Shown piece by piece: positions 1 through 64,000 of a DNA stretch of 64,000 nt. Made by a program: the position numbers and the translations under genes. Every line of letters begins with the position of its first letter. Positions within the stretch are counted from its first letter, which is position 1. The stretch spans positions 78,369 through 142,368 of the forward strand of contig DATGIZ010000014.1 in assembly GCA_035295465.1 (NCBI GenBank), written 5' to 3'. Origin of the DNA: Candidatus Binatia bacterium (GTDB lineage Bacteria > Desulfobacterota > Binatia > DP-6). The notes below the pieces were generated by a model that was not told the DNA's origin, made no database searches, and saw nothing but the letters and a program-made list of their open reading frames with translations.

Positions 1-19
1 TGCGTACGGAGCGCTGACC

Positions 20-1645
20 ATGGAGGCGCGCGCTCCGGCCGTGCACTACCTCAACGTCGACTACGGCGTGCGGTCGTGGCTCTTTACGACCGACCACAAG
101 CGGATCGCGCTGCTCTACCTGGGCACGATCACGCTCATGTTCCTGATCGGCGGCATCTTCGCCGTGCTGATCCGGCTCGAGCTGCTGACGCCCGCCGGCG
201 ACCTGGTCTCGGCCGACACCTACAACAAGCTCTTCACGATGCACGGCATCGTGATGCTGTTCTTCTTCCTCATCCCCTCGATCCCCGCGGTCCTCGGCAA
301 CTTCCTCGTGCCCATGATGATCGGCGCCCGCGACCTCGCGTTTCCCCGCCTGAACCTGCTGAGCTGGTACATCTTCGTGCTGGGCGCCGCCGTGAGCCTC
401 TGGGCGATGCTCACCGGCGGCGTCGACACGGGCTGGACCTTCTACACGCCCTACAGCACGAGCGCCTCGGTGACCAAGGTGATCCCGACAGCGGTCGGCA
501 TCTTCATCAGCGGCTTCTCCTCGATGCTCACCGGTCTCAACTTCATCGTGACGATCCACAAGATGCGCGCGAAGGGGCTCACCTGGTTCCGGCTCCCGCT
601 CTTCATCTGGGCGCACTACGCGACCAGCATCATCATCATGCTCGGCACCCCCGTGATCGCGATCACGCTCCTGCTGGTGGCCCTCGAGCGCGGGTTCCAC
701 CTCGGCATCTTCGACCCCGCCCTCGGCGGCGATCCGCTGCTCTTCCAGCACCTGTTCTGGTTCTACTCGCACCCCGCGGTCTACATCATGATCCTCCCGG
801 GCATGGGCGTGGTGAGCGAGCTGATCGCGTGCTTCGCGCGCCGGCCGATCTTCGGCTACGGGTTCGTGGCCGCTTCGAGCCTCATGATCGCCGTGCTCGG
901 CTTCCTCGTCTGGGGCCACCACATGTTCACGAGCGGGCAGTCGGTCTACACGGCCTTCGTCTTTTCGTTTTTGAGCATGCTGGTCGCCATCCCCTCGGCG
1001 GTGAAGGTCTTCAACTGGACCGCGACGCTCTACCGCGGCTCGATCGCCTGGGACTCGCCGATGCTCTACGCGCTCGGGTTCATCGGGCTGTTCACGATGG
1101 GCGGGCTCACCGGCCTCTTCCTCGCCTGCCTCGGCGTCGACGTGCACGTGCACGACACGTACTTCATCGTCGCGCACTTCCACTACATCATGGTCGGCGG
1201 CACGATCATGGCCTACCTCGGCGGCATCCACTTCTGGTGGCCGAAGATCACCGGACGGATGTACCCCGAGCCGCTCGCCAAGGCGGCGGGGCTCATCGTA
1301 TTCCTCGGGTTCAACCTCACCTTTTTCCCGCAGTTCATCCTCGGCTACCTGGGGATGCCGCGCCGCTACCACGTGTACCCGCCCGAGTTCCAGGCGCTCA
1401 ACGTGCTCTCGACCGCCGGCGCCTCGATCCTCGGCGTCGGCTATCTACTGCCGCTCTGCTACCTGCTCTGGTCGCTGCGCTACGGGCCGATCGCGAGCGC
1501 GAACCCGTGGGGAGCCGCCGGGCTCGAGTGGCGGACCACGTCGCCGCCCCCGACCGAGAACTTCCCGACGCCGCCGGTCGTCGTCCGCGACGCCTACGAC
1601 CTCGACGGGGTGGCGGCGGCGCCCGGGGAGGTGGCGGTTGGCTGA
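20..1645 (+). CDS. ctaD: cytochrome c oxidase subunit I (caa3/aa3-type haem-copper oxidase)
   Basis: 541 aa; 12-TM haem-copper oxidase signature segments ([27 protein letters not shown]-like '[13 protein letters not shown]', [18 protein letters not shown]); start codon at window position 20, true start may lie upstream. Confidence 0.95.
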
Positions 1646-2285
1646 GCTCGCCCCCACCGTCGCCCATCACTTCGACGACGCCGAGCAGCAGCGCGAGGCC
1701 GCGACGTTCGGCATGTGGGTGTTCCTGGTGACCGAGGTGATGTTCTTCGGCGGTCTCTTCACCGCCTACGTCGCCTACCGCGCGCTCTACCCCGACGCCT
1801 TCGGGCATGCGAGCAACCACCTCGACGTGCGCCTGGGCACCACGAACACGGCCGTGCTGATCACGAGCAGCCTCACGATGGCGCTCGCCGTGCGCGCGGC
1901 GCAGGTCGGCGAGGCGCCGAGCCGGATCGTGCGCTGGCTCGCCGCGACGATGCTGCTGGGCGCCACGTTCCTCGGCATCAAGCTCTTCGAGTACGGGCAC
2001 AAGTTCCACGAGGGGCTGGTGCCCGGCCCGGCCTTCACGTACACCGGCCCCGACGCCCGGCAGGCGCAGCTCTTTTTCTCGCTCTACTTCGGGATGACGG
2101 GGCTCCACGCGCTGCACATGGTGATCGGCCTCGCCCTGCTCGGCTGGCTCGCGCGCCAAGCGATCCGGGGGCGCTTCGGTCCCGCCTTCCACACGCCGAT
2201 CGAGAACTGTGGCCTCTACTGGCACTTCGTCGACATCGTATGGATCTTCCTCTTCCCGCTGCTCTACCTGATCGGGAGGCACTGA
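1638..2285 (+). CDS. ctaE: cytochrome c oxidase subunit III
   Basis: 215 aa; TTG start overlapping ctaD stop; conserved COX3 motifs ([29 protein letters not shown]). Confidence 0.9.
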
Positions 2286-2575
2286 TGCCGGCAGAGCACG
2301 TCGCCCCCGTCCGCCTGTACCTCGCGGTGTTCGCCTGCCTGCTCGGGCTCACCGCGCTCACCACCGCGATCGCCTTCGCCGACCTCGGGCGCCTCAACAC
2401 CGTGATCATGCTCGCCATCGCGGTCACCAAGGCGACGCTGGTGGCCCTCTTCTTCATGCACCTGTGGTGGAACGAGCGCCTCACCCGCGTCGCCATCGGC
2501 GGGGCGCTGGCGTGGCTGCTCCTCCTGATCGGCCTCACGCTCGCGGATGTCCTGACCCGGGCAACCCTGGGGTAG
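2285..2575 (+). CDS. ctaF: caa3-type oxidase subunit IV (CtaF-like small membrane subunit)
   Basis: 96 aa, ATG overlapping ctaE stop (ATGA); two TM helices, FFMHLWWNE-like motif typical of prokaryotic COX subunit IV. Confidence 0.7.
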   Translation: MPAEHVAPVRLYLAVFACLLGLTALTTAIAFADLGRLNTVIMLAIAVTKATLVALFFMHLWWNERLTRVAIGGALAWLLLLIGLTLADVLTRATLG

Positions 2576-2641
2576 CGGCCCGGGCGGAGCCACCCTCCCC
2601 GTCATTCGCTCCGCTAATGCTGACGGCGAGCTGGCGGTTAT

Positions 2642-3367
2642 TTGTTCGGAGGCCGGGGAGTGCGCCACAATGGGCGCGTGGGCGAGAACGGGTTCTGGCG
2701 GCGGCTCTGGTCGACGGCCGTGGGGCGCAAGGCCCTCATGGCGCTCACCGGGCTGCTCATGATCGGCTTCCTGGTGACCCACCTCGCCGGCAACCTGCTC
2801 GTGTTCGAGGGTCCGGCGACCTTCAACGGCTACAGCCACTCGCTCCTCTCCCCTCCGATGCTCTACCTCACCTACCTCATCGAGGTCGCCCTGCTCGTCT
2901 TCTTCCTGGTGCACCTGATCGCCGCGCTCCTCGTGACCGCGCGCAACCGCGACGCGCGCCCCGTGCGCTACGCGCGGCGCCGCTGGGCCGGGGGCACGAG
3001 CCACAAGAGCATCTCGTCGACGACCATGATCCTCAGCGGCCTGGTCGTGCTCGTGTTCGTCCCGCTCCACCTCTGGACGTTCAAGTTCGGCCCGCATTAC
3101 GTCACCACCACCGAGCCGCACGTCCGCGATCTCTACCGGCTCGTGATCGAGGAGTTCCACGAGCCGGGCGAGGTCGTCTGGTACGTGCTCGCGATGCTCG
3201 TCATCGGCTTCCACCTCTGGCACGGCTTCGGTAGCGCCTTCGAGTCGCTCGGCGTGCCCTACCGCCTCCCGCTCCGCCGCGTCGGGCAGGCGCTCGCGGT
3301 GGTGCTCGCGGGCGGCTTCGCGCTCATCCCGATCGCCATCGCGCTCTTCGTCGGAGGCCCCCGGTGA
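2642..3367 (+). CDS. sdhC: succinate dehydrogenase cytochrome b558 subunit (Bacillus-type, 5 TM, dihaem)
   Basis: 241 aa membrane protein with conserved His in TM helices, immediately upstream of sdhA; true start may be in-frame GTG near 2678. Confidence 0.8.
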
Positions 3368-5277
3368 CGCTCGACGGTCACGTGCCGGGCGGTCCGATCG
3401 AGTCGAAGTGGGAGCGGCACAAGTTCGCGCTCAAGCTGGTGAACCCGGCGAACCGCCGCCGGCACACGGTGATCGTGGTGGGCACGGGGCTCGCCGGGGC
3501 GTCGGCGGCGGCGACCCTCGGCGAGCTCGGCTACAACGTCCTCGCGTTCACGATCCTCGACAGCCCGCGGCGCTCGCACTCGATCGCCGCGCAGGGCGGC
3601 ATCAACGCCGCCAAGAACTACAAGAACGACGGCGACTCGGTCTTCCGCCTCTTCTACGACACGATCAAGGGCGGCGACTTCCGCTCACGCGAGGCCAACG
3701 TCTACCGCCTGGCCGAGGTGAGCGTCGACATCATCGACCAGTGCGTGGCCCAGGGGGTGCCGTTCGCACGCGAGTACGGCGGGCTGCTCGCCAACCGCTC
3801 CTTCGGCGGCGCGCAGGTCTCGCGCACGTTCTACGCCCGCGGCCAAACCGGCCAGCAGCTCCTGCTCGGGGCCTACGGGGCGCTGATGCGCCAGGTGCAG
3901 CGGGGCCAGGTGCGCATGTTGCCGCGGCGCGAGATGCTCGACCTCGTCGTGATCGACGGGAAGGCGCGCGGCATCGTCGTGCGCAATCTCGCCACGGGCG
4001 CGCTCGAGCGTCACGCCGCCGACGCGGTCCTGCTGGCCACGGGCGGCTACGGCAACGTCTACTACCTCTCCACCAACGCCGGGAACAGCAACGTGACCGC
4101 CGCCTGGCGCTGCGCCCGCCGCGGCGCCTACTTCGCCAATCCGTGCTTCGTGCAGATCCATCCCACGTGCATCCCCATCACCGGCGACCACCAGGCGAAG
4201 CTCACGCTGATGAGCGAGAGCCTGCGCAACGACGGGCGGGTCTGGGTGCCGCGCACGCCGCGGGACCCGCGCCCGGCGCGCGAGATCCCGGAGGCCGACC
4301 GCGACTACTTCCTCGAGCGCCGCTATCCGAGCTTCGGCAACCTCGTGCCGCGCGACGTGGCCTCGCGCGCCACCAAGGCCGTCTGCGACGAGGGCCGCGG
4401 CGTCGGCGCGACCGGACTCGCGGTCTACCTCGACCTCGCCGACGCGATCCAGCGTCTCGGTGAGGCGACCATCCGCGAGCGCTACGGCAACCTCTTCGAC
4501 ATGTATCGGCAGATCACCGCCGAGGACCCGTATCGGACGCCGATGCGCATCTATCCCGCGGTCCACTACACCATGGGCGGCCTGTGGGTCGACTACGACC
4601 TCATGAGCAACCTCCCGGGGCTGTTCGTGCTCGGCGAGGCGAACTTCTCCGACCACGGCGCCAACCGCCTCGGAGCGAGCGCCCTGATGCAGGGCCTCGC
4701 CGACGGCTACTTCATCGCGCCCTACACGCTCGCCGGCTACGTGGCGGGGACGCCGCTCGGGCCCGTCTCGACCGACCACGACGCCTTCCGCGAGGCCGAG
4801 GCCCAGGTCCAGGCGCGCATCGACCGGGTGCTCGCGCTCAGCGGCGGTCGCACGGTCACCCAGCTCCATCGCGAGCTCGGGCGCGTCATGTGGGACGACG
4901 TCGGGATGACCCGCAACGAGGCCGGACTCAGGCGCGCTCTCGAGCGGGTGCGCGCCTTGCGCGACGCGTACTGGCAGGACGTGCGCGTGCCGGGGCGCAA
5001 GGACAACCTCAACAAGCAGCTCGAGCTGGCGCTGCGGATCGCCGACTACCTCGAGTTCGCCGAGCTGATCACCCGCGACGCGCTCTACCGCACGGAGTCG
5101 TGCGGCTGCCACTTCCGCGAGGAGAGCCAGACCCCCGAGGGCGAGGCGCAGCGCGACGACGAGCGGTTCGGGCACGTGGCCGCCTGGGAGTTCACCGGCG
5201 TCGATCGCGAGCCGATCCTCCATCGGGAGCCGCTCGCCTTCGAGGCCGTCCACCCGAGCCAGCGGAGCTACAAGTGA
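3364..5277 (+). CDS. sdhA: succinate dehydrogenase/fumarate reductase flavoprotein subunit
   Basis: 637 aa; FAD-binding [10 protein letters not shown], covalent-FAD His region [13 protein letters not shown]; start overlaps sdhC stop. Confidence 0.95.
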
Positions 5278-6020
5278 TCCTGAACCTCCTCGTGTGGCGC
5301 CAACCGGCCCCCGACGCCCCTGGACGGCTCGTCCCCTACACGGTGCACGACGCCGCGCCGGACATGTCGTTCCTCGAGCTGCTCGACGTCCTCAACGAGG
5401 ACCTCGTCAAGCGCGGCGAGGATCCGATCGCCTTCGACTACGACTGCCGCGAGGGCATCTGCGGCTCCTGCGCGATGATGATCGACGGCGTCCCGCACGG
5501 GCCGCTCCCGGGCACGACCGCCTGCCAGCTCTTTTTGCGCCACTTCCCCGACGGTGCGACGGTGACCGTCGAGCCGTGGCGGGCGAAGCCCTTCCCCGTG
5601 GTGAAGGACCTGGTCGTCGACCGCAGCGCCTTCGACCGCATCATGGCCGCGGGCGGGTTCGTCTCCGCGGACACCGGGAGCGCCCCCGAGGCGAACATGA
5701 TCCCGGTGCCGAAGGACGCGGCCGAGGCGGCCATGGACGCCGCCGCGTGCATCGGCTGCGGGGCGTGCGTGGCGGCCTGCAAGAACGCCTCGGCGGCGCT
5801 CTTCGTCGGCGCCAAGGTGACGCATCTCGTGCTGATGCCGCAGGGACATCCGGAGCGCGAGCGGCGTGTGCTCGCGATGGTCGAGCAGGCCGAGCGCGAG
5901 GGCTTCGGGGCGTGCTCCAACGAAGGCGAGTGCCAGGCCGTCTGCCCGAAGGAGATCTCGGTCGCGCACATCGCGCGCATGAACCGCGAGTACCTGCGCG
6001 CGCTGCTCAAGCGGCTCTGA
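5274..6020 (+). CDS. sdhB: succinate dehydrogenase iron-sulfur subunit
   Basis: GTG start overlapping sdhA stop (GTGA); 2Fe-2S Cys cluster [15 protein letters not shown], 4Fe-4S/3Fe-4S motifs [11 protein letters not shown] and CQAVCPK. Confidence 0.9.
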
Positions 6021-6023
6021 TCG

Positions 6024-7499
6024 TCAGGGGAAGGTCGGGAGGCAGACGAGCTTCAAACGCTCGCTCACCGCGCCCGCGAGCGTCTGCACCCGCAACGCGA
6101 GCACGCCGGTGCCCGCGCGCGGCCCCGTGCCGCTCGGGCGTAGCGGCACGACCACGTCGAGATAGCCGCTGCACGCGTCGGGAGTGGTCGCCGGCGGACC
6201 GTAGGTGACCGTGCTGCCCGCGACCGTGCCGTGGGCGGCGCCGTCGATTCCCGCGAGCGCGCCGAGCAGCGCCGCCGCGTTGGCCTGATCCGCGGCGTCC
6301 GTCCCGCTCGCGAGCCGCCCGCCCAGCGCGACCGCGGCCACCGGCGCGGCGACGCAGGCGAGCCGGGGATCGGCGCTGTTGAGACACACCGCCACGTGGA
6401 AGGTGCACTGGCCGTCCGCCGTCGCGTCGAAGTCGCAGAAGGGCTGCCCGTCCGCGCAGGAGACGGTCGCGCTCGGCAGCCCGTTGCGGTCGAGCCCGAG
6501 GTCGGGATCGACGAGCCACTCGAAGGCGCATCCGACGGGCGACCGCTCGTTGGCCACGCAGGCGCCGGGCGCGGGATCGGTGCAGGCCACGGGCGGTGCG
6601 GCGCACGGGGCGCTCGCCACGCAGCCGCGCGCGAGGTTCGACCACAGCGAGTTGAGCGTGAGCGTGTCCGCCCCGGCGGAAAGCGTCGCCAGGCATGCCT
6701 CGCTTTCGCAGACGTCGGCGTTCTCCTCGCCGGTGCGATCGTCGTACCAGCCGCCCGCGGCGACGGGCGGCGCGTCGGGATCGGTCACGATCTCGGCGAG
6801 CTCGTGTGAGCCGACCGCCTCGAGCGCCGTGCCGGCGTCGCTGCCGCCGTCGACGAAGCACGTGCCGCCGCCCTGCGTGCACGGAAAGGGGAGCACCGCG
6901 TAGCGCACGCGGCTTCCGCCGCCGACGAAGCTGTCGTGGTAGCCGCAGAACGTGAAGTTCGATCCCCCGCAGCCGGTCTCGCCGCCGTCGACGACCGGCA
7001 CGCCCTGGGGCGGCGCCACCACGTAGACCACGTCGTCGGCCGGCACGGGCGCCCGGCCCGCCGCGGCCTCGGTGAGGATCTGCTGGCGGATCACGGCGTC
7101 GGCGAGCTCGCCGCCCGGCGCGACGGGGGCGCTCGCGATCACCTCGTCGCCGAGGTAGCTCCCGGCCGCGAGCGGCCGGCCCGGCAGCTCGTACTCGCGC
7201 CAGGTGCAGCCGTAGGCGCTGCCGCCGAGCTGCTGGAAGAGCGCGCGCAGATCGGCGGCCGCCGCGAGGTGCGTGGGATCGCTCTGCCACTGGGCGCCCC
7301 AGAAGAGGACGAACACACCCGGCTGCGCGACCAGGTCGCCGCCATGATAGGTGAGCGTGTGGCGCCCGGGCCGACAGCTTGGAGTGACGCCGGCGGCCCG
7401 CGGCGGCCGCGGGCGGCTCCGCCCGCGCGGAGCTGCGTCCGCCATGGCCCCGCAGGCGAGGAGCGCGGCGAGGACGGTCACGACGATCGACGAGCGCAT
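6024..7499 (-). CDS. hypothetical secreted Cys-rich protein
   Basis: 491 aa ORF with N-terminal signal peptide (MRSSIVVTVLAALLACGAMA) and about 24 Cys in the mature part; no family recognised from sequence alone. Confidence 0.55.
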   Translation of the reverse strand: MRSSIVVTVLAALLACGAMADAAPRGRSRPRPPRAAGVTPSCRPGRHTLTYHGGDLVAQPGVFVLFWGAQWQSDPTHLAAAADLRALFQQLGGSAYGCTWREYELPGRPLAAGSYLGDEVIASAPVAPGGELADAVIRQQILTEAAAGRAPVPADDVVYVVAPPQGVPVVDGGETGCGGSNFTFCGYHDSFVGGGSRVRYAVLPFPCTQGGGTCFVDGGSDAGTALEAVGSHELAEIVTDPDAPPVAAGGWYDDRTGEENADVCESEACLATLSAGADTLTLNSLWSNLARGCVASAPCAAPPVACTDPAPGACVANERSPVGCAFEWLVDPDLGLDRNGLPSATVSCADGQPFCDFDATADGQCTFHVAVCLNSADPRLACVAAPVAAVALGGRLASGTDAADQANAAALLGALAGIDGAAHGTVAGSTVTYGPPATTPDACSGYLDVVVPLRPSGTGPRAGTGVLALRVQTLAGAVSERLKLVCLPTFP

Positions 7500-7545
7500 G
7501 CGACGCGCGCCGGGTATACGCCGCCCGCACGCCGCGGCGCAACCG

Positions 7546-8424
7546 TCAGCGCTGGGCGTCGAGCGCCGCCCGGATGCCGCGCGCGAGGTCCACTGCCGGC
7601 CCCCGCCCCCAGAAGTGCAGGAAGACGACCCGTGGCTCCTCGTGCGTCATGTGCCCGTGAATGGCGACGACGTGGATGCCCGCACGGCACAGCGCCCGGA
7701 GCACGCCCTGCAGCTCGTCCTCGTGCGCGGCGAAGTCGCCGTCGACGAGCGCGGCCGCGGGCGCGCCTGCGAACGCGGCCCAGTTGGCGACGCCCATGGC
7801 CGCGCCCATCTCGGCCCCGTGCATCGTCGCCCGCCGGGCGAGCACGAACTTCACCATGCCGTGCGCCGTCTGCCCCGGCGCGCCCACCACGGCCTCGAGC
7901 GAAGCCGCCGTGAGGCTGCTCTCCGCGGGCACGGGCGGATCGCCGAAGCCGGCGGCGGGCGGCGCGTGCCGCGCCCCCCGCTCCACGTCGAGCACCTTGC
8001 GCACGCCGGCGGCGAGGTTCTCGGTGCCGCCGTGCCCGGCGACGTGCATGAACATGACCCGCGGGTGATCGAACGCAAAATGGTTGTGCAGCGCGGTCAC
8101 CTCGAGGCCGGCGTCGAGGGCGGCGCACAGGACCGGGCTCACCTGGTCTTCGGTGAGGGCGAGGTCCCCCATCACCGTGACGTCGTCGCCGCTGCCGGTG
8201 AAGGCCGCCCACGAGGTGAGGCCCTGGAAGGGCTCGATCCGCACTCCATCGACGGTGACGGCGAGGTCGCTCCGCGGCACCGCCACCCGGACCACTCCCT
8301 CGCTGACCTCGGGCTCGATGCCGGTCAGGCGCCCGATCAGCGCCGCGTCGGGCCCGTCGGCCGAAGCCGTCGCAGCGATCAACGCCCCCAGCGCGGCGAG
8401 CGCACGCACCCTCCTCGTCGCCAT
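7546..8424 (-). CDS. secreted DUF1259-like protein with duplicated His-rich motifs
   Basis: 293 aa from ATG preceded by GGAGG; signal peptide MATRRVRALAALGALIAATASA; internal duplication with ALHNHFAFDHPRVMFMH and AIHGHMTHEEPRVVFLH motifs; the longer ORF-track N-terminus is antisense junk. Confidence 0.6.
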   Translation of the reverse strand: MATRRVRALAALGALIAATASADGPDAALIGRLTGIEPEVSEGVVRVAVPRSDLAVTVDGVRIEPFQGLTSWAAFTGSGDDVTVMGDLALTEDQVSPVLCAALDAGLEVTALHNHFAFDHPRVMFMHVAGHGGTENLAAGVRKVLDVERGARHAPPAAGFGDPPVPAESSLTAASLEAVVGAPGQTAHGMVKFVLARRATMHGAEMGAAMGVANWAAFAGAPAAALVDGDFAAHEDELQGVLRALCRAGIHVVAIHGHMTHEEPRVVFLHFWGRGPAVDLARGIRAALDAQR

Positions 8425-8514
8425 GATCTCCTCCCTCCGGCCGCGGCGCACCGCGTTGTAGACCAGCCGCCCGGGGGGATCAAAGCCCCTCGTGACCCGA
8501 CGGCCCGCGGTGGT

Positions 8515-9039
8515 TTGCGACTCGCACGACCGGCCGATATCCAGAAGGAGGTGGCGCGTCCGTCGCTGTCGTCGTTCCAGTCCGTCGTCGGGCTGGTTGC
8601 CGGGATCACGTCGATCTGCGGCGCCTTGTACTCCGCCGTGGAGCATTGGCAGCCCATCCCGCGGCTCGGTGACGTGGTCGCCGTCGTGCGCGACGGCCAC
8701 ACCGAGCGCCCGCTGCCCGGGGCGACGGTCGAGGTGCTCACGCCCGAGGACGCGCTGGTCACCACGCTCACGCCGGCCGGCGACGGGCGCGCGGAGACCC
8801 GGCTGCGGGAAGGCACGTACCGGCTCCGCGCCATCCACCCGCAGCGCGGCGAGGAGACGCGCGACGTCGAGGTCCTCCCCGGGCAGACGGCCGAGGTGCG
8901 CTTCCAGCTCGCCCGGGAGGATGCGGCCCCCGTGCGGCGCGGCGCACGGACCGGCTCGCCCTCCCGGCGCACGCTCGGCGACGCCGTCGAGCGCGGGGTC
9001 AGCGCCGCCCACGGGCTCCTGCGCCGCCTCGGACTCTGA
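8515..9039 (+). CDS. small membrane-anchored protein with carboxypeptidase-regulatory-like (CarbopepD_reg) beta-sandwich domain
   Basis: C-terminal ~175 aa of ORF 7351..9039; one TM helix (SVVGLVAGITSICGALYSAV) then GATVEVLTPED...GTYRLRAIHPQRGEETRDVEVLPGQTAEVRFQL; start uncertain (TTG 8515 or GTG 8551). Confidence 0.45.
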   Translation: MRLARPADIQKEVARPSLSSFQSVVGLVAGITSICGALYSAVEHWQPIPRLGDVVAVVRDGHTERPLPGATVEVLTPEDALVTTLTPAGDGRAETRLREGTYRLRAIHPQRGEETRDVEVLPGQTAEVRFQLAREDAAPVRRGARTGSPSRRTLGDAVERGVSAAHGLLRRLGL

Positions 9040-9559
9040 GCGGCCCCGCGCCCACCGCGGCGTCCGGCGCGTCGACCCAGAGGTCGACGAGATACGCGTC
9101 GCCGATCGCGATCCCGGAGATGACGCGGATCGACGGCCCGGTCGCGCTGCCCGCCGCCGTGGTGCGCGTACGCACGCCGTCGGCGCGCTCGCTCATCCTC
9201 CACCCCGCGGGCAGGCAGCGCCGCACGAGCGCGACCGCCTGCGCGTAGGCCGCGTCGGCGTCGGTCTCGCGGTCACCGACGTAGAGGTCGCAGGTGTACG
9301 CCGCGGGCACGCCCCCGAAGACCAGGCAGTCCCGCCCGCCCGCAACCGCAACGGTGGCCTCCCATGCCCCGAAACGCGCCGTGCGGCCGCCGCGCACGGC
9401 GCGGAATCCGCGCGGCGCTGCCGCGAGCACCGCGCGGAGCGCGGCGCACGCGCGCGGCGGCGTCGCCGCCGCCGGCCAAGCCAGGCCGAACGCGAGGGCC
9501 GCCGCGGCTCCGATCCGCACGAAGGCTGCCGGCGGGCGCGGCTCGCCCGCCGCCGTCAT
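8999..9559 (-). CDS. hypothetical secreted protein, translationally coupled to pgi
   Basis: 186 aa; ATG overlaps pgi stop (ATGA); signal peptide-like N-terminus ([22 protein letters not shown]). Confidence 0.55.
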
Positions 9560-11187
9560 GCCCGCCCCCGCGCCCGCCGGTAGCGGCGGATCAGCGCGTT
9601 GGTCGACCCGTCGTGCGTGAGGGCCGGTGCCGTGGGGCTCACGAGCTCGGGGACGATGCGTCGGGCCAGCGCCTTGCCCAGCTCGACGCCCCACTGGTCG
9701 AACGAGTCGATCTGCCAGATCGTCCCCTGCGTGAACACGCTGTGCTCGTAGAGCGCGACCAGCGCCCCGAGCGTCGCCGGCGTGAGCCGGTCGGCGAGGA
9801 TGATCGACGAGGGCCGGTTGCCCGCGCACACGCGGTGGGGCACGAGCCGCTCGGGCGTGCCCTCGGCCCGCACCTCCTCCGCGGTCCGGCCGAAGGCGAG
9901 CGCCTCCGCCTGCGCGAGCACGTTGCCGATCAGCAGGTCGTGGTGGTCGCCGAGCGGATTGAGCGGCTCGCAGAACGCGAGGAAGTCGCAGGGCACGAGC
10001 TTCGTGCCCTGATGGATGAGCTGGTAGAAGGAGTGCTGGCCGTTCGTTCCCGGCTCGCCCCAGACGATCGGCCCGGTCTCGTAGTCGACCTCGACCCCGT
10101 CGAGCGTCACGTGCTTCCCGTTCGACTCCATCGCGAGCTGCTGGAGATAGGCGGGGAACCGCTTGAGATACTGGTCGTAGGGCAGCACGGCGAGGGTCTC
10201 GGCCCCGAAGAAGTCGGCGTACCAGACGGCGAGCAGCCCCATGAGCACGGGGAGGTTCTGCGCGAACGGCGCGGTGCGGAAGTGCTCGTCCATGGCGTGG
10301 AAGCCGGCGAGCATGGCGCGGAAGTGCTCGGGGCCCACGGCGAGCATCGTCGAGAGGCCGATGGCCGAGTCCATCGAGTAGCGGCCGCCCACCCAGTCCC
10401 AGAAGCCGAACATGTTCTCGACGTCGATGCCGAACCGCCGCACCTCGGCGGCGTTGGTCGACACCGCGACGAAGTGCCGAGCCACCGCGGCGGGATCGCG
10501 TAGCGCGCCGAGGCTCCATGCCCGGGCGGTCGCCGCGTTGGTCATGGTCTCCTGGGTCGTGAACGTCTTCGACGAGACCACGAAGAGCGTCTCGGCGGGA
10601 TCGAGGTCACGCGTGGCCTCCGCGAAGTCTGTGCCGTCGACGTTCGACACGAAGCGCACGACGAGCTCCCGGCTCGCGTAGTGCCGCAGCGCCTCGTAGG
10701 CCATCACCGGCCCGAGGTCCGAGCCGCCGATGCCGATGTTGATCACGTTGCGGATGCGCTTGCCGGTGTATCCGGTCCAGCGCCCGTCGCGCACCCGTCC
10801 GGCGAAGGACGCCATCCGATCGAGCACCGCGTGCACCTCGGGCACGACGTCCTGGCCGTCGAGCACGATCGACACGTCCCGCGGCGCTCGCAGCGCGACG
10901 TGGAGGACCGCGCGGCCTTCGGTCGCGTTGATCTTCTCGCCCCGGAACATCGCGTCGATACGCGCGCGCAGCTCGGCCTCGTCGGCCAGCGCGAGGAGCA
11001 GCCGCAGCGTCTCCGCGGTGATCCGATGCTTGGCGTAGTCGAGGTAGAGCCCGGCACCCTCGGCCACGAAGCGCTCGCCCCGGCCCGGCTCCTGCCGGAA
11101 CAGGTCGCGCAGATGCAGGGCCCGCACGGCGGCGTGGTGCGCCGCCAGCGCCCGCCACGCCGGCCGCTCGCGCAGAAGTGGGCTCAT
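9556..11187 (-). CDS. pgi: glucose-6-phosphate isomerase
   Basis: 543 aa from [18 protein letters not shown]; PGI signature regions ([35 protein letters not shown]); ATG overlaps tal stop. Confidence 0.95.
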
Positions 11188-12269
11188 CCCGCCCTCCGCA
11201 GCGTCGCGCTCTTCTCGGCCAGGCATGCGAGCAGCTCCTCCCACGACGCCACGAAGGCCGCCGCCCCGTCGCGCTGGAGCGTGGCGGCGAGGGCGTCGAG
11301 CTCGACGCCGGCGCGCACGAACTCGTCGAGCACCGTCTCGGCGTCACCCCCGTCGCGGGGCAGCATCGCGCCGACCTCGCCGTGGTCGGCGAGCGCGAGC
11401 AGCGTCTTCTCGGGCATGGTGTTGATCGTGTGCGGCGCCGCCAGCGCCGAGACGTAGAGCACGTCGGGCGCCTTCGGATCCTTCGTCCCCGTGCTCGCCC
11501 AGAGCAGCCGCTGCGAGCGCGCGCCGAAGTTGAGGAGCCGCAGCCAACGGTCGGATGCGAGCAGGTCGCGGTAAGCCTTGTACGTGCGTTTCGCGATCGC
11601 GATGCCGAGCCGGCCGTCGAGCGCGGGCGGCACCTTCCCGGCCACCGCGACGTCCCAGCGGCTCACGAAGACCGAGGCCACGGACGGCACGAACGGGTTG
11701 CGGCCGGCGGCGATCCGCCGTTCGACGCCGCGCAGGTAGGCGTACGCTGCGGCGAGGTATTGCTCGCGCGAGAAGAGCAGCGTCACGTTCACCGGCACGC
11801 CCGCGAAGATCGCCTCCTCGATCGCCGGCACGCCCTCGCGCGTCCCGGGGATCTTGATGAAGAGGTTCGGCCGCGCCGCGCGCGCCGCGAGCGCCGTCGC
11901 CGCCGCCACCGTGCTCTGCGTGTCGTAGGCGAGCTTCGGCGAGACCTCGAGCGACACCCAGCCGTCGACGCGGTTGGTCGCCTCGTGCACGGGGCGGAAC
12001 AGGTCGGCCGCGCGCGTGAGGTCGTCGAGCGCCAGGTCGAAGAACAGGTCTTCGCCGGCCCGGCCCGCCGCCGCCCCGGCACGGATGGCGGCGTCGTAGT
12101 CGGGACTGCTCTTGATCGCGTGGTCGAAGATCGTCGGGTTGGAGGTGAGCCCGGTCACCGAGAGGTCCGCGATGTAGCGCGCGAGCTCGCCGCCCGTGAG
12201 CAGCCCGCGGGTGATGTTGTCGAGCCAGAGGCTCTGGCCCGCCGCGTGCAGTCGTTGCGTGGCCTTCAT
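11184..12269 (-). CDS. tal: transaldolase
   Basis: 361 aa from [18 protein letters not shown] preceded by GAGGAGG; transaldolase motifs ([18 protein letters not shown]). Confidence 0.9.
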
Positions 12270-12955
12270 GCGTTCCTCCTCGCCCGCCCGGCTTCGAGCA
12301 GCACGGGCAGCGCGCAGTCCGCCAGCTCGCCGATGCGCGCGAGGGTGACGTCGGGCGGCGGGTACTGCGCCACGTCGGGCGCGTGCGCGTAATGGCCCTG
12401 CCGCGGGAAGACCGTCGTGAGGCGCTCGCCCCACACGCGCTTGGCCGCGGTGAGGATGCGGACCTTGTCGTCGACGAGCACGTAGTGCTCGGCAGGAAAC
12501 CGCCGCTCGACGTCGTCGAGCTCGCGCTCCTTGTGGATGTAGATCAGCACCCGGCCCTCGACCGCCGCGAAGAGCCCCGAGCGCTCGACCTTGCGCGGCT
12601 GGAAGACCACGTCGCCGTCGGAGAGGATCACGGTGGGCCCGAAGGTCGTGAGGTGCTCGATCGCGTCGAGCGAGCCCGGGTAGAGGCGGTTGGCGAACGG
12701 ATAGTTGATCAGGAACGACGAGACGGCGAGCAGGTGCGGATCGCGCGGGTGCTCGACACGATAGCGCTGCAGCGCACCCAGATAGTCCGCGTAGCCGAGC
12801 TCCGCGCGCAGCGCCTCGAAGATCGCCCAGTAGCGCTCCTGCCGCTCGGCGCCCACCTCGCGCGCGAGGTAGCGACGCAGATCGGCGGCCACCCGGTCGT
12901 TGTCGAGCAGCGTGTTGTCGACGTCGAGCAGGAAGACGACCGGGCTCACCGTCAT
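12266..12955 (-). CDS. HAD-superfamily hydrolase
   Basis: 229 aa from MTVSPVVFLLDVDNTLLDN (HAD motif I DxDxT); ATG overlaps upstream stop (ATGA); stop abuts tal start. Confidence 0.8.
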   Translation of the reverse strand: MTVSPVVFLLDVDNTLLDNDRVAADLRRYLAREVGAERQERYWAIFEALRAELGYADYLGALQRYRVEHPRDPHLLAVSSFLINYPFANRLYPGSLDAIEHLTTFGPTVILSDGDVVFQPRKVERSGLFAAVEGRVLIYIHKERELDDVERRFPAEHYVLVDDKVRILTAAKRVWGERLTTVFPRQGHYAHAPDVAQYPPPDVTLARIGELADCALPVLLEAGRARRNA

Positions 12956-13647
12956 GCCCGCGCCCGCCGCGGCACGGCGGGCGCCGTGCCCTCCCAGAGG
13001 CGGAAGCCGCCCACGAACGCGTTGGCGTTGTCCCCGAGCCGTGCTCCCGCCGGCGCCCTGCCGAGCTTCTTCGCGTTGCCGCCCCCGATCACGAGGTCCT
13101 CGGCCTCGAGCGCCACCTTGAGCCGCTCGGCCACGTCGGCCACGGCGCGCCTCCACTTGCGCTTGCCGAGCCGCTCGAGGCCGCGGCGGCCGACCCAGTC
13201 CTCGTAGGTGCGTCCCTTGCGGTACGGGAGGTGCGCGATCTCCATCGGCTCGAGCACCCCGTCGACGATGAGCGCCGACCCCAGGCCCGTGCCGAGCCCC
13301 AGGAACAGCATGCGGCCGCCGCGGTAGCTGCCGAGCGCCTGCATGGCCGCGTCGTTCACGAGCTTCACCGGCCGTTCGAAGGCGCGTGCGAAGTCGAACC
13401 CCACCCAGCCGCGCCCGAGGTTGGCGGGCTCGGCGACCGGCCGGCCGTGCAGGACCGGGCCCGGGTAGCCGATCGAGACCGCGTCGAAGCGCCAGTCGCC
13501 GGCGAGCTGCTTGACTGCGGCGACCATACGCTTCGGCGTCAGGCGCGGGCCGGAGGGGACCTTGCGCGGGGTGCGCTCCCCGGTCGCCAGCACCTTCACG
13601 TGCGTGCCGCCGACGTCGATCACCAGCACCCGCGGGGCCGGCCTCAC
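12952..13647 (-). CDS. ROK-family glucokinase (polyphosphate/ATP glucokinase-like)
   Basis: 231 aa from GTG; N-terminal LVIDVGGTHVKV ROK/actin-fold ATPase motif; GTG overlaps gnd stop (GTGA). Confidence 0.75.
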   Translation of the reverse strand: MRPAPRVLVIDVGGTHVKVLATGERTPRKVPSGPRLTPKRMVAAVKQLAGDWRFDAVSIGYPGPVLHGRPVAEPANLGRGWVGFDFARAFERPVKLVNDAAMQALGSYRGGRMLFLGLGTGLGSALIVDGVLEPMEIAHLPYRKGRTYEDWVGRRGLERLGKRKWRRAVADVAERLKVALEAEDLVIGGGNAKKLGRAPAGARLGDNANAFVGGFRLWEGTAPAVPRRARA

Positions 13648-14663
13648 GAGCTCGATCCCTTCTCCTCGTGGCCGCCGAACTCGAACCGCATCGCGGAGAG
13701 CAGGCGGTCCTGGAAGTCGGCTTCGCCGCGGGAGCTGAAGCGCTCGAAGAGCGCGGCGGCGAGCACGTGCGCGGGCACCGCCTCGTCGACCGCCGCGTCG
13801 AGCGTCCAGCGTCCCTCGCCCGAGTCGGACACCCGCCCGGTGAAGCGCTCGAGCCCCGGGTCGCCGGCGAGCGCGGCGGCCGTGAGATCGAGGAGCCAGG
13901 ACGCGACCACGCTGCCGCGCCGCCACACCTCGGCGACGTCGGCTAGGTCGAAGTCGTACTGGTAGAACTCCGGGTTGCGCAGCGGCGTCGTCTCGGCGTC
14001 GACTTCGCGCTTGCGGCGGCCGACGTTGGCATGCCGCAGGATGTTGAGGCCTTCGGCGTAGGCTGCCATCAGGCCGTACTCGATGCCGTTGTGCACCATC
14101 TTGACGAAGTGGCCCGCACCGTGCAGCCCGCAGTGGAGGTAGCCCTCCTCCGCGGTGCCGCGCCGCGCCGCGCGCCCGGGCGTCGCCGCCACCGTGCCCC
14201 GCCCGGGCGCGAGCGCCCGGAAGAGCGGGTCGAGGCGGCGGACGACCTCCGGCTCGCCGCCGATCATCAGACAGTAGCCGCGCTCGAGGCCCCACACACC
14301 GCCGCTGGTGCCGCAGTCGACGTAGTGGAGGCCGCGGGGCGCGAGCCGCGCGGCGCGCGCGATGTCGTCGCGGTAGTACGAGTTGCCGCCGTCGACGACC
14401 ACGTCGTCGGCGGCGAGCCGGGGGACGATCGCCTCGAGGGTCCCGTCGACGGCGGCGGCGGGGACCATCAGCCACACCACGCGCGGCTTCGCGAGCCGCG
14501 CCACGAAGTCGTCGAGCGACGTGGCTCCGATCGCTCCCTCGCCCGCCACTGCCTGCACGGCACCGGCCGACACGTCGTGGACCACGCACTGGTGGCCGCC
14601 GCGCAGGAACCGCCGCACCATGTTGGCGCCCATCCGTCCGAGCCCGACCATGCCGACCTGCAT
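13644..14663 (-). CDS. gnd: 6-phosphogluconate dehydrogenase (decarboxylating), short Gnd-like form
   Basis: 339 aa from MQVGMVGLGRMGANMVRR (Rossmann GxGxxG) preceded by GAGGAGG; 6PGDH C-terminal domain motifs (HFVKMVHNGIEYGLM). Confidence 0.85.
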   Translation of the reverse strand: MQVGMVGLGRMGANMVRRFLRGGHQCVVHDVSAGAVQAVAGEGAIGATSLDDFVARLAKPRVVWLMVPAAAVDGTLEAIVPRLAADDVVVDGGNSYYRDDIARAARLAPRGLHYVDCGTSGGVWGLERGYCLMIGGEPEVVRRLDPLFRALAPGRGTVAATPGRAARRGTAEEGYLHCGLHGAGHFVKMVHNGIEYGLMAAYAEGLNILRHANVGRRKREVDAETTPLRNPEFYQYDFDLADVAEVWRRGSVVASWLLDLTAAALAGDPGLERFTGRVSDSGEGRWTLDAAVDEAVPAHVLAAALFERFSSRGEADFQDRLLSAMRFEFGGHEEKGSSS

Positions 14664-14800
14664 GCTCGCCTCCTCGCCGTCCGACCGCGGGGCGATCGTG
14701 CCCGACCCCGACGGTGACGCTTTCGTTGTGGCAAATCCCGCGCGCCTTGGCGAGTCCGGTCCTCGCGGGACGCGCGTTCCGGCCGGCCTCCGGTCGCCGA

Positions 14801-16174
14801 TCAGCGCGCGGCGGCCGCGATCTCGACCGGCCGGACGCGCACCGCGAGCGGCTCCTGGAGCATCGCCAACGCCTGCGCCTCGTCGCCGGGCCGGTAGGGG
14901 CTCGGCAGCACCACCAGCGACGCGTCGATACGGTACGCCCCGGGCTGCAGGTTCGTCATGCGCAGCAGGCGATAGCCGGCGCCGCGGTCGGGGGCGTCGT
15001 TGGCTGCGGCCGCGTCGGCGAAGACCGTCCCGCGCGTGATGCCCCACGTCCGCCACGCCTCCGGAATGCGCAGCGTCTGGAGCACGGTGCCCGCGGGACC
15101 GCTCACCACCCACCACTCGTGATCCCGCTCGGCTCCCGCTGGACCGTCCCGGGCGCCGAGCGGGACGCCGTCGGGGTTGGCGGCGTCCCAGTAGCGCATG
15201 TCGGCCGCGGCCGCGCCGAAATCGTCGAGCGTCTCGAAGCGGAAGGCGCGCAACGATCGCAGGGCGAGCGCGGGGATCGAGAACGTCGACGGCGTCACGA
15301 ACGAGCTGAAGTAGTAGTACGTCGACACGGTCCCGTTGGGGATCTCCGGGAACAACGGTCCGAGGTCGAGCGCCTGGCGCACGCGGCGCACGGCGCGCAC
15401 CGGGCCGTTCTTGACGCCCTCGGTGGTCACCGAGAAGCTCTCCTCGGTGAAGGTGGGCGCCCAGGTCGTGATTAGCAGCGAGAAGGTCGGATTGATGCGC
15501 ATCAGCATCCGCCGCACCAGCTCCTCACCGCTGCCGCCGGCCGCAGGGCTCACGCGCACGCCGGCGAGGAAGTTGCTGCGATCGCGGGAGTAGCGCACCT
15601 CGTAGTAAAGGGCCCGCGCCTCGCCGCGCGCGGTGTCGAACACCGCATAGCGCACCGGCGAGCGCGGCGGCGGCTCGCCCGGAAAATGCGCGACGTACAC
15701 CCAGCCCCGCCCGCCGCGCGCGCCGTCCTCGACCTCGATCTCGAACACCGCGTCGCTCGCGTCGGGGAGCCGGTCCGCGCCGATCCGGTCGCCCGCGTCC
15801 TTGGCCATGAACACCAGCTCATCGTCGTCGTCGAACGTGAAGTCGCCCTCGGCTCCCTCGCCGGACAGCACCAGCTCGCCGCCCGCGTCGCGCGCGTCGA
15901 ACTGGAAGGGGATCGCCTCGAGCACGCCGCCGCGCGCCGCGTAGACCCGATAGCGCGCCGTGCGGTGGTCGGGGAGGGCGGCGAGCAGGCCCGTGCGCAC
16001 GACCACCGGATCGTGGAAGCGCGTGAGCGTCTTCGCCTCGCCCGCCGGCGACCGAGCGGCCGCCGGCATCCCGAGCACGAGCGCGCCGAGCGAGGCGAGG
16101 ACGAGCGCGCGCGGGCGCGCCGCCCGCCGCGCGCCCGCGCCGCCCGCTTGCCCGCTGCACGATCGCCGCGTCAT
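14801..16174 (-). CDS. hypothetical secreted protein
   Basis: 457 aa ORF with clear signal peptide (ALVLASLGALVLGMPAAARS); no recognisable catalytic motifs. Confidence 0.55.
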   Translation of the reverse strand: MTRRSCSGQAGGAGARRAARPRALVLASLGALVLGMPAAARSPAGEAKTLTRFHDPVVVRTGLLAALPDHRTARYRVYAARGGVLEAIPFQFDARDAGGELVLSGEGAEGDFTFDDDDELVFMAKDAGDRIGADRLPDASDAVFEIEVEDGARGGRGWVYVAHFPGEPPPRSPVRYAVFDTARGEARALYYEVRYSRDRSNFLAGVRVSPAAGGSGEELVRRMLMRINPTFSLLITTWAPTFTEESFSVTTEGVKNGPVRAVRRVRQALDLGPLFPEIPNGTVSTYYYFSSFVTPSTFSIPALALRSLRAFRFETLDDFGAAAADMRYWDAANPDGVPLGARDGPAGAERDHEWWVVSGPAGTVLQTLRIPEAWRTWGITRGTVFADAAAANDAPDRGAGYRLLRMTNLQPGAYRIDASLVVLPSPYRPGDEAQALAMLQEPLAVRVRPVEIAAAAR

Positions 16175-16274
16175 CGCGCCGTGCTCCGTCGGCCCGCGAT
16201 GATGCGCCGGTCGGGCGTGCGCCGTCCATCACGTTCGACCGGGCCGACACCATGCGCGGCGCCGTGCCCTCCGC

Positions 16275-16838
16275 TCAGATCCAGGACTCCTTGAGGCCGA
16301 GGCCGTATCCGGCGGCGGTCACGGCAACGGAGCCGACGCCCACGAGCGGCGCCGCCAGCAGCGTCGGAACCAGGGGCGGCACGACGAGCGGTGCGACGCA
16401 GACGTACGCGCCGACGAGGAAGTCGAGCTGATCGAACGGGATCCAGGGCGCGCCCGGCGGGATGCCGACCCGCCGCTTGAAGAACGACTTGACCGCGTCG
16501 CCGAGGCCGGCGCCGAGCCCGAGCAGAACCCCGGGCAGCGGATCGACGACCCGGTAGTCGACGAGCGCGAGGTCGCGCAGGACCCCGTGCTCGTGGAGCG
16601 CGGCCTGCGCGGCGTAGACGATTGCGCCGGCGATGATGCCCGCGAGCAGCCCGCGCCACGTCTTGTGATCACCGAGCACACGGACGCCGCCGAGCGTCCA
16701 CCCCGCGTCCATCGGCCGCGCGAGCGCTGCGAAATGACCCTGCACGAGGACCGGGGCCATGTTCGCCACGTAGGCGGGCACGAAGAAGTAGAGAGCCCGG
16801 AGCAGCGCGGCGCCCGATCCCCCCATCGGCGTGGCCAC
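16275..16838 (-). CDS. CDP-archaeol synthase family protein (CarS/DUF46, CTP-transferase-like membrane protein)
   Basis: 187 aa, 5-6 TM; conserved KTWRG and FKRRxGxxxGxxxxxFDQLD cytidylyltransferase motifs. Confidence 0.6.
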   Translation of the reverse strand: MATPMGGSGAALLRALYFFVPAYVANMAPVLVQGHFAALARPMDAGWTLGGVRVLGDHKTWRGLLAGIIAGAIVYAAQAALHEHGVLRDLALVDYRVVDPLPGVLLGLGAGLGDAVKSFFKRRVGIPPGAPWIPFDQLDFLVGAYVCVAPLVVPPLVPTLLAAPLVGVGSVAVTAAGYGLGLKESWI

Positions 16839-16954
16839 CGCATGCTACCGGCCCTGCAACCGGCGTACCGCCCTCCACTGCGGGCCCGCGGTGCACCGCC
16901 TCGTCGGATTCCTTCATGGTGGCTTGCTTTTCGTGAACGATGCTGGCGCCGCCT

Positions 16955-16978
16955 GGCCTTCCCACCGGCCGGAAGGCC
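16955..16978. promoter_or_regulatory. perfect palindrome GGCCTTCC-N8-GGAAGGCC in the divergent region upstream of the decaheme gene
   Basis: 8-bp arms with GC-rich 8-nt spacer, about 100 nt upstream of ATG 17081. Confidence 0.3.
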
Positions 16979-17080
16979 CCTGCCGGGGGGTTGCCAATCA
17001 CGAGACGACACGGCGAAAAAGCCAGGCGGCACGGCTCAGCACGCCGAGTGCATACGTTCCAGCAGGGAAGGGGGACGCTG

Positions 17081-19885
17081 ATGGACGCGCGCGCACGCTG
17101 GCTCTCATCCGCCGGGACGCTCCTGCTCGCTTCGCTCCTCGCCGTCGACGCCACCGCCGGCCCGATCGCGGTGGTCACGGGCGGGGGGGCGAAACGCAAC
17201 GACTGCCTCGCGCAGATGGACGCGAGCGGGGTCGCGTTCCCCACGGGCCGGGCGCCGAAGGGCGCCTCCTGCGCCGACGGGGACGCCTGCGACCAGGACG
17301 GCGTGCGCAACGGGGTCTGCCGGTTCTCGGTCTCGATCTGCGTGAACCAGCACGGGGCGCGGTGCGCCCCGGGCAAGATCACCGGCCTCAAGCTGCGGCG
17401 GGCGCGCGGCGTCGGGGACATCGCCGCGCTCCAGGCCGCCCTCGCCCAGCTCGCGCTGCCGACGAGCCAGACGGAATGCACGGCGCCGGCCGACGTCGCG
17501 GTGCCCACGGGCGGGCTCGACGCCAAGGGCCAACCGCGCAAGGGCTTCCTCGATCTGCGCCTGCGGGCGCGCGGCCCGGGCCGCGTCGACCAGAACCGCT
17601 TCCTGCTGACCTGCGTCCCGACCACGGTGGGCGGGGGCCCCGGGGTGCCGTCCACCACGAGCACCACGACGAGCACGACCCTGCCGCCGGTGGCGGGCAC
17701 CCCCGGGGCGGGCCTCCAGGCGAGCATCCTCGCCGCGGCGGTGAGCCCGGCGGGCGTGGTCACCGTCACCTTCCAGCTCACCGACGGCGCCGGGGTGCCG
17801 ATCGCGCCGACGACCGCGGCGACGGCCGATCCGGCCAAGGCCCGCGTCCGCTTCACGCTCGCCCACCTCGACGTCGACACCTCGACCGTCGAGGGTCTCA
17901 CCGCGACCTTCACGCGGTACCGCAACTACGTCCTCACCACGCAGACGAGCCCGATCACCCACGCGTCGTCGATGCAGCCGACGTATGACACCAAGGGCAC
18001 GTTCGCGGCGGTCGACGCGGCGGGAACGTACACTTACACGTTCGCGACGGTGCTCCCGTCGGGCTTCCCCGCCGCCGAGACCCACACGGTGGGCGCGCAG
18101 GTGGAGCGCGCCTTCGGCGGCCAGACGCTGGTCGCGAACCCGATCTTCGACTTCGTGCCGAACGGCGGAGCGGTCACCACCACCCGCGAGGTCGCGACCA
18201 CGGCCGAGTGCAACACCTGCCACGGGCGCCTCGAGGCGCACGGCGGCGGCCGGCGCGAGGTCCGTCTCTGCCAGCTCTGCCACACCGACCAGGCGGTCGA
18301 CCCCGACACCGGCAACACGATCGACTTCAAGGTGATGATCCACAAGATCCACCGCGGCGCCGACCTGCCCTCGCTCGCGGGCCTCATCACCAAGTACTCG
18401 ATCATCGGCTTCCAGCAGTCCGAGACGATCTTCGGCCAAGACGTACAGACGTGCGTCGGGGGGCCCGTGGCCTCGATGCCGTGCACGACCGACATGGACT
18501 GCCAGGGCGGCACCTGCACCGGCCAGGCGACCACGGGCGTCGGCTTCCCGCGCGACCTCCGCGACTGCCAGGTCTGCCACACCCAGGGCGCGGACGCGGC
18601 GAACTTCAAGCAGAAGCCGTCGGCTCCGGCCTGCCAGTCGTGCCACGACGACGTGAATCCGGGGACGGCGAACATCGTGGTGCAGCTCCAGACGATCACC
18701 GCCGGGACCAACCACCTCCCGGGCGCGCAGCCCGACGCGCTCTGTCAGGTCTGCCACACCGCGAACACGCCGACGCTGCCCGGCGGCGCCTTCCCCGAGT
18801 TCGGGATCGGCGTGCTCCAGGCGCACACGAACCCGGCGCGGTCGCTCCAGCTCCAGGGGCTCAAGGCGACCATCGTGAGCGCGTCGGGAACGCCGGGCGG
18901 CGCGGTCACCATCGGGTTCAAGATCACCGACGGCGCAGGCAACGCCTTCAACAAGGCGAGCGCGTGCGCGCTCGGGCGCATCGCGTTCGCGATCAGCGGC
19001 CCGTCGACCGACTTCGGCGGGAGCTCCGTGCCGCTGCTCACCCCGTCGGTCACGCTCGGGGGCTCCTGCGTGCTGAGCGACCCCGACGCCAACGGCGTGT
19101 TCACCTACATAACGTCGGGCGCGAACCTCCTCCCGGTCGACGCCATGGGCACGTGGCGCGTGGGCATGGAGGTGCGTCACAGCGTGAACGTGCTCCAGCC
19201 GAGCCCGAACCCGCCGATCGCGGTCAACGAGGCCGCCCAGAATCCCGTGTTCGACTTCAGCGTCGACGGCTCACCGGTCGTCCCGCGGCGCGACGTGGTC
19301 GCCATCACGAACTGCCAGAAGTGCCACGGCGTGTTCTCGCAGGGCTTCAGCATCCACGGGAACCTTCGCAACCAGACCGAGTACTGCGTGATCTGCCACA
19401 ACCCGAACGAGAGCGACTTCCCGACGCGCGCGCCGGCGGTCGCCGGCGGCGCCAGCGTGAACGACCAGCCGATCGTGCTGAAGCACCTGATCCACCGCAT
19501 CCACACCGGCGCCCAGCAGGAGAACCAGCCCTACATCGTCTACGGCTTCGGCTCGACGCCGATCGACTTCAGCGAGATCCTCTACCCGAACGACCGGCGG
19601 CGGTGCGACGCCTGTCACCTGAGCGGCACGCAGCTCCTGCCGCTGCCCGCCGGGCTGCTCCCGACGCGGCTCACGAAGGTCGACACCTCGATGACGCCGG
19701 CGGTCGAGACCACCATCGGCTCGATCCCGCCGATCCAGGACGCGTGCCTCGCCTGCCACGACGCCGACGACGCCAGGGCACACGCGGTCACGATGACGGC
19801 GCCCGACGGCACCGAGGCGTGCAACGTCTGCCATCAGGAGGGCGCGCTCGAGCCCGTGTCGGCGGCGCACGCGATCGAGCCCTGA
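17081..19885 (+). CDS. MtrC/OmcA-family decaheme c-type cytochrome with N-terminal Cys-rich domain and Thr-rich linker
   Basis: 934 aa from MDARARWLSSAGTLLLASLL (signal peptide; RBS GAAGGGGGA); ten CxxCH motifs arranged 5+5 (CNTCH,CQLCH,CQVCH,CQSCH,CQVCH / CQKCH,CVICH,CDACH,CLACH,CNVCH) separated by non-haem domains; TTSTTTSTT linker. Confidence 0.9.
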   Translation: MDARARWLSSAGTLLLASLLAVDATAGPIAVVTGGGAKRNDCLAQMDASGVAFPTGRAPKGASCADGDACDQDGVRNGVCRFSVSICVNQHGARCAPGKITGLKLRRARGVGDIAALQAALAQLALPTSQTECTAPADVAVPTGGLDAKGQPRKGFLDLRLRARGPGRVDQNRFLLTCVPTTVGGGPGVPSTTSTTTSTTLPPVAGTPGAGLQASILAAAVSPAGVVTVTFQLTDGAGVPIAPTTAATADPAKARVRFTLAHLDVDTSTVEGLTATFTRYRNYVLTTQTSPITHASSMQPTYDTKGTFAAVDAAGTYTYTFATVLPSGFPAAETHTVGAQVERAFGGQTLVANPIFDFVPNGGAVTTTREVATTAECNTCHGRLEAHGGGRREVRLCQLCHTDQAVDPDTGNTIDFKVMIHKIHRGADLPSLAGLITKYSIIGFQQSETIFGQDVQTCVGGPVASMPCTTDMDCQGGTCTGQATTGVGFPRDLRDCQVCHTQGADAANFKQKPSAPACQSCHDDVNPGTANIVVQLQTITAGTNHLPGAQPDALCQVCHTANTPTLPGGAFPEFGIGVLQAHTNPARSLQLQGLKATIVSASGTPGGAVTIGFKITDGAGNAFNKASACALGRIAFAISGPSTDFGGSSVPLLTPSVTLGGSCVLSDPDANGVFTYITSGANLLPVDAMGTWRVGMEVRHSVNVLQPSPNPPIAVNEAAQNPVFDFSVDGSPVVPRRDVVAITNCQKCHGVFSQGFSIHGNLRNQTEYCVICHNPNESDFPTRAPAVAGGASVNDQPIVLKHLIHRIHTGAQQENQPYIVYGFGSTPIDFSEILYPNDRRRCDACHLSGTQLLPLPAGLLPTRLTKVDTSMTPAVETTIGSIPPIQDACLACHDADDARAHAVTMTAPDGTEACNVCHQEGALEPVSAAHAIEP

Positions 19886-19898
19886 TCGAGGAGGGGCC

Positions 19899-20990
19899 AT
19901 GGAAGGCCGGAGCTGGCTCGCAGGCGAGCTGGAGGCGCGGGGCGTCTCGCGGCGGGAGTTCCTGGCGTTCTGCGCGGCGACCGCCTCCACGCTCGCGCTC
20001 TCGCGCACGTTCGTCCCGCGGATCGCCGAGGCCATCGAGCGCGGGGAGAAGCCCACGCTGGTGTGGCTCGAGTTCCAGGACTGCGCCGGCAACACCGAGT
20101 CGTTCCTGCGCGCCGGCCGCCCGACGGTGGCCGAGATCGTGCTCGACCTCCTCTCGGTGGACTACCATGAGACCCTGATGGCGGCCGCCGGGCACCAGGC
20201 GGAGGAGGCGCTGGCCAGGGCGATCCGCGACCATCAGGGGAGCTACATCGCGGTCGTCGAGGGCTCGATCCCGACCGGCGCCGACGGCGCCTACTGCACG
20301 ATCGGCGGCCGCGCCGCCCTCGACATCGCGCGTGAGGTGTGCGGCGGCGCCGCGGCGACGATCGCCATCGGAACCTGCGCGACCTTCGGCGGCCTGCCCG
20401 CGGCGGCGCCGAACCCGACCGGGGCGCTCGGCGTCGCCGACGCGGTGCCGGGGCTCAGCACGCTGATCAACCTCTCCGCCTGCCCGGCGAACGTCGAGAA
20501 TCTCACCGCGCTCGTCGTCTACCACCTGACCTTCAAGCGCTGGCCGCCGCTCGACCGCTACCGCCGCCCGCTGTTCGCCTACGGGGTGGCGATCCACGAC
20601 GCCTGCGAGCGGCGCGCCCACTTCGACGCCGGGCACTACGTGGAGGCGTGGGGCGACGAGGCGCACCGCGCCGGCTACTGCCTCTACAAGATGGGCTGCA
20701 AGGGACCCGTGACGTTCCAGAACTGTCCCAAGGTGCGCTGGAACGAGGGGACGAACTGGCCGATCGGCTGCGGGCACCCCTGCATCGGCTGCGCCGAGCC
20801 CGACTTCTGGGACAAGATGACGCCCTTCTACCGCCACCTCGCGGGCGTGCCGGGCTTCGGCCTCGGCTCCGACGTCGACCGCGTCGGCGCCCTCGCCGCC
20901 GCGGGCGTCGGCGCCGCCTTCGCCGCGCACGGGGTCGTGGCGGCGGCCAAGCGCTGGTGGGAGCGCAAGTCGGGCGGGGACGCCGCATGA
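19899..20990 (+). CDS. hyaA: [NiFe] uptake hydrogenase small subunit (group 1, Tat-exported)
   Basis: 363 aa; twin-arginine motif SRREFLAF; FeS cluster Cys ligands; C-terminal hydrophobic anchor; strong RBS GAGGAGGGG 13 nt after decaheme stop. Confidence 0.95.
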   Translation: MEGRSWLAGELEARGVSRREFLAFCAATASTLALSRTFVPRIAEAIERGEKPTLVWLEFQDCAGNTESFLRAGRPTVAEIVLDLLSVDYHETLMAAAGHQAEEALARAIRDHQGSYIAVVEGSIPTGADGAYCTIGGRAALDIAREVCGGAAATIAIGTCATFGGLPAAAPNPTGALGVADAVPGLSTLINLSACPANVENLTALVVYHLTFKRWPPLDRYRRPLFAYGVAIHDACERRAHFDAGHYVEAWGDEAHRAGYCLYKMGCKGPVTFQNCPKVRWNEGTNWPIGCGHPCIGCAEPDFWDKMTPFYRHLAGVPGFGLGSDVDRVGALAAAGVGAAFAAHGVVAAAKRWWERKSGGDAA

Positions 20991-22693
20991 CGCACGTCGT
21001 CGTCGATCCGGTCACCCGCATCGAAGGCCATCTGCGGATCGAGGCCGAGGTCGACGGCGGCGCGGTGCGCGACGCGTGGTCGTCGTCGACGATGTTCCGC
21101 GGCATCGAGATCATCTTGAAGGGGCGCGACCCGCGCGACGCGTGGGCGTTCACGCAGCGCATCTGCGGCGTCTGCACCACGGTGCACGCGATCGCCTCCA
21201 TCCGTGCGGTCGAGAACGCGATCGGCGCCGCGCCGCCGCCGAACGCGCGGCTGCTGCGCAACCTCGTCATCGCCGCGCAATGCGTCCAGGACCACGTGAT
21301 CCACTTCTACCATCTCCACGCGCTCGACTGGGTGGACCTCGTCTCCGCGCTCGGCGCCGATCCGGCGAAGACCGGCGCGCTCGCGCAGTCGCTCTCCGAC
21401 TGGCCCCTCTCGAGCGCGCGCTACTTCGCCGGGGTGCGTGATCGGCTGAAGGGGCTCGCCGCGAGCGGGCGGCTCGGGCCGTTCGCCAACGCCTACTGGG
21501 GGCATCCGGCCTACCGGCTGCCCCCGGAGGCGAACCTGCTCGCGGTCGCGCACTATCTCGAGGCGCTCGAGTGGCAGCGCGAGTTCATCAAGATGCACGC
21601 GGTGCTCGGCGGGAAGAACCCCCATCTCCAGAGCTTCCTCGTCGGCGGCATGGCCACGCCCGTGGATCCCGACCAGCAGGCCTCGCTCAACGCGGGCACG
21701 ATCGCGACGCTGCACGAGCTGGTCGCCAAGGCGCGCGATTTCGTCACCCGCGTCTACCTTCCCGACCTGCTGGCGATTGCGGCCGCCTACAAGGACTGGG
21801 CGGGATACGGCGCAGGCGTCGGCAACTACCTCGCCTACGGGGAGTACCCCGACGACGACGGCCCCGCGCCGGCGCTCTTCCTGCCCGGAGGCGTGATCCG
21901 TGGCCGCGACCTCGGGCGGGTCGGGCCGGTGGACCCCGAGCGAATCACCGAGCAGGTGAAGCACTCGTGGTACGAGTACGCCGACGGGGACGACCGCGGC
22001 CTGCACCCCGCGCGCGGCGAGACCCGCCCGCGCTACACGGGGCCGAAGCCCCCGTACGAGCGCCTCGACGTCGCGGGCAAGTATAGCTGGCTCAAGTCGC
22101 CGCGCTACGGCGACGAGCCCATGGAGGTCGGGCCCCTCGCCCGCATGCTGGTGGCTTACGCCTCGGGGCACACCCGCGTGCGCGCGCTCGTGGACGGAGC
22201 GCTGCGCCAGCTCGGGGTGGGCCCCGAGGCCCTGTTTTCCACGCTCGGGCGCGTGGCCGCCCGCGGCATCGAGACGCAGCTCATCGCCGAGAAGATGGGC
22301 GACTGGCTCGACGGCCTCGCGGCGAACATGGCGCAGCGCGACCTCCGCATCCACGACAACGCCAGGTGGGAGCCGCAGACGTGGCCGCGCGACTGCACGG
22401 GCGCCGGCTTCCACGAGGCCCCGCGCGGCGCCCTCGGCCATTGGGTCCACATTCACGACGGCGCGATCGCGAACTACCAGTGCATCGTGCCGAGCACGTG
22501 GAACGCCGGGCCGCGCGACGCGGCCGGGCGGCGCGGGCCCTACGAGGCGGCGCTCGTCGGCACGCCGGTGGCCGATCCCGCCCAGCCGCTCGAGATCCTG
22601 CGCACCGTGCACTCCTTCGACCCGTGCATGGCCTGCGGCGTGCACGTCGTCGACCCCGAGCGCCGCGAGCTGGCGCACGTGAGGATCGCGTGA
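20987..22693 (+). CDS. hyaB: [NiFe] uptake hydrogenase large subunit
   Basis: 568 aa; ATG overlaps hyaA stop (ATGA); L1 motif RICGVCTTVH and L2 motif DPCMACGVH with short C-terminal extension for endopeptidase cleavage. Confidence 0.95.
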   Translation: MTHVVVDPVTRIEGHLRIEAEVDGGAVRDAWSSSTMFRGIEIILKGRDPRDAWAFTQRICGVCTTVHAIASIRAVENAIGAAPPPNARLLRNLVIAAQCVQDHVIHFYHLHALDWVDLVSALGADPAKTGALAQSLSDWPLSSARYFAGVRDRLKGLAASGRLGPFANAYWGHPAYRLPPEANLLAVAHYLEALEWQREFIKMHAVLGGKNPHLQSFLVGGMATPVDPDQQASLNAGTIATLHELVAKARDFVTRVYLPDLLAIAAAYKDWAGYGAGVGNYLAYGEYPDDDGPAPALFLPGGVIRGRDLGRVGPVDPERITEQVKHSWYEYADGDDRGLHPARGETRPRYTGPKPPYERLDVAGKYSWLKSPRYGDEPMEVGPLARMLVAYASGHTRVRALVDGALRQLGVGPEALFSTLGRVAARGIETQLIAEKMGDWLDGLAANMAQRDLRIHDNARWEPQTWPRDCTGAGFHEAPRGALGHWVHIHDGAIANYQCIVPSTWNAGPRDAAGRRGPYEAALVGTPVADPAQPLEILRTVHSFDPCMACGVHVVDPERRELAHVRIA

Positions 22694-23448
22694 CCACCGC
22701 GGCGCTCGCCGCCGAGCCGGCGCCCCCGGGCACGGAGCTCGTCCGCGTGTACGTCTGGGAGCTGCCCGTGCGCGTCACGCACTGGCTGATCGTGCTCTCG
22801 ATCGTGGTGCTCTCGGTCACGGGCCTCTACATCGGTCATCCCTTCCTCGTCGTCACCGGGCCGTCGAGCGGGCGCTTCGTCATGGGCACGATGCGGGTCG
22901 TCCACCTCTACGCGGGCATCGTCTTCGGGCTGGCGGTGCTGGCGCGGATAGTCTGGATGTTCACCGGCAACACCTATGCCCGCTGGGACAAGCTCCTCCC
23001 TGTCCGCCACCGGCGCCGGCAGGGCATCCTGCCGACGATCGCCTTCTACCTCTTCGCGCTGCGCAAGCCGCCGGGCTTCGTCGGTCACAACCCGGTGGCC
23101 GGCCTCGCCTACGTCGCGGTCTTCCTGATCTACTTCGTCGAGATCACCACCGGGCTCACGCTCCACGCGGCCGCCGCGCACTTGGGATCGCCGCTGCGCG
23201 CGTTCGCCGCGCTCGCTCCCTTTTTCGGCGGGCTGCAGACGGCCCGCTGGATCCACCACGTGGGCATGTGGCTGCTGATCGGTTTCGCCATCCACCACGT
23301 GTACAGCTCGGTGCTCATGTCGGTGGTCGAGGCGAACGCGACCGTCGAGTCCATGTTCTCGGGGTACAAGTTCGTCCCGCGCGAGGATCTCGTCTACTCC
23401 GGGTACCGCTTCATCGACCGCCGGGACGCCCGGGACGGCGATGGATGA
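22690..23448 (+). CDS. hyaC: Ni/Fe-hydrogenase b-type cytochrome subunit
   Basis: 252 aa; GTG overlaps hyaB stop (GTGA); 4 TM helices with conserved His (VTHWLIVLSI, VVHLYAGIVFG, IHHVGMWLL, IHHVYS). Confidence 0.9.
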   Translation: MTTAALAAEPAPPGTELVRVYVWELPVRVTHWLIVLSIVVLSVTGLYIGHPFLVVTGPSSGRFVMGTMRVVHLYAGIVFGLAVLARIVWMFTGNTYARWDKLLPVRHRRRQGILPTIAFYLFALRKPPGFVGHNPVAGLAYVAVFLIYFVEITTGLTLHAAAAHLGSPLRAFAALAPFFGGLQTARWIHHVGMWLLIGFAIHHVYSSVLMSVVEANATVESMFSGYKFVPREDLVYSGYRFIDRRDARDGDG

Positions 23449-23989
23449 GGCGGCGGCGCTCCTCGTGCTCGGGCTCGGCAACGTGCTCCTCGGCGACGAT
23501 GGGCTCGGCGCCGCGGCCGTCCACCGGCTGTCCCGCGACTTCGTGGCGCCCCCGGCGGCGCGCGTCCTCGACGGCGGGACGCTCGGCCTGGCGCTCCTGC
23601 CCCACCTCGAGGACGCGCGCGCGGCGATCCTCGTCGATGCGGTCCGCGGCGACGCGCCGCCGGGCACGCTCGTCCGGCTCGCCGGCGACGCCGTGGCCCC
23701 CGCGGTCCTCGAGCGGCTCTCCCCGCATCAGGTGGGGGTGGCCGACCTGCTGCAGGGCGCGCGTTGGCGGGGCCGGTGCCCCCCGGCGCTGGTCTTGATC
23801 GGCCTCGTGCCGGCCGCCATCGACCTCGGCCTCGGGCGGTCCCCGGCGGTGGACGCGGCGCTCGGCCGGCTCGTGGCGCAGATCGTGGCCGAGGCCCGGG
23901 CCTTCGGCCACCACTTCCGGCCGAGACGGGACGATGAGAGGGCTCTTGACGGGAGCGCTCGTGACGTGGCTCGCATCCTCGGGCTGTAG
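23441..23989 (+). CDS. hyaD: hydrogenase maturation endopeptidase (HyaD/HupD/HybD family)
   Basis: 182 aa; LVLGLGNVLLGDDGLG N-terminal signature of hydrogenase maturation protease. Confidence 0.9.
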   Translation: MDEAAALLVLGLGNVLLGDDGLGAAAVHRLSRDFVAPPAARVLDGGTLGLALLPHLEDARAAILVDAVRGDAPPGTLVRLAGDAVAPAVLERLSPHQVGVADLLQGARWRGRCPPALVLIGLVPAAIDLGLGRSPAVDAALGRLVAQIVAEARAFGHHFRPRRDDERALDGSARDVARILGL

Positions 23990-24338
23990 CGGCGGCGACC
24001 GCGACCTGCCGGCGATCTACCGGCGGTTGCCCGTTCCCGCGGCGCGCCTCGCCTCCCCGGCCGCGCGCCGGCGGGGGGCCGCCCTCTTCGCCGAGCACTG
24101 CGCCCTCTGCCACGGCGAGCGCGGCGACGGGCGAGGCGTGCGTCACGAGGGCCTCTCGACCGCACCGCGCGACTTCACCGATCCCGCCTGGCAGCAGCGG
24201 ACGTCTCCGCGGCGGGCCTTCTTCGCGATCCGCGAGGGCGTGCCGGGGACGGCCATGCCGTCCTGGCGGGCACTCGACGACGCGCAGACGTGGGACCTCG
24301 TCGCCCGGGTGCTGTCGTTCGGCGGTCCGAGGTCGTGA
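23934..24338 (+). CDS. monoheme class I c-type cytochrome, probable lipoprotein
   Basis: 134 aa; signal/lipobox-like LASSGCSG; single CALCH haem motif with downstream Met (GTAMPSW); start may be a later TTG/GTG. Confidence 0.65.
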   Translation: MRGLLTGALVTWLASSGCSGGDRDLPAIYRRLPVPAARLASPAARRRGAALFAEHCALCHGERGDGRGVRHEGLSTAPRDFTDPAWQQRTSPRRAFFAIREGVPGTAMPSWRALDDAQTWDLVARVLSFGGPRS

Positions 24339-26620
24339 TGCAGGCGGGGCGCCGCATCGAGATCCGTGGGACGGTCCAGGGCGTCGGCTTCCGTCCCTGG
24401 GTGCTGCGCCTCGCGCGTGCGGCGGGCGTCGCCGGACGCGTCCGCAACGACCCGGGAGGCGTCACCATCGAGGCGTTCGCGGCCGCGGGCGTGCTCGACG
24501 CGTTCTACCGCCGGCTGCTCGAGGCGCCCCCGCCCGGCGCCGCCATCCTCGACGTCGCCACACGCGACATCCCAGGCGAGGCGGCGGCGTACTTCGTCAT
24601 CGAGCCGAGCGTCGCAGCGGCCGCCGGGCGCCGCCTCTCGATCCCCCCCGATCTCGCCACCTGCCCCGACTGCCTGCGCGAGCTCGACGACCCCGCCGAC
24701 CGGCGGTACCGCTACGCGTTCATCAACTGCACGCGCTGCGGCCCGCGGTTCACGATCGCGCGGGACGTCCCGTACGACCGCCGGGCGACCACGATGGCGG
24801 CCTTCCACATGTGCGCGGCGTGCCGGCGCGAGTACGAGTCGCCCGCCGACCGGCGCTTCCACGCGCAGCCGAACGCCTGCCCCGCCTGCGGGCCGCGGCT
24901 GCGGCTGGCCACCGCCGCCGGGGCGCCCGTCGCCTCTGCCGACCCGATCCGCGCGGCGGCGGCGGCGCTCGCCGCCGGCCGCGTCGTGGCCGTCAAGGGC
25001 CTCGGCGGCTTCCACCTCGCCTGCGACGCGACCTCGGGGCCCGCCGTCGCGCGCCTGCGCGCGCGTAAGCGCCGCGACGCCAAGCCGTTCGCGGTGATGG
25101 TCCGGGACCTCGCGCGCGCCGAGCGCCTCGCCCGGCTCGACGACGCGGAGCGGGCGCTTCTCGCCTCGGTCGAGCGGCCCATCGTGCTCGTGCCCCGGCG
25201 GCCGGACGCGGACGTCGCCGCCGAGGTCGCGCCCGGAAGCCCGCTGCTCGGCGTCTTCCTCCCGTACACGCCGCTCCATCACCTGCTGCTCGCGGCCGTG
25301 GACCGCCCGCTGGTCATGACGTCGGCCAACCTGAGCGACGAGCCGATCGTCCACCGTGACGCCGAAGCGGCCCGGCGCCTCGCGCCGATCGCGGACTTGA
25401 TCCTCGGTCACGACCGGGCGATCGCGACGCCCTGCGAGGACTCGGTCGCCCGCGTGATCGCCGGACGGCCCGTGGTGCTACGGCGCGCGCGGGGCTGGGT
25501 TCCCCGGGCGCTTGCCCTGCCGCGGCCCTTCGCGCGTCCGGTGCTCGCCTGCGGCGCCGATTTGAAGAGCGCTGCGTGCGTCGGCGTCGACGCCGCCGCC
25601 TACCTCGGACCGCAGACCGGCGACCTCGCCGATTTGGCCACGCTGCGGGCCTTCGAGGAGTCGGTCGAGCGGCTGCTGCATCTGCTGCGTGTCGTGCCGG
25701 AGGTGGTCGCCTGCGACCTCCACCCCGGCTACCGCTCGACGGCCTATGCGCGCGCGCGGCGGGCGGCCACGATCGTCGCCGTCCAGCACCACCACGCCCA
25801 CGTCGCGAGCGCGATGGCCGAGCACGGCCTTTCGGGACCCGTTCTCGGCGTCGCGTACGACGGGACGGGCTACGGCACCGACGGCGCGGCGTGGGGCGGC
25901 GAGCTGCTGCTCGCCGACTACGTCCGCTTCGAGCGGCTGGCGACGTTCCGGCCGCTCGCGCTCGCCGGCGGCGACGCCGCGATCCGCCAGGTGTGGCGCC
26001 TCGCGCTGGCCGCCCTCGACGACGCGTTCGGCGGCGAGGTGTCGCTCGCCGGCCTGCCGCTGTTCGCCCGCATCCCGGCGCGCGACGTCGCGGTCGTGCG
26101 CCAAATGATCGCCGCCGGCCTCAACGCGCCCCGGGCGCACGGCGTCGGCCGCTGGTTCGACGCCCTCGGCGCGCTCGTCCTCGGACGGGCCGCGGCGCGC
26201 TACGAGGGCGAGGTCGCGGCCGCCTGGAACCTGGCAGCCGATCCCGCCGATCGCGCGCGCTATCCGTTCGCGGTCGACCTGAGCGGCGTGCCCTGGGCGG
26301 TCGACCTGCGGCCGCTCGTGCGCGCCGCGGTCGCCGACCTGCTCGGCGGACGCCCGGCCGGGGCGATCTCCGCCCGCTTCCACAACACGCTGGTGGCGGC
26401 GACGGCCGAGGTGGTGCGCGCGGCAGCAGCCCGGCACGGCCGCCTGCCCGTCGTGCTGACGGGCGGCTGCTTCCAGAACCCGCGCCTGGCCGAGGGCGTG
26501 ATCGCCGCGCTCGGCTCCGGGCACACGGTCTACCTCCATGGCGCGATCCCGCCCGGCGACGGCGGCATCGCGCTCGGGCAGGCGCTGGTCGCCGACGCGA
26601 GGGTGCGCGCATGTGCCTAG
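24338..26620 (+). CDS. hypF: [NiFe]-hydrogenase maturation carbamoyltransferase
   Basis: 760 aa; acylphosphatase domain (IRGTVQGVGFRPWV), two Zn-finger CxxC pairs (CPDC...CTRCGPR; CAAC...CPACGPR), YrdC and Kae1-like domains. Confidence 0.95.
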   Translation: MQAGRRIEIRGTVQGVGFRPWVLRLARAAGVAGRVRNDPGGVTIEAFAAAGVLDAFYRRLLEAPPPGAAILDVATRDIPGEAAAYFVIEPSVAAAAGRRLSIPPDLATCPDCLRELDDPADRRYRYAFINCTRCGPRFTIARDVPYDRRATTMAAFHMCAACRREYESPADRRFHAQPNACPACGPRLRLATAAGAPVASADPIRAAAAALAAGRVVAVKGLGGFHLACDATSGPAVARLRARKRRDAKPFAVMVRDLARAERLARLDDAERALLASVERPIVLVPRRPDADVAAEVAPGSPLLGVFLPYTPLHHLLLAAVDRPLVMTSANLSDEPIVHRDAEAARRLAPIADLILGHDRAIATPCEDSVARVIAGRPVVLRRARGWVPRALALPRPFARPVLACGADLKSAACVGVDAAAYLGPQTGDLADLATLRAFEESVERLLHLLRVVPEVVACDLHPGYRSTAYARARRAATIVAVQHHHAHVASAMAEHGLSGPVLGVAYDGTGYGTDGAAWGGELLLADYVRFERLATFRPLALAGGDAAIRQVWRLALAALDDAFGGEVSLAGLPLFARIPARDVAVVRQMIAAGLNAPRAHGVGRWFDALGALVLGRAAARYEGEVAAAWNLAADPADRARYPFAVDLSGVPWAVDLRPLVRAAVADLLGGRPAGAISARFHNTLVAATAEVVRAAAARHGRLPVVLTGGCFQNPRLAEGVIAALGSGHTVYLHGAIPPGDGGIALGQALVADARVRACA

Positions 26621-26907
26621 GGGTGCCCGGCCGGGTCGTGGCCGTCGACGGCGACGTCGCCACCGTCGACTTCTGGGGCGTCCGCCGGCCGGTGCGGCTC
26701 GACGTGGTCGACGAAGCGGTGGCGCCCGGCGACTACGTGCTCAACCACGTCGGCTTCGCGATCCGGCGCATCCCACCGCAGGAGATCGCCGAAACCCTCG
26801 CGCTCTACGAGACGCTGCTCGCCGCCGCCGACGGCGACCTCATGGCCGCCGACGTGCGCGGCGAGGTCGCCGGCGCCGGGCGAAGGGACGACCGTGGACG
26901 CTCCTGA
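26611..26907 (+). CDS. hypC: hydrogenase assembly chaperone
   Basis: 98 aa starting MCLGVPG (canonical HypC N-terminus MC[LI][GA][IV]P); overlaps hypF 3' end. Confidence 0.85.
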   Translation: MCLGVPGRVVAVDGDVATVDFWGVRRPVRLDVVDEAVAPGDYVLNHVGFAIRRIPPQEIAETLALYETLLAAADGDLMAADVRGEVAGAGRRDDRGRS

Positions 26908-28036
26908 GCCGCGCGCCCTCCGGCCGCTCGAGTTCCGCGATCCCGCGCGCGCCCGCGCGCTCGCCGAGGCGCTCGGCCGGCTCACGCGCGCGATCGGACG
27001 CGCTCCCGTGGCGGTCATGCACGTGTGCGGGAGCCACGAGCAGGCGATCGCGCGCTTCGGCCTGCGGGCGTCCTTCCCGCGCGACCTCGAGGTCATCATG
27101 GGCCCGGGCTGCCCGGTGTGCATCACGGACGTCCCCGAGGTGGACGAGGCCGTGGCGCTCGCGCTCGGTGGCGTGCGCGTCGCGACCTACGGGGACATGC
27201 TGCGGGTGCGCGGCACCTCCCGCTCGCTCGCCGACGCGCAGGCCGACGGTGCGCGGGTCGACGTGGTCTACGGCGTCGCGCAGGCCGTCGAGCTGGCGCG
27301 CCGGCGCGACGAGGAGGTCGTCTTCTTCGCCACCGGGTTCGAGACCACCGCGGTGGCCACCGCCGCGGCCCTGCTCGCCGGCCCGCCGCCCAACTTCTCG
27401 GTGCTCTCGGCGCACAAGTACATCCCCCCGGTGATGGAGATCGTGGCCGAGATGCCCGCGACGCGCGTCGAGGGATTCCTCGCCGCCGGGCACGCCGCCA
27501 CGATCACCGGCTGGGGGATCTTCGAGCCGTTCGTCGCCCGCCACCGCCTGCCGGTGGTGGTCGCGGGCTTCGAGCCGCTCGACATCCTCGCCGGCCTGGT
27601 GCGCCTGCTCGAGCTGGTGCGCGACGGCCGGCCCGCGGTGGTGAACGCGTACCCGCGCTGCGTCACCCGCGAGGGGAACCGGCGCGCGCAGGCGCTCCTC
27701 TGGAAGGTGTTCCGTCCGGTCGGCGGGCGGTGGCGGGGGATCGCACACGTGCCCAACGGGAACCTCCGCCTGCGCGACGCCTTCGCGCACGCCGACGCCC
27801 GGCGCCGCTTCCGCGTCGACGCCGCGCGGCTGTGGGACGGGGCGCCGGCTGCGCTCGTCGCCGAGTGCCGCTGCGGCGACATCATGGCCGGCATCGCCCG
27901 TCCGGCGGACTGCGCGCTCTTCGGCCGGCGCTGCACGCCCGAGGAGCCGGTCGGCGCCTGCATGGTGAGCACGGAGGGGACTTGCCGCATCTGGCACGAG
28001 TACGGCGGGCACCCGCAGCTCGGGGCGGCTTCATGA
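26894..28036 (+). CDS. hypD: hydrogenase maturation factor
   Basis: 380 aa; conserved GPGCPVC, GFETT and CxxC...C motifs of HypD. Confidence 0.95.
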   Translation: MDAPEPRALRPLEFRDPARARALAEALGRLTRAIGRAPVAVMHVCGSHEQAIARFGLRASFPRDLEVIMGPGCPVCITDVPEVDEAVALALGGVRVATYGDMLRVRGTSRSLADAQADGARVDVVYGVAQAVELARRRDEEVVFFATGFETTAVATAAALLAGPPPNFSVLSAHKYIPPVMEIVAEMPATRVEGFLAAGHAATITGWGIFEPFVARHRLPVVVAGFEPLDILAGLVRLLELVRDGRPAVVNAYPRCVTREGNRRAQALLWKVFRPVGGRWRGIAHVPNGNLRLRDAFAHADARRRFRVDAARLWDGAPAALVAECRCGDIMAGIARPADCALFGRRCTPEEPVGACMVSTEGTCRIWHEYGGHPQLGAAS

Positions 28037-29061
28037 GGACGGGGAGCGAGCGGATCACGCTCCGCCACGGCGCGGGCGGCCGGGCCATGCGGGCGCTCAT
28101 CGAGGAGGTGTTCCTCGCCGGCCTCGAAGCCGATCCGCCCGGCGGCATCGGGCCGGCCGCCATGGACGACGGCGCGGCGCTGCGCCTCGGCGACCGCTGG
28201 CTCGTGGTCACCACCGACGCCCATGTGATCCAGCCCATCTTCTTCCCCGGCGGCGACATCGGGCGCCTCGCCGTGGCCGGCGCCGTCAACGACCTCGCGG
28301 TGATGGGCGCGACCGAGGTCCTCGCGCTCACCTGCGCCGTGGTGCTCGAGGAGGGCTTCCCCCGCGCCGACCTCGAGCGCATCGAGGCGTCGGTTCGCGC
28401 CGCCTGCGCGGACGCCGGCGCGACGATCGTGACCGGCGACACCAAGGTGATGGGACGCGGCGAGATCGACGGCGTCGTGCTCAGCACGACCGGCGTCGCG
28501 CTCACCGACCGGCCCGTGCCCGACCGCGGCCTCGCGCCCGGCGACCTCCTCCTGGTCACCGGCACGATGGGCGACCACGGCCTCGCCGTCCTCGCCGCGC
28601 GCCATGCTCTCGACCTCGAGGGCGAGCTCCGCTCCGATGTCGCCCCGATCAACGGCGTCGTCCGGTGCGCGCTCGCCGCCGGGGGCGATGATGTCGTGGC
28701 CATGAAGGATCCGACGCGCGGCGGGCTCGCGAGCGCGCTCCACGAGATGGCCGCCAAGAGCGGCGTCGGCATCGTGCTCGACGAGCAGGCGGTTCCCGTG
28801 ACGCCCGCCGTGCGGGCGGCGGCGGAGCTGCTCGGCATCGACCCGCTGCACGTCGCGAACGAGGGCAAGGCCGTGCTCGGCATCCGCGCGGACGCCGCGG
28901 AGCGCGTGCTCGCCGCCGTCCGTGCGCATCCGCTCGGCCGCGACGCCCGGATCGTCGGGCGCTGCGTCACGGAGCAGGTCGGCCGCGTCGTGCTCGACAC
29001 GGGCTTCGGCCGGCGCCTCCTCGCCGAGCCGGAGGGCGAGGTCCTCCCGCGCATATGCTGA
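28033..29061 (+). CDS. hypE: hydrogenase maturation carbamoyl dehydratase
   Basis: 342 aa; ATG overlaps hypD stop (ATGA); AIR-synthase-like fold, C-terminal PRIC ending in the catalytic Cys. Confidence 0.95.
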   Translation: MRTGSERITLRHGAGGRAMRALIEEVFLAGLEADPPGGIGPAAMDDGAALRLGDRWLVVTTDAHVIQPIFFPGGDIGRLAVAGAVNDLAVMGATEVLALTCAVVLEEGFPRADLERIEASVRAACADAGATIVTGDTKVMGRGEIDGVVLSTTGVALTDRPVPDRGLAPGDLLLVTGTMGDHGLAVLAARHALDLEGELRSDVAPINGVVRCALAAGGDDVVAMKDPTRGGLASALHEMAAKSGVGIVLDEQAVPVTPAVRAAAELLGIDPLHVANEGKAVLGIRADAAERVLAAVRAHPLGRDARIVGRCVTEQVGRVVLDTGFGRRLLAEPEGEVLPRIC

Positions 29062-29897
29062 CCGCCGAGCACGTGCACGTGGAGCGCGACGGGGCCGTCG
29101 GCGTGCTCACCCTCGACCGCCGCGAGCGCTTCAACTCCCTCGACGTCGCGACGGCCCGCGACCTCCGCCGCGCGGGGCTGGCCCTCGCACGCGACGAGGA
29201 GGTCCGGGTCGTGCTCCTGCGGGGCGCGGACGGCGTCTTCTGCAGCGGCGCCGATCTCAAGTACGTGCACACCGGCGGCGCGCCCGAGGACCTCGGCTAC
29301 CTCGCCCCCGCGGCGCGCGATGCGCCGGGCGGGTACGCCGAGGCGCTCAAGGAGATCGTCGAGTACCTGCACAGCACGATCTCGGAGATCCGCCGCGCTC
29401 CCAAGCCCTTCGTCGCCGCGGTCGACGGCATCGCCGCCGCGGGCGGCTTCGGGCTCGCGATGGCCTGCGATCTCGTGCTCGCCTCCGAGCGGGCGACGTT
29501 CGAATGGGCCTATCCCCGCACGGGGCTCACCGGCGCCGAGAGCGCGACCTTCTTTCTTCCCCGGCTGATCGGGCTGCGGCGCGCGATGGAGCTCGTGCTC
29601 TTGAGCCCGCGGCTCGACGCGGCGGCGGCGCTGCGGATGGGCCTGATCACCGCCGTGCATCCAACCGCGCGCCTCGACGCCGAGGCGCGCGACCTCGCCG
29701 CCCGGCTCGCCGCCGGGCCTGCCGGCGCCCACGGCATCGCGAAGGCGCTTCTCAACGCGGCCGCCGGCGGCGATCGCCTCGACGCCCACCTCGACCGGGA
29801 GCTCGACTGCCTCGCGCGCGTCGCCGGCGGCCGCGATTTCGCCGAGGGGCTCGCCGCGTTTCTCGCCAAGCGACCGCCGCGCTTCGACGGAGGCTAG
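29055..29897 (+). CDS. enoyl-CoA hydratase/isomerase (crotonase family)
   Basis: 280 aa; crotonase fold motifs (VVLLRGADGVFCSGADLK, AAVDGIAAAGGFGLAMACD). Confidence 0.85.
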   Translation: MLTAEHVHVERDGAVGVLTLDRRERFNSLDVATARDLRRAGLALARDEEVRVVLLRGADGVFCSGADLKYVHTGGAPEDLGYLAPAARDAPGGYAEALKEIVEYLHSTISEIRRAPKPFVAAVDGIAAAGGFGLAMACDLVLASERATFEWAYPRTGLTGAESATFFLPRLIGLRRAMELVLLSPRLDAAAALRMGLITAVHPTARLDAEARDLAARLAAGPAGAHGIAKALLNAAAGGDRLDAHLDRELDCLARVAGGRDFAEGLAAFLAKRPPRFDGG

Positions 29898-29901
29898 CAG
29901 C

Positions 29902-30243
29902 ATGCACGAGTACGGGATCGTGGAAGCCCTGCTCCAGCGCGTGGACGAGGTGGCGCGCGGCCGCGGCGCCACCCGCGTCCGCCGCGTGCGGCTGCGGCTC
30001 GGCGAGCTCGCCGGCGTCGAGCCGACCCTTCTCGCCGCGGCCTACGCCGCCTTCCGCGAGCGCACGTGCTGCGCGGAGGCGGCGCTCGACGTCGAGCCGG
30101 TCGCGGCCCGATGGTCCTGCCCGGGTTGCGCGCGGCCCATCGCCCGCGGCGAGGTCTTGCGCTGCCCCGCGTGCGGGGCGCCCGCGCGGCTGGTCGCCGG
30201 CGACGAGATCGTGCTCTACCGCGTCGAGCTGGAGGTGCCCTGA
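29902..30243 (+). CDS. hypA: hydrogenase nickel incorporation protein
   Basis: 113 aa starting MHEYGI; C-terminal Zn site CPGC...CPAC. Confidence 0.9.
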   Translation: MHEYGIVEALLQRVDEVARGRGATRVRRVRLRLGELAGVEPTLLAAAYAAFRERTCCAEAALDVEPVAARWSCPGCARPIARGEVLRCPACGAPARLVAGDEIVLYRVELEVP

Positions 30244-30947
30244 TGTGCGAGACTTGCGGCTGCGGCGACCCGGCCGTCGTGCCGGTCGACGTCCACGAGG
30301 CGCTGCTCGCCGGCAACGACCGCCAGGCGGCACACAACCGCGAGCACTTTGAAGCCCACGGCGTCCTGGCGGTGAACCTCATGGGGTCGCCCGGCGCGGG
30401 CAAGACGGCGATCCTCGAGGCCACCGCACGGGCCGCCGCCGGGTGGCGGCTGGCCGCGATCACCGGCGACCTCGCCACCGAGCACGACGCGCAGCGGCTC
30501 CGCGCCGCCGGCGTGCCCTCGGTCGGGATCACGACCGGCTCCGCCTGCCACCTCGACGCCGAGCTGGTACACCACGCGCTGCATCGGCTCCCGCGCGAGG
30601 CCGTCGACGTGCTCTTCGTCGAGAACGTCGGCAACCTCGTCTGTCCCGCGATCTACGACCTCGGCCAGGCGGTCAACGTGGTCGCGCTGGCGGTGACGGA
30701 GGGCGAGGACAAGCCGCTCAAGTACCCGGTGATGTTCCGCCGCGCGGACCTCGTGCTGCTCACGAAGATCGACCTGCTCCCGTACCTTCGCGACGTGGAC
30801 CCCGTGCGGATCGAGGACAGCCTGGCGCGCGTGATGCCGCAACCTCGGCTCCTCCCGGTTTCCGCCCTCACGGGCGCCGGGGTCGACGGCTGGCTCGCCT
30901 GGCTCGGGCTGCAGGATCGTTTTCCGCAACGGGGCTTGATGCGATAG
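30243..30947 (+). CDS. hypB: hydrogenase nickel incorporation GTPase
   Basis: 234 aa starting MCETCGCG (Ni-binding N-terminus); P-loop GSPGAGKT; ATG overlaps hypA stop by 1 nt. Confidence 0.9.
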   Translation: MCETCGCGDPAVVPVDVHEALLAGNDRQAAHNREHFEAHGVLAVNLMGSPGAGKTAILEATARAAAGWRLAAITGDLATEHDAQRLRAAGVPSVGITTGSACHLDAELVHHALHRLPREAVDVLFVENVGNLVCPAIYDLGQAVNVVALAVTEGEDKPLKYPVMFRRADLVLLTKIDLLPYLRDVDPVRIEDSLARVMPQPRLLPVSALTGAGVDGWLAWLGLQDRFPQRGLMR

Positions 30948-31005
30948 AGAACAGCGGCAGCCGGCGCCGTCGCACGGCCGGCGAGCTCGGAGAGGAGGAA
31001 ACGCG

Positions 31006-31353
31006 ATGCGCATGGTAGGAAGCTTGGGGTCCCGGGTGATGTTGGCCGGCTGCGTGGCGGTCACCGCGCTCGCGCCGCTGGCGCGCGCGGGCGAGGAGGC
31101 CGGGAAGGCGGTGTTCGAGAAGAGCTGCAAGGCCTGTCACAGCATCGCCGGCGAGGGGGGGAAGATGGCCAACGTCGGCGGGCCGCTCGACGGCGTCGGC
31201 GCCAAGCGCGATGCCGACTGGCTGCGCAAGTACATCCTCGACCCGAAGGCGGAGAAGCCCGACTCGAAGATGCCGAAGGCGAAGCTCACGGATCAGGAGC
31301 TGGCGGACGTCGTCGCCTATCTCGCGACACTGAAGGCCCCAGCCGCGAAGTGA
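31006..31353 (+). CDS. monoheme c-type cytochrome (paralog A)
   Basis: 115 aa; signal peptide; single CKACH; very similar to the protein at 41845..42177 (shared KxCKACHSIAGEGGKMA...VGxKRDADWLRxY...KMPKxKLTDQELxDxVAYLxTLK). Confidence 0.8.
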   Translation: MRMVGSLGSRVMLAGCVAVTALAPLARAGEEAGKAVFEKSCKACHSIAGEGGKMANVGGPLDGVGAKRDADWLRKYILDPKAEKPDSKMPKAKLTDQELADVVAYLATLKAPAAK

Positions 31354-31361
31354 GCCTGGCG

Positions 31362-31382
31362 GCCCCCCGGCAGCCGGGGGGC
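31362..31382 (+). terminator. GC-rich hairpin after monoheme cytochrome c gene (GCCCCCCGG-cag-CCGGGGGGC)
   Basis: perfect 9-bp stem, 3-nt loop, 9 nt after stop of 31006..31353; no clean U-tract, so factor-independent termination is uncertain. Confidence 0.4.
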
Positions 31383-31403
31383 GTGACCGGCACTTCTCAT
31401 CAC

Positions 31404-31435
31404 GACGGATGGCGCCGGACACGCGGGCCATCCGT
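31404..31435 (+). promoter_or_regulatory. second inverted repeat ACGGATGG-N16-CCATCCGT upstream of ImcH-like gene
   Basis: 8-bp perfect arms, about 35 nt upstream of ATG 31471. Confidence 0.3.
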
Positions 31436-31470
31436 CTGCCCGGCGCGATACCCGTCTCTGAGGAAGCCCG

Positions 31471-32991
31471 ATGACTGACCAAGCACCCGTGCGCGAGGTC
31501 CACCCGAAGGCCCCGGCGCTCACCGGCAACTGGCTGAGCATGGTCGGCATGCTGATCGCCGCCTGCAGCTTCTTCGCCGCCACGGTCCTCCTGACGATCA
31601 ACATGCTGGCTCCCTTCGGGAATCCCTACATGGGGATCCTCGTCTACCTGATCGCGCCGGCCTTCCTGCTGCTGGGGCTTCTGCTCGTGGGCACGGGAGC
31701 GTGGCGCGAACGTCGGCGCCGACGGCGGCTGGCCCCGGGCGTCGTGCCCCAGTTCCCACGCATCGACTTCAACCTGCCTCGCCAGCGCCGCATCGCCGTC
31801 ATCGGCACGGCCCTCGTCCTCGCGTTCCTCCTCGTCACTGCCGTCGGCAGCTACCAAACTTACGAGTACTCCGAGTCCGTCGCGTTCTGCGGGCAGGTGT
31901 GCCACGGCGTCATGCGGCCCGAGTACACCGCCTACCAGAACTCGCCGCACGCGCGGGTGGCGTGCGTCGCGTGCCACATCGGTCCCGGCGCGAGCTGGTT
32001 CGTCCGCTCGAAGGTGTCCGGCGCCTACCAAGTGTATGCCACGCTCACCGACGTGTACCCGCGCCCGATCCCCACGCCCATCGAGCATCTACGGCCCGCC
32101 CAGCAGACCTGCGAGCAATGCCACTGGCCGGCCAAGTTCTACGGCGACGCCGAGCGGGTCTGGCATCACTTCCTCTCGGACGAGCGCAACTCCCCGTGGA
32201 CGATCCGGCTGCTGATGAAGGTCGGCGGCGGCGACCCGACGCACGGCCCCGTGGGCGGCATCCACTGGCACATGAACATCGCCGACGAGGTCGAATACAT
32301 CGCGACCGACGCGAATCGGCAGACGATCCCCTGGGTGCGGATCACCCGGCGCGACGGCACCGTCACGGTCTATCAATCGCAGGATGCCCCGCTCACTCCC
32401 GCGCAGATCGCGGCCGCCGTCCCCCGCCGGATGGACTGCATCGACTGCCACGACCGCCCCTCGCACGATTACCTCGACCCCGCCCACGCGGTGGACATCG
32501 CGATGAGCATCGGCCGCATCGATCCGGCCATTCCGTTCATCAAGAAGGAAGCCGTGGCGGTGCTGGCGGAGAAGTACGCCAGCACCGCCGAGGCGCAAGC
32601 CGCCATCGCCGAGAAGCTGACGACGTACTACGAGACTCGATACGCGGACTTCACGGCCGGGCACCGGGCGATGATCACGCAGGCGATCGCCGGGGTCCAG
32701 GAAATCTACCGCCTCAACTTCTTCCCCGAGATGCACGTCGACTGGAAGGTGTACCCGAACAACATCGGCCACCTCACCGCCCCGGGCTGCTACCGCTGCC
32801 ACGACGGCAACCACGTGAGCGCCGACGGGGAGGTGGTCAAGCACGACTGCGACTCGTGCCACGTCATCCTCGCGCAGGGCTCGGCCGCCAAGCTCCAGCC
32901 CGAGCGGCTCGAGTTCGAGCACCCCGCCGACATCGGCGACCTGTGGCAGCAGATGAGCTGCGACCAGTGCCACACGGGCGGCCCATCATGA
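31471..32991 (+). CDS. ImcH-like inner-membrane seven-heme c-type cytochrome (NapC/NirT-related)
   Basis: 506 aa; three N-terminal TM helices then seven CxxCH motifs (CGQVCH, CVACH, CEQCH, CIDCH, CYRCH, CDSCH, CDQCH). Confidence 0.8.
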   Translation: MTDQAPVREVHPKAPALTGNWLSMVGMLIAACSFFAATVLLTINMLAPFGNPYMGILVYLIAPAFLLLGLLLVGTGAWRERRRRRRLAPGVVPQFPRIDFNLPRQRRIAVIGTALVLAFLLVTAVGSYQTYEYSESVAFCGQVCHGVMRPEYTAYQNSPHARVACVACHIGPGASWFVRSKVSGAYQVYATLTDVYPRPIPTPIEHLRPAQQTCEQCHWPAKFYGDAERVWHHFLSDERNSPWTIRLLMKVGGGDPTHGPVGGIHWHMNIADEVEYIATDANRQTIPWVRITRRDGTVTVYQSQDAPLTPAQIAAAVPRRMDCIDCHDRPSHDYLDPAHAVDIAMSIGRIDPAIPFIKKEAVAVLAEKYASTAEAQAAIAEKLTTYYETRYADFTAGHRAMITQAIAGVQEIYRLNFFPEMHVDWKVYPNNIGHLTAPGCYRCHDGNHVSADGEVVKHDCDSCHVILAQGSAAKLQPERLEFEHPADIGDLWQQMSCDQCHTGGPS

Positions 32992-33819
32992 GAACGCCAG
33001 GATCGTGAGCGTGAAGAGCACGAAGCCGGTCACGACCACGCTGAGGCCCAACAGGCGGCCGAAGTTGCGCAACCAGCGTTCCGGGGGTCGCGTCTCGAGG
33101 TCGCCCAAGCGTCCCGACCGCACCAAGCGCTCGAACTCCAGCGGCCGCTCCTCGCGCAGCTCTTCGCCGCTCACCCGGCCCGTGAAGATGACGAGATCCA
33201 TCGGGAACTTCTCGGGCCGCAGATGGGCGTTGAAGAAGTGGATGGTGAAGATGAACCAGACCGCGAGCAGCGCCTCCTCGGAGTGGACGATCAGTGCCAC
33301 ATTGAACATCCACCCGGGCAGGAACCTCGCGAAGAACTCCGAGAACCACAGCACGAAGCCTGACGTCCCGATGATGAACATGCCCCAGAACACGGCCCAG
33401 TAGTCGAACTTCTCCCAGTAGGTGAAGCGGTCGAAACGCGGCTTCGGTCCGAGGCCCAGAAACCATTTGACGTTCCCGTACAGGTCGACGAGGTCCTTGG
33501 GCTGCGGAACCAGGGACCCGGGCCCCCAGAACAGGCCCCGGCGGCGCTCGACGAGGGCCATCCACCCCACGTGCACCAAGTGGGTGAAGAAGCAGAGCGT
33601 GAGGGCGACCGCCGAGACCTTGTGAAGGAAGAGAATCGTCCCGAGGCCGCCCATCGCCTGCGCCAGGGCCGTCGCCCACGGGGCCCAGTTCAGCTTGATG
33701 GGAAGACCCGTTGCGGCGAGCCCGAGAAAGCTCGCCATCAGCACCCCGTGGAGAATCCTGTCGAAGAGGGAGATCCGCCAGAAGTAGCGACGGCGTGCGC
33801 TGGGGTCCTCCTGGGCCAT
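32986..33819 (-). CDS. dihaem b-type cytochrome membrane subunit (FdnI/HydC/Ni_hydr_CYTB-like; CbcL b-domain-like)
   Basis: 277 aa from MAQEDP (GGAGGGA RBS; alternative ATG 33831 overlaps upstream stop); 4-5 TM helices with paired His (ILHGVLMASF, FLHKVSAVAL, FTHLVHVGW, IVHSEE...IHFFNAHL). Confidence 0.75.
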   Translation of the reverse strand: MAQEDPSARRRYFWRISLFDRILHGVLMASFLGLAATGLPIKLNWAPWATALAQAMGGLGTILFLHKVSAVALTLCFFTHLVHVGWMALVERRRGLFWGPGSLVPQPKDLVDLYGNVKWFLGLGPKPRFDRFTYWEKFDYWAVFWGMFIIGTSGFVLWFSEFFARFLPGWMFNVALIVHSEEALLAVWFIFTIHFFNAHLRPEKFPMDLVIFTGRVSGEELREERPLEFERLVRSGRLGDLETRPPERWLRNFGRLLGLSVVVTGFVLFTLTILAFS

Positions 33820-33830
33820 CGATCCCTCCA

Positions 33831-35027
33831 TCAGCGCCGCCCGCGGCTCTCCCGCAGCGACCGCAAGAGCCACAACACGGTGTGAACGCCGAAGAACACG
33901 AACACGCCGACGAGCAGCATTCTCATCGACAGCGCCACGGCCCAGAGGCCGGGATTGCGCGCGCGGTCGCGGACGTCGGCGTGGGGTCGGTAGGCGACGA
34001 AGTTGACATTGGCCGCCGGATGGCACTTCCGGCAGGTGTCGACCAGGTGCGCGGGCGCGATGGAGGAGCGCGGGTCGGACGCCGGCAGCACCCGGTGCGC
34101 CTCGTGGCAATCGGGACACCGGGCGACCACGGTGAAGCCGAGGCCGGTGATCTGACCGTGGAAGCTGTCGCGGAACGTCGCGCGCGACTCGGTGTGGCAT
34201 GAGCCGCACTCGGAGACGGTGGCGACCTGCCAGCCGGGCGCGGTGACGTTCTGGATGCGATGCGCCCCGTGGCAGTCGATGCAGACCGGCGCGTCGCGCC
34301 GGCCTGCGTGGAGCGCGTCCCCATGGGAGCCTTGCAGGTAGGCGTTCTCGACGCCGGCGTGACACCGCCCGCAGGTCGCAGGGATGTTCGTCCTGAACAC
34401 CTTCGAGTCCGGGTCGTTCGCCGGGAGGATGTCGTGGGCCCCGTGGCAGCTCGAGCAGTTGGCCGCGACCAGGAGCCCCCCGCGGCTGACCGCGCGGCCG
34501 TGGATGGAGTCCATGTAGAGCTGGTACGCGTCGGCCACCGGGATGCCGTGACGTTCCGCAAGCGCACGGTCGCCATGGCAGACACCGCAGGTGCGCGGCA
34601 GGTTGAGCGGGTAGACCGGCGAGGTCGGGTCGGTCACCTTGGCGACGGCGTGCGGCGAGCCGTGGCAGCTCGTACAGGTGGCGGCGTCGGTCCCACCGGC
34701 GGCGCGTGCTCGCCCGTGCACGCTGCGGTCGTAGATGGAGACCACGTCACGATGGCATGCCGCGCACACCTGCGGCCCGAGGTGGGCCGGCGGCTCCTCG
34801 TGCGGCCCCGACACGCCGGCGTGGCAGCTCGTGCAGTCGAGCCCGGCGTGCTCCGACGCGCCGTAGGCGGCGGCGCCGACGAACAGCGAGCGTCCATCCG
34901 GCGCGGTCACCCCCTCCACGCCGTGACAGGCCAGGCACATCTCGTCGTTCTCGCCACCCCGCGCGGGGCGCGCGCCGAGAGCGAGCACGAGCACGGCGGT
35001 CCATACCACGGCACGAGCGGTGGATCG
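33831..35027 (-). CDS. membrane-anchored multiheme c-type cytochrome, 11 CxxCH (paired-CXXCH type)
   Basis: 398 aa from MRSTARAVVWTAVLVLALGA (signal peptide); 11 CxxCH motifs with CxxCHGxH spacing; C-terminal TM helix GLWAVALSMRMLLVGVFVFFGV. Confidence 0.85.
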   Translation of the reverse strand, partial: RSTARAVVWTAVLVLALGARPARGGENDEMCLACHGVEGVTAPDGRSLFVGAAAYGASEHAGLDCTSCHAGVSGPHEEPPAHLGPQVCAACHRDVVSIYDRSVHGRARAAGGTDAATCTSCHGSPHAVAKVTDPTSPVYPLNLPRTCGVCHGDRALAERHGIPVADAYQLYMDSIHGRAVSRGGLLVAANCSSCHGAHDILPANDPDSKVFRTNIPATCGRCHAGVENAYLQGSHGDALHAGRRDAPVCIDCHGAHRIQNVTAPGWQVATVSECGSCHTESRATFRDSFHGQITGLGFTVVARCPDCHEAHRVLPASDPRSSIAPAHLVDTCRKCHPAANVNFVAYRPHADVRDRARNPGLWAVALSMRMLLVGVFVFFGVHTVLWLLRSLRESRGRR

Positions 35028-35047
35028 CATCGTCGCCGTCCCGAACC

Positions 35048-36295
35048 TCACCGCGACGACGGTCCCTGCTCGTCGAGGGAGCGCATCTTGAGGTAGACGA
35101 CGGCGCCCACCACCGCGATCATCGCGAGCGGGATGAGCGCCATCCAGCGCCGGCTCCGCAGCTCCACGAGCGCCTCGTCGCCCGTGTGCGCCGCGTCGGT
35201 CGCGGTCTTCACCCCCGCGTCCGCCATCTTCACCAGCGACGCAGCATCGAACGCGTGGACCTGCGTGCGGGTCTTCACCAGGTCCTCGCGCGCGCTCTGC
35301 AGCGCAGCCTCGGCCTCGCTCACCTCCATGCCGGCGGCGCTGGCGCGCGACAGGGTGCCCTCGGCGACCGATACCGCGTCCTTCAACCGATCGATGCCGA
35401 GCCGCATCTGCTCGGCGGCGGCGTAGCCCGCGCTCTCGGGCGCGTGGCAGCTCACGCAGATCGCGGTGGCGCCCACGCCGAGCATCTCGTCGCTGGTGCG
35501 CATCACGAGGTGGTTGCCGTGACAGGTGACGCATTCGGGCAACCCGAGGCGGTCGAAGGCGGGATGATGCGGGCTCGCAAGGAAGAGATCCTTATTGAAG
35601 GCATGGCACTGCCCGCACACCGCCGCCACCGAGCGCGCCCCCGGCGGGTACGCGCCGTGGTTGCCGTGGCAGTCGTTGCAGGCCGGCGCCGCGACGTCGC
35701 GCTCGACGAGGAGCGTCTGCCCGTGCACGCTGCGCTGGTACTGGGCGAGCTGGTTGGTCGGAATGTGGTAGGCGGCCATATAGCGCGCGTCGGCGTGGCA
35801 GCGGCCGCACGTCTCGGGCACGTTCATCTTGTAGACCGGGCTCGTCGCGTCGCTCGCGGGCAGGATGCCGTGGACGCCGTGGCACGAGACGCAGGTCGCC
35901 ACGTTCGTGTCGCCCTGGCGCAGCCGCTGCCCGTGCACGCTCGTCCAGTAGGTCGCGAGCTGATCGACGGGCAGGCGCGGGTTGAAGCGGCGCATGTAAC
36001 CCTCGTCCGCGTGACATCGGCCGCAGAATTCGGGAACGCGAGCGCGCTCGGGCTTGCCGACGAAGCCCTTGGCCGCGTCCATGGACGACATGTCCGGATC
36101 CTTCGGGTCGCCGCCGTGGCAGTCGGCGCAGGAGAGCCCGGCCTTCGCGTGGACGTCCCGCTTCATACCCTCGACGGGGGGCCCGAGCGGCTCGGGCAGC
36201 TCCTTGTGGCAGTCCACGCAGGTGTCCTCGGCACGGGCCAAGGGGCCGCCGGCGACGAGCAGGAGTATCGCGACGATGACGGCGACCGGTCGCAT
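35048..36295 (-). CDS. membrane-anchored multiheme c-type cytochrome, 9 CxxCH (paired-CXXCH type)
   Basis: 415 aa from MRPVAVIVAILLLVAGGPLARA; nine CxxCH; coiled region then C-terminal TM helix ALIPLAMIAVVGAVVYL; stop 2 nt from cyt b... upstream gene stop. Confidence 0.85.
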   Translation of the reverse strand: MRPVAVIVAILLLVAGGPLARAEDTCVDCHKELPEPLGPPVEGMKRDVHAKAGLSCADCHGGDPKDPDMSSMDAAKGFVGKPERARVPEFCGRCHADEGYMRRFNPRLPVDQLATYWTSVHGQRLRQGDTNVATCVSCHGVHGILPASDATSPVYKMNVPETCGRCHADARYMAAYHIPTNQLAQYQRSVHGQTLLVERDVAAPACNDCHGNHGAYPPGARSVAAVCGQCHAFNKDLFLASPHHPAFDRLGLPECVTCHGNHLVMRTSDEMLGVGATAICVSCHAPESAGYAAAEQMRLGIDRLKDAVSVAEGTLSRASAAGMEVSEAEAALQSAREDLVKTRTQVHAFDAASLVKMADAGVKTATDAAHTGDEALVELRSRRWMALIPLAMIAVVGAVVYLKMRSLDEQGPSSR

Positions 36296-36297
36296 CG

Positions 36298-37368
36298 TCA
36301 GTACGGCTTGAAGTACGCGAGCAGCGTCATCACCACCATGAAGCCGAGCAGGAGCACGCCGCCCGCGGTCACCAGGGGGCTCGGCTCGCCGCGGGCGGCA
36401 CGCCGGTCGAGGAACGGAACGAGGACGAGCAGCCCGAAGACCGCTCCGAAGCCCAAGATGGCCACCTGCTCGCCCTCGAGCCCGAAGAGGCGTGGCGGCA
36501 CGTACTTGAAGCTCTGCGACATGAAGGTGAAGTACCACTCCGGCCGGATCCCGCTCGGCGCGGAGGCGAAGGGGTCCGCCTTCTGCCCGAGCTCCCAGGG
36601 GAAGAACGTCGCCAGCACGATCAGGACGGCGAGCACGGCGAGCCAGACGAGCACCTCGCGCAGCACGAAGTGGGGATAGAAGGGCATGTGGCGCGCCGTG
36701 CGCGCGCTGTCGCCGAGGCGCTCGCTCATGCCGTGAAGCTGGACCAGCGCCAGGTGGACGAGCAGGAGCAGCGTCGTCGCGAGCGGCAGGAGCGCCACGT
36801 GGAATCCGAAGAACCGGGTGAGCGTCGCGCCGCCCACGTTCTCGCCCCCGCGCAGCACGAAGCGCAGGACGGGCCCGACGCCCGGGACCTCCCCCATGAT
36901 GTCGGTGCCCACCTTCGTGGCGAAGAACGCGAGCTGGTTCCACGGCAGGAGGTAGCCCGAGAAGCCGAAGGCGAGCGTGAGCCCGAGGAGCCCGCAGCCC
37001 GTCAGCCAGGTCACCTCGCGCGGCGGCCGGTAGGCTTTCAAGAAGAACACGCTGAACAGGTGGGTGAACACGGCCGCGATCATCAGGTTGGCCGCCCAGG
37101 CGTGCAGCGAGCGCACCAGCCAGCCGAAGCGCACGTGCGCCATGATGAAGCGCACGCTCTCGAACGCCGAGTCCGGCGCGGGGCGGTAGTAGAGCAGCAG
37201 GAGAACGCCGGTCGCCACCTGGACGCCGAACAGGAAGAGGCTGGCGCCGCCGAAGTAGTACCAGATCGAGTGCTCGACGGGCACGAGCTTGTGCGCGAGG
37301 AAGTCCCGCGCCGCCCCGACGCGGAGCCGGTCGTCGAGCCACCTCCCGACGGTGCGCGCCACGCTCAT
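36298..37368 (-). CDS. cytochrome b of a Rieske/cytochrome b (bc-type) complex
   Basis: 356 aa from MSVARTVGRWLDDRL; ATG overlaps Rieske stop (ATGA); cytochrome b/b6 N- and C-domain motifs (HSIWYYFGG, RSLHAWAANLMIAAVFTHLF, HVALLPL, PEWYF). Confidence 0.9.
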   Translation of the reverse strand: MSVARTVGRWLDDRLRVGAARDFLAHKLVPVEHSIWYYFGGASLFLFGVQVATGVLLLLYYRPAPDSAFESVRFIMAHVRFGWLVRSLHAWAANLMIAAVFTHLFSVFFLKAYRPPREVTWLTGCGLLGLTLAFGFSGYLLPWNQLAFFATKVGTDIMGEVPGVGPVLRFVLRGGENVGGATLTRFFGFHVALLPLATTLLLLVHLALVQLHGMSERLGDSARTARHMPFYPHFVLREVLVWLAVLAVLIVLATFFPWELGQKADPFASAPSGIRPEWYFTFMSQSFKYVPPRLFGLEGEQVAILGFGAVFGLLVLVPFLDRRAARGEPSPLVTAGGVLLLGFMVVMTLLAYFKPY

Positions 37369-37808
37369 GCGCGCCGGCTCACCACCACCTGATCGCCGCG
37401 CACCGCCACCTCGAGCGCCTCGAGAGGCCGCGGCGGCGGGCCCGCCACGTTGCGGCCGGTGAGGTCGAAGCGGCCGTTGTGGCACGGGCACCACAGCAGC
37501 TCGAGGTCCTTGCGGTACTGCACCGTGCACCCCAGGTGCGTGCAGACCGCCGAGAACGCCCGCAGCTCGCCGCCCGCCAGGCGCACCACGATCGCGGGCC
37601 GCTCACCGAAGCGCACCACCTTCCCCGAGTCGAGCGGAAAGTCGCGCAGCTGGCCCACGACCGCCGTTCCGACGGCCGCCTCGGGCTGGTCGGCGGGCGT
37701 GACGTAGCGAACGATGGGGTAGAGAAGCACGCCGAGCAGGGAGCCGCTGCCGAGCGAGAGGAGCCAGTTGATGAGCCGCCGTCGCGACAGGCCGTCCGCT
37801 TCCGTCAT
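37365..37808 (-). CDS. Rieske [2Fe-2S] protein, Tat-exported
   Basis: 147 aa; twin-arginine motif SRRRLINWL; Rieske boxes CTHLGC and CPCHNG. Confidence 0.9.
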   Translation of the reverse strand: MTEADGLSRRRLINWLLSLGSGSLLGVLLYPIVRYVTPADQPEAAVGTAVVGQLRDFPLDSGKVVRFGERPAIVVRLAGGELRAFSAVCTHLGCTVQYRKDLELLWCPCHNGRFDLTGRNVAGPPPRPLEALEVAVRGDQVVVSRRA

Positions 37809-37817
37809 GCGCGCTCC

Positions 37818-39785
37818 CTACAGGTTGAACCGCTTCGTCAGCCGGAACACCACGATCGTCGCCCGATAGTCGTTCTGCGGCAGCACGCGCTCCCGGTAGT
37901 CGATCATCCGGAACTCGATTCCCGGCTCGACGAGCGGATGAAGCCAGGTGAGGAACACGCCGCCGTCGACCCGCCGGAGGTCGAAGGCCGTGCGCAGCCC
38001 CGCGCCGGGCTCGAGGCTCGGGCGCAGCGTGTCGTTCGAGTCGACGTAGAACACGTCGGAGCCCGCCGCCCACTTCTGCCCGAGCAGCGAGAAGTCCCAG
38101 CGCAGCGAGCTCGTGAACACGTCCTCGCTGCCCTGCTGCACGGAGAGCGCGCGGTCGTAGAGCGGGCCGACCAGGATGTCGGCGCGGTCGCTCAGATCCC
38201 GCCGGGTGTAGCTGGTCATGAGGCTCAGTCCGGCGAGCGGGGTCAGCGTGAGCGCGACGCCGTTGCCGAAGCTCTGCGCGCTGCCGGCGAAGCTCGCGTT
38301 CTCGCGGCTGTCGGCGATGAGCTGGTAGCTGAGCGACACCCAGTCCCACGGCGCGAGCCGCAGCCCGGCCGCCGCCCGGTTGACGAACGTCAGCACCGCC
38401 TCGCGTCCGGGCAGCGCCGGGATCCGGTTCGGGTCGCCGGGCACGAGCAGCGGATCGTCGATCTGGACGTTCTCGTAGCGCGCCCAGAGGTTCACAGCCG
38501 ACCACGGCCGGTAGTTGAAGCTGCCCACGGCGCCCACCGTGTCGGTCGCGATCTTGTCGCCGCTGAGCGACAGGTTGACGTCGCGGTGGTTGTACCGGAC
38601 GCCGCCTCGCAGCGTGAGGTCCTCGCGCGGCTCGTACTCGAGGTCGCTGGTGACGCTGTGGACGCGGAGCTGGTCGCCGGTCGCCGTGGCGAACGGCCCG
38701 AGCACGCTCTGCTCGGCGATCGAGCCCGACTGCGTGCGCTCGTTGTAGCGGTAGGCGACGTTCAGGAGCACGTCGCGGGTCACCGCCATCGTGCCCCCGA
38801 GGTCGACGATGTGCGTGCTCAGCGCCGCCGAGCCGTGCTGGACGGCGCTCGCGGTGGTGGGGGTCGGCGACGGCGCCGTCGTCGCCGTATACAGACTTTG
38901 CCCCGTGAATCCGAGGGATGCGTGGCTGTAGAAGTAGCCGCCGGTGAGCTCGAGCCAGTCGCCGATCGGGCGGCGCAGCCGCACGGTCGTGGCCGGGATG
39001 TCGAGGTGCTCGTCGCGGGTGGTGTGGTTGGCGAGGAGCTTGAAGCCATCCGTGGGATCGAGGCCCGCCGGGTCGAGGGGATTGCCGAGAGTCAGCTCGC
39101 GATCGACCCGCCGGTACTCCTGCTGCAGCATCACGTCGGTGCCGAGCGCGTGGAAGTCCGTGCCCACGAGCCCGACGTGCGTGGTCATGTCGAGCGGCGC
39201 GGTCACGACGAAGTTGTCGCCCCCGGGGATGAGCACCGTCGAGCTGCCGTCGCCCTGGCGCTGGTAGAGCCGGTAGCCGAGCCGCAGGACGGGCAGATTT
39301 GGGGCGTGGACGGTGAGGTCGACCGTGCCGTCGGTGCGTCGGGTGTTGAACTGGTGCAGGTCGTTGGTCTGCACGTCGCCCGGGACGGGCTTCGCGAACT
39401 CCTCGGGGACCGCGTAGAAATACTGCGAGCGCGTGAACCGCGCGCTCAAGTCGAACCAGCGCCGGTTGGCGGCCGAGAGCGCGAAGTGCGAGACGGGCTC
39501 GTCGCCCGGCGTGTCGACCTCGAGGTGGAAGCGGTCGAGCGGCCCCCCGGGCGCCTTGGCGCGCCCGTCGGTGAGGAAGCTGAACAGCCGTGCGCCCTCG
39601 CGGAAGTTGTAGTCCTCGCGGTACTTGGCGTCGGCCCCGTCGACGTCGACCAGCCGATACCCCGCCGTGGCCGCGCCCTCCAGCGTCCAGCCGCCGAGCA
39701 GCCCCGGGGCGTCGTCGGCGGCCGCGCGCGCCCCTCCCCAGAGCACGGACGCCAGCGCGAGGAGCAGACGCAGCCCCCGGCGCAT
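37818..39785 (-). CDS. putative outer-membrane beta-barrel (MtrB/PioB-like porin partner of a periplasmic multiheme cytochrome)
   Basis: 655 aa from [23 protein letters not shown] (signal peptide); ATG shares 1 nt with upstream stop; Tyr/Gly/Asp/Thr-rich alternating amphipathic pattern throughout, no Cys/haem motifs; immediately downstream of MtrA-like decaheme gene. Confidence 0.65.
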   Translation of the reverse strand: MRRGLRLLLALASVLWGGARAAADDAPGLLGGWTLEGAATAGYRLVDVDGADAKYREDYNFREGARLFSFLTDGRAKAPGGPLDRFHLEVDTPGDEPVSHFALSAANRRWFDLSARFTRSQYFYAVPEEFAKPVPGDVQTNDLHQFNTRRTDGTVDLTVHAPNLPVLRLGYRLYQRQGDGSSTVLIPGGDNFVVTAPLDMTTHVGLVGTDFHALGTDVMLQQEYRRVDRELTLGNPLDPAGLDPTDGFKLLANHTTRDEHLDIPATTVRLRRPIGDWLELTGGYFYSHASLGFTGQSLYTATTAPSPTPTTASAVQHGSAALSTHIVDLGGTMAVTRDVLLNVAYRYNERTQSGSIAEQSVLGPFATATGDQLRVHSVTSDLEYEPREDLTLRGGVRYNHRDVNLSLSGDKIATDTVGAVGSFNYRPWSAVNLWARYENVQIDDPLLVPGDPNRIPALPGREAVLTFVNRAAAGLRLAPWDWVSLSYQLIADSRENASFAGSAQSFGNGVALTLTPLAGLSLMTSYTRRDLSDRADILVGPLYDRALSVQQGSEDVFTSSLRWDFSLLGQKWAAGSDVFYVDSNDTLRPSLEPGAGLRTAFDLRRVDGGVFLTWLHPLVEPGIEFRMIDYRERVLPQNDYRATIVVFRLTKRFNL

Positions 39786-40654
39786 CACTGCTCCAGGAAG
39801 TTCGGATCGACGTTCGATCCGTGGATGGCCACGTGGCAGCGCGTGCAGTCGCGGTAGCTCGGCTGCACGTGGCTCGCGGGCGTGACCGTGTGGCACTCGT
39901 AGCAGAGCTGCGCCACCTGCTGGCGAATCAGGAGGTGGCGGTTCACGCTGCCGTGCGGGTCGTGGCAGCGCTGGCAGCCCTCGGCGAGCACGGCCTCGTG
40001 CTCGAAGACGTAGGGGCCCTCGAGGTCGCCGTGGCAGCGGAAGCAGGTGCGGTTGTTGGCCCCGCGCAGCGCCACCGGGTTGTTGCTCCCGTGCGCGCGG
40101 TGGCAGTCGAGGCAGCCGAGCACGCCCTCGTCGACCTGATGGTGCTCGGGCAGCACGAATTTCGCGCGGATCTCGAGGTGGCAGCCGTAGCAGAGCTTCG
40201 GCGGGTCGGCCTTGAGGAGATGCTCGCCGCGCGCCGCGTGCGGGTCGTGGCAGTCGGTGCACGCCACGGCCGAGGCGGCGTGCTCGCTGCGCCGGAAGTC
40301 GAACCGGTGTTCCTCCCCGCCGTGGCACCCGAGGCAGACCGCGGAGCGCTCGCGCGCCGAGCGCGTGGGGGCGAAGCTCTGGAGCCCCCCGACGCCCTTG
40401 CCGCCGCCCGCCTCGGCGTGCGCCGAGCCCGGCCCGTGGCACGCCTCGCACCCCCGCTGCGACTCCGGCCGCGACTCCTTGGCGAGCGGTGCCGCGTGGG
40501 GCGTCTTGTCGTACGCCTCCGCCACGTCGGCGTGGCAGGCGGCGCAGGTGTCGGAGCCGACGTAGGTGGGCGCCGCGGCCGGGGGCTCGTCGGCCCGCGC
40601 CGCGCCGGCTGCGACCGCGAGCAGCAGCGCCGCGGCGAGGACGGCGCGCCTCAT
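39785..40654 (-). CDS. MtrA/DmsE/PioA-family periplasmic decaheme c-type cytochrome
   Basis: 289 aa from MRRAVLAAALLLAVAAGAARA; ten CxxCH (CAACH, CEACH, CLGCH, CTDCH, CYGCH, CLDCH, CFRCH, CQRCH, CYECH, CTRCH) with MtrA-like CHDPHG/CHxxHGS spacing; ATG overlaps upstream stop. Confidence 0.85.
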   Translation of the reverse strand: MRRAVLAAALLLAVAAGAARADEPPAAAPTYVGSDTCAACHADVAEAYDKTPHAAPLAKESRPESQRGCEACHGPGSAHAEAGGGKGVGGLQSFAPTRSARERSAVCLGCHGGEEHRFDFRRSEHAASAVACTDCHDPHAARGEHLLKADPPKLCYGCHLEIRAKFVLPEHHQVDEGVLGCLDCHRAHGSNNPVALRGANNRTCFRCHGDLEGPYVFEHEAVLAEGCQRCHDPHGSVNRHLLIRQQVAQLCYECHTVTPASHVQPSYRDCTRCHVAIHGSNVDPNFLEQ

Positions 40655-41694
40655 GGCGGGTTGAACCCCGCCGCGTGACGGTGGCAGGGCAGGCAGGAGA
40701 ACGTGTAGTGCCCCTGCGGTCCGCTGCCGTCGGCGCGGTAGAACTTGGTCGTCGTGTGGCAGACCTCGCAAATGCCGGTGCCCGGCTGCGAGGCGCTCGC
40801 GAAGCTCCCGTCGAACTGCCCGAGCACGTTGTCGAAGACGATCGGGACGAGCCCGCCCTGCGAGCGCTCGATCTGGTCGAGGACGAGGTCGCTGTTGTCG
40901 GTGCCGTGCGGGTCGTGGCACTGGGTGCACGGGAACGGCGGCACGCCCGGCGGGGCGTGCGTCAGGTTCGTGTGACAGTCGGCGCAGGCGGGCACCGTGC
41001 GGTGCCCCACCCCCGGCGTGGGCACGACCGCGGCGTGGCAGCCGCTGCAGTCGAAGCTCGCGCTGTGGAGATTGGCCTTGGCGAAGCGCGCCGCTTCCGC
41101 GGTGTGGCAGATCGCGCAGTTCTGCTCGGTCGCCACCGGCTGAAAGCCCGCCTCGTGGTCGTGGCACAGGACGCAGCTCTGCGCGAAGTGCGGCTGCCCG
41201 CGCCCGTCGGCGCGGTAGACCTGCGTGCGCCGGTGGCAGACCTCGCAGAGACCCTTGCCGGGACGCGCGGGATCGGTGAAGCCGCCCGGCGCCGCCCCGC
41301 TCTCGCTGTCGTAGACGATTGGGATGAGCCGCCGCGGTCCGGTGCGGAAGAGGCTCGTGCGGATCAGATGGAGGTTCGGCGAGCCGTGAGGGTCGTGGCA
41401 GCCGATGCAGTTGCGCCGCGGCTTCCCGGGGCGGTTGGCGCCGTGCGGCGGGTGGCGGACCGCGGTGTGGTGCGAGCCGCAGCTCGTGATGATCGCCCGG
41501 TGCCCGACCCCGACCCGCCCCGGCCGGCGGTCCCGGTGGCAGTCCTCGCAGCCGACGCTCGGCGCGTGGCCCCCGGTCGTCGCGCCCAGCGTCGCCTCCT
41601 CGAGGTGGCAGCGCCCGCAAATGCCCGCGTCTGCCGCCACCGCCGGGGCCGTGCGCGCGAGACAGACCATCAGCAGCACCCCCGCCGTGCGCAC
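40651..41694 (-). CDS. periplasmic multiheme c-type cytochrome, 11 CxxCH, internally duplicated
   Basis: 347 aa from GTG (MRTAGVLLMVCLARTAPAVAA signal); 11 CxxCH; two repeated units LCEVCH..YRADG..SCxxCHxHxAGF(Q/N)P. Confidence 0.85.
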   Translation of the reverse strand: MRTAGVLLMVCLARTAPAVAADAGICGRCHLEEATLGATTGGHAPSVGCEDCHRDRRPGRVGVGHRAIITSCGSHHTAVRHPPHGANRPGKPRRNCIGCHDPHGSPNLHLIRTSLFRTGPRRLIPIVYDSESGAAPGGFTDPARPGKGLCEVCHRRTQVYRADGRGQPHFAQSCVLCHDHEAGFQPVATEQNCAICHTAEAARFAKANLHSASFDCSGCHAAVVPTPGVGHRTVPACADCHTNLTHAPPGVPPFPCTQCHDPHGTDNSDLVLDQIERSQGGLVPIVFDNVLGQFDGSFASASQPGTGICEVCHTTTKFYRADGSGPQGHYTFSCLPCHRHAAGFNPP

Positions 41695-41736
41695 CTCGAT
41701 CCCTCTAGCCGAAGTCCCGGCCGCAGATCAATCCCC

Positions 41737-41800
41737 CGCTGATATTTCTCATCATTGCGAGATTCTTTCTCACTTCTGCGTTTTGCGCCGGGGGGTTTCG
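41737..41800. promoter_or_regulatory. AT-rich divergent promoter region between the conduit operon (minus) and monoheme cyt c paralog B (plus)
   Basis: local AT-rich island in a >70% GC genome; direct repeats TTTCTCA(tca)...TTTCTCA(ctt). Confidence 0.45.
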
Positions 41801-41844
41801 GCCCTGCCTGCCTTCTGCTACAGGCGGAGAGCAAAGGAGGAGCC

Positions 41845-42177
41845 ATGAGCTCGACGGTACGCACAGTGACGGCCGCCCTGCTCGTCGCGGCGATGCCGCT
41901 CGGCGCGGCAGCGGTGAGCGACGAGACCAAGGCGCTCTACGAGAAGGACTGCAAGGCCTGCCACAGCATCGCCGGCGAAGGTGGGAAGATGGCGAAGCTC
42001 GGCGGAGCGCTCGATGACGTCGGCGTCAAGCGCGACGCGGACTGGCTGCGAGCGTACCTCAAGGACCCCAAGTCGAAGATGCCCGACGCGAAGATGCCCA
42101 AGGTGAAGCTGACCGATCAGGAGCTCGAGGACATGGTCGCGTACCTGCTCACGCTAAAGACGGCGCCTCCCAAGTAG
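41845..42177 (+). CDS. monoheme c-type cytochrome (paralog B)
   Basis: 110 aa from MSSTVRTVTAALLVAAMPLGAAA with AGGAGG RBS; single CKACH; paralog of 31006..31353. Confidence 0.8.
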   Translation: MSSTVRTVTAALLVAAMPLGAAAVSDETKALYEKDCKACHSIAGEGGKMAKLGGALDDVGVKRDADWLRAYLKDPKSKMPDAKMPKVKLTDQELEDMVAYLLTLKTAPPK

Positions 42178-42213
42178 CCCGTTCCGGCAAGCGAATTGCA
42201 ATCCATCGTGGGC

Positions 42214-42930
42214 ATGCGCAGCTTCGGGGCCACGGCCACGGGCTTCCTGCTCGCGCTCGCGGCGTCGGCGGCGGCGGCCGGCACGGGGGCGGTCGCGGGC
42301 ACCGTACGGGTGGAGGGCACGGTCGCCCCGCGCCCTCCCCTGCCCGTCTACAAGCACCATGAGGTCTGTGGCGACGGCGTCCCGGACGACCGTCTGGTGG
42401 TGGGTGGCGCCGGCGGCCTGCGCTACGCGGTCGTCAGCGTGGAGGGGGTGCGCGGCGGGCGGCGGCCCGAACGCGACGTGACGGTCGACCTCGACAACCA
42501 GCGCTGCCGGTTCGAGCCGCACGTCCAGACCGCCGAGGTCGGCCAGTGGCTCGAGCTCCACAACAGCGATCCGATCCTGCACAACGCCGACGCGCGCATG
42601 GGCCCCGACACGATCTTCAACGTGGGCCTGCCGCCCGGTCGTCGGGTGCGCAAACCCCTCGCGCGCGCCGGCCTGGTCACCATAACTTGCGACGTCCGCC
42701 ACACGTGGATGCGCGCGTACGTAGCGGTCGCCGACGATCCCTACCACACGGTGACGGACGCCGACGGCGCGTACGAGATCCGCGACCTGCCGCCGGGACG
42801 GTACACGCTGCGCGTCTGGCACGAGGAGCTGGGAACCCGGGAGCGGCCGATCACGGTGGAGGCCGACAAGACGCTCACCGCGGACGTGAGCTACCCGGCG
42901 CCCGCAGGCGCGCCGGAGGCGCCGCGATGA
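42214..42930 (+). CDS. secreted cupredoxin-like (plastocyanin-type ligand pattern) + CarbopepD_reg-like domain protein
   Basis: about 238 aa; signal peptide; His...Cys-x3-His-x2-Met pattern (LHNSDPILHN ... ITCDVRHTWM) then DGAYEIRDLPPGRYTLRVWHE beta-sandwich; start ATG 42214 or TTG 42196. Confidence 0.6.
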   Translation: MRSFGATATGFLLALAASAAAAGTGAVAGTVRVEGTVAPRPPLPVYKHHEVCGDGVPDDRLVVGGAGGLRYAVVSVEGVRGGRRPERDVTVDLDNQRCRFEPHVQTAEVGQWLELHNSDPILHNADARMGPDTIFNVGLPPGRRVRKPLARAGLVTITCDVRHTWMRAYVAVADDPYHTVTDADGAYEIRDLPPGRYTLRVWHEELGTRERPITVEADKTLTADVSYPAPAGAPEAPR

Positions 42931-43526
42931 TCCGCCTCGTGCTCGTGCTGGCCCTCGCGCTCGCCACGACGGGCGCGCGCGCGGAGGAGGGCGCCGCCGT
43001 GAAGGGCACGATCACCGCCGGGCCGGCGCCGGGGACGCCGGTGGCCGACGCCGTCGTGCTGGTCGACGGCCCGTCGGTGCCGGCCCCGCCGGACGCGCCG
43101 CACGCGACCATCGACCAGCGCAACGAGAGCTTCGTTCCCCACGTGATCGCGATCGCGGTGGGAACCACCGTCGACTTCCCGAACCACGACCCGGTGCTCC
43201 ACAACGTCTACGCCGCTTCGCCGGCCAAGCACTTCGACCTGGGCATGTACGGCGAGGGGGAGTCGCGCAGTGTGCTCTTCGACAAGGCCGGGGTCGTGCG
43301 GGTGGGCTGCAACGTCCATCCGAAGATGGAGGCCTTCGTGATCGTGCACACCAACCCGTGGGCGGCGGTCACCGACGCCCACGGCGCGTACACGATCACG
43401 GGCGTGCCTCCTGGGCACTACACCGTGCGCGTCTGGCACGAGAGCCGGGGCGCCCGCGAGGTGCCGATCACGCTGCGGGCCGGCGAGGTGCTGCCGCTCG
43501 ATCTCCGGCTCGAGCCGGCTCACTGA
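42927..43526 (+). CDS. secreted cupredoxin-like + CarbopepD_reg-like domain protein (tandem paralog)
   Basis: 199 aa; ATG overlaps upstream stop (ATGA); signal peptide MIRLVLVLALALATTGARA; FPNHDPVLHN ... VGCNVHPKMEAF (Cys-x2-His-x2-Met) then HGAYTITGVPPGHYTVRVWHE. Confidence 0.65.
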   Translation: MIRLVLVLALALATTGARAEEGAAVKGTITAGPAPGTPVADAVVLVDGPSVPAPPDAPHATIDQRNESFVPHVIAIAVGTTVDFPNHDPVLHNVYAASPAKHFDLGMYGEGESRSVLFDKAGVVRVGCNVHPKMEAFVIVHTNPWAAVTDAHGAYTITGVPPGHYTVRVWHESRGAREVPITLRAGEVLPLDLRLEPAH

Positions 43527-43593
43527 GCCGTCGCTCGGCTCGTCCGCCTCGCGAGCCGCCCCGGCGCGATGGCCGCGTGCGCCGCGGAGGCGC

Positions 43594-45021
43594 TCACGCC
43601 GACAGCACCGCGTGCGCCGCCGCGAGACCGGCGTACGCCGAGACGTCGACGATCGCCGCCGGAGCCTCGAGCGTCGCCGATGCCAGCAGCAGCCCCTCGA
43701 TGCCCGGCACCGTGAGGCCGTGGCGCTCGAGCGGCGCCCAGGCCCAGCTCATCGACTGCGGCGCGGTGACGTACTGGTACGCGCTCCACTCGATACAGTC
43801 GTCGAGGTCGGCGTAGTACCGCCGCAGGTACGCGATCGCGGCGTCGAGGTGGGCGCGGGCCGCCGTCCACGGCGGGCCCGCCGTGGTCCCGCCGTCGAAG
43901 AACCGGGCCATCACCCACGACAGGAGGTGCTTCCCCGGCGGTGCCGCCCGGCGGCTGGTGAGCGAGGGGAGGTGGTAGCCGCCCGCGTAGCGCCGCTCGC
44001 CTGCGGCGCCGAGAAGGAAGCGGTTCCATCCGGCGTGATCGTCCGGCCGGCCCGTGGCGCGCACGGTCGGCAGCCGACGCAGCCCCGCCTGCCAGCCGAT
44101 CAGGTCGGCGCGGTACCGCGCGAGCGCTTCGGCCGCGGCGACGAACCCAGGCGGGAAGCGGCGCGCGTCGATCAGGTCGAAGAGCTCCCACACGGGGTAG
44201 GTGCAGACGGCGACCGGCGCCTGCACCTCGCGCACGAGGTTCGCGCGGTCGACGGCGACCGCGCCGTGCACGCGCCCGCCGTCGACCACGATCTCGACGG
44301 GCTTCCAGCCGAGCGCGATCTCGCCGCCGCGCGCGCGGATGGCGCGCGCCCACGGCTCCATGAGCCCCTGCATGCCGCCGGCCTCGGCGTCGTCGGCGAT
44401 GTGCGGCGCGCCCTTCGGCGTCTGGAAGAACTGCATGAGTCGCCCGGCCGACGCGTCGGCCGGGCGCGGGTGGAAGATCACGGCCGCCATGAGGAGGAGC
44501 GCGCGCCGCACGCCCGGGTGCCGCACGTGCGCCTCGACCCACGCGCCGAGGCGCACAGGGAGCGCCGCCTCGACCTGGGCGGCGTCCGCCCCCGCGAGGC
44601 GGGCGAGCACCGCCGTCAGCTCCTCGATCCCGTCGGCGGGGCATTCGAAGAAGTCCCGCGCGGCGGCGAGGAATCCGCCCGCGCTCCAATCGCCGCCGTC
44701 GAGCACGCTGCCGTCGGCCAGGCGGTGCACGCGCAGCGGACGGGCGATCGCCCGCACGGCCACCTCGACGCCGGCTTCGCGCGCGGCCTCAACGCCGTAA
44801 TGCCACGGGAACTCGCAGTCGCCGACGCCGTGCGCGTCGCGATGGCCGAAGTCGATCCAGAAGCCGTCGGGCGTCCGCACCGCCCCGCCGCGACCGCCGA
44901 CCGCGTCGGCGTGCTCGAGGACGACCACCCGCCGCCCGTGCCGCGTGAGGATCGCGCCGGCGACCAGGCCCGCCAGGTCCGCGCCGACGATGACGACGTC
45001 TGCCGTTGCCGCGGGCCGCAT
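43594..45021 (-). CDS. FAD-dependent oxidoreductase (phytoene-desaturase/amine-oxidase-like)
   Basis: 475 aa; N-terminal dinucleotide-binding motif DVVIVGADLAGLVAGAIL...VVVLE. Confidence 0.8.
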   Translation of the reverse strand: MRPAATADVVIVGADLAGLVAGAILTRHGRRVVVLEHADAVGGRGGAVRTPDGFWIDFGHRDAHGVGDCEFPWHYGVEAAREAGVEVAVRAIARPLRVHRLADGSVLDGGDWSAGGFLAAARDFFECPADGIEELTAVLARLAGADAAQVEAALPVRLGAWVEAHVRHPGVRRALLLMAAVIFHPRPADASAGRLMQFFQTPKGAPHIADDAEAGGMQGLMEPWARAIRARGGEIALGWKPVEIVVDGGRVHGAVAVDRANLVREVQAPVAVCTYPVWELFDLIDARRFPPGFVAAAEALARYRADLIGWQAGLRRLPTVRATGRPDDHAGWNRFLLGAAGERRYAGGYHLPSLTSRRAAPPGKHLLSWVMARFFDGGTTAGPPWTAARAHLDAAIAYLRRYYADLDDCIEWSAYQYVTAPQSMSWAWAPLERHGLTVPGIEGLLLASATLEAPAAIVDVSAYAGLAAAHAVLSA

Positions 45022-45076
45022 GTGCGCCTTCCGCGTAGCGCAGCCGTCGCGCCCCGTCCAGGACCGCCTCGGGGCC

Positions 45077-45472
45077 TCAGTCGAGCGGGCAGAGCCGGCG
45101 GGCGAGCGCGACCAGCCGCCTCGACTCCACCGGCTTGACGCAAAACGCCTGCGCGCCGACGCGGTAGGCGGCGGGCTCGCGCTCGGCCGAGGCGGCGGTG
45201 AGCACGATGATCGGCGTGTGCGCGGTCTCGGGGCGGGAGCGGAGCATGTGCGCGGTGGTGAACCCGTCCATCCCGGGCATCATCAGGTCGAGCACGATGA
45301 GATCGGGGGTCCCCGCGCCGAGCGTGGCGAGCGCGTCGTCACCCGAGCCGGCGGTCACGGTGCGATAGCCGGCCTTCTCGAGGGCCTTCGCACAGATCAC
45401 GCGGATGTCGGCGTGATCGTCGACGATCAGGACCAGGGGCCCGCGGCCCGGGGTGCGCTCGGGTTCGTCCAT
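45077..45472 (-). CDS. response regulator receiver protein (single-domain CheY-like)
   Basis: 131 aa; LVLIVDDHADIR, phospho-acceptor Asp region DLIVLDLMMPGMDG, conserved Lys (FCVKP). Confidence 0.85.
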   Translation of the reverse strand: MDEPERTPGRGPLVLIVDDHADIRVICAKALEKAGYRTVTAGSGDDALATLGAGTPDLIVLDLMMPGMDGFTTAHMLRSRPETAHTPIIVLTAASAEREPAAYRVGAQAFCVKPVESRRLVALARRLCPLD

Positions 45473-45635
45473 TGCCGCCCTCTCAGTATCGGCCGAGGGC
45501 GCCGGGCGCTTGAGGGGGTGAGCGTCAATATTGCTCGCGCCGCCGTCAACCGCGTGGCGCCCTCCCGGGCGCTGGGACGGGCCGGCGCAGGCGCCGTCCT
45601 CTTCCTGCCGGTACGGCCCTTGCTATCACGAACGC

Positions 45636-46775
45636 ATGGGCTCGCGCTTGCACGCCCGCGCCCGCCGCGACCTTCCGCCACCGGCCGCCCCGTTCGAGGC
45701 GCTCGTCGAGAACAGCCCGGCGGTCGCGTTCCTCAAGGACGCGCACGGCCGCCACCTCTACGTCAACCGGGCCTTCGAGCGGGCGTTCGACCGCCCGCGC
45801 GCCACCGCGGTCGGCCTCACCGACGTCGACCTCTTCTCCGCCGAGATCGCGCGCGAGCTGCGCGCCAACGACGCCCGCGTGCTGGCGGCCGACGAGACCG
45901 TCGAGCTGCACGAGACCGTCCCAGCCGCGGACGGCACGCTCTGCCACTGGCTGGTGCTCAAGTTCCCCGTCGACGGGCCGAACGGCGAGCGGCTGATCGG
46001 CGGCATGGCCGTCGACGTCACCGCCCAGCACCAGGCGGCGGAGACGCTGCAGCGGGCGAGCCAGGCCGCGGTCGACGTCGCCCGCATCCGCTCGGAGTTC
46101 ATCGCCAACGTGAGCCACGAGCTGCGCACGCCGCTCAACGTCGTCCTCGGGTTCACGGACCTCGTGCTGGAGACCGAGCTCACCGCCGAGCAACGCCGCC
46201 ACCTGGAGACCGTCCGCGCGGCGTCCGTCGATCTCCTCGGGCTGATCGGCGACATCCTCGACCTCTCGACGATCGACGCGGGCAAGCTCACGATCGCGCC
46301 GGTGCCGACGAGGTTGGAGGCGTTCCTGCCCGCCACGCTCGAGCCCCTGGCGCCGGTCGCCCGGCAGAAGGGGCTCACGCTCACCTGGGCCGTCGAGCCC
46401 GGCGTCCCCGACCCGGTGCTCGTCGATCCGGTGCGCCTGCGCCAGGTGCTGGTGAACCTCGTCGGCAACGGGCTCAAGTTCACGGAGCGCGGCGGCGTCA
46501 CGGTCCGCGTGAGCCGGGACGGGTCAAGCGACGCGGTCACGCTGCGCTTCGCCGTCGCCGACACGGGTATCGGCATCGCCCCCGACCGCCAGCAGGCGAT
46601 CTTCGAGCCATTCGTCCAAGGCGACGGCTCCACGACCCGGCGATACGGCGGCACGGGCCTCGGCCTCACGATCGCCGCGCGGCTCGTCGAGCTGATGGGC
46701 GGTGACGTCCGGGTCGAGAGCGCGCCCGGGCGGGGAAGCACGTTCCACTTCACCGTGAGCGCGCAGCCCCGGTAG
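45636..46775 (+). CDS. PAS-domain sensor histidine kinase
   Basis: 379 aa from MGSRLHAR; PAS region; H-box FIANVSHELRTPLN; HATPase N, G1, G2 boxes (LVNLVGNGLKFT, DTGIGI, GGTGLGL). Confidence 0.85.
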   Translation: MGSRLHARARRDLPPPAAPFEALVENSPAVAFLKDAHGRHLYVNRAFERAFDRPRATAVGLTDVDLFSAEIARELRANDARVLAADETVELHETVPAADGTLCHWLVLKFPVDGPNGERLIGGMAVDVTAQHQAAETLQRASQAAVDVARIRSEFIANVSHELRTPLNVVLGFTDLVLETELTAEQRRHLETVRAASVDLLGLIGDILDLSTIDAGKLTIAPVPTRLEAFLPATLEPLAPVARQKGLTLTWAVEPGVPDPVLVDPVRLRQVLVNLVGNGLKFTERGGVTVRVSRDGSSDAVTLRFAVADTGIGIAPDRQQAIFEPFVQGDGSTTRRYGGTGLGLTIAARLVELMGGDVRVESAPGRGSTFHFTVSAQPR

Positions 46776-46781
46776 CCGCTC

Positions 46782-48608
46782 TCACCCGGAGGCGCGGTCG
46801 GACGGCGTACCCGGGGCGTACATCGCCTCGAGCTGCGCCCGGTAGCGGTCGATGCACACCCGTCGCTTGACCTTCAACGTGGGCGTGAGCTGATCGCCCA
46901 CCTCGAAGTCGTGGTCGAGGATCGCGACGCGCTTGAGCGTCGAGTAGCTCGGGAGCTGACGGTTGAGCTGATCGACCGCGCGCTGGATCTCCTCGGCGAG
47001 GTCGGGATGGCGCGTGAGCGCCGCGTAGTCCGGCTCGGCGACGCCCCGCGCGCGCGCCCACGCCAGCACCGCGTCGCCGTCGAGGGTCACCAGCGCCGTG
47101 AGATACCGCTGCATGTCCCCGTGCACGACCACCTGGCTGATCAGCGGGTGGATGCTCTTGAGCGCGTTCTCGATGTTCTGCGGCGCGATGTTCTTGCCGC
47201 CGGCCGTGACGATGATGTCCTTCTTCCGATCCGTGATGCGGAGCAGCCCCTCGCCGTCGAGCGTGCCGATGTCGCCGCTGTGGAACCAGCCGTCGGGGTC
47301 GAGGACCTCGCGGGTGTCCGCCTCCCGGCGCCAGTAGCCGCGCATGACGCCGCGGCCCCGGATCAGGACCTCACCGTCGGGTGCGATGCGGACCTCGGTG
47401 CCCGGCAGCGGCGGGCCGACGCTCCCCGGCACCACGTGGTCGGGCCGGTTGATGCACGTGCCGGCCGAGGTCTCCGTGAGCCCGTAGCCCTCGCACACCG
47501 TCACGCCGGCGTGCTGGAAGAACCGGGCGATGTCGGGGGCGAGCGGAGCGCCGCCGGACACGCAGAAGCGCAGCCGCCCGCCGAAGCGCGCGTGGAGCCG
47601 CCGCCCGATCGCGCCGTAGACGAGCGTGCGGGCGACCGCCCAGCCGAGCCCGCGCGGCCTGCCCCCCGCCGCCTCGACCGCCGCCGCCTCCCGACCCTTG
47701 GCGAGGCCCCAGCGGGCGAGACGCCCGCCCAGGCCGGGCGCCCGCTCGACGTCCTCGACGACGCGCGCGTGAACCTTCTCGAGGATGCGGGGCACCGCGG
47801 CGAAGACCGTCGGGCGGACCTCGCCAAGATCGTCGACGATCTTCGTCTGATCCCGCTGCCAGAACGCCATCACGTGGCCGGTCGCGAACCAGGCGACCTC
47901 GAGCACCCTGGCGAACGCGTGCGCCAACGGGAGGAAGAGATACTCCACGTCCTCGGGGCCGACCATGCCGATCGCCCGGATGGCCTCGGCCTCGTAGAGC
48001 ATGCAGTCGTGCGTCAGGACCGCGCCCTTGGGCGGGCCCGTGGTCCCCGAGGTGTAGATGATCGTCAGCACCGCGTCGGGGCCGAGGCCGGCCGCCCGCG
48101 CCGCGACGTCGCCCCCGCGGTCGGCGAGCCAGGCGTCGCCCGCCGCGAGGAGGTCGTCCCAGGCGACCTCCCACGCGCCGCCCCGGTCGACCGCGCCGCC
48201 GTCGAGACAGACGACCGTGCGCACGCCGGGGATCCCGGCCCGGACGCGCCGTAGCTTCGCGAGCTGCGTCCCGTCCTCGACGAGCACCACGCTCGCGTCG
48301 GCGTCGCGCAGGATGTACTCGCACTCCGCGGCGAGATTCGACTGGTAGATCGGAACGGTCACGGCCGCGGCGCCCATGATCCCCAGGTCGGCGAGGCACC
48401 ATTCGAGCCGCGTGTTGCTGAGCAGGCCCACGCGGTCGCCGGGGGCGACACCCAGGCTCATCAGGCCGGCCGTCAGGCGGTCCGCCGTCGCCGCCATCTC
48501 GGCCCATGTGACGTCGCGCCACGCACCGGCGACCTTGTGGCGCGCGGCCACCGCCGCCGGCCGGGCGCTCGCCGTCTCCCGGAACAGCGCGTGCACGCTG
48601 CGCGCCAT
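46782..48608 (-). CDS. long-chain fatty-acid-CoA ligase (AMP-dependent synthetase)
   Basis: 608 aa from MARSVHALFRE; AMP-binding motif IIYTSGTTGPPKGAVLTH, GYGLTE, and C-terminal TAGGKNIAPQ. Confidence 0.85.
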   Translation of the reverse strand: MARSVHALFRETASARPAAVAARHKVAGAWRDVTWAEMAATADRLTAGLMSLGVAPGDRVGLLSNTRLEWCLADLGIMGAAAVTVPIYQSNLAAECEYILRDADASVVLVEDGTQLAKLRRVRAGIPGVRTVVCLDGGAVDRGGAWEVAWDDLLAAGDAWLADRGGDVAARAAGLGPDAVLTIIYTSGTTGPPKGAVLTHDCMLYEAEAIRAIGMVGPEDVEYLFLPLAHAFARVLEVAWFATGHVMAFWQRDQTKIVDDLGEVRPTVFAAVPRILEKVHARVVEDVERAPGLGGRLARWGLAKGREAAAVEAAGGRPRGLGWAVARTLVYGAIGRRLHARFGGRLRFCVSGGAPLAPDIARFFQHAGVTVCEGYGLTETSAGTCINRPDHVVPGSVGPPLPGTEVRIAPDGEVLIRGRGVMRGYWRREADTREVLDPDGWFHSGDIGTLDGEGLLRITDRKKDIIVTAGGKNIAPQNIENALKSIHPLISQVVVHGDMQRYLTALVTLDGDAVLAWARARGVAEPDYAALTRHPDLAEEIQRAVDQLNRQLPSYSTLKRVAILDHDFEVGDQLTPTLKVKRRVCIDRYRAQLEAMYAPGTPSDRASG

Positions 48609-48701
48609 GTGCCCCAGAGAAGAGCCCCTCGCGGCTTCCCCGTCAATACGGGGGCGCCCGCCCGCGTTCTCCTCCGCCGGCGCCCGTGCTAGGGGAGCGG
48701 C

Positions 48702-49343
48702 ATGGGCGCGCTCTCGATCGACGAGCGCTTCTCGGCGGTGCATACGCTGACCGACGGAACCCGCGTGCGGCTGCGGATGCTGCGGCCCGAGGACCGCGAG
48801 CGGTTGCGTGCGGGCTTCGAGCGCCTCTCGCCGCAGTCGCGATACCGCCGCTTCCTCTCGCCGACGCCGCGGCTCACCGAGCGGATGCTCACCTACCTGA
48901 CGCACGCCGACGGCCGGGACCACGTCGCGATCGGAGCGGAGCGCGTCGAGCCCGATGGGCGCGGCGGCGAGGGGCTCGGGGTGGCGCGCTTCATCCGTCT
49001 CGCCGACGCGCCCGACACCGCGGAAGCGGCGGTGGCCGTGGTGGACGACGTGCAGGGACGGGGCCTCGGGCGCCTCCTGCTGGCGACGCTGGTCGAGGCA
49101 GCCTGCGAGCGGGGGATCCGGAAGTTCCGCGCCCACGTCCTGCCCGGCAATGCCCCCGTGGACACCCTGCTCGGCGACCTCGCCGGCCGCGTGAGCCCCG
49201 CCGAGGCCGACGGCTTCAGCGCTTACGAGGTGACCCTGCCGCCGGCGGCGGTGCAGGAGTCGGTCCTCTACCGCGTGCTGCGTGCGGCGGCCGCCGGAAT
49301 GGAGCTGGTCCTGCGCACGGTGGGCCTGGGGGAGTCGGACTAG
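48702..49343 (+). CDS. GNAT-family N-acetyltransferase
   Basis: 213 aa; acetyl-CoA-binding motif VQGRGLGRLLL. Confidence 0.75.
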   Translation: MGALSIDERFSAVHTLTDGTRVRLRMLRPEDRERLRAGFERLSPQSRYRRFLSPTPRLTERMLTYLTHADGRDHVAIGAERVEPDGRGGEGLGVARFIRLADAPDTAEAAVAVVDDVQGRGLGRLLLATLVEAACERGIRKFRAHVLPGNAPVDTLLGDLAGRVSPAEADGFSAYEVTLPPAAVQESVLYRVLRAAAAGMELVLRTVGLGESD

Positions 49344-50771
49344 CTAGAATCCGACCCGGTCGCCGAGCGGCGGCCAGCCGAAGTCGTAGGTGAGCTGGAC
49401 GCCCACGATGTCCGCGGAGAGGTTTGTGTAGTCGCCGCGGAGCACGTGGCCGGTCACCGGATCGCGGTTGTTGCTCGCGACATCGGGCGCGAAGAGGTGC
49501 GCGTAGCCCACGTCGAAACGGAGGTTGGTGAAGGGGCGGAACCCGACGCCGGCGGCGAGCCAGATGCGGTCCGAGTCCGGGATGCGCGGTGTGCGGTTCT
49601 GCGCGTCGGGCACCGGCGTCTCGTCGTACGCGGTGCCGAGCCGGAACTCCCAGGGGGTCCGCGGCGTCCAGCGAACGCCCACCGCGTAGCGGAAGGCGTC
49701 GTTCCAGTTCTCGGGCTGGACGATCGGCGGCTGCTTCGGGTTGTCGAACCGAAAGACGAGCGACTGAAAGCGCGACCAGTGCGTCCAGGTGATGTCGCTC
49801 AGCAACGCCCAGTGCGGGGTCAGCTCGTGGAACGCGCCGAGCGACACGCGCTCGGGGAGGTCCACCGCGGCGTGCCCGCCCGTGTCGACGAGAGCGCCGG
49901 AAACCTTCTGGAGTATCTGTCCCTGTTTCGGCAGGAAGAAGCTCGCCGTGCCGCCGAGGTCGTGGTGGATGTAGGAGCGGTAGGCCAGGCCGACCCGGGT
50001 GCGGGGCGACGGCGTGTACATGAAGCCCACGTTGTAGCCCGCGTTCCAGTCGTCGCCGCTCACCTTGACGAAGCCGTCGGCCCGCTGCGGCCGCAGCCCG
50101 AGCGCGTTGCAGAACGTCGCGGGGATGCCGCGCTCGGCGCCGAAGATGTCGCAGACCGAGCCCAGGTCGAGGTTGTTGGTGAGCCGTGCCTTCGCGTACT
50201 CGATGTCCGCGCCGCCGCCGATCGAGAGCCAGTCGGTGAGCCGGATGGCGAGGCTCGGGTTGACGTTCACGGTCTCGAGCTTCGAGGAGAGCGCATGATA
50301 GCGGCCCACCCAGCCCTTCTCGTACGAGTCCGCGAGCCCGAACGGCGTGCTCACGCCGAGCCCTACCCGTACGCGCGACGTCAGCTCGTGGGCGAGAAAG
50401 AACGTCGGGAGCAGGGAGAGCTGTGCCGGGTCGCCGCCGTTGCCGCCGACGAGCGTCCCGCCCCCGACCGCGGGGTTGAGCGTCGAGCCATCGTTGCGGA
50501 ACGTGGCGTGGGGGCCGATGATCGCGAAGCCCGAGGCGACGAACTGCGTACCCGACAGCAGCGTGAGCCCGGCGGGGTTGTAGAAGATCGTGCTCGCGTC
50601 CTCTGCCGCGGCCACCTCCCCGGCGTGCGCGCTGCCGAGGCCGCGGGCGCTCTGCTCGGAGACGGCGAAGCCCCCCGCGCCCGCCTCCGGCGGCCCGGCG
50701 AGGAGCGCGAGGAGGACGGCCGTGGCGGCCGGCCAGGTGGCACGGCGGGTCGGGGCGGCGGGGGCGAGCAC
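49344..50771 (-). CDS. fadL: outer-membrane long-chain fatty acid transporter (FadL/OmpP1 family)
   Basis: about 475 aa from in-frame GTG (signal peptide ATAVLLALLAGPPEAGA); FadL-like N-terminal hatch motif (SAHAGEVAAAEDASTIFYNPAGL), C-terminal Phe. Confidence 0.8.
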   Translation of the reverse strand: MLAPAAPTRRATWPAATAVLLALLAGPPEAGAGGFAVSEQSARGLGSAHAGEVAAAEDASTIFYNPAGLTLLSGTQFVASGFAIIGPHATFRNDGSTLNPAVGGGTLVGGNGGDPAQLSLLPTFFLAHELTSRVRVGLGVSTPFGLADSYEKGWVGRYHALSSKLETVNVNPSLAIRLTDWLSIGGGADIEYAKARLTNNLDLGSVCDIFGAERGIPATFCNALGLRPQRADGFVKVSGDDWNAGYNVGFMYTPSPRTRVGLAYRSYIHHDLGGTASFFLPKQGQILQKVSGALVDTGGHAAVDLPERVSLGAFHELTPHWALLSDITWTHWSRFQSLVFRFDNPKQPPIVQPENWNDAFRYAVGVRWTPRTPWEFRLGTAYDETPVPDAQNRTPRIPDSDRIWLAAGVGFRPFTNLRFDVGYAHLFAPDVASNNRDPVTGHVLRGDYTNLSADIVGVQLTYDFGWPPLGDRVGF

Positions 50772-50937
50772 GCTTTCTCTCCATCGTCCCTGCTGGCCCG
50801 GGAGCGCAAGTCCCGTCTTGACGGGGGCGCGGCTCTTCCGAAGCCTGCGAGGCGTCCCGCGGGGTCTTCCCGCCGGCAGCAACGCGGGCGGCCGACACCG
50901 CCGTGCACCGCTGGCACGCGACCTGCTGCCCTCCTGC

Positions 50938-52932
50938 ATGACCGATCTGCGGGATGCGCGCGAGCGCATGGTCCGCACGCAGATCGCCGCGCGCGGCATC
51001 CGCGACCCGGCGGTGCTCGACGCGCTGCGCACGGTCCCCCGCGAAGCCTTCCTGCCACCTGCCCTCGCCGAGTTCGCCTACGAGGACCACCCCCTGCCCA
51101 TCGCCCACGGCCAGACCATCTCACAGCCGTACGTGGTGGCGTTGATGGCGGTGGCGCTCCGCCTTCGCGGCGAGGATCGCGTGCTCGAGGTCGGCACCGG
51201 CTCCGGCTACGCGGCCGCGATCCTCGGGCGTATCGCACGCGAGGTGTACACGATCGAGCGGCACGCCGAGCTTGCCGCCGCGGCCGCCGCCCGCCTGCGC
51301 GACCTCGGGTTCGACCACGTCCACGTCCGGCACGGCGACGGCACGCTCGGCTGGCCGGAGCACGCTCCCTACGACGCGATCGTCGTCACCGCCGGCGGGC
51401 CTCGCATCCCCGAGGCGCTGCTCGAGCAGCTCGCGGTCGGCGGACGGCTGGTCATCCCGATCGGCGAGGAGAAGGCGCTGCAGACGCTGGTGCGCGTGAC
51501 CCGCGAGGCCGACGGCCGGCTGCGACAGGAAGACCTCGGCGACGTGCGCTTCGTGCCCCTGATCGGGGCGCAGGGGTGGGCCGAGGAGGAGTGGAACGGA
51601 CGGCCCGCGCGGCGCACGAGCCCTCCCCCGACCGTCGCCCGCCTGCTGCGTGAAACCGCCGAGCCGCTCACCACGTTGACCCCCGACGCCGACCTGGGCG
51701 CGCTGATCGAGCGCATCGGCGACGCGCGCCTCGTGCTCATCGGCGAGGCGACCCACGGGACGTCGGAGTTCTACGCGCTACGGGCCGAGCTCACGAAGGC
51801 GTTGATCCGCGCGTGTGGCTTCACGATCGTCGCCGCCGAGGCGGACTGGCCCGACGCCGCGCGCATCCACCGCTACGTCCGGGGCATGCCCGCGGCGGAG
51901 GTCCCGCGCTGGCGCGCCTTCGCGCGCTTCCCGGCGTGGATGTGGCGCAACCACGAGGTGCTGGCCTTCGTCGAGTGGCTGCGCGCGTGGAACGGCGCGC
52001 ACGCGCCGGTCGGCTTCTACGGCCTCGACCTCTACAGCATGTACCGCTCGCTCCGGCTGGTGCTCGAGTACCTCGATCGGGTGGACCCGGAGACCGCGCG
52101 CATCGCGCGCGAGCGCTACGGACGGCTCACGCCTTGGGAGGGCGACCCCGCCACCTACGGCCGCGCGGTGCTCAGCGGACGCTACCAGGGATGCGAGGCG
52201 GAGGTGGTGGCGATGCTGCGCGACCTCCTCGCCCGCGAGCTCGAATACGCCGCGCGCGACGGCGAGCACTTCCTCGACGCGGTCGGCAACGCGCGCGTGG
52301 TCGCCAACGCCGAGCGCTACTACCGCGCGCTGTACTACGGCGGCGTCGAGTCCTGGAACCAGCGCGATCGGCACATGTTCGAGACCCTCGAGGCGCTGCT
52401 GCGCTTCCACGGACCCGAGGCGAAGGCGATCCTCTGGGAGCACAACTCGCACCTGGGCGACGCCGCGGCGACCGAGATGGGCGTCCGCGGCGAGATCAAC
52501 GTCGGCCACCTCTGCCGCCGCGCGTTCGGCGACCGCGCCTACCTGGTCGGCTTCGGCACCGACCACGGCACGGTCGGCGCCGCGCACGACTGGGACGGAC
52601 CGATGGAGGTCATGACCGTGCGGCCGGCCCATCCCGAGAGCTACGAGCGCCTGTGCCACGACACGGGCCTCGGGGCGTTTTTCCTTCACCTCCGGACCCC
52701 GGCGCGCGACGCGGTGCGCGCCGAGCTGGCGCCGGCACGCCTCGAGCGCGCGATCGGCGTCGTCTACCGCCCCGACACCGAGCTGCAGAGCCACTACTTC
52801 CACGCGGCGTTGCCCTACCAGTTCGACGAGTACGTCTGGTTCGACGCGACCCGGGCGGTGCGCCCGGTGACCGACGCGGAGGCGCGCGGGCTGCCGCGCG
52901 CCCATCCGTTCGCGCCCTACGGGCCCCCGTGA
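50938..52932 (+). CDS. pcm: protein-L-isoaspartate O-methyltransferase fused to erythromycin-esterase-like (EreA/ChaN-like) domain
   Basis: 664 aa from MTDLRDARERMV; N-terminal Pcm SAM-MTase motifs (LEVGTGSGYAAAIL, HGQTISQPYVVALM); C-terminal ~400 aa with Ere-like segments (LVLIGEATHGTSEFY, WEHNSHLGDAAATEMG). Confidence 0.8.
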   Translation: MTDLRDARERMVRTQIAARGIRDPAVLDALRTVPREAFLPPALAEFAYEDHPLPIAHGQTISQPYVVALMAVALRLRGEDRVLEVGTGSGYAAAILGRIAREVYTIERHAELAAAAAARLRDLGFDHVHVRHGDGTLGWPEHAPYDAIVVTAGGPRIPEALLEQLAVGGRLVIPIGEEKALQTLVRVTREADGRLRQEDLGDVRFVPLIGAQGWAEEEWNGRPARRTSPPPTVARLLRETAEPLTTLTPDADLGALIERIGDARLVLIGEATHGTSEFYALRAELTKALIRACGFTIVAAEADWPDAARIHRYVRGMPAAEVPRWRAFARFPAWMWRNHEVLAFVEWLRAWNGAHAPVGFYGLDLYSMYRSLRLVLEYLDRVDPETARIARERYGRLTPWEGDPATYGRAVLSGRYQGCEAEVVAMLRDLLARELEYAARDGEHFLDAVGNARVVANAERYYRALYYGGVESWNQRDRHMFETLEALLRFHGPEAKAILWEHNSHLGDAAATEMGVRGEINVGHLCRRAFGDRAYLVGFGTDHGTVGAAHDWDGPMEVMTVRPAHPESYERLCHDTGLGAFFLHLRTPARDAVRAELAPARLERAIGVVYRPDTELQSHYFHAALPYQFDEYVWFDATRAVRPVTDAEARGLPRAHPFAPYGPP

Positions 52933-53843
52933 GCACGCCGCGACATCTCCTCGTCGGGCTCGACGGCTCGCCGCTGGCCGAGACGATCCTCGGCACCGTA
53001 GGCGGCCTCGCCACGCGTCTGCACGCGGAGGTGACGCTGCTGCACGTGACGCCGGTGCCCGCGGGCGCCGGCGCGGCCGAGCCGGACGCCACCCTCGATC
53101 GGATGGTCGCCGAAGAGGTCCGGCGGGCCCGCCGCTATCTCGACGACGTCACGCTGCGGCTCGCCCGCGGCGGTCCGACCGTGCGCACGGCGGTCGCCAC
53201 GGGCGATCCCGCCACCGAGATCGTCCGCCACGCCGAGCGCGCGCACGCCGACGTGATCGCGCTCGCGACGCACGGTCGCACCGGCGTGCGGCGCTGGCTC
53301 CACGGCAGCGTCGCGGATGCGGTGCTCCACACGGCCACTACCCCGCTGCTCCTGCTGCGCCCGGCCCGCGACGAAGCCGCGCCGAGGGTCGAGATCCGCC
53401 GGTTGGTGGCGGCGGTCGACGGCTCCCCCGCCGCCGAGGCGGCGCTCCCCGTCGTCGAGGATCTCGCCCGCGCCCTCGGCGTGCCCGTCCTGCTCCTGCG
53501 CGTGGTCGAGCCCATCGACCTCGCCTTCGGCGCCGACCCTTTCGGCGGCGCCTACGTCGACCAGGCCCGGGTCCTCGAGCGGCTCCGGGAGGGCGCCGAG
53601 CGCCACCTCGCCAAGCTCGCCGTCGGTCTCCGCGCCGCCGGGATCGTCGTCGAGACCTTGGCACCGGTCGGCACCCCGGTCGATACCATCGCCGCCGTGA
53701 CGCGGCGGCATCCGGGGAGCCTGCTCGTCCTCGGCACGCACGGTCGCACGGGGTGGCGCGCCGCGGCGCTCGGCAGCGTCGCCCGGCGCGTCGTGCTCGC
53801 CGTGGAAAGCCCCGTGCTGGTCGTGCGCCGCCCCGGGCGCTGA
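52929..53843 (+). CDS. tandem-domain universal stress protein (UspA x2)
   Basis: 304 aa from GTG overlapping pcm stop (GTGA); two USP domains each ending in ATHGRTG...GSV motif. Confidence 0.85.
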   Translation: MSTPRHLLVGLDGSPLAETILGTVGGLATRLHAEVTLLHVTPVPAGAGAAEPDATLDRMVAEEVRRARRYLDDVTLRLARGGPTVRTAVATGDPATEIVRHAERAHADVIALATHGRTGVRRWLHGSVADAVLHTATTPLLLLRPARDEAAPRVEIRRLVAAVDGSPAAEAALPVVEDLARALGVPVLLLRVVEPIDLAFGADPFGGAYVDQARVLERLREGAERHLAKLAVGLRAAGIVVETLAPVGTPVDTIAAVTRRHPGSLLVLGTHGRTGWRAAALGSVARRVVLAVESPVLVVRRPGR

Positions 53844-53868
53844 TCGCGAGCAGCCGCCCGTCTCGAAG

Positions 53869-54129
53869 TTACGGCGAACCGCGGGCGACTCGGCCGGCCG
53901 TCGCCGCCGTGTGGGTGTAGACGGCGGCCCAGCCCCACCGCTCGGAGGCCCGCCGCATGGCCTCGTGCCGCGGGTCGAGGGGGCGCAGCGGGGGCACGCC
54001 GCGGACGAGCCCCGCGCCGCCCTCGGCGCAGCCGTTGACGGGCGCGGCGCGCTTCTTCGACGCCGTGCGCCACAGCTTGCTGACGAGGAGGAGCAGCGTT
54101 GCGGGGATCGCGGCCATTGGCCTTCCCAC
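53869..54129 (-). CDS. hypothetical small membrane protein
   Basis: 86 aa ORF in the usp/lon intergenic region with one hydrophobic helix (AAIPATLLLLVSKLW); could be non-coding. Confidence 0.3.
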   Translation of the reverse strand: MGRPMAAIPATLLLLVSKLWRTASKKRAAPVNGCAEGGAGLVRGVPPLRPLDPRHEAMRRASERWGWAAVYTHTAATAGRVARGSP

Positions 54130-54313
54130 GCTCGTTTTCGCTTAGCGAGAACGATGCCACCCGCTCCCGGATGCCGGACGAGACGCGCGCTCCCGTCCGT
54201 GCTAGGAGAGCCGGGCACGTCCTTCGCGCCACCGGGAACGGACCGCGACATCGCATGCTCGCCAACCATGGCATGGAGCCTGCTGAGCCCGGCATGCGGG
54301 CCGGCATCGAGGC

Positions 54314-56704
54314 GTGACCGTGCACGGCGGCGAGCTCGACGCGAGCCGGCTGCGCGCGGTCTGCGAGCCCGCGACGCTCGGCTTCCGCTCCACCGCGGAG
54401 CTGCCCCTCCTCGACGGGATGATCGGCCAGGACCGGGCGCAGCGGGCGACCCGCTTCGGTATCGGCATGCGCGGCCCGGGCTACAACCTCTTCGTGCTCG
54501 GTCCGCCGGCGACCGGCAAGACCCGCACCATGCTACGCGTCCTCGCCCGGCAGGCGGAGCAGGAGCCCATCTCACCCGACTACTGCTACGTGCACAACTT
54601 CGCCGACGCCTACCGGCCGCGGGCCATCGAGCTGCCCCCGGGACGGGCGCGCGAGCTGCGCGCCGAGATGACCCGGCTCGTCGACGAGTGCCGGACGCGC
54701 CTTCCGCGCGCGTTCGAGAGCGAGGCGTTCGAGCACCAGAAGGCGCGCATCCTCGAAGAGCTCGGCCACCGCCAGCAGGGCGAGCTCGAGCGCCTCGAGG
54801 CTGAAGCCCGCGCCGTCGGCTTCACCGTCGTGCGCACGCCGGCGGGCTTCGCCGTGACCGCGGCGCCCCGCGGCCAGCCGCTCGGACCCGAGGAGTTCGC
54901 GGCGCTGCCCGAGGCCGAGCGCGAGCAGATCGCGGCGCGCGCGAAGCCGCTCGAGGAGAGCGTCGAAGCCACGGTACGGCGCCTGCGGGAGATCGAGCGC
55001 GAGGCGCGCCGGCGCCACGAGCTGCTCGTGCGGGACGTCGCCGCGTTCGCCACCCGCCAGCTGATCCAGGAGCTGCGCGAGCGCTTCGCGGGCCTCGCGG
55101 CCGTCACCGCCTACCTCGACGAGGTCGAGGAGGACCTGATCTCCCACGCCGAGGAGTTCCGCCACCTCCAGGAGGGGCCGCCGCTGCCCTTCCTCCCGCC
55201 GCCCGGCGCCTTTCTCGATCGCTATCGCGTCAACGTGCTCGTCGACCGCGGCGGCACGCAGGGCGCGCCGGTCGTCTACGAGCGGCACCCGAGCCACGGG
55301 AACCTCGTCGGCCGCATCGAGCACCGCGCGCACCTCGGCACGCTGGTCACGGACTTCACGCTGATCAAGGCGGGGGCGCTGCACCGGGCCAATGGGGGCT
55401 ACCTCATCCTCGAGGCGAAGGACGTGCTGCGCAACTTCGCCTCCTGGGAGGCGCTCAAGAAGGCGCTCAAGAGCCGCACGATCCGCATCGACGAGCCGTT
55501 CGAGGAGCTGCGGTTGGCGAACGTCGTGAGCCTCGCGCCGGAGCCGATCCCGCTCGCGCTCAAGGTGATTTTGATCGGGAACCCGCTCCTCTACTACCTG
55601 CTCTACGCGCTCGACGAGGACTTCCGCGAGCTGTTCAAGGTCAAGGTGGACTTCGACGATTCGCTGCCGCGGACGCCGGAGATCGAAGGGCTCTATGCAC
55701 GCTTCGTCGGCACCATCTGCCAGGAGGAGGGGCTGCGGCCCTTCGGCGCCGAGGCGGTCGCGAAGCTCATCGAGCACGGCGCGCGGCTGGTCGAGCACCA
55801 GGAGCGGCTCACCTCCCGCCTGGGCGAGCTGCTCGACCTGATCCGCGAAGCCGCGTTCTACGCGGCGGAGGCGGGGCAGCCGCTGGTGCGCGCCGAGGAC
55901 GTGCGCCGGGCCGTGGACGAGAAGATCGACCGCGCCAACCTGCTCGAGGAGCGCCTCGCCCGCGCGATCGCCGAGGGCGCGCTCGTGGTCGACACCGACG
56001 GCCAGCGGGTCGGTCAGGTGAACGGCATCGCCGTGGTCTCGCTCGGCGATCACGCCTTCGGGCGGCCCTCCCGCATCACCGCGCGCACGTTCAGCGGCGA
56101 GCCCGGCGTCCTCGACATCGAGCGGGAGGCGAAGCTGAGCGGCCCCGTCCATTCCAAGGGCGTCATGATCCTCACCGGCTTCCTCGCCGGGCGCTACGCG
56201 CGCCAGCGCCCGCTCGCGCTGTCGGCCTCCCTCGCCTTCGAGCAGCACTACGAGGAGATCGAGGGGGACAGCGCGTCGGCCGCGGAGCTCTGCGCGCTGC
56301 TCTCGAGCCTCGCCGGCATCCCGCTCACCCAGGCCCTGGCGATGACCGGCGCGGTCGACCAGCAGGGCGACGTCCAGGCGGTCGGGGGCGTCAACGCGAA
56401 GATCGAGGGGTTCTTCGACGTGTGCCGGGCGCGGGGGCTCACGGGCGTTCAGGGGGTGATCATCCCCACCGCGAACCTGCGTCACCTCATGCTGCGCGAG
56501 GACGTGGTCGAGGCCGTCCGCGCCGGGCGGTTCCACGTCCACGCCGTCGCCACGATCGACGAGGCGCTCGCGCTGCTCTCCGGCCGGCCCGCCGGCGCGC
56601 CCGGACCCGACGGCTCCTTCCCGCCCGGCAGCTTCAACGCGGCGGTCGAGCAGGCGCTGGCGAGCCACGCCGAGCTGCGCCGCCGGATGGCGAAGGGCGA
56701 CTAG
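54314..56704 (+). CDS. Lon-like ATP-dependent protease (LonB/COG1067-type: AAA+ module and C-terminal S16 Lon proteolytic domain)
   Basis: 796 aa; Walker A GPPATGKT; C-terminal Lon protease domain with catalytic Ser/Lys context (GDSASAAEL ... PTANLRHLML). Confidence 0.85.
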   Translation: MTVHGGELDASRLRAVCEPATLGFRSTAELPLLDGMIGQDRAQRATRFGIGMRGPGYNLFVLGPPATGKTRTMLRVLARQAEQEPISPDYCYVHNFADAYRPRAIELPPGRARELRAEMTRLVDECRTRLPRAFESEAFEHQKARILEELGHRQQGELERLEAEARAVGFTVVRTPAGFAVTAAPRGQPLGPEEFAALPEAEREQIAARAKPLEESVEATVRRLREIEREARRRHELLVRDVAAFATRQLIQELRERFAGLAAVTAYLDEVEEDLISHAEEFRHLQEGPPLPFLPPPGAFLDRYRVNVLVDRGGTQGAPVVYERHPSHGNLVGRIEHRAHLGTLVTDFTLIKAGALHRANGGYLILEAKDVLRNFASWEALKKALKSRTIRIDEPFEELRLANVVSLAPEPIPLALKVILIGNPLLYYLLYALDEDFRELFKVKVDFDDSLPRTPEIEGLYARFVGTICQEEGLRPFGAEAVAKLIEHGARLVEHQERLTSRLGELLDLIREAAFYAAEAGQPLVRAEDVRRAVDEKIDRANLLEERLARAIAEGALVVDTDGQRVGQVNGIAVVSLGDHAFGRPSRITARTFSGEPGVLDIEREAKLSGPVHSKGVMILTGFLAGRYARQRPLALSASLAFEQHYEEIEGDSASAAELCALLSSLAGIPLTQALAMTGAVDQQGDVQAVGGVNAKIEGFFDVCRARGLTGVQGVIIPTANLRHLMLREDVVEAVRAGRFHVHAVATIDEALALLSGRPAGAPGPDGSFPPGSFNAAVEQALASHAELRRRMAKGD

Positions 56705-56714
56705 AAGCGCCCCC

Positions 56715-58331
56715 CTACTCGATCGCAGCGGGCGCGGCCTCGGCCTTCGGCTCCGGCACCTCGGCGAGCGTCACCTCGGTCAGCAGCAGGACGCTGGCCA
56801 CGGACACGGCGTTCTCGAGCGCCAGGCGCACGACCTTGGTGGGATCGACGATGCCCGCTTCGACGAGGTCCACGTAGGCGCCGCGCGCGGCGTCGAAGCC
56901 GACGGCGCCGGTGCCGCCGCGCATGCGCTCGACCACCACGCCGCCGTCGGCGCCGGAGTTCTCCGCGATCTGCCGCGTGGGCGCCTCGAGCGCATGGCGC
57001 AGGATGCGCAGGCCCGTACGCTCGTCGCCCTCGCAGCCCGCTTCCTCCCGTGCGACGGCCTCGACCGCACGCAGCAGCGCGAGCCCCGCCCCCGGGACGA
57101 TGCCCTCGGCCACCGCGGCCTTGGTCGAGCTGATCGCGTCCTCGAGCGCCTCCTTGCGGCTCTTCATCTCGGCCTCCGACGGCGCCCCCACGCGGATCAC
57201 GGCCACCCCGCCGGCGAGCTTCGCGATGCGCTCCTGGAGCTTCTCGCGGTCGTAGTCGCTGGTCGTCTCCTTCGCCTGGCTGCGGAGCTGCTCGACGCGC
57301 GCCGCGATCGCCAGGCGGTCGCCGGCGCCGCCGATGATGGTGGTGGTGTCACGCGCGACCACGATCCGGCTCGCCCGTCCGAGCGCGCTCGGCTGGAGGT
57401 GCTCGAGGCGAATGCCCAGCTCCTCGGCGACGAGCTGTCCGCCGGTGAGGATCGCGATGTCCTCCAGCATCGCGCGGCGGCGGTCCCCGAAGCCCGGCGC
57501 TTTCACCGCCGCGCACGCGAGCGCCCCGCGGATCTTGTTGACCACGAGGGTCGCGAGCGCCTCTCCCTCGACGTCCTCGGCAACGACCAGCAGGGGCCGG
57601 CCCATCTTGGCGACCTGCTCGAGCACCGGCAGGAGGTGCTCCATCGTGCTGATGCGCTTCTCGTGGAGCAGGACGAGCGGCTCGGCGAGCACGCACTCCA
57701 TGCGGGCGGGATCCGTGACGAAGTAGGGCGAAATGTAGCCCCGGTCGAGCTGCATGCCCTCGACCACCTCGAGCGCCGTCTCGGTGGTCTTCGCCTCCTC
57801 GACCGAGATGACGCCCTCCCCGCCGACGCGCTCGACCGCGTCGGCGACCAGCTCCCCGATGGAGGCGTCGTTGTGCGCCGAGATGGTCGCGACCTGCGCC
57901 TTCTCGCGCCGGCTCTGCACGGGACGCGAGAGCCCCCGCAGCGCGGCCACCGCGACCCGTAGCCCGCGATCGAGGCCGCGCTTGAGGTCGACCGCGCTCG
58001 CGCCCGCCACCACGTTGCGCACTCCCTCGGCGAAGATCGCGTGCGCGAGGACGGTCGCGGTGGTCGTCCCGTCGCCCACCACCTCGCCCGTGCGCTCCGC
58101 GGCCTGGCGCAGCATGCGTGCGCCGAGGTTCTCCTCCGGATCCCGGAGGTCGACCTCCTTGGCGATCGTGACTCCGTCGTTGCAGACGAGCGGCGTCCCC
58201 CACTTGCGCTCGATCAGGACGCATTTGGACTTGGGACCGAGCGTCACCCGCACGGCGTCGGCCAGGGCCTGCGCCCCGCGCAGAACCTTCTCGCGCGCGG
58301 CGGATTCGAAGAGCAGCTGCTTGTGCGCCAT
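56715..58331 (-). CDS. groEL: chaperonin GroEL paralog (Cpn60), no adjacent groES
   Basis: 538 aa from MAHKQLLF; GroEL signature ([25 protein letters not shown]); lacks C-terminal GGM repeat tail. Confidence 0.9.
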
Positions 58332-58528
58332 CGCAAAGCCCCCTTCGCCACGAGCGAGCGCCATGCCACCGCGGCCGCCCCGGGGTTGGCTCGGCACCGT
58401 CCCGCGTGCGCCAACCGGAGCGCAAAGCGATTCCCGGGTCTGCGAAGCGGCCGCGGTCGCGCGGACGGTCCGCCGGCGCCGGCGCTGGCAGCCCTCTTGC
58501 TTCATGAATGGGTCGCCTGGAGGAAGCG

Positions 58529-59077
58529 ATGGAGGTCCCGCTCGAGGTCCGGTTCCGCAACATGGCGCCGTCGCCCGCCCTCGAGGCGGCCATCCGGGAG
58601 CGTGCGCAGAAGCTGGAGGAGTTCTGCGACCGCATCACCGGCTGCCGGGTCGTGGTCGAGGCTCCGCACCGCCGCCATCATCAGGGCAACCTCTACCACC
58701 TGCGCATCGATCTCACGGTGCCGGGGCGGGAGATCGTGGTCCGCCGTGACCCGCCCGAGGATCGCACGCACGAGGACGTGTACGTGGTCGTCCGCGACGC
58801 CTTCGACGCCGTGCGCCGCCAGCTCGAAGACCACGTGCGCCGCCAGCGCGGGGACGTCAAGAGCCACACGGGGCCGCCGCACGGCCGGATCGTGCGGCTG
58901 CTGCCGGAGAAGGGCTACGGGTTCATCCGCGCGGCCGACGGGCGGGAGATCTACTTCCACGCCCACGCGGTCGTCGGCGAGACCATCGATCGGCTCGCGG
59001 TCGGCGCGGAGGTCGCGTTCGTCGAGGAGCTCGGCGAGAAGGGTCCGCAGGCGAGCACGGTGCGGCTCGTCCGATGA
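58529..59077 (+). CDS. ribosome hibernation factor (HPF/RaiA/YfiA) fused to a C-terminal cold-shock domain
   Basis: 183 aa from second ATG (GGAGG RBS); N-terminal HPF fold ([28 protein letters not shown]...VVVEAP...[12 protein letters not shown]), C-terminal CSD ([26 protein letters not shown]). Confidence 0.8.
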
Positions 59078-59084
59078 GCCCGCG

Positions 59085-59915
59085 CTAGTCGACGCCCCCC
59101 GGCTCGACGCCGAGCGCCCGCAGCCGCCGCCGCGCCCGCGCCCGCAGCGCACGCACGGCGGCGTGGGCGGCGTCGCGCAGGCGGTCGCGGTCGGCGAGCG
59201 CGAGCCCCTCGACCGCGATGGGCGTCCCGACCTCGAGCACGGCGGGGCCGCGCCGGAGCCGCATCGTGAGCGGCCGCCAGATGCGCCGCGTGCCCGCCGT
59301 GCCGACCGGCAGCACGGGGAGCCCCCAGGAGATCGCGGTGACGAAGGCGCCCTTCTTGAAGGGGTGGAGCGCGCCGTCGCGCGACCGCGTCCCCTCGGCG
59401 TAGAAGATCATCGAGACGTCGGACGGGCGGCGCGCCATCTCGGCGCGGATGCGCGCGACGTCGCCTTCGGTGTCCGCGCGGACGACGCGCACGTTGCCGG
59501 TGCGCAGCAGCGCGCGACCGAAGACGGGGATGGCGATGATCTGCCGCTTCACCACCCAGCGCAGCGGCAGCGGCGCGAGCCCGGCGGTCAGCACCACCGG
59601 GTCCCAGGAGCTCTCGTGGTTGGCGACCACGACGTAGGCTCGGCCCGGCTCGACGTGCTCGAGGCCGTGCGTCACCAGCCGCGTGCCGGCCATGCGCACG
59701 CAGAGCCGCGCGTAGCCGACATAGACACGATCGATCCACCGGCGCGGCGCCCCGACGAGCGCCAGCACCATCGCCCACAGGCTCGCGAGGGCGAGCACGA
59801 CCGGCAGCACGAGCAGCGCGCAGCCCGTGCGCAGGACGCCGTCGAGGCGCTCCGCGGCCGACGGCGGCAGGCCCCCGGCATCGGCCGCGATCGTGCTGGT
59901 CGGGGGCTCCGCCAT
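59085..59915 (-). CDS. plsC: 1-acyl-sn-glycerol-3-phosphate acyltransferase
   Basis: 276 aa; acyltransferase motifs I (VVANHESSWD) and III (FYAEGTRS); N-terminal TM helix. Confidence 0.85.
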   Translation of the reverse strand: MAEPPTSTIAADAGGLPPSAAERLDGVLRTGCALLVLPVVLALASLWAMVLALVGAPRRWIDRVYVGYARLCVRMAGTRLVTHGLEHVEPGRAYVVVANHESSWDPVVLTAGLAPLPLRWVVKRQIIAIPVFGRALLRTGNVRVVRADTEGDVARIRAEMARRPSDVSMIFYAEGTRSRDGALHPFKKGAFVTAISWGLPVLPVGTAGTRRIWRPLTMRLRRGPAVLEVGTPIAVEGLALADRDRLRDAAHAAVRALRARARRRLRALGVEPGGVD

Positions 59916-59925
59916 CGCGCCGCGG

Positions 59926-60153
59926 CTACGACCGTTCCTGCGGATCGGGGATGTAGCCGAGGACGATCGCCCAGCTCGGATGCCCGTGCTCGCAGGCGTC
60001 GTCGTTGGCCTCGATCCAGCAGCCGTCGGTCGCCGCGCAGCGCCCGTCGTCGAGCCACTGCGTGACGGTCTCGGCCGTCGGGGGATCCGTCGTCGGCTCG
60101 GGCCAGCGGGGATGCTCGGGAACGGTGGGGCGCACGATCCTTCTCCCTGTCAT
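59926..60153 (-). CDS. hypothetical small Cys/His-containing protein
   Basis: 75 aa ORF ending 10 nt upstream of plsC; CAATDGCW...DACEHGHP may be a small metal-binding motif. Confidence 0.35.
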   Translation of the reverse strand: MTGRRIVRPTVPEHPRWPEPTTDPPTAETVTQWLDDGRCAATDGCWIEANDDACEHGHPSWAIVLGYIPDPQERS

Positions 60154-60455
60154 GGGCTCCCTCCTGCCAAGATATCGCGCCCGCGGGCGGCGGCATATCC
60201 CCCCGCGGCGTGCAAGACGGCCGCCACGGTCAGGCGCGGGACGCTGGCCCCGGCCGCGGCTTCGGCGGCGCCGGGGGCGGGATCGGCGGCGGCGGGCGCG
60301 GCTGCGGGTTCTCGGGGTGCCCGGCGGCAGGCGTCACCCGGGCAAGATAAGCAGTCGCGCCGTCGGGCGCCAGAAGCGGTTCGCGACGCTGCGAGCGGCA
60401 AGGGCAATCCTTCGCGCGGGTGACAAGAACCGGCCGGCCGCATCCGCCGGCACCC

Positions 60456-60471
60456 TGGCACGCGCGGTGCA
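60456..60471 (+). promoter_or_regulatory. candidate sigma-54 (-24/-12) promoter upstream of CBS gene
   Basis: TGGCACG-cgcg-GTGCA matches TGGCACG-N4-TTGCA at all but one position; about 27 nt before ATG 60498. Confidence 0.3.
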
Positions 60472-60497
60472 CGATGGCCGGCGGAGGAGCCAGGAGC

Positions 60498-60986
60498 ATG
60501 AAGGTCGAGCAGCTGATGACCCGGACGGTACGGACCTGCGGGCCCGACGACAGCCTCAACACCGCCGCGCAGATCATGTGGGAGCAGGACTGCGGCTGCG
60601 TGCCGGTGGTGCGGCGCGGCGACGGGGGCCTCGAGGTCGTCGGCATGATCACCGATCGCGACGTCTGCATGGCGGCGTACATCCAGGGAGGTTGCCTGCG
60701 CGACTTGCGGGTGCGCAGCGCGATGTCGGGGCGCGTGTGCGCCTGCGGCGCGCAGGAGCCGGTCGACGTCGCCCTCAAGATCATGCAGACCAACCGCCTC
60801 CGGCGCCTGCCGGTCCTCGACGCCCACGGGCAACTCGTCGGCGTGATCTCGCTCACCGACATCGCCCGCGAGTCCCGGCGTGAGGAAGGCGCACGGAAGC
60901 GGGAGGTGCGCGTCCAGGACGTCGGTGCCGCCCTCGAGGCGATCTGCGCCCCGCGCGCGCCGACCGCGCTGATGACCGCCGCCTGA
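60498..60986 (+). CDS. CBS domain-pair protein
   Basis: 162 aa from MKVEQLMTRTVRTCGPDDS (RBS AGGAG); two CBS motifs (VVGMITDRDV; LVGVISLTDI). Confidence 0.8.
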   Translation: MKVEQLMTRTVRTCGPDDSLNTAAQIMWEQDCGCVPVVRRGDGGLEVVGMITDRDVCMAAYIQGGCLRDLRVRSAMSGRVCACGAQEPVDVALKIMQTNRLRRLPVLDAHGQLVGVISLTDIARESRREEGARKREVRVQDVGAALEAICAPRAPTALMTAA

Positions 60987-61178
60987 CCGAGGGGGAGCAC
61001 CGCGGCGACCTCGCGGCTTCCGGCACGCAGCAGCAGGCGGCGGTCGGCGGCGCGGTGCGCGATGCCGCGAAACCGGGCAGCGGGCTGCCGTGCCGGAGGC
61101 AGCGCGTGGGCTCGACGTCGCCGACCGCGGGCCGCGCGGGGAGGCGGCCCCTGGCCGGCCTCTTGCTCTCGTGCGCAG

Positions 61179-62222
61179 ATGATCGCGGTGGGACGGCACG
61201 CGGGAGCGCTCTGGCCGGACGCCCTCCGCCGGCACAGGGCAACCCGCGGGATCGTGCGGGGGCGGGACACTGCAGCGGCAGCCGCGGCACGGCGCGTCGG
61301 GGCCGTCGACGCGTGCCGCGGCGTCGCCGTGCTCGGCATGCTGCTCGCCAACCTGGTCAACGTGTTCTTCCACGAGGTGCCGCCGCCACTCGCGCACAAC
61401 CAAGGCGACACGCTACGCCTCTTCGACTTCCCCGCCCCGATCTTCCAGTTCCTGGTGGGCGTGTCGCTCGTGCTCTTCCTGCGCAACCGCATGCACGCCG
61501 GGCGCAGCCGCGCCGAGGCCCGCCGCGACGCCCTCGGCCGGTTCGTCCGCCTGATCGGCCTCGGCATGGTGCTCGACGGCATCGGCGCGCTCAGCATCGT
61601 GCCCCGCTGGGGCGTGCTGCAGACGCTCGGGCTCGGGGGCATCGTCGCGACCCTGCTCGACGCAGCGCCTACCGAGGGGACCACGGGCCTCGGCGTCGCC
61701 CTGCTCGGCATCTTCTCGGGCCCCGGCAACGGCATCGTGCACGGGAGCCCGCCCGCCGCGCTGGCGTTCGTCCCCCTCACGCTGGCGGGAGCCTTCGCGG
61801 GCGAGGTGCTGGTCGCGACCGACTCGGCGGCACGGCTCGCCCGACGCGCGTGTGCGCTCGCCGCGATCGCGCTCGCCGCGGCCTGCATGCTCTTCGCCGC
61901 GGGCGTCCCCTTCAACAAGATGACCGGGACGAGCAGCTTCGTCGCGCTCGCGGTCGCGGTGGCCGCCGCGCTGCTCGCCGCGGTCGCGGCGGCCGAGAAC
62001 GCGGGCGTCGGCTTTCCCGCGTGGCTCCTCGCCGTCGGCCGCAACGCGCTCACCGCCTGGGTGCTGCTCCACGTCCTCGTCTACTACCCCGCTTGGCTCG
62101 TGTTCCCGAGCTGGGAGCGGCTCGGCGCGCTGCCGGGCATGCTCGCCGCGCTGCTCACTACGGCGGCGCTGGCCGCTTTCACGATCGCGCTCGCCCGCCG
62201 CGGGCTGCGCGTCGCGCTGTGA
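61179..62222 (+). CDS. DUF1624/acyltransferase-3-like integral membrane protein (HGSNAT-like)
   Basis: about 347 aa, 9-10 TM; N-terminal RVGAVDACRGVAVLGMLLANL motif; start uncertain (ORF extends to 61062). Confidence 0.6.
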   Translation: MIAVGRHAGALWPDALRRHRATRGIVRGRDTAAAAAARRVGAVDACRGVAVLGMLLANLVNVFFHEVPPPLAHNQGDTLRLFDFPAPIFQFLVGVSLVLFLRNRMHAGRSRAEARRDALGRFVRLIGLGMVLDGIGALSIVPRWGVLQTLGLGGIVATLLDAAPTEGTTGLGVALLGIFSGPGNGIVHGSPPAALAFVPLTLAGAFAGEVLVATDSAARLARRACALAAIALAAACMLFAAGVPFNKMTGTSSFVALAVAVAAALLAAVAAAENAGVGFPAWLLAVGRNALTAWVLLHVLVYYPAWLVFPSWERLGALPGMLAALLTTAALAAFTIALARRGLRVAL

Positions 62223-62234
62223 CCGCGGTCCCGA

Positions 62235-63971
62235 TCAGAAGCGCATCGAGTCCAGGAACTCGAGGTTGACGACGCCGAGGACCGTGCACGCCTCCGAGCC
62301 CGCGGGGACGTCGACGGCGAGCGTGCCACGCACGCCGAGCGCGGTCGCCAGCGCGGCCTGCGCCCCCGACGTCGCGCCCTGCGCCCCGCCGGCGGTGAAG
62401 AAGCTCACCAGCAGCGTGCCCGACGCGGTCGCGGCGTCGGGCGCGAAGGCGAACGAGCCGGCGTCCGAGTCGAGGAACACGCGGCCGCCGTCGTTCGGGA
62501 CGCCGACGACGGCGCAGGGCGTGAGGTCGGCCAGCGAGGGGGCGCCCGAGGCCGCCTGCTGCGGGGAGATCTTGTAGATCGAGAGCAGGCTGCTCACGGC
62601 GCCGTCCGCGACCGTGACGTAGAGCACGCTGCCGTCGGAATGGACCTGGAAGAAGTCGGTGATGTCCGGGGACAGCGGCAGGGGGGACGGCCAGGCGCGG
62701 TAGACGCCTCCGCCGGTGGTGAAGCCGCCGTCGAAGTCGGCATACACGATCGGCCCATTGCGGGTGGTGGCCACCTCGAGGTCGTTGGCCGGATCGAGGT
62801 CGTCGTTGCACTGGTCGAGGCCCTCGACCGAGTCGAGCTGTTCGAGCAGCGTCGTGGCCGCGCCCGTCGCGCGGTTTACCGCGACGAGGTTCTCCTGCGC
62901 GGTGCGGAAGCAGCGCGCCGGCAGGTTCACGTCGTGGTATTCGGAGAGGTAGACGCTCCCACCGGGGAGGCGGTCACAGGCGATGTGCATCGTGCAGGAC
63001 GTCGTGCGGTAGAGGATCGAGGCGCCGGCGCGCGCCCCGCCCGGCGTGAGCGAGAGCGCCAGCACCCCGACGGTGCGGTTCGCGCTCGTGTTGTCGGTGA
63101 AGACGTCGTCGGAGAGCAGGTAGAGGTTCTGGCCGTCGCTGCACAGATCGACCGGATCGAACGTGGCGCCGCCGCCCGGCAGACAGGCTCCGCTCGCGCA
63201 GTCTCCCGCGACGATGCAGGGATCGCCGGTGCCCTGGCAGAGCCCGACCGTGTTGTCGATGGCGAAGCGCGTGCCGTCGGGCGCGATGCCCTGCGGCGCG
63301 CCGAGCAGGCTCAGGTAGAAGAGATTGCTCGCCGCCAGCGTGGGGCCGGTCCCGGGGGCGGCGCCGCCGAAGCCGTGCGCGTAGACCTCGATCACGGGCA
63401 CGTTGCTCGCCGAGGCGACGGCGGTGAGCGTCGCCGACTGATGCCCGGGGGCCTGCGGTGCGAAGGTCACCGTCACGGTCTGTTGCTCGCCGGGGCCCAG
63501 GTCGAGGGCGGTGGGGGACACGGCGAACGCGGCGGCATCGCTCGCGAGGTCGACCTTGAGCTGCGCGGTGGGCGTCGTGTCGAGGTTGTGCACGACGAAC
63601 GTGCGCGTCGCCGAGCCGCCGGGGGCGACGGCGCCCAGCTCGAGCGCCTGATCGGCGTCGAGGCGGATCACGCCGGGCGTGCGGCCCGGGTCGAGCGCGG
63701 GCGTGGCGTAGAGCATCGTCTGCCCGACCCCCGAGAGCTGGCCGTCGCTGACCGTGAGCCGCACCGCCACCGGTCCCGTGCCGCCCGCGTAGACGTGCGT
63801 GACCTGCGCTCCGGCGGCCGTGGTCCCGTCGCCGAAGTCCCACGCGTACGTGAGCGCGTCCTGATCGGGATCGGTGCTGCGCGAGCCGTCGAACGCCATG
63901 GGAACGCCGGGGAGCACGACGTCGCCGCTCGCCACCAGCTCGGCGACCGGCGGACGATCGGGCTCCTCCAC
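62235..63971 (-). CDS. secreted PKD-domain protein
   Basis: 578 aa ORF; N-terminal PKD domain (FDGSRSTDPDQDALTYAWDFGDGTTAAGAQVTHVY); Cys-rich C-terminal region; true start could lie beyond the ORF M. Confidence 0.65.
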   Translation of the reverse strand: MEEPDRPPVAELVASGDVVLPGVPMAFDGSRSTDPDQDALTYAWDFGDGTTAAGAQVTHVYAGGTGPVAVRLTVSDGQLSGVGQTMLYATPALDPGRTPGVIRLDADQALELGAVAPGGSATRTFVVHNLDTTPTAQLKVDLASDAAAFAVSPTALDLGPGEQQTVTVTFAPQAPGHQSATLTAVASASNVPVIEVYAHGFGGAAPGTGPTLAASNLFYLSLLGAPQGIAPDGTRFAIDNTVGLCQGTGDPCIVAGDCASGACLPGGGATFDPVDLCSDGQNLYLLSDDVFTDNTSANRTVGVLALSLTPGGARAGASILYRTTSCTMHIACDRLPGGSVYLSEYHDVNLPARCFRTAQENLVAVNRATGAATTLLEQLDSVEGLDQCNDDLDPANDLEVATTRNGPIVYADFDGGFTTGGGVYRAWPSPLPLSPDITDFFQVHSDGSVLYVTVADGAVSSLLSIYKISPQQAASGAPSLADLTPCAVVGVPNDGGRVFLDSDAGSFAFAPDAATASGTLLVSFFTAGGAQGATSGAQAALATALGVRGTLAVDVPAGSEACTVLGVVNLEFLDSMRF

Positions 63972-64000
63972 GGTCCGGAATCGGACACGGTCGAGGTCGT

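Follow-up and report, generated by a model that had tools for sequence, protein, structure and literature searches.

Whether hydrogen oxidation can be linked to electron transfer out of the cell is the question raised by a locus of an uncultured soil bacterium, in which the genes for both processes lie side by side. The locus is located in the window, the whole stretch of 64,000 nt that was analysed (Candidatus Binatia bacterium, GCA_035295465.1, DATGIZ010000014.1, positions 78,369-142,368, forward strand). An earlier note described an MtrC/OmcA-like decahaem cytochrome gene immediately upstream of a group-1 [NiFe] uptake hydrogenase operon, and all of the elements that it reported at 17081-23448 were found there. 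The E-values of the gene assignments ranged from 1e-20 to 1e-230; therefore, a chance pattern is excluded. These genes belong to an Mtr-type respiratory island of approximately 25 kb (17081-42177), inside which an 11-kb hydrogenase/hyp block is nested. The island begins with the decahaem gene and the hydrogenase/hyp block, which comprise the following features:

17081-19885, + strand: MtrC/OmcA-family decahaem cytochrome, long form, 934 aa (TIGR03507, PF22113, ten CXXCH, fold)
19886-19898, + strand: 13-nt spacer with the small-subunit ribosome-binding site GAGGAGG, read from the sequence
19899-20990, + strand: [NiFe] hydrogenase small subunit with Tat signal and C-terminal membrane anchor (TIGR00391, TIGR01409)
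20987-22693, + strand: [NiFe] hydrogenase large subunit (PF00374, 766.8 bits; best PDB match 3myr_B)
22690-23448, + strand: HyaC-type cytochrome b, the membrane quinone-reducing subunit (TIGR02125, PF01292)
23441-23989, + strand: HyaD/HybD-type maturation endopeptidase (TIGR00072, 126.3 bits; PF01750)
23934-24338, + strand: monohaem class-I cytochrome c with a lipoprotein-like signal (…WLASSGC) (PF13442, PF00034)
24338-26620, + strand: hypF (Pfam HypF domains)
26611-26907, + strand: hypC (MCLGVPG HypC motif)
26894-28036, + strand: hypD (Pfam HypD)
28033-29061, + strand: hypE (Pfam AIRS/AIRS_C)
29055-29897, + strand: enoyl-CoA hydratase/crotonase-family gene amid the hyp genes (PF00378, 163 bits)
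29902-30243, + strand: hypA (PF01155)
30243-30947, + strand: hypB (TIGR00073, 245.9 bits, aligned to residue 281 of the 293 in the ORF)

The MtrC/OmcA-type identity and the 5+5 haem arrangement proposed for the decahaem were both borne out. The ORF, whose ATG has GGGAAGGGGG just upstream, contains ten CXXCH motifs arranged 5+5, and it scored 407.9 bits against NCBIfam TIGR03507 (OmcA/MtrC family; cut-off 209.3), with two matches to Pfam PF22113 (MtrC/MtrF domains II/IV). An 84-nt repeat within the gene (17710-17793 and 18856-18939, 74% identical) mirrors the duplicated half-structure. The ten proximal His residues and ten further ones were invariant or near-invariant among 29 homologues. When the predicted fold was searched with Foldseek, OmcA 4lmh was the best match (E 3e-23), followed by MtrC 6qyc, UndA and MtrF; the top 15 PDB matches were all OmcA, MtrC, UndA or MtrF, and 4lm8 and 3pmq were also matched. 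MtrF (E 4e-19) and OmcA (E 2e-16) were recovered by phmmer with low sequence identity to both. The domain order (SPase-I signal peptide, N-terminal Cys-rich beta domain of ~160 aa, TTSTTTSTT linker, beta, pentahaem, beta, pentahaem) and the fold match the extracellular MtrC/OmcA clade. There was no lipobox Cys in the signal peptide. The N-terminal Cys-rich domain had no PDB fold match; its mean pLDDT was 79.2, with values >88 in the folded core and lower ones in the linker tail.

The junction between the decahaem and small-subunit genes was then considered. The decahaem stop codon ends at 19885 and the small-subunit ATG is at 19899, with the 13 nt TCGAGGAGGGGCC between them, so the short gap and the strong ribosome-binding site described earlier are both present. 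No terminator-like site was found at this junction, and its folding energy was no better than that of shuffled sequences (z +0.7). The other gene junctions within 17081-30947 are likewise overlapping or ≤13 nt. A promoter scan was uninformative at the 73% GC of this DNA. Because the decahaem gene directly abuts the hydrogenase genes without room or signal for a terminator, co-transcription is plausible, and the decahaem and hydrogenase/hyp genes probably form one transcript. With such a transcript, the donor and acceptor branches would be produced together.

The gene order expected after the decahaem, namely the Tat-signal small subunit, hyaB, hyaC, hyaD and the full hyp set, was found in its entirety. 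The small subunit scored 414.6 bits against TIGR00391 (best PDB match 1h2a_S), and its Tat motif SRREFL scored 19.6 bits against TIGR01409 (cut-off 16.7). Its proximal-cluster motif is the unusual CxGN in place of CxGC, and EFQDCAGNTES is conserved throughout this hydrogenase clade. The large subunit (732.6 bits against 3myr_B) has RIEGH near the N-terminus and DPCMACGVH with a cleavable 15-residue tail at the C-terminus. The GTG start of the cytochrome b gene overlaps the large-subunit stop codon, and its product exceeded the curated cut-off of TIGR02125 (157.6 versus 121.5 bits). Such a HyaABC-type uptake hydrogenase is shared with the group 1f enzymes of the Binatia (PMC8262859). Since group 1f accounted for 22 of the 33 Binatota hydrogenase sequences in Murphy et al. 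2021 (PMC8262859), the enzyme in the window probably belongs to this polyphyletic and poorly studied group (PMC6896113).

Two genes of the block were absent from the earlier listing: the monohaem cytochrome c gene (23934-24338) and the enoyl-CoA hydratase-family gene (29055-29897). The former is a conserved member of the cassette, with a homologue after HyaD in eight of nine hydrogenase-clade relatives. The crotonase gene after hypE is kept in L164, L165, L166 and L168, and L168 has an additional separate Formyl_trans_N gene. The crotonase gene may be the counterpart of the C-terminal HypX half, HypX being an aerobic CO-ligand maturation factor; presumably, both this gene and the Formyl_trans_N + ECH pair of L168 resemble HypX. 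The cassette cytochrome c and the possibly HypX-like gene are a hint of aerobic use. No description of the CxGN motif, the cassette cytochrome c or the crotonase gene was found in the literature searched, and multihaem, decahaem and MtrC do not occur in the main text of PMC8262859.

Downstream of the block, the island continues with a monohaem cytochrome c gene (cytc2) and a NapC/NirT-like multihaem gene, followed by a convergent operon of MtrA-like, porin-like, Rieske/cytochrome b and multihaem genes:

31006-31353, + strand: cytc2, periplasmic monohaem class-I cytochrome c (PF00034, 57.7 bits)
31471-32991, + strand: membrane-anchored multihaem cytochrome with a NapC/NirT-type N-terminal region (PF03264)
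33831-35030 and ~35048-36290, - strand: two multihaem cytochromes of ~400 aa each (Pfam multihaem families)
36298-37808, - strand: cytochrome b (bc/b6 type; PF00033, 163.7 bits) and Rieske iron-sulfur protein (PF00355, 52 bits)
37818-39785, - strand: putative outer-membrane beta-barrel porin, MtrB/PioB-like, divergent (top Pfam match MtrB_PioB, below threshold)
40651-41694, - strand: MtrA/DmsE-like periplasmic multihaem cytochrome with signal peptide (11 CXXCH; TIGR03508)
41755-42177, + strand: second cytc2-type monohaem cytochrome c, divergent from the MtrA-like gene (PF00034, 49.3 bits)

The cytc2 gene, 3' of which lies a GC-rich hairpin (31356-31396; dG -34.5 kcal/mol, z -3.0), repeatedly accompanies decahaems of this family, with homologues in the flanks of 31 decahaem loci; the second gene of this type is ~76-81% identical in nucleotides to the cytc2 of L083 and L084. 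The NapC/NirT-like protein, with 6 CXXCH and 1 CX3CH, matched PF03264 (29.5 bits; cut-off 24.1), showed weak NrfH similarity (E 2.9e-11) and had homologues in the flanks of 37 decahaem loci. Like CymA, it may act as a quinol dehydrogenase. The Rieske protein, cytochrome b and downstream multihaem form a putative quinol:cytochrome c oxidoreductase, and both ~400-aa multihaems have sub-threshold DmsE-family similarity. The porin and MtrA assignments both sit under curated thresholds: the MtrA-like protein scored 56.8 bits against TIGR03508 (DmsE family; cut-off 192), and the porin-like protein matched MtrB_PioB with E 0.0046, as did six of eight of its homologues with E 8e-5 to 0.03. The latter protein has a signal peptide, and its C-terminus …RFNL resembles the …RFDF/…RFEF of several homologues. 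The complete cassette is set between a surface-type decahaem and the predicted inner-membrane and periplasmic feeders of the conduit.

Elsewhere, relatives of the decahaem usually occur in mtrCAB order. An MtrA-like gene was found in the decahaem flanks at 70 of 163 loci and a porin gene adjoining it at 30, and in the closest homologues (49-58% identity) decahaem, MtrA and MtrB are directly adjacent in that order. Because this is the normal setting of the family, the decahaem most likely forms the outward-facing terminus of a conduit supplied from the quinone pool. A role as a periplasmic acceptor, which the earlier note had allowed, fits poorly with this order and with the MtrA-like and porin-like genes of the island. 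The "direct" coupling of H2 oxidation to the decahaem was not supported either, since a quinone-reducing cytochrome b is still part of the hydrogenase and the island has two candidate quinol oxidases.

The nested island is consistent with a path from H2 through the quinone pool and the Mtr conduit to the outside of the cell, and we favour this path at roughly an even chance. H2 would be oxidised in the periplasm by Tat-exported HyaAB, and the electrons would pass via the cytochrome b subunit to the quinone pool. Quinol would be re-oxidised by the NapC/NirT-like multihaem and/or the Rieske/cytochrome b/multihaem complex. The electrons would then travel via cytc2 and the two ~400-aa multihaems in the periplasm to the MtrA-like cytochrome in the MtrB-like porin, and the MtrC-like decahaem would hand them to an acceptor that is insoluble or lies outside the cell; examples are humic substances and the oxides of Fe(III) or Mn(IV).

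Alternatively, the hydrogenase could bypass quinone and reduce c-type cytochromes, either the lipoprotein cytochrome c or a periplasmic decahaem. A precedent is the periplasmic [NiFe] hydrogenase of Desulfovibrio, which has no cytochrome b and directly reduces a soluble tetrahaem, cytochrome c3. In both systems, the hydrogenase is paired genetically or functionally with a multihaem c-type cytochrome. The conserved monohaem cytochrome c (8/9 relatives), the CxGN motif, with which the redox properties may depart from those of textbook enzymes, and the lack of the lipoprotein anchor of Shewanella MtrC would suit this wiring. However, unlike Desulfovibrio, the window retains both the small-subunit membrane anchor and a HyaC-type cytochrome b translationally coupled to the large subunit, and the neighbour is a decahaem whose fold and domain order fit the extracellular clade. 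Moreover, lipobox-less long-form decahaems also occur in decahaem, MtrA, MtrB order. We consider direct wiring very unlikely.

How stable the association is was judged from other genomes. In three close relatives with 85-90% nucleotide identity (L081, L083 and L084), the Mtr island is present and the hydrogenase block is missing entirely; the pairing is unstable and the linkage facultative. In the L081 spacer, a relic of the hypB 3'-end was detected (score 43 versus 19.3 ± 2.9 for shuffled sequences; reached by 0 of 500 shuffles), which translates to GGDGWLAQRAGQRGFLQR compared with GVDGWLAWLGLQDRFPQR in HypB. Therefore, the block was probably lost in L081, and the nested arrangement would be older than the split from the relatives now without it.

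Among the nine relatives of the window hydrogenase with known context, Mtr-type neighbours were present in two and absent in seven; the composition is indeed unusual for this clade. In L164, the genes of an 80% identical hydrogenase are preceded on their own strand by genes for an MtrC-like protein, an MtrA-like protein, a protein of 653 aa, a multihaem and a NapC/NirT-like cytochrome. L163 has a hydrogenase that is 82% identical, and divergently oriented to it are NapC/NirT-like, multihaem, MtrA-like, MtrB_PioB (a precomputed Pfam match of the porin gene) and Rieske genes. Around the decahaem loci, a group-1 hydrogenase was found in the flanks of 3 of 160 (1.85 Mb of flanking DNA). L109 carries on one strand cytochrome c, decahaem, hypA, hypB, Hyb-type small subunit, FeS subunit, NrfD subunit and large subunit. 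L039 and L077 (Terriglobia), which may represent one single event, have hypD, hypE, hypB, small subunit, large subunit, cytochrome b and hyaD on the hydrogenase side, and MtrC, MtrA, a 751-aa protein, a three-domain cytochrome c, the NapC/NirT-like gene and hypF on the divergent side, so that hypF comes after the Mtr genes. The search for similar neighbourhoods in other genomes thus had a mixed outcome: they recur in a few unrelated soil bacteria, but as a minority and with varying hydrogenase types and gene orders. They appear to have arisen independently in three hydrogenase clades.

This distribution also bears on a reading without dedicated coupling, in which the cassette, as a mobile and self-sufficient module, supplies the general quinone pool and serves mainly to oxidise H2 under aerobic or microaerobic conditions. 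It would lie among other respiratory genes by chance, and the Mtr island would run independently of it on organic electron donors. The same cassette, with its order and extras, occurs in unrelated contexts (L165 and L167-L171); it carries its own cytochrome b, the crotonase gene lies beside the hyp genes with a split Formyl_trans_N + ECH pair in L168, and the closest relatives of the window retain the Mtr island after cassette loss. An enzyme that passes its electrons to the general quinone pool needs no dedicated acceptor, which counts against the favoured path. In addition, Binatota genomes are predicted to encode an aerobic respiratory chain (PMC8262859). On the other hand, the neighbourhood exists in at least four architectures and three hydrogenase clades, and hydrogenase genes are nested within Mtr sets (hypF after the NapC/NirT-like gene in L039; decahaem before hypA in L109). 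The three group-1 large subunits found in the flanks are several-fold more than the ≤0.4 expected by our own rough estimate, and the translationally coupled 13-nt junction implies shared transcription. An independent module is therefore possible but doubtful.

The path through the quinone pool has counterparts in known systems. Shewanella oneidensis, which has the MtrCAB conduit, CymA and HyaAB, can perform H2-driven metal reduction via the quinone pool. Common to it and the window are a surface-type decahaem with 5+5 haems and a pair of beta-barrel domains, an MtrA-type multihaem in the periplasm, a porin in the outer membrane, a quinol dehydrogenase of the NapC/NirT family and a group-1 uptake hydrogenase with cytochrome b. 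However, the hydrogenase and mtr loci of Shewanella are separate, whereas in the window the hydrogenase/hyp genes lie between the mtrC-like gene and the remaining conduit genes. The window also differs in its lipobox-less decahaem with an extra ~160-aa Cys-rich domain without structural relative, its MtrA-like protein with 11 CXXCH, its porin under the Pfam threshold, its candidate quinol dehydrogenase with 6+1 haem motifs rather than four, and its added Rieske/cytochrome b complex. In Geobacter sulfurreducens, Hyb-dependent H2 oxidation is coupled to Fe(III) reduction; a periplasmic group-1 hydrogenase, quinol-oxidising inner-membrane cytochromes and porin-cytochrome conduits are shared, as judged from the genes of the window, but Geobacter has outer-membrane cytochromes of other families than MtrC/OmcA, and its hydrogenase genes lie outside the conduit cluster. 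L109 is a closer analogue of Geobacter because its hydrogenase is Hyb-type.

The direction of flow through an Mtr-type conduit cannot be read from sequence. Electrons could also enter from extracellular Fe(II), Mn(II) or humics in the reduced state. The island would then be a "lithotrophy island" with the hydrogenase as a second lithotrophic donor, and the electrons from both would go to cytochromes c of high potential and on to a terminal oxidase. Both cytc2-type genes, the NapC/NirT-type cytochrome and the Rieske/cytochrome b genes adjoin the MtrA-like and porin-like genes, a layout that mirrors MtoA-MtoB-MtoD-CymA of Sideroxydans. MtrA-like and porin genes, a class-I monohaem cytochrome c and a NapC/NirT-type cytochrome are common to the MtoAB-MtoD-CymA/PioAB iron-oxidation clusters, with which the Rieske/cytochrome b link is plausibly shared as well. 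The MtrB_PioB match in L163 and the prediction that Binatota are aerobic respirers (PMC8262859) agree with inward flow. Nevertheless, the examined island genes (17081-42177) did not include an identifiable terminal oxidase, and the island has both a hydrogenase and an MtrC/OmcA-type decahaem. To our knowledge, the latter is typical of outward (reducing) systems, and Mto/Pio clusters normally have neither. Inward flow is thus regarded as unlikely. For the favoured outward path, the nesting of hydrogenase and Mtr genes in one island suggests that H2 can drive extracellular mineral reduction.

The gene content and order of the decahaem-hydrogenase neighbourhood were established directly, as was its recurrence at other loci. 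As the earlier note had stated, the ORF at 17081-19885 (plus strand) encodes a 934-aa protein whose ten CXXCH motifs fall into two groups of five (5+5). Only 13 nt (TCGAGGAGGGGCC) separate the stop codon of this ORF from the ATG of a [NiFe] hydrogenase small subunit with a Tat signal. The genes for the large subunit, a HyaC-type cytochrome b and HyaD come next, with overlapping start and stop codons, and the hyp set described in the same note was confirmed after HyaD (hypF, hypC, hypD, hypE, hypA and hypB). Mtr-type genes were found on both sides of this block; therefore, the decahaem gene forms one end of a ~25-kb island, and the hydrogenase/hyp block lies in its middle. The features of the island are as follows.

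17159-17640, within the decahaem gene: Cys-rich N-terminal beta domain, residues ~27-185, with eight Cys invariant in all ~900-aa family members
23934-24338, plus strand: monohaem class-I cytochrome c with a lipoprotein-like signal (…WLASSGC), after HyaD
29055-29897, plus strand: enoyl-CoA hydratase-family (crotonase) gene, between hypE and hypA
31006-31353, plus strand: cytc2, a periplasmic monohaem cytochrome c, downstream of hypB
31471-32991, plus strand: NapC/NirT-type multihaem cytochrome, membrane-anchored, 506 aa, with six CXXCH and one CX3CH
37818-39785, minus strand: porin-like protein of 655 aa with a signal peptide; best Pfam match MtrB_PioB, E 0.0046, sub-threshold
40651-41694, minus strand: MtrA/DmsE-like cytochrome with 11 CXXCH; DmsE family match of 56.8 bits, below the cut-off of 192
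Minus-strand operon: Rieske protein and cytochrome b
Minus-strand operon (within 33831-42177, a range that also takes in a divergent cytochrome c gene): two ~400-aa multihaem cytochromes, one of them at 33831-35030

The decahaem protein matched the OmcA/MtrC family model TIGR03507 at 407.9 bits (curated NCBIfam cut-off, 209.3) and Pfam PF22113 in two stretches (157.5 bits), and the database record of the identical protein, which comes from a MAG contig of 149 kb, reads 'OmcA/MtrC family decaheme c-type cytochrome [Candidatus Binatia bacterium]'. Alignment of 29 homologues revealed the pattern of bis-His ligation, with ten proximal and ten further His invariant or near-invariant. This alignment was used as input for an AlphaFold model, which contained no haems. 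Each pentahaem domain is preceded by a beta-barrel domain; the beta domains (residues 210-370 and 595-730) had pLDDT values of ~85-95, and values were low in the haem domains because the haems were absent from the model. The fold and domain order proved to be of the proposed MtrC/OmcA type: the top 15 Foldseek matches in the PDB were OmcA, MtrC, UndA and MtrF (E 3e-23 to 3e-13, probability 1.0, target-normalised TM ~0.5), and in a sequence search E was 4e-19 for MtrF and 2e-16 for OmcA.

The N-terminus of this protein differs from that of Shewanella MtrC in that it has a Cys-rich beta domain instead of a lipobox. The lipobox Cys is absent, the signal peptide ends at …AVDATA|GP, and it is followed by a beta domain of ~160 residues and a Thr/Ser/Pro linker. 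The Cys-rich domain, with the motif GGG..R.DC … C.DGD.CD.DG…G.C.F….C.N, was present in the place of the lipobox in all 20 long-form homologues. Modelled by itself, it had a mean pLDDT of 79.2, with a folded core above 88, and a fold search of the PDB returned nothing significant (best E 0.016). Several short-form relatives (~725 aa) seemed, on inspection by eye, to have a lipobox-like Cys with a Gly/Pro/Thr-rich linker after it, and a regular-expression search for the lipobox flagged none of them. The position of the Cys-rich domain suggests that it stands in for the lipid anchor. The CX8C-type disulfide in domain III is a feature of the Shewanella clade; the decahaem protein has in its place two Cys ~37 residues apart, and no conserved domain-III Cys pair was found in the 29-sequence consensus. 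The first pentahaem domain contains a conserved four-Cys insertion (CxGGx5PCxxDxDCxxGTCTG; 18500-18570, residues ~474-497), which is part of the family consensus and is missing from the aligned Shewanella MtrF.

The hydrogenase subunits were identified by their motifs and family matches. The small subunit has a Tat signal (TIGR01409, 19.6 against 16.7) with an SRREFL motif, the large subunit has RIEGH and DPCMACGVH followed by a cleavable 15-residue tail, the dihaem cytochrome b membrane subunit matched TIGR02125 at 157.6 bits against 121.5, and HyaD matched TIGR00072 at 126 bits. Electrons could in principle pass directly from the hydrogenase to the cytochromes, and this is the least likely of the electron paths considered because both the cytochrome b subunit and the membrane anchor of the small subunit have been retained.

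The small subunit lacks the four-Cys ligand set of the proximal [4Fe-4S] cluster, since the second Cys of the canonical CxGC motif is replaced by Asn (CxGN). CAGN, or CCGN in some cases, was found in every member of the clade examined (11 in A3 and the nine loci L163-L171). The surrounding segment, EFQDC(A/C)GN(T/S)ES (window 20049-20098, residues ~51-67), is clade-wide and also occurs in L163-L171. A description of the CxGN motif was not met in the literature searched. The six-Cys signature of O2-tolerant group 1d enzymes (supernumerary Cys19 and Cys120) was not found in the window clade. Position 19 is Gly in most of the clade members examined (CAGN), and the extra Cys of the CCGN variants is at position 18; positions 19 and 120 follow the numbering of Hyd-1 and MBH. 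Position 120 is also Gly (TCATFGG), and therefore the CxGN clade is not of the six-Cys O2-tolerant type; Cys133 (AYCTIGG) was considered as the supernumerary Cys120 and ruled out on the same ground. This extra Cys in AYCTIGG is conserved across the CxGN clade. The window enzyme probably belongs to subgroup 1f, an indirect assignment based on the Binatota hydrogenases counted in PMC8262859.

The metagenomic clade of the small subunit (76-83% identity) is very large and consists mostly of JGI and ENA records, and the contexts of nine relatives on long contigs (L163-L171) were compared. The order shared by the clade is small subunit, large subunit, cytochrome b, HyaD and monohaem cytochrome c. 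A homologue of this cytochrome c follows HyaD in eight of the nine relatives, which makes it a conserved member of the cassette; it was not found described in the literature searched. The hyp and crotonase genes come next, in the window order, in L164, L165 and L168, and are located elsewhere in L166, L169, L170 and L171. As in the window, the crotonase gene stands after hypE and before hypA in L164, L165, L166 and L168. L168 has a separate Formyl_trans_N gene, and the L164 gene called HypE also contains Formyl_trans_N. Together, the crotonase and Formyl_trans_N genes resemble HypX (the aerobic CO-ligand maturation factor) in split form. In L165 (5107-9573) and L171 (4087-8662), a group-3-type hydrogenase with small and large subunits and FAD/NAD-binding and FeS subunits lies immediately upstream of the group-1 cassette.

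The 13-nt junction and the overlapping gene boundaries up to hypB fit a single transcript, which would run from 17081 to at least 30947. In agreement with this, neither a terminator nor a stable hairpin was found at the junction between the decahaem and small-subunit genes. No promoter-like sites were found in 17 kb, where the scan was uninformative at 73% GC (the window ranges from 67 to 77%). Directly past the cytc2 stop codon, a GC-rich hairpin at 31356-31396 has a dG of -34.5 kcal/mol and a z of -3.0; its folding was matched by one of 200 shuffles, and its U tract is weak. This hairpin may mark the end of the decahaem-hydrogenase transcript; given its place ahead of the NapC/NirT-like gene, it could act either as a terminator or to stabilise the mRNA. 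A ~30-nt motif upstream of cytc2 (GTTTCCTGCGACCGGGCGATGCGATACAG in the relatives) is shared by the window (30919-30950), where it overlaps the end of hypB, and by the close relatives L081, L083 and L084. Both cytc2 and the NapC/NirT-like gene could be controlled from this motif, as a promoter or an operator. An Rfam scan of the whole window gave no matches, and a search for repeats flanking the hydrogenase block as mobile-element boundaries returned only chance GC-rich matches and the internal duplication of the decahaem gene.

Downstream of the block, the second, minus-strand operon is convergent with cytc2 and the NapC/NirT-like gene. The product of the latter matched PF03264 at residues 113-194 (29.5 bits against 24.1), and hydrophobic N-terminal segments are visible in its translation. 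Its length and haem count depart from the ~190-aa tetrahaem architecture, and its score of 43.6 bits falls short of the equivalog-level NrfH cut-off of 134.2. The MtrA-like and porin-like genes lie 18-22 kb downstream of the decahaem gene on the opposite strand, and their similarity to Shewanella MtrA and MtrB is sub-threshold. MtrB_PioB was also the best Pfam match, again sub-threshold, in six of eight homologues of the porin-like protein, and the C-terminus of the latter is similar to that of several homologues, which end in …RFDF/…RFEF. The presence of the Rieske/cytochrome b pair in this operon points to a bc-type quinol oxidase that would serve the conduit specifically. The same combination of Rieske/cytochrome b, MtrA-like, porin-like and two multihaem genes occurs in L001, L083, L084, L087 and L163.

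The decahaem alignment was scanned against genome and metagenome collections, which yielded 160 loci, and their flanks were probed by tblastn with the island proteins. An MtrA-like gene was present in the flanks of 70 loci, a NapC/NirT-like multihaem gene in 37, cytc2 in 31, a porin-like gene in 30 and Rieske/cytochrome b in 12-13. Where the homologues are closest (49-58% identity), MtrA and MtrB genes directly follow the decahaem gene on the same strand, in the canonical mtrCAB order. This order is the strongest evidence that the decahaem protein would act as the outer partner of a porin-cytochrome conduit, and it disfavours the alternative of the earlier note, in which the protein served as a periplasmic acceptor. 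For such a conduit, a rival to outward flow is that electrons move inward in the style of Mto/Pio iron oxidation, H2 being a further lithotrophic donor beside the first.

Of the 160 loci, which comprise 1.85 Mb of flanking DNA, only three have a group-1 hydrogenase near the decahaem gene. In L109, a cytochrome c gene, the decahaem gene, hypA, hypB, the genes of a Hyb-type enzyme (small, FeS, NrfD and large subunits, in this order), hyaD and hypF are all on one strand. The two Terriglobia loci, L039 and L077, contain an operon of hypD, hypE, hypB, small subunit, large subunit, cytochrome b and hyaD, and divergent from it are genes for MtrC, MtrA, a 751-aa protein, a three-domain cytochrome c, a NapC/NirT-like protein and HypF. 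Since hypF lies past the NapC/NirT-like gene, a maturation gene is co-oriented behind the Mtr genes. The small subunits of these three loci have the standard CTGC and therefore belong to clades other than that of the window. Among the nine hydrogenase relatives, L164 carries MtrC-like, MtrA-like, multihaem and NapC/NirT-like genes and a gene for a 653-aa protein directly upstream of the hydrogenase on the same strand; in L163, NapC/NirT-like, multihaem, MtrA-like, MtrB_PioB and Rieske genes are divergent from the hydrogenase, and L166 has other multihaem genes 5-10 kb away. Multihaem or Mtr-type neighbours were absent from the other six.

Three close relatives, L081, L083 and L084, share 85-90% nucleotide identity with the window and synteny on both sides and do not contain the ~11-kb hydrogenase block. 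The decahaem gene passes straight to cytc2 and the NapC/NirT-like gene in L083 and L084 and straight to the NapC/NirT-like gene in L081, where most of cytc2 has also been lost. The window is the outgroup to these relatives; therefore, parsimony alone cannot decide between gain and loss of the block. The spacer between the decahaem gene and cytc2 in the relatives aligns with window 30879-31010, including the last ~68 nt of hypB. This 3' stretch is genuine coding sequence, as HypB HMMs align up to residue 281-283 of the 293-residue ORF. The L081 spacer scored 43 against the hypB end (dinucleotide shuffles, 19.3 +/- 2.9, with 0 of 500 reaching this score), and the hypB-end tile was its best match in the whole window. 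The translation of the L081 relic (8689-8795, against window 30879-30946) is GGDGWLAQRAGQRGFLQR, and that of HypB is GVDGWLAWLGLQDRFPQR. The signal was weak in L083 and L084, where it was reached by 3 and 11 of 500 shuffles, respectively. Because of the hypB relic in L081, loss of the block in the relatives is favoured over gain in the window, and its insertion in the window lineage is considered less likely. The nested arrangement would accordingly be older than the clade formed by the window and these relatives, but dispensable. Two further segments are missing from L083 and L084: window 14785-17037, upstream of the decahaem gene, which encodes a 457-aa protein with no family match and a CDP-archaeol-synthase-like (CarS-like) membrane protein, and window 32994-35080, with the multihaem gene 33831-35030. 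These two loci look like reduced forms of the window island.

In the surveys, the hydrogenase-Mtr linkage is facultative and uncommon, and it was probably lost in the nearest relatives. Its facultative nature supports a rival reading, adjacency lacking any dedicated coupling, in which case the hydrogenase would serve mainly aerobic respiration. The class-I cytochrome c of the cassette and its possibly HypX-like crotonase gene point in the same direction, as does the aerobic respiratory chain predicted for Binatota (PMC8262859).

For coupling to the conduit, the most economical model passes through the quinone pool; in it, co-transcription, protein locations and the direction of electron flow are inferred. 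HyaAB would oxidize H2 in the periplasm, and quinone would be reduced via the cytochrome b subunit. Quinol would then be oxidized by the NapC/NirT-like multihaem protein, by the Rieske/cytochrome b/multihaem complex or by both. Electrons would move through periplasmic cytochromes to the MtrA-like protein inside the porin and from there to the predicted surface decahaem protein and an external acceptor. A stronger proposal, which we consider rather improbable at present, is that in some uncultured soil Binatia and Acidobacteriota the genes of an uptake hydrogenase and of an Mtr-type conduit share a transcript and form a dedicated, co-inherited module carrying electrons from H2 to outside the cell, the window clade having a distinct CxGN enzyme and its own lipoprotein cytochrome c. 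If this were true, soil H2 would directly drive the reduction of Fe/Mn minerals or humic substances, and part of the flow might bypass quinone and go from the cassette cytochrome c to the multihaem network of the periplasm.

Among electron donors in soil, H2 is ubiquitous, and of the routes by which electrons leave Gram-negative cells, Mtr-type conduits are understood best. H2-driven metal reduction is physiologically well known in Shewanella and Geobacter, and in model organisms the hydrogenase and the Mtr conduit are encoded separately. All parts of the island are of known kinds (the MtrC/OmcA family, group-1 HyaABC hydrogenases and NapC/NirT-type cytochromes). What appears to be new is the nesting of a hydrogenase and hyp cluster in an Mtr-type cluster, the recurrence of this nesting in Binatia, Terriglobia and other metagenomic lineages, where the hydrogenases are of different types, and the long-form decahaem protein, in which a Cys-rich domain takes the position of the lipid anchor. 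No paper on Mtr-type genes linked to hydrogenase clusters in Binatia or Acidobacteria was found in the literature search; a survey of Binatota genomes reports hydrogenases, and multihaem, decahaem and MtrC are absent from its main text (PMC8262859). Recurrent nesting in uncultured, globally common soil lineages would point to hydrogenotrophic respiration of minerals or humic substances beyond Shewanella and Geobacter and would supply a concrete marker locus for metatranscriptomic tests of it. It would also draw attention to a hydrogenase clade that is large and abundant in soil, has its own dedicated cytochrome c and departs from the typical motif at the proximal cluster.

Follow-up and report, generated by a model that had tools for sequence, protein, structure and literature searches.

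The locus raises the question of whether its eight-gene operon, which joins an Mtr-type conduit to a Rieske/cytochrome b complex, is one conserved machine or an assembly of separate modules, and in which direction its electrons would flow. The window (the whole stretch analysed, 64,000 nucleotides) comes from an uncultured soil bacterium, Candidatus Binatia. The operon (32986-41694) comprises eight minus-strand genes, g1 to g8, separated by junctions that measure, in order, -4, -1, 9, -4, 2, 17, and -1 nt. The start of g2 overlaps the stop of g1 (ATGA), and the 9 nt at g3/g4 lie where the Mtr part meets the Rieske block. Across g1–g8 there are 41 CXXCH motifs. The coordinates, tight junctions, and motif count given in the preliminary description were reproduced by an ORF check. 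When genes were called independently on the public contig, the same ones were returned, except that g8 started four codons downstream (277 aa). GC3 of the operon genes was 0.90–0.97, profile searches gave family matches for all eight products, and homologues of g1, g3, and g8 numbered hundreds to thousands. Our results therefore indicate that g1–g8 are real genes and not open-reading-frame noise of high-GC DNA. Promoter- and terminator-like signals in the operon interior were not above chance, in a scan that is weak evidence either way.

The components of an outer-membrane conduit are encoded by g2, g3, and a more distant gene. The product of g2 (39785..40654; 289 aa, 10 CXXCH) is a periplasmic decahaem cytochrome of the MtrA/MtoA/DmsE family (TIGR03508, 228.7 bits; cut-off 192.2), and its best PDB sequence match was 6r2q chain A (E=3.6e-34), which we take to be MtrA (the database label differs). 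The product of g3 (37818..39785; 655 aa) has a signal peptide and a C-terminal F-x-L, with no haem motif and no Cys. It is predicted to be an MtrB/PioB-like outer-membrane beta-barrel: the AlphaFold2 model (mean pLDDT 84.7) has ~26 long strands, and its top Foldseek match in the PDB was 6r2q_B, presumably MtrB (E=1.3e-16, TM 0.69/0.70), followed by TonB-dependent receptors (TM ~0.4). Its score against Pfam MtrB_PioB was 17.1 bits, under the cut-off of 23. The preliminary description had made its reading depend on this 655-aa protein being an outer-membrane barrel, and the strand count and the best solved match agree with that. The third component is encoded on the plus strand 13 kb from the operon (17048..19885). 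It is a 945-aa decahaem cytochrome of the OmcA/MtrC family (TIGR03507, 407.8 bits, cut-off 209.3; PF22113 matched twice, E=3e-46; PDB matches MtrF, 2.8e-19, and OmcA, 1.9e-16) and is the likely cell-surface partner of g2/g3. Its N-terminal extension is Cys-rich, and its sequence contains no lipobox.

Motifs and neighbourhood mark the product of g1 (40651..41694; 347 aa, GTG start, 11 CXXCH), a soluble 11-haem c-type cytochrome, as a conserved fourth Mtr partner, and a g1-like gene adjoins MtrA/MtrB in ~50 loci. Beyond the haem motifs, 13 further His are invariant, which allows bis-His ligation, and ~90 aa are internally duplicated (48% identity, three haems per copy). The match to the DmsE family was partial (56.8 bits, far under the cut-off), and the best match of a fold search was MtrA at E=0.09. 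The g1 homologues have Sec-type signal peptides and no lipobox Cys. Judged from its sequence, g1 is plausibly a periplasmic haem wire, and it may alternatively be extracellular. Since both g1 and the MtrC-like protein are without a lipobox, surface attachment of the Shewanella type is not supported.

The next block encodes a Rieske/cytochrome b complex. The Rieske 2Fe-2S subunit (g4, 37365..37808; 147 aa) has a Tat signal and an N-terminal membrane anchor (PF00355, E=6.7e-14; motifs SRRRLI, CTHLGC, and CPCH). The cytochrome b (g5, 36298..37368; 356 aa) fuses a b6-like N-terminal half to a subunit-IV-like C-terminal half, with matches to PF00033 (E=4e-48) and PF00032, the four b-haem His in H89-x13-H103 and H190-x14-H205, the motif PEWY at 276, and cytochrome b6 as best PDB matches (2e-55). 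In b6f-type complexes an N-terminal Cys binds haem ci; inspection of the g5 sequence found no N-terminal Cys of this kind. The 9-haem c-type cytochrome g6 (35048..36295; 415 aa, 9 CXXCH) has a signal peptide and a C-terminal membrane anchor (transmembrane segment 384-402), and is presumed to be the c-subunit of the complex; in relatives, a g6-like gene always follows g4-g5, on either side of the Mtr genes.

The last two genes form a split module. Its c-part, g7 (33831..35030; 399 aa), is an 11-haem c-type cytochrome (11 CXXCH) with a C-terminal anchor (transmembrane segment 371-389), and is 30% identical to g6. Its partner g8 (32986..33831; 281 aa) is a dihaem cytochrome b of the Ni_hydr_CYTB (FdnI/HydC) superfamily, a family of >7000 members, with ~5 transmembrane helices and invariant H28, H70, H183, and H198 in transmembrane segments. 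The assignment of g8 comes from its homologues, as g8 itself scored under the Pfam cut-off (16.6 vs 30.1 bits) and 20 of 23 close homologues matched PF01292. Pairs of g7-like and g8-like genes were found elsewhere, including alone in Acidobacteria MAGs, and make up an independent two-gene module that is widespread. Family scores, motifs, and fold thus agree with the component assignments made earlier for g2–g8. That parts list was nonetheless incomplete, missing both the MtrC-family surface cytochrome and a NapC/NirT/NrfH-like 6-haem membrane cytochrome encoded convergently with the operon (31471..32991, plus strand), two genes that are part of the operon's conserved surroundings in relatives. 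The latter has three N-terminal transmembrane helices (PF03264, 29.5 bits, cut-off 24.1; NrfH, E=2.9e-11), is kept beside the operon in four related loci (L016, L077, L008, and L032), and is a candidate third quinol dehydrogenase.

Comparison with relatives showed that the eight genes are three separately occurring modules and not the single unit originally proposed. The conserved unit consists of the MtrC-like, 11-haem, MtrA, and MtrB genes. Of 14 well-flanked loci, 13 have an MtrC-like homologue, which in most cases lies immediately upstream of g1. Rieske/cytochrome b genes were present in 3/14 of these loci and missing within ~4–10 kb in the other 11, and g7-g8 occurred in none of the 14. 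The closest relatives (88–91% identity) have a six-gene operon, and g7-g8 and the hydrogenase island are presence/absence differences from them. The scarcity of Rieske/cytochrome b near the Mtr genes of relatives and the absence of g7-g8 make the link to Mtr facultative, and the eight-gene operon may owe its present form to a local fusion of recent date. The same variability, together with the g7-g8 pairs standing alone in Acidobacteria, speaks for genomic packing with no dedicated functional link, in which g4-g6 (with or without g7-g8) would be a general quinol:cytochrome c oxidoreductase for oxidases or N-oxide reductases; a g4-g8-type block without Mtr genes (7 kb each side) in L095 and L097 points the same way. 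We consider packing improbable, however, given that the g3/g4 junction is so short and shows no terminator-like site in the signal scan. Moreover, the Rieske/cytochrome b/9-haem block lies after the barrel in the window, L016, and L077 and before g1 in L003, L004, L022, and L028, and a Nitrospinota MAG provides an independent instance of co-directional joining. Recurrence in at least two Binatia gene orders, Nitrospinota, RBG-1, and (with another porin) Geobacter makes chance hard to invoke, and joining in different orders, repeatedly and independently, argues for a functional link.

The arrangement of Mtr with Rieske/cytochrome b is of an already known kind, and the earlier statement that known Mtr/Pcc conduits are not fused to such a complex is contradicted by the Nitrospinota MAG and by two published clusters. 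In Zixibacteria RBG-1, Castelle et al. (2013, PMC3903129) described an Mtr cluster in which multihaem cytochromes are accompanied by a Rieske/cytochrome b complex, PetAB. Like the window, this cluster holds MtrA and MtrB homologues, two monohaem cytochromes, and PetAB in one cluster (PMC3903129), a likeness to a different phylum that follows the published description and not a gene-by-gene comparison. Several of its multihaem cytochromes are predicted to be periplasmic or inner-membrane; RBG-1 was reported to be without extracellular cytochrome homologues, whereas the window family has an OmcA/MtrC-type decahaem, and the FdnI-like module present in the window is not mentioned for RBG-1 (PMC3903129). 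In Geobacter, extHIJKLMNOPQS encodes an outer-membrane porin, cytochromes (10- and 12-haem ones among them), the Rieske protein ExtO, the cytochrome b ExtP, and the membrane protein ExtQ, so that here too a porin is encoded together with a Rieske/cytochrome b module (PMC5877670). ExtI (45 kDa), however, is a porin with no relation to MtrB, and the cytochrome b that g5 encodes as one fused protein is divided between ExtP and ExtQ in Geobacter. Window scores were under the equivalog cut-offs of the ExtP and ExtM models (g5 against NCBIfam ExtP, 205.9 bits; cut-off 290), and the window cluster, unlike ext, has no rhodanese and no selenoprotein. ExtMNOPQS is presumably the Cbc6 complex.

Modelled on the ext cluster and on the Shewanella Dms and Mtr systems, the conduit could be imagined to reduce a soluble or colloidal non-metal at the surface, such as selenite/tellurite, iodate, or DMSO-like compounds. 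g5 is about equally similar to ExtP (selenite/tellurite operon) and cytochrome b6, g2 falls in the DmsE family, ExtI has been linked to the reduction of selenite and tellurite (PMC5877670), and iodate reduction via Mtr/Dms has been reported. Nevertheless, the low ExtP and ExtM scores, and a cluster in which no molybdoenzyme, rhodanese, or ExtI-type porin was found, make such a substrate very improbable.

With Shewanella MtrCAB (6R2Q) and MtoAB/PioAB, the window shares a DmsE/MtrA decahaem above cut-off, a ~26-strand barrel matching MtrB, mtrA-mtrB adjacency, and an OmcA/MtrC-family decahaem. Sequence identity between g3 and MtrB is only ~12% over the structural alignment, and g3 scores under the Pfam cut-off. 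The window family further differs from Shewanella in an extra conserved 11-haem gene between mtrC and mtrA, in the length, Cys-rich extension, and missing lipobox of its MtrC-like protein, and in its inner-membrane partners (Rieske/b, a split CbcL-like pair, and a 6-haem NapC-like cytochrome, not tetrahaem CymA). A CbcL-like module beside a conduit is also familiar: CbcL/MtoC/MtrH proteins join a multihaem c-domain to an FdnI/HydC-like b domain and often occur in mtrAB/mtoAB clusters (PMC6295460, PMC4245776). Here the two domains are encoded separately, by g7 and g8 with a 1-nt overlap; g7 has its own C-terminal anchor, and the pair is likened to CbcL by domain make-up, not sequence relatedness. 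From the original interpretation, the component identities and the barrel hold, while published clusters and the relatives' loci speak against an unprecedented fusion and a conserved eight-gene unit. We found no literature report of Mtr for this phylum.

We regard it as fairly probable that the region encodes a modular Mtr-type EET pathway with alternative quinol oxidoreductases and net outward flow. In the outer membrane, the g2 decahaem would thread the g3 barrel and pair at the surface with the OmcA/MtrC-family decahaem. The 11-haem g1, perhaps with the flanking monohaem cytochromes c, would ferry electrons across the periplasm. The conservation of an MtrC-family surface cytochrome makes outward the most likely net direction, with quinol as the donor and Fe(III), Mn(IV), or humic substances outside the cell as acceptors. 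Bis-His multihaem chains are usually lower in potential than Rieske centres, which makes it less evident that outward flow through g4-g6 would be energetically favourable.

The flanking genes bear on the opposite direction, an inward electron uptake of the Mto/Pio type (Fe(II)/mineral oxidation). Electrons would then run downhill from MtrAB through monohaem cytochromes c to a terminal oxidase, with an uphill branch in reverse through the Rieske/cytochrome b complex and/or the FdnI-like module to the quinone pool; the pet operon of Acidithiobacillus carries out such backward, uphill transfer. A class I monohaem cytochrome c is encoded on each side of the operon, one with a signal peptide (31006..31353, plus strand; PF00034 E=3e-15; kept in L016 and L077) and one transcribed away from g1, with a 150-nt intergenic region between them (41845..42177, plus strand; PF00034 E=6.5e-13), a homologue of which adjoins the cluster in 6/14 well-flanked loci. 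In L101 the cluster has a cbb3 oxidase ~5 kb away, and the window start probably holds heme-copper oxidase genes, as judged by N-terminal sequence only. Given these monohaem cytochromes and the L101 oxidase, an Fe(II)-oxidising, Mto-like role fits equally well. The flanking monohaems are of the same class as MtoD of mto operons (PMC5566968), iron reducers and iron oxidisers alike have members of the CbcL/MtoC and CymA families (PMC6295460), FdnI/HydC-type cytochromes b are quinone reductases in their parent enzymes (PMC4245776), and oxidation was the reading preferred by Castelle et al. for the comparable cluster of RBG-1. Their argument, however, was the lack of an extracellular cytochrome (PMC3903129), and here an OmcA/MtrC-family decahaem is conserved. 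A membrane-bound uptake-type [NiFe] hydrogenase (19899..23448, plus strand; small and large subunits and cytochrome b; TIGR00391 414.6 bits, PF00374 E=6e-231, PF01292 E=2.4e-26) begins 13 nt past the MtrC-like gene, with GGAGG in the gap. It had no matches in related loci, is a possible electron donor to the quinone pool, and its position suggests a donor on the cell side. To our knowledge, MtoAB/PioAB systems are also without MtrC, unlike the window family. Taken together, we hold inward uptake to be rather unlikely as the net direction.

In the modular reading, the inner membrane would offer three quinone-interacting modules around the conduit, with components that are observed and roles that are putative: the Rieske/b6-like cytochrome b complex with the 9-haem c-subunit (g4-g6), the split CbcL/MtoC-like pair of an anchored 11-haem cytochrome and an FdnI/HydC-type dihaem b (g7-g8), and the NapC/NirT-like hexahaem cytochrome. 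We do not think that these are parts of one fixed supercomplex, such as the preliminary description suggested across both membranes. In Geobacter, ImcH, CbcL, and CbcBA are used at different acceptor potentials. The three modules here would be alternative sites at which electrons pass from the quinone pool to the conduit or back, in a system that may be reversible and in which different acceptor potentials may call on different modules.

The operon on the minus strand of the window (32986-41694) is real and well described in the preliminary description, with which the lengths and haem-motif counts of the eight open reading frames (g1 to g8) agreed. From g1 to g8 they contain 11, 10, 0, 0, 0, 9, 11, and 0 CXXCH motifs (41 in total), and the successive junctions measure -4, -1, +9, -4, +2, +17, and -1 nt. 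By exact sequence, the window lies on a metagenome-assembled contig (ENA ERZ27279679 k141_174036; NCBI locus tags VKW76_045xx) assigned at NCBI to a Candidatus Binatia bacterium. GC content at third codon positions was 0.90-0.97 in each of the eight frames (window GC, ~72%), and a separate gene call on this contig recovered the same genes. A promoter and terminator scan of the operon returned no signal above chance, a result that says nothing for or against a single transcript.

The decahaem cytochrome g2 scored 228.7 bits against TIGR03508 (cut-off 192.2), which places it in the DmsE/MtrA family of periplasmic decahaem cytochromes. Its top PDB sequence match was 6r2q_A of the Shewanella Mtr complex (E=3.6e-34), a chain that we take to be MtrA. 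The stop of g2 and the start of g3 share 1 nt, and this adjacency of decahaem and barrel genes is kept in all related loci. Sequence did not place g3 in the MtrB_PioB family (PF11854; 17.1 bits, cut-off 23), and precomputed matches to PF11854 exist for a few members of the g3 family. An AlphaFold2 model of g3 based on 25 homologues (mean pLDDT 84.7) showed ~26 long strands, and its top Foldseek match in the PDB was 6r2q_B, presumably MtrB (E=1.3e-16, TM 0.69/0.70), with TonB-dependent receptors far below as runners-up (TM ~0.4). The model predicts a barrel of the 26-strand type, which could sheath a decahaem cytochrome, and bears out the earlier proposal of an outer-membrane barrel. By sequence or predicted fold, g2 and g3 can be recognised as a putative MtrA/MtrB-type trans-outer-membrane module. 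An N-terminal CXXC in MtrB is a marker of metal-reducing Gammaproteobacteria; g3 contains no cysteine, and we set this marker aside as uninformative beyond the Gammaproteobacteria.

The first gene, g1, encodes an 11-haem protein that is soluble and has a Sec-type signal. We rejected a role as a surface lipoprotein cytochrome, given that a lipobox is absent in ~40 homologues. Residues ~95-184 and ~255-344 form an internal duplication (~90 aa, 48% identity), each copy with three CXXCH motifs and the motif CEVCH..T..YRADG.G. Structure prediction with 30 homologues reached a pLDDT of 74.6 with five models that disagree; a model search of the PDB gave nothing significant (best MtrA, E=0.09, TM 0.25-0.31), and the g1 sequence had no match in the PDB. 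We infer that g1 may bridge the periplasm.

Elsewhere in the window, the preliminary description had missed an OmcA/MtrC-family decahaem cytochrome (945 aa; 17048-19885, plus strand). This protein belongs to the family by TIGR03507 (407.8 bits, cut-off 209.3), matches PF22113 twice with its CXXCH motifs grouped 5+5 (two pentahaem domains), and has MtrF and OmcA among its PDB matches. Shewanella MtrC and OmcA carry a lipobox for surface anchoring. The N-terminus of the MtrC-like protein, like that of its homologue in L077 (one of the two closest related loci, with L016), has a hydrophobic signal, but around the predicted cleavage region there is no lipobox Cys. An N-terminal extension of ~380 residues, Cys-rich at its start, precedes the first haem motif. 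Between the MtrC-like region and sugar-metabolism genes lies a gene for a 457-aa secreted protein (14801-16174, minus strand), which had no Pfam match and no counterpart at the same position in L077.

Within 19899-30947, the plus strand encodes an [NiFe] hydrogenase of the uptake type and its cytochrome b, followed by hyp maturation genes. The hydrogenase small-subunit gene starts 13 nt past the stop of the MtrC-like gene, and because this short gap contains GGAGG, the MtrC-like gene and the hydrogenase are probably co-transcribed (17048-23448, plus strand). None of the related loci has a hydrogenase beside its MtrC-like gene, and a surface cytochrome and a hydrogenase in one transcript looks unusual.

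On the inner-membrane side, g4 carries a Tat signal (SRRRLI) and the motifs CTHLGC and CPCH, and it matches PF00355 (E=6.7e-14), as expected of a Tat-exported Rieske protein. The cytochrome b encoded by g5 combines a b6-like N-terminal half with a subunit-IV-like C-terminal half (PF00033, E=4e-48; PDB cytochrome b6 match, 2e-55), and has the four histidines H89/H103 (x13) and H190/H205 (x14) as well as the Qo-site motif PEWY at 276. In b6f-type complexes, haem ci is bound via a Cys in the N-terminal region of cytochrome b; this haem was rejected for g5, whose N-terminal region is without Cys. The 9-haem g6 and the 11-haem g7 are paralogues (30% identity) with one C-terminal transmembrane helix each, and g6 gave only marginal matches in the PDB. 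By sequence or predicted fold, g4 and g5 supply a complete Rieske/cytochrome b core, for which g6 is the presumed multihaem c-subunit.

The last gene, g8, fell under the cut-off of PF01292 (16.6 bits, cut-off 30.1). This family is matched by 20 of its 23 close homologues (best E=8e-10), and H28, H70, H183, and H198 are invariant and located in transmembrane segments. A profile search of the PDB with g8 had no match at E<=1, and hhalign against the HyaC-like cytochrome b of the window itself gave E=0.13. With nothing gained from these two comparisons, it is because of the Pfam matches of its homologues and its histidine pattern that a dihaem cytochrome b of the FdnI/HydC superfamily appears to be the best reading of g8. 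A probable FdnI-type dihaem cytochrome b is, by sequence or predicted fold, encoded next to an anchored multihaem cytochrome, g7.

Three further cytochromes c near the operon had gone unnoticed. A NapC/NirT/NrfH-like membrane cytochrome (31471-32991) is convergent with g8, which it overlaps by 6 nt; it scored 29.5 bits against PF03264 (cut-off 24.1) and has three N-terminal transmembrane segments, and with 6 haems in 506 aa it is unlike the CymA-type tetrahaem cytochromes. Class I monohaem cytochromes c flank the operon on one side at 31006-31353 and on the other at 41845-42177, the latter divergent from g1. Past the g1-divergent cytochrome c are two tandem genes for secreted, CarboxypepD_reg-like proteins of ~200-244 aa (42196-43526, plus strand), one with a marginal plastocyanin/azurin match (E=4e-4, at the 21.2-bit cut-off); both genes are kept in L016, L077, and a further related locus, L004. 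At the start of the window (20-6020, plus strand), apparent heme-copper oxidase subunits (20-2575) precede a succinate dehydrogenase-like set (2642-6020), which suggests that the organism is also an aerobe, judging from ORF sizes and N-terminal sequences only.

To place the operon among its relatives, we used the barrel alignment to search GTDB genomes and JGI metagenomes and mapped all window proteins onto the resulting loci. The g1-g2-g3 triplet was tightly conserved in ~50 loci, most of them from Binatia and a few from MAGs that bear other labels. Fourteen loci had 4 kb or more of sequence on each side; 13 of them contained the MtrC-like gene, most often directly upstream and co-directional, and the commonest order was MtrC-like, g1, MtrA, MtrB (e.g., L100). 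The conserved unit is an Mtr-type system whose fourth component is a family-specific 11-haem cytochrome. Inner-membrane and soluble partners were variable in the same 14 loci: Rieske/cytochrome b genes occurred in three, NapC-like genes in four, monohaem cytochromes c in six, and g7-g8 in none.

The Rieske/cytochrome b/9-haem block follows the barrel gene in the window, L016, and L077 (88-91% barrel identity) and precedes g1 in four other loci (L003, L004, L022, and L028). In L016 and L077, the operon stops after g6, and convergent NapC-like, cytochrome c, and MtrC-like genes come directly next. The window is otherwise syntenic with these two loci but carries two additional blocks, namely the ~11-kb hydrogenase/hyp island (19899-30947) between the MtrC-like gene and a monohaem cytochrome c, and g7-g8 (32986-35030) between g6 and the NapC-like gene. 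A g7-like and a g8-like gene together form a widespread two-gene module (>7000 members in the g8 family) that occurs alone in Acidobacteria MAGs and also in Rieske/cytochrome b/multihaem clusters without Mtr genes within 7 kb on each side. The metagenomic locus L095 (ENA ERZ27248265 k141_4782520, 1-9721) contains two Rieske/cytochrome b pairs in divergent orientation, three multihaem cytochromes, and, one after the other, two multihaem and Ni_hydr_CYTB pairs followed by a two-component system; with no Mtr genes in the 7 kb to either side, it resembles a large island of inner-membrane cytochromes. A distant locus from Nitrospinota (L012, barrel 26% identical) has co-directional genes for an MtrC-domain cytochrome, MtrA, and an MtrB_PioB protein over the Pfam cut-off, and the cluster continues with one multihaem cytochrome, a Rieske protein, cytochrome b6, and subunit IV, followed by two further multihaem cytochromes.

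The novelty of the operon had been overstated. It was previously claimed that known Mtr conduits are not fused to a Rieske/cytochrome b module, and that known Rieske/cytochrome b complexes with multihaem partners lack a porin-cytochrome pair. However, an Mtr cluster with PetAB, a Rieske/cytochrome b complex, was described in Zixibacteria RBG-1 (Castelle et al. 2013, PMC3903129), and the Geobacter extHIJKLMNOPQS cluster contains the porin ExtI, cytochromes, the Rieske protein ExtO, and the cytochrome b ExtP (PMC5877670). Moreover, mto/mtr clusters are known to include MtoC, MtrH, and CbcL, in which a multihaem c-domain is joined to a b-domain of the FdnI type, and Rhodoferax has two cymA genes and mtrH within one mtr cluster (PMC4245776, PMC5566968, PMC6295460). 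Both claims therefore fall. The window differs from these systems in detail: g5 scored 205.9 bits against the Geobacter ExtP model (cut-off 290) and the ExtM model reached 16.6 bits (cut-off 800), so that neither is an equivalog match, and CbcL, MtoC, and MtrH are single polypeptides, whereas the c- and b-parts are here split between g7 and g8, which overlap by 1 nt. Rieske and cytochrome b do not appear in the Mtr survey of Baker et al. (PMC8805035). What sets the window apart within this known kind of system is that its Mtr genes form a single operon with both a Rieske/b6/9-haem complex and a split CbcL-like pair, and the lineage: our literature search on Binatia/Binatota with Mtr, multihaem cytochromes, or iron found no relevant description, and for the phylum we found methylotrophy only and no report of extracellular electron transfer.

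That Rieske/cytochrome b and Mtr genes have come together repeatedly and independently speaks for a real functional link between them, and the absence of this arrangement from most relatives shows that the link is optional. Rather than the single supercomplex proposed earlier, g4-g6, g7-g8, and the NapC-like cytochrome may be alternative links to the quinone pool. With regard to direction, FdnI/HydC-type cytochromes b act as quinone reductases (PMC4245776), which, together with the monohaem class I cytochromes by the operon and a cbb3 oxidase near one relative, would be consistent with inward flow along a dedicated oxidation pathway. We nonetheless consider outward or bidirectional flow likely, and the dedicated oxidation pathway less so, because of the conserved MtrC-family protein and the hydrogenase beside its gene.

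A joint reading, which as a whole we regard as rather improbable, is that the Rieske/b6-type complex with its 9-haem subunit serves as a dedicated 'complex III for minerals' in some Binatia and, by independent origin, in Nitrospinota and Zixibacteria. Such a complex would run a Q-cycle and pass electrons via the 11-haem wire to MtrCAB, with the split CbcL-like and NapC-like modules as lower-potential bypasses; the apparent co-transcription of the MtrC-like gene with an uptake hydrogenase would point to H2-driven mineral respiration. If true, mineral respiration would conserve energy at the quinol-oxidation step. The CymA-based respiration of Shewanella is not known to conserve energy at this step.

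How Mtr-type conduits beyond Shewanella join the quinone pool is poorly known, and Rieske/cytochrome b complexes that have multihaem c-subunits (e.g., Geobacter ext) still lack a characterised role (PMC5877670). The window locus and its relatives provide a natural comparison set for one Mtr core, with variants that have no inner-membrane module, a NapC-like cytochrome, Rieske/cytochrome b, or all three together with the CbcL-like pair, and this variation could steer heterologous reconstitution. From its gene content, the locus predicts a capacity for extracellular electron transfer in Binatia, possibly fuelled by H2. Binatia are present in many of the soil and sediment metagenomes, and the link between Binatia and Mtr, if real, would have a bearing on iron and manganese cycling in soils.

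Follow-up and report, generated by a model that had tools for sequence, protein, structure and literature searches.

Paired proteins with a predicted cupredoxin domain nested in a CarboxypepD_reg sandwich beside a multihaem cytochrome operon of a Candidatus Binatia bacterium

The question raised by this locus is whether two small genes, A and B, lying next to a multihaem cytochrome operon encode copper proteins and, if so, what these proteins might do. The window, that is the whole stretch of 64,000 nucleotides that was analysed, comes from a Candidatus Binatia bacterium, and the features discussed are collected in Table 1. A preliminary description of this DNA had proposed that A and B are secreted blue-copper-like proteins that could shuttle electrons in the periplasm.

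Gene structure and nested architecture

A and B had been described as adjacent, translationally coupled paralogs, each with a signal peptide; the coupling and the paralogy held, and the N-termini are signal-peptide-like. The stop codon of gene A (TGA) and the start codon of gene B (ATG) share the overlap ATGA, and GGAGG can be read in the DNA 7 nt 5' of the gene B start. The two proteins are 43% identical over 134 aa (E 3e-30). Each N-terminus looks like a signal peptide by eye: a short basic segment is followed by a hydrophobic one and by an Ala-rich end (MRSFGATATGFLLALAASAAAA in A and MIRLVLVLALALATTGARA in B). In the AF2 models, residues 1-20 of A have a mean pLDDT of 55-63 and no regular secondary structure, and residues 2-13 of B form a helix at low pLDDT. 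A and B are probably Sec-exported periplasmic proteins. A scan for promoters and terminators between 41500 and 43800 found none, and the GC content of 73% makes such a scan uninformative.

Table 1. Positions of the two genes, their domains and neighbouring cytochrome genes in the window
Feature	Position	Strand	Remarks
Gene A	42214..42930	+	238 aa; nested variant-loop cupredoxin in CarboxypepD_reg sandwich; export predicted; AF2 pLDDT 92.3
A signal-peptide-like N-terminus	42214..42279	+	residues ~1-22; assigned by eye
A-specific insert	42316..42417	+	residues 35-68, between sandwich strands 1 and 2; holds Cys52 (codon 42367-42369)
A cupredoxin domain	42475..42732	+	residues ~88-173; candidate ligands H123 (42580-42582), C159 (42688-42690), H163 (42700-42702), M166 (42709-42711); holds C98 (42505-42507)
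A sandwich, C-terminal part (strands 3-7)	42733..42897	+	PF13620 residues 168-225, E 2.3e-12
Gene B	42927..43526	+	199 aa; nested amicyanin-loop cupredoxin in CarboxypepD_reg sandwich; export predicted; AF2 pLDDT 92.9
B signal-peptide-like N-terminus	42927..42983	+	residues 1-19; assigned by eye
B sandwich strands 1-2, N-terminal to cupredoxin	42993..43067	+	residues 23-47; strands 23-31 and 43-47 (AF2 model)
B cupredoxin domain	43098..43349	+	residues ~58-141; candidate ligands H92 (43200-43202), C128 (43308-43310), H131 (43317-43319), M134 (43326-43328)
B sandwich, C-terminal part	43350..43514	+	PF13620 residues 138-196, E 4.4e-12; conserved W170-H171-E172
Monohaem class I cytochrome c	41845..42177	+	110 aa; Pfam Cytochrom_C E 6.5e-13; one CxxCH
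Divergent multihaem operon	32986..41694	-	gene calls, Pfam, CxxCH counts
11-haem cytochrome	40651-41694	-	CxxCH count
DmsE-family decahaem	39785-40654	-	TIGR03508 228.8 bits (cut-off 192.2)
Porin-like protein	37818-39785	-	655 aa; only weak MtrB_PioB and GSU2204 matches
Rieske	37365-37808	-	
Cytochrome b	36298-37368	-	
9-haem cytochrome	35048-36295	-	CxxCH count
11-haem cytochrome	33831-35030	-	CxxCH count
Membrane protein	32986-33819	-	277 aa

The beta-sandwich that had been placed at the C-terminus of each protein was recognised as CarboxypepD_reg: PF13620 matched the C-terminal part of A with 47.5 bits and that of B with 46.6 bits (cut-off 32.3). The sandwich turned out, however, to be split. 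Joining residues 21-50 of B to residues 141-199 raised the PF13620 score from 46.6 to 57.5 bits and made the match full length (profile 2-82 of 82), and A with its cupredoxin domain removed scored 52.9 bits (profile 3-79 of 82). Because sandwich strands 1 and 2 are N-terminal to the cupredoxin domain, this domain is an insertion within the sandwich, between strands 2 and 3. W170 of B is invariant in the family alignments. The 34-residue insert of A is missing from B and from the single-copy relatives. Its C52 is invariant in alignment A2, K-x4-C-G being present in 119 of 120 A homologs, and C98 of the cupredoxin domain is likewise invariant.

This domain combination had been called unusual. 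With relatives in at least 586 species genomes from many phyla, it is not rare, though it is uncharacterised. A profile search of 1.84 billion representatives gave 3,784 clusters at E <= 1e-30, a count that overestimates the size of the family because giant CarboxypepD_reg repeat proteins dominate the top matches. Literature searches on cupredoxins joined to a carboxypeptidase regulatory-like (CarboxypepD_reg) domain brought up no account of such proteins; the nested two-domain architecture is undescribed, not rare.

Candidate copper ligands and their conservation

Both proteins are predicted with high confidence to have a cupredoxin fold (AF2 pLDDT 92-93), as the preliminary description had supposed. 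Foldseek matched A and B with probability 1.0 to the NirK cupredoxin 6hbe, amicyanin, plastocyanin, pseudoazurin and the Nitrosopumilus cupredoxin 5fc9. The values for B were 8.6e-8 with 6hbe and 1e-7 with amicyanin; A matched cupredoxins at E 5e-6 and weaker, and also matched CuA domains and AcoP. Sequence profiles bore out the proposed domains in part: CarboxypepD_reg was above its cut-off in both proteins and PF00127 matched B (21.2 bits for the whole protein, equal to the cut-off of 21.2, and 24.6 bits for the isolated domain), but no Pfam cupredoxin model matched A, either as the whole protein or as the isolated domain. Likewise, the A-family profile matched PDB sequences in the sandwich domain and none in the cupredoxin domain. 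The cupredoxin assignment of A thus rests on its paralogy to B and on its fold.

The motifs that had drawn attention to the two genes are present in the DNA at codon level: ITCDVRHTWM supplies C159, H163 and M166 of A, and VGCNVHPKMEAF supplies C128, H131 and M134 of B. The upstream ligand-type His is H123 in A and H92 in B, both in L-H-N motifs. All 120 A homologs have C-x3-H-x2-M, and 119 of the 120 B homologs have C-x2-H-x2-M, so the motifs are not due to chance. The His, Cys, His and Met columns are all invariant in 141 aligned A and B sequences. The Asn following the first His, typical of type-1 copper sites at this position, is conserved in at least 90% of both alignments. Across many phyla, 77 of 79 family ORFs have one or the other loop and 73 have an N-x-D-x3-H motif that contains the first His. 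A aligns to B with the same ligand residues and one additional loop residue; the resulting C-x3-H-x2-M spacing is not known from the classical type-1 proteins. In HMMER alignments of B with 9cck, 6hbe and 5fc9, the H, C, H and M fall in the ligand columns (vvHtv and CtlHpwM in 9cck). From these residues we infer that A and B each probably bind one copper in a type-1 site of His, Cys, His and Met.

The same residues bear on two other readings. Structural or adhesive proteins of the periplasm or surface, whose cupredoxin domain no longer binds metal, might be suspected since CarboxypepD_reg is common in surface proteins and in the giant repeat proteins that head the profile search, and since the A domain is too diverged for the sequence models. 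That the four ligand residues and the neighbouring Asn are conserved in both paralogs and from phylum to phylum would be hard to explain without a metal site, and makes this reading highly improbable. A small copper enzyme, such as one that oxidises Fe(II), Mn(II) or a nitrogen oxide directly, would fit the presence of 5fc9 among the best fold and sequence matches, and relatives of A and B adjoin Cyc2-type and Nxr-like genes, which handle such substrates. Against it, A, B and the single-copy relatives share no conserved motif for a second metal site, and the full His/Cys/His/Met set is present with Met as the fourth ligand. Such a set makes a closed site of the electron-transfer type, and we give the enzyme reading little credence.

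Gene neighbourhoods and the proposed role

In the window, 36 nt separate the monohaem cytochrome c gene from gene A, which follows it on the same strand; the cytochrome c gene is the probable first gene of the A-B unit. The divergent multihaem operon encodes the probable redox partners of A and B. All genomes in which the tandem pair was found are Binatia-like, some being MAGs that carry a deltaproteobacteria label. One locus (L002) has, on one strand, genes for cytochrome c, Rieske, cytochrome b and a multihaem cytochrome followed by A and B; in another (L059), the order is cytochrome c genes, A, B, Rieske, cytochrome b and a pentahaem cytochrome. Multihaem cytochromes are also near the pair in L003, L009, L010 and L019, and a homolog of the small cytochrome c adjoins the pair or its Rieske/cytochrome b operon in L002, L003 and L019. 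Of the 15 pair loci, 7 have a multihaem ORF within 6 kb, as against 1 of the 57 remaining, mostly kinase-linked, single-copy loci (Fisher p 3e-5), an enrichment that may be partly due to a high cytochrome content of Binatia genomes. Eight of the 15 pair loci, several of them short contigs, have no cytochrome within 6 kb. The recurrence of the pair in or beside Rieske/cytochrome b and multihaem operons, in several gene orders and in other genomes, lends support to the idea of an electron shuttle.

Periplasmic binding, buffering or detoxification of copper, as by the cupredoxin-type copper tolerance protein CopI, would also suit predicted exported proteins with a conserved Cys/His/Met site, and the two-component linkage of the relatives (see below) recalls copper-responsive regulons by general analogy. 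CopRS and CusRS regulators are usually of the OmpR type, whereas the regulators linked to the relatives are NtrC-type. No copper-resistance genes were called within 10 kb of the pair in the window. The P-type ATPase adjoining the pair in L003, with its Cation_ATPase_N and Cation_ATPase_C domains, is read as a non-heavy-metal type. Gene context and the absence of any visible His- or Met-rich tract in A or B set them apart from CopI-type cupredoxins. We hold a copper-handling role to be improbable.

The wider family, surveyed for gene context in the best 80 of the at least 586 genomes, has other neighbours. A histidine kinase gene follows on the same strand in 49 of 70 loci sampled, starting within 2.3 kb and usually after 0-100 bp; the kinase has about 600 aa with a periplasmic dCache/CHASE4-like region, HAMP, HisKA and HATPase. 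A sigma-54 NtrC-type regulator is also present in 44 of these 49 loci. In Chthonomonas, a HAMP-GGDEF-HD-GYP protein takes the place of the kinase; a sensor accessory would be expected to show just such a pairing of one upstream gene with two kinds of signalling output. The putative copper site might report periplasmic redox poise or copper level and modulate a membrane signalling protein, as ZraP does with ZraS/ZraR. Because a signalling protein is the commonest neighbour in the wider family, sensing may be the ancestral role, and it is possible for the sampled non-Binatia relatives, most of which are kinase/sigma-54-coupled and not cytochrome-coupled. The Binatia pair would then be a duplicated descendant. 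For the pair itself the evidence points elsewhere: a linked downstream kinase is absent from the window and from all 11 pair loci with enough downstream sequence, and the pair loci tie to cytochromes instead. The kinase at 45531-46775 of the window lies 2 kb away past two opposite-strand genes, and its reported Pfam domains are PAS, HisKA and HATPase, without HAMP or a periplasmic domain. An adjoining two-component system might also merely regulate the gene. We consider a sensor function of A and B unlikely, if worth keeping in mind. The likeness to ZraP-ZraS-ZraR is one of gene order in most non-Binatia relatives (putative exported metal-site protein, kinase, sigma-54 regulator); no relation in sequence or fold is expected, and the window pair has no linked kinase.

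Other single-copy relatives are neighbours of redox genes. Six lie directly 3' of a Cyc2-type cytochrome-porin gene, as defined by the motif of PMC8406198, in at least two phyla (Acidobacteriota and Bacteroidota) and one unclassified MAG; in three of the six, a FeS-flavoprotein gene and Rieske and/or cytochrome b genes come next. Upstream of the Vicinamibacterales relatives lies a haem-less, outer-membrane-like gene, whose product had no detectable BLASTP similarity to the Cyc2-type proteins and no Pfam match. A Brocadia relative (255 aa, CNVHSEM loop, CarboxypepD_reg) directly follows an NxrA-like gene; it differs from A and B in being single-copy, in its longer N-terminus and in its partner enzyme. 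Uncharacterised putative blue copper proteins of the anammox nxr cluster (PMC11791136) might belong to the same family; a literature search for kustd1700 with blue-copper found nothing. Four relatives (P0264, P0265, P0267 and P0269) are single polypeptides with two complete modules each, consistent with a working unit of two modules.

On balance, we lean towards A and B being periplasmic copper electron carriers. Both would be exported by Sec with one type-1 copper each. The ATGA overlap would let them be made in a fixed ratio, and they may act as a pair. Their likely job would be to transfer single electrons in the periplasm, much as rusticyanin and amicyanin do. Candidate partners are the neighbouring monohaem cytochrome c, the Rieske/cytochrome b complex together with the multihaem cytochromes encoded alongside it, and the DmsE/MtrA-type decahaem and the porin-like protein next to it. 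These partners, the association of A with B and the direction of electron flow are ones that we infer. The prealbumin-like CarboxypepD_reg sandwich might serve as scaffold or docking surface.

More tentatively, the family could be a widespread class of blue copper proteins, two-domain and as yet undescribed, in the periplasm of uncultured soil and sediment phyla (Binatia, Acidobacteriota, Bacteroidota and anammox Planctomycetota). It might link high-potential donors, namely Cyc2-type cytochrome-porins, MtrA/DmsE-type porin-cytochrome conduits and nitrite oxidoreductase, to Rieske/cytochrome b complexes or oxidases as a neutral-pH counterpart of rusticyanin, with kinase-coupled relatives using the same copper site as a redox sensor. 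We regard this wider proposal as speculative but possible. Outside Acidithiobacillus, little is known of the periplasmic carriers that connect iron- or mineral-oxidising cytochromes of the outer membrane to the chain in the inner membrane. The A/B family is a sequence-searchable candidate for such a carrier; in lineages that so far resist cultivation, it is recurrently tied to Cyc2-type genes, to porin-cytochrome modules, to unusual Rieske/cytochrome b complexes and to an NxrA-like gene. Both the nesting of the domains and the C-x3-H-x2-M loop of A would widen the known range of type-1 copper sites, and the kinase-linked relatives hint at a possible copper-based redox sensor. Even if these are ordinary carriers, annotation would gain, as thousands of genes now called "carboxypeptidase regulatory-like domain-containing protein" or "plastocyanin" could be given more exact names.

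Comparison with known copper proteins

Among the structures that best match the fold of A is the CuA domain of cytochrome ba3 oxidase subunit II. The CuA loop is C-x3-C-x3-H-x2-M, and its second half equals the C-x3-H-x2-M of A. A has a single loop Cys (VTITCDVRHTWM), as has B, and lacks C-x3-C. With the first CuA cysteine missing (Val155 stands four residues before C159), a binuclear site is not expected in A.

B resembles the amicyanin, plastocyanin/pseudoazurin type (PF00127) in its predicted cupredoxin fold, His-Asn motif and amicyanin-length Cys-x2-His-x2-Met loop, and both A and B resemble this type in their predicted export and putative copper domain of about 90 residues. They differ from the amicyanin type in that the domain is nested in a CarboxypepD_reg sandwich and the protein is twice as long; A has in addition the C-x3-H-x2-M loop and the extra 34-residue insert with its conserved Cys pair. 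Amicyanin itself was rejected as an identity: TIGR02657 gave 18.8 bits with B (cut-off 110.2) and no match with A. Nor was a role in methylamine utilisation suggested, since the genes called within 10 kb include no methylamine dehydrogenase or mau-type gene. In the Binatota paper, amicyanin figures solely as mauC, and a "MauL" lead yielded nothing relevant in the literature.

The best matches in both sequence and fold are 6hbe and 9cck, extra C-terminal cupredoxin domains of three-domain copper nitrite reductases/multicopper oxidases. Their ligand loop, CtlHpwM, resembles the CnvHpkM of B. These domains are fused to catalytic copper enzymes, whereas A and B have no catalytic domain.

Rusticyanin differs from A and B in its loop lengths and has no sandwich host domain. 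It is absent from the top 50 Foldseek matches of A and B and from the phmmer matches, and A and B are not members of its family. Its pathway in Acidithiobacillus ferrooxidans uses Cyc2, where the window instead has a decahaem and porin-like module. Rusticyanin is the branch point between the oxidase and bc1 in the Cyc2 pathway (PMC10654088). A functional analogy with A and B would be drawn from gene context, in which a periplasmic cupredoxin, an outer-membrane cytochrome(-porin) and a Rieske/cytochrome b complex come together in both systems.

Nested architecture and candidate copper site

Genes A and B had been described as translationally coupled paralogs with signal peptides, and the coupling and the paralogy are confirmed. 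The two genes join in an ATGA overlap with GGAGG 7 nt 5' of the gene B start, and the proteins are 43% identical across 134 aa (E 3e-30). By eye, both N-termini are signal-peptide-like, and pLDDT is low there in the models. The window has a G+C content of 72.9%, and no additional A/B copies were found in its 64 kb. Its proteins are exact matches to those of a Candidatus Binatia MAG (P0001).

Pfam CarboxypepD_reg (cut-off 32.3 bits) matched the C-terminal 60 residues of A and B with E values of about 1e-12 (47.5 and 46.6 bits), spanning profile positions 17-82 only. The N-terminal strands were then spliced to the C-terminal part, omitting the middle, and rescored. Spliced B reached 57.5 bits over positions 2-82 of 82, and spliced A 52.9 bits over 3-79. 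Because the spliced match is full length and scores higher, the profile evidence places the middle domain as an insertion between sandwich strands 2 and 3, not as a separate N-terminal domain. Contrary to the earlier proposal, the sandwich is therefore not purely C-terminal; its first strands precede the inserted cupredoxin. The excised middle of B matched Pfam Copper-bind (24.6 bits, threshold 21.2), and that of A matched no Pfam family. Thus, the HMM search confirmed the proposed sandwich in both proteins.

In phmmer searches of PDB sequences, B aligned with type-1 copper domains (9cck, E 2.5e-5; 6hbe; 5fc9; amicyanins), placing H92, C128, H131 and M134 on the corresponding residues (vlHnv/vvHtv; CnvHpkM/CtlHpwM). 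AlphaFold2 models built from 141-sequence alignments were confident (pLDDT 92.9 for B and 92.3 for A) and, in agreement with the suggested fold, both retrieved PDB cupredoxins in Foldseek at probability 1.0. The matches were NirK 6hbe (8.6e-8), amicyanin, 5fc9, plastocyanin and pseudoazurin for B, and 6hbe (5e-6), a copper-bound Bacillus anthracis Cupredoxin_1, CuA domains, AcoP and amicyanin for A. The loop C-x2-H-x2-M is retained by 119 of the 120 homologs of B, and C-x3-H-x2-M by all 120 homologs of A; in mixed A and B alignments none of the four columns (His, Cys, His, Met) varied. Asn following the first His is a hallmark of type-1 sites, and it is kept in at least 90% of the A and B alignments. 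The type-1-like arrangement noticed in the preliminary description is thus conserved among homologs and, for B, aligns with solved type-1 domains. Conservation of a closed His/Cys/His/Met site, together with a cupredoxin that is exported, points to a copper centre for electron transfer. We consider A and B more likely to be exported cupredoxins with such a putative centre than proteins for copper handling, catalysis or a metal-free structural role.

In protein A, sandwich strands 1 and 2 are separated by an insert of 34 residues that contains the invariant C52. A further invariant cysteine, C98, lies two residues ahead of a conserved F-x-P in the first cupredoxin strand. We take the plastocyanin register from F14 to H37 to be 23 residues, like F100 to H123 in A, and by this analogy C98 would match the Leu12 position. 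Leu12 is a neighbour of the exposed His ligand, so a disulfide between C52 and C98 might staple the insert beside the electron-transfer port.

Respiratory neighbourhoods of the tandem pair

The divergent operon next to the pair encodes, in order, an 11-haem cytochrome, a DmsE-family decahaem protein, a 655-aa protein, a Rieske protein, cytochrome b, 9-haem and 11-haem cytochromes and a membrane protein. The porin-like 655-aa protein has only weak matches, to MtrB_PioB and GSU2204. The operon has the appearance of a porin-cytochrome conduit combined with a quinol-oxidising complex. Apparent CoxI/CoxIII cytochrome oxidase genes were noted by eye at the start of the window; other respiratory features are listed in the table.

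Features in the window and in loci of relatives in other genomes
Feature	Location	Strand	Remark
Apparent cytochrome oxidase I/III, succinate dehydrogenase, hydrogenase maturation genes	window 20-5277 and 23441-28036		by eye, not HMM
981-aa protein	window 16940-19885		ten CxxCH; by eye, not HMM
Second monohaem cytochrome c copy	window 31024-31335	+	62% identical to 41845-42177
506-aa protein	window 31471-32991	+	adjoins second copy; six CxxCH; weak NapC/NirT-type match
Divergent operon	window 32986-41694	-	
DmsE-family decahaem	window 39785-40654	-	TIGR03508 228.8 bits (cut-off 192.2)
Monohaem cytochrome c, 110 aa	window 41845-42177	+	Pfam Cytochrom_C E 6.5e-13
Gene A, 238 aa	window 42214-42930	+	36 nt past cytochrome c gene
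Gene B, 199 aa	window 42927-43526	+	start within stop codon of A
TIGR04053-family gene	L003 5772-6869	-	
TIGR04053-family gene	L019 10730-11872	-	
TIGR04053-family gene	L011 1405-2393	+	
TIGR04053-family gene	L008 about 20201-20584		
Universal-stress-protein-like gene	L010 8385-8852		
Universal-stress-protein-like gene	L012 5052-5558		
Universal-stress-protein-like gene	L013 1098-1604		
Universal-stress-protein-like gene	L020 9277-9759		
Kinase-linked cluster	L057 8516-14066		
Chthonomonas MAG cluster	L028 9950-12621		
Brocadia cluster	L071, L081 3229-10549		

Among 84 non-redundant loci, the tandem arrangement was found in Binatia-like genomes only (15 distinct pair loci), and elsewhere each locus has one B-like gene. 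In pair locus L002, cytochrome c, Rieske, cytochrome b and multihaem genes precede A and B, all on the same strand. In L059 the pair follows cytochrome c genes and is followed by Rieske, cytochrome b and pentahaem genes; in L003 a Rieske/cytochrome b/multihaem cluster lies 2.5 kb away, and other multihaem cytochromes lie near the pair in L009, L010 and L019. These changes in gene order argue against simple inherited synteny. Of the 15 pair loci, 7 have a multihaem ORF (at least 4 CxxCH) no more than 6 kb away, vs. 1 of the 57 remaining, mostly kinase-linked single-copy loci (Fisher p 3e-5), an enrichment that may in part mirror a high cytochrome content of Binatia genomes.

An electron shuttle beside the cytochrome operon had been suggested, and the linkage does recur in other pair loci. 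This recurrent, rearranged linkage to small c-type and multihaem cytochromes and to Rieske/cytochrome b supports a carrier role, and we lean slightly towards the Binatia pair being periplasmic copper electron carriers, whose partners and direction of flow we infer.

Other neighbours were also observed. Four Binatia-like loci have, beside or near A-B, a radical SAM/SPASM gene of the TIGR04053 family, which scores 445 bits against a cut-off of 395 and has haem b synthase AhbD as a relative; none was found in the window. In several low-GC relatives the pair or single gene has a divergent upstream neighbour that was called universal-stress-protein-like by eye, on the basis of 'KILAPTDLSELS...RYAL'.

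Family distribution and contexts of single-copy relatives

Both proteins have hundreds of close homologs in metagenomes, labelled 'plastocyanin' or 'hypothetical' in IMG and 'carboxypeptidase regulatory-like domain-containing protein' at NCBI. The domain combination had been called unusual. Literature searches found no paper describing cupredoxin with CarboxypepD_reg, but relatives occur in at least 586 genomes when each species is represented by a single genome. Searching 1.84 billion representatives with a profile retrieved 3,784 clusters (E <= 1e-30), a number inflated by giant CarboxypepD_reg repeat proteins, with many full-length matches of 190-270 aa. Hosts of the best 80 loci were Binatia-like MAGs (some labelled deltaproteobacteria), Acidobacteriota (Vicinamibacterales, Terriglobia), Armatimonadota, Ignavibacteria, Gemmatimonadota, Bacteroidota, Krumholzibacteriia and Brocadia. 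The ligand loop was present in 77 of 79 family ORFs, with all sampled phyla represented, and N-x-D-x3-H, the motif with the first His, in 73. Four relatives (P0264, P0265, P0267, P0269) carry two complete modules on one polypeptide, and P0273-P0275 (800-1150 aa) carry 6-8 successive C-x2-H-x2-M cupredoxin units.

Signalling proteins are the commonest context of relatives, in a sample mostly of Acidobacteriota. A histidine kinase of about 600 aa lies downstream, usually 0-100 bp away, in 49 of 70 loci outside the pair group, 44 of which also have a sigma-54 NtrC-type regulator. In a Chthonomonas MAG without a kinase there, a HAMP-GGDEF-HD-GYP membrane protein follows the B-like gene, so that signalling outputs of two kinds are found downstream of this gene. 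A and B might accordingly be sensor partners of membrane signalling proteins. The kinase-linked relatives may well act in this way; for the pair itself this is the main alternative, of low probability. The 11 pair loci with enough downstream sequence lack a linked kinase. As a side observation, the cluster typified by L057 (outer-membrane-like protein, B-like copper protein, histidine kinase, sigma-54 NtrC-type regulator, lipoprotein) is conserved in Acidobacteriota and other phyla. Its kinase is dCache/CHASE4-like with HAMP, and its 140-aa lipoprotein has a cupredoxin-like sequence without a Pfam match.

Electron transfer by periplasmic carriers is the reading we slightly favour for the Binatia pair. 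Single-copy relatives have two further contexts. In Brocadia a 255-aa B-like protein directly follows a Tat-exported 1149-aa molybdopterin protein; their cluster, which also encodes a NarH-like FeS protein, is probably that of nxr. For the nxr cluster, the anammox literature mentions uncharacterised blue copper proteins (PMC11791136). In six loci (L039, L045, L066, L079, L083, L087) from at least two phyla and an unclassified MAG, the B-like gene lies directly 3' of a gene with the Cyc2 signature, A-x-P-x-F-A-R-[QK]-[TY], then CxxCH, then P-x-L (Keffer et al. 2021, PMC8406198); L039 deviates, with Arg at the [QK] position. The hosts of these genes, whose signature is that of the fused cytochrome-porin Cyc2, are Acidobacteriota, Terriglobia and Bacteroidota MAGs. 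After the B-like gene, L087 has FeS-flavoprotein, Rieske, split cytochrome b and 8-haem cytochrome genes, a set resembling anammox-type Rieske/cytochrome b complexes. As far as the edge of the stretch analysed, both L045 and L083 have flavoprotein and cytochrome b genes, and L045 has a Rieske gene between them. Cyc2-type genes, the DmsE/MtrA-type conduit and the Nxr-like enzyme have in common the handling of high-potential donors. This fits with blue copper proteins, whose potentials are generally high.

Comparison with known cupredoxins

At the Pfam level, B has a cupredoxin domain of the plastocyanin/azurin family. Its ligand loop has amicyanin length; assignment as an amicyanin was rejected (18.8 bits, cut-off 110.2). 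For A, a CuA site was rejected because the loop has a single cysteine; A is a diverged paralog, recognisable solely via fold and paralogy. Solved structures gave sequence matches to individual domains only, none to whole A or B. Compared with the blue copper proteins described so far, three features are new: the cupredoxin is nested within a CarboxypepD_reg sandwich, A has its own type of loop and an insert, and the genes form a tandem pair. A-B is a solid candidate whose labelling so far is incomplete, and no new principle. In Acidithiobacillus, electrons pass from Cyc2 to rusticyanin and on to either the oxidase or bc1 (PMC10654088), a model that fits the partners found across the A/B family.
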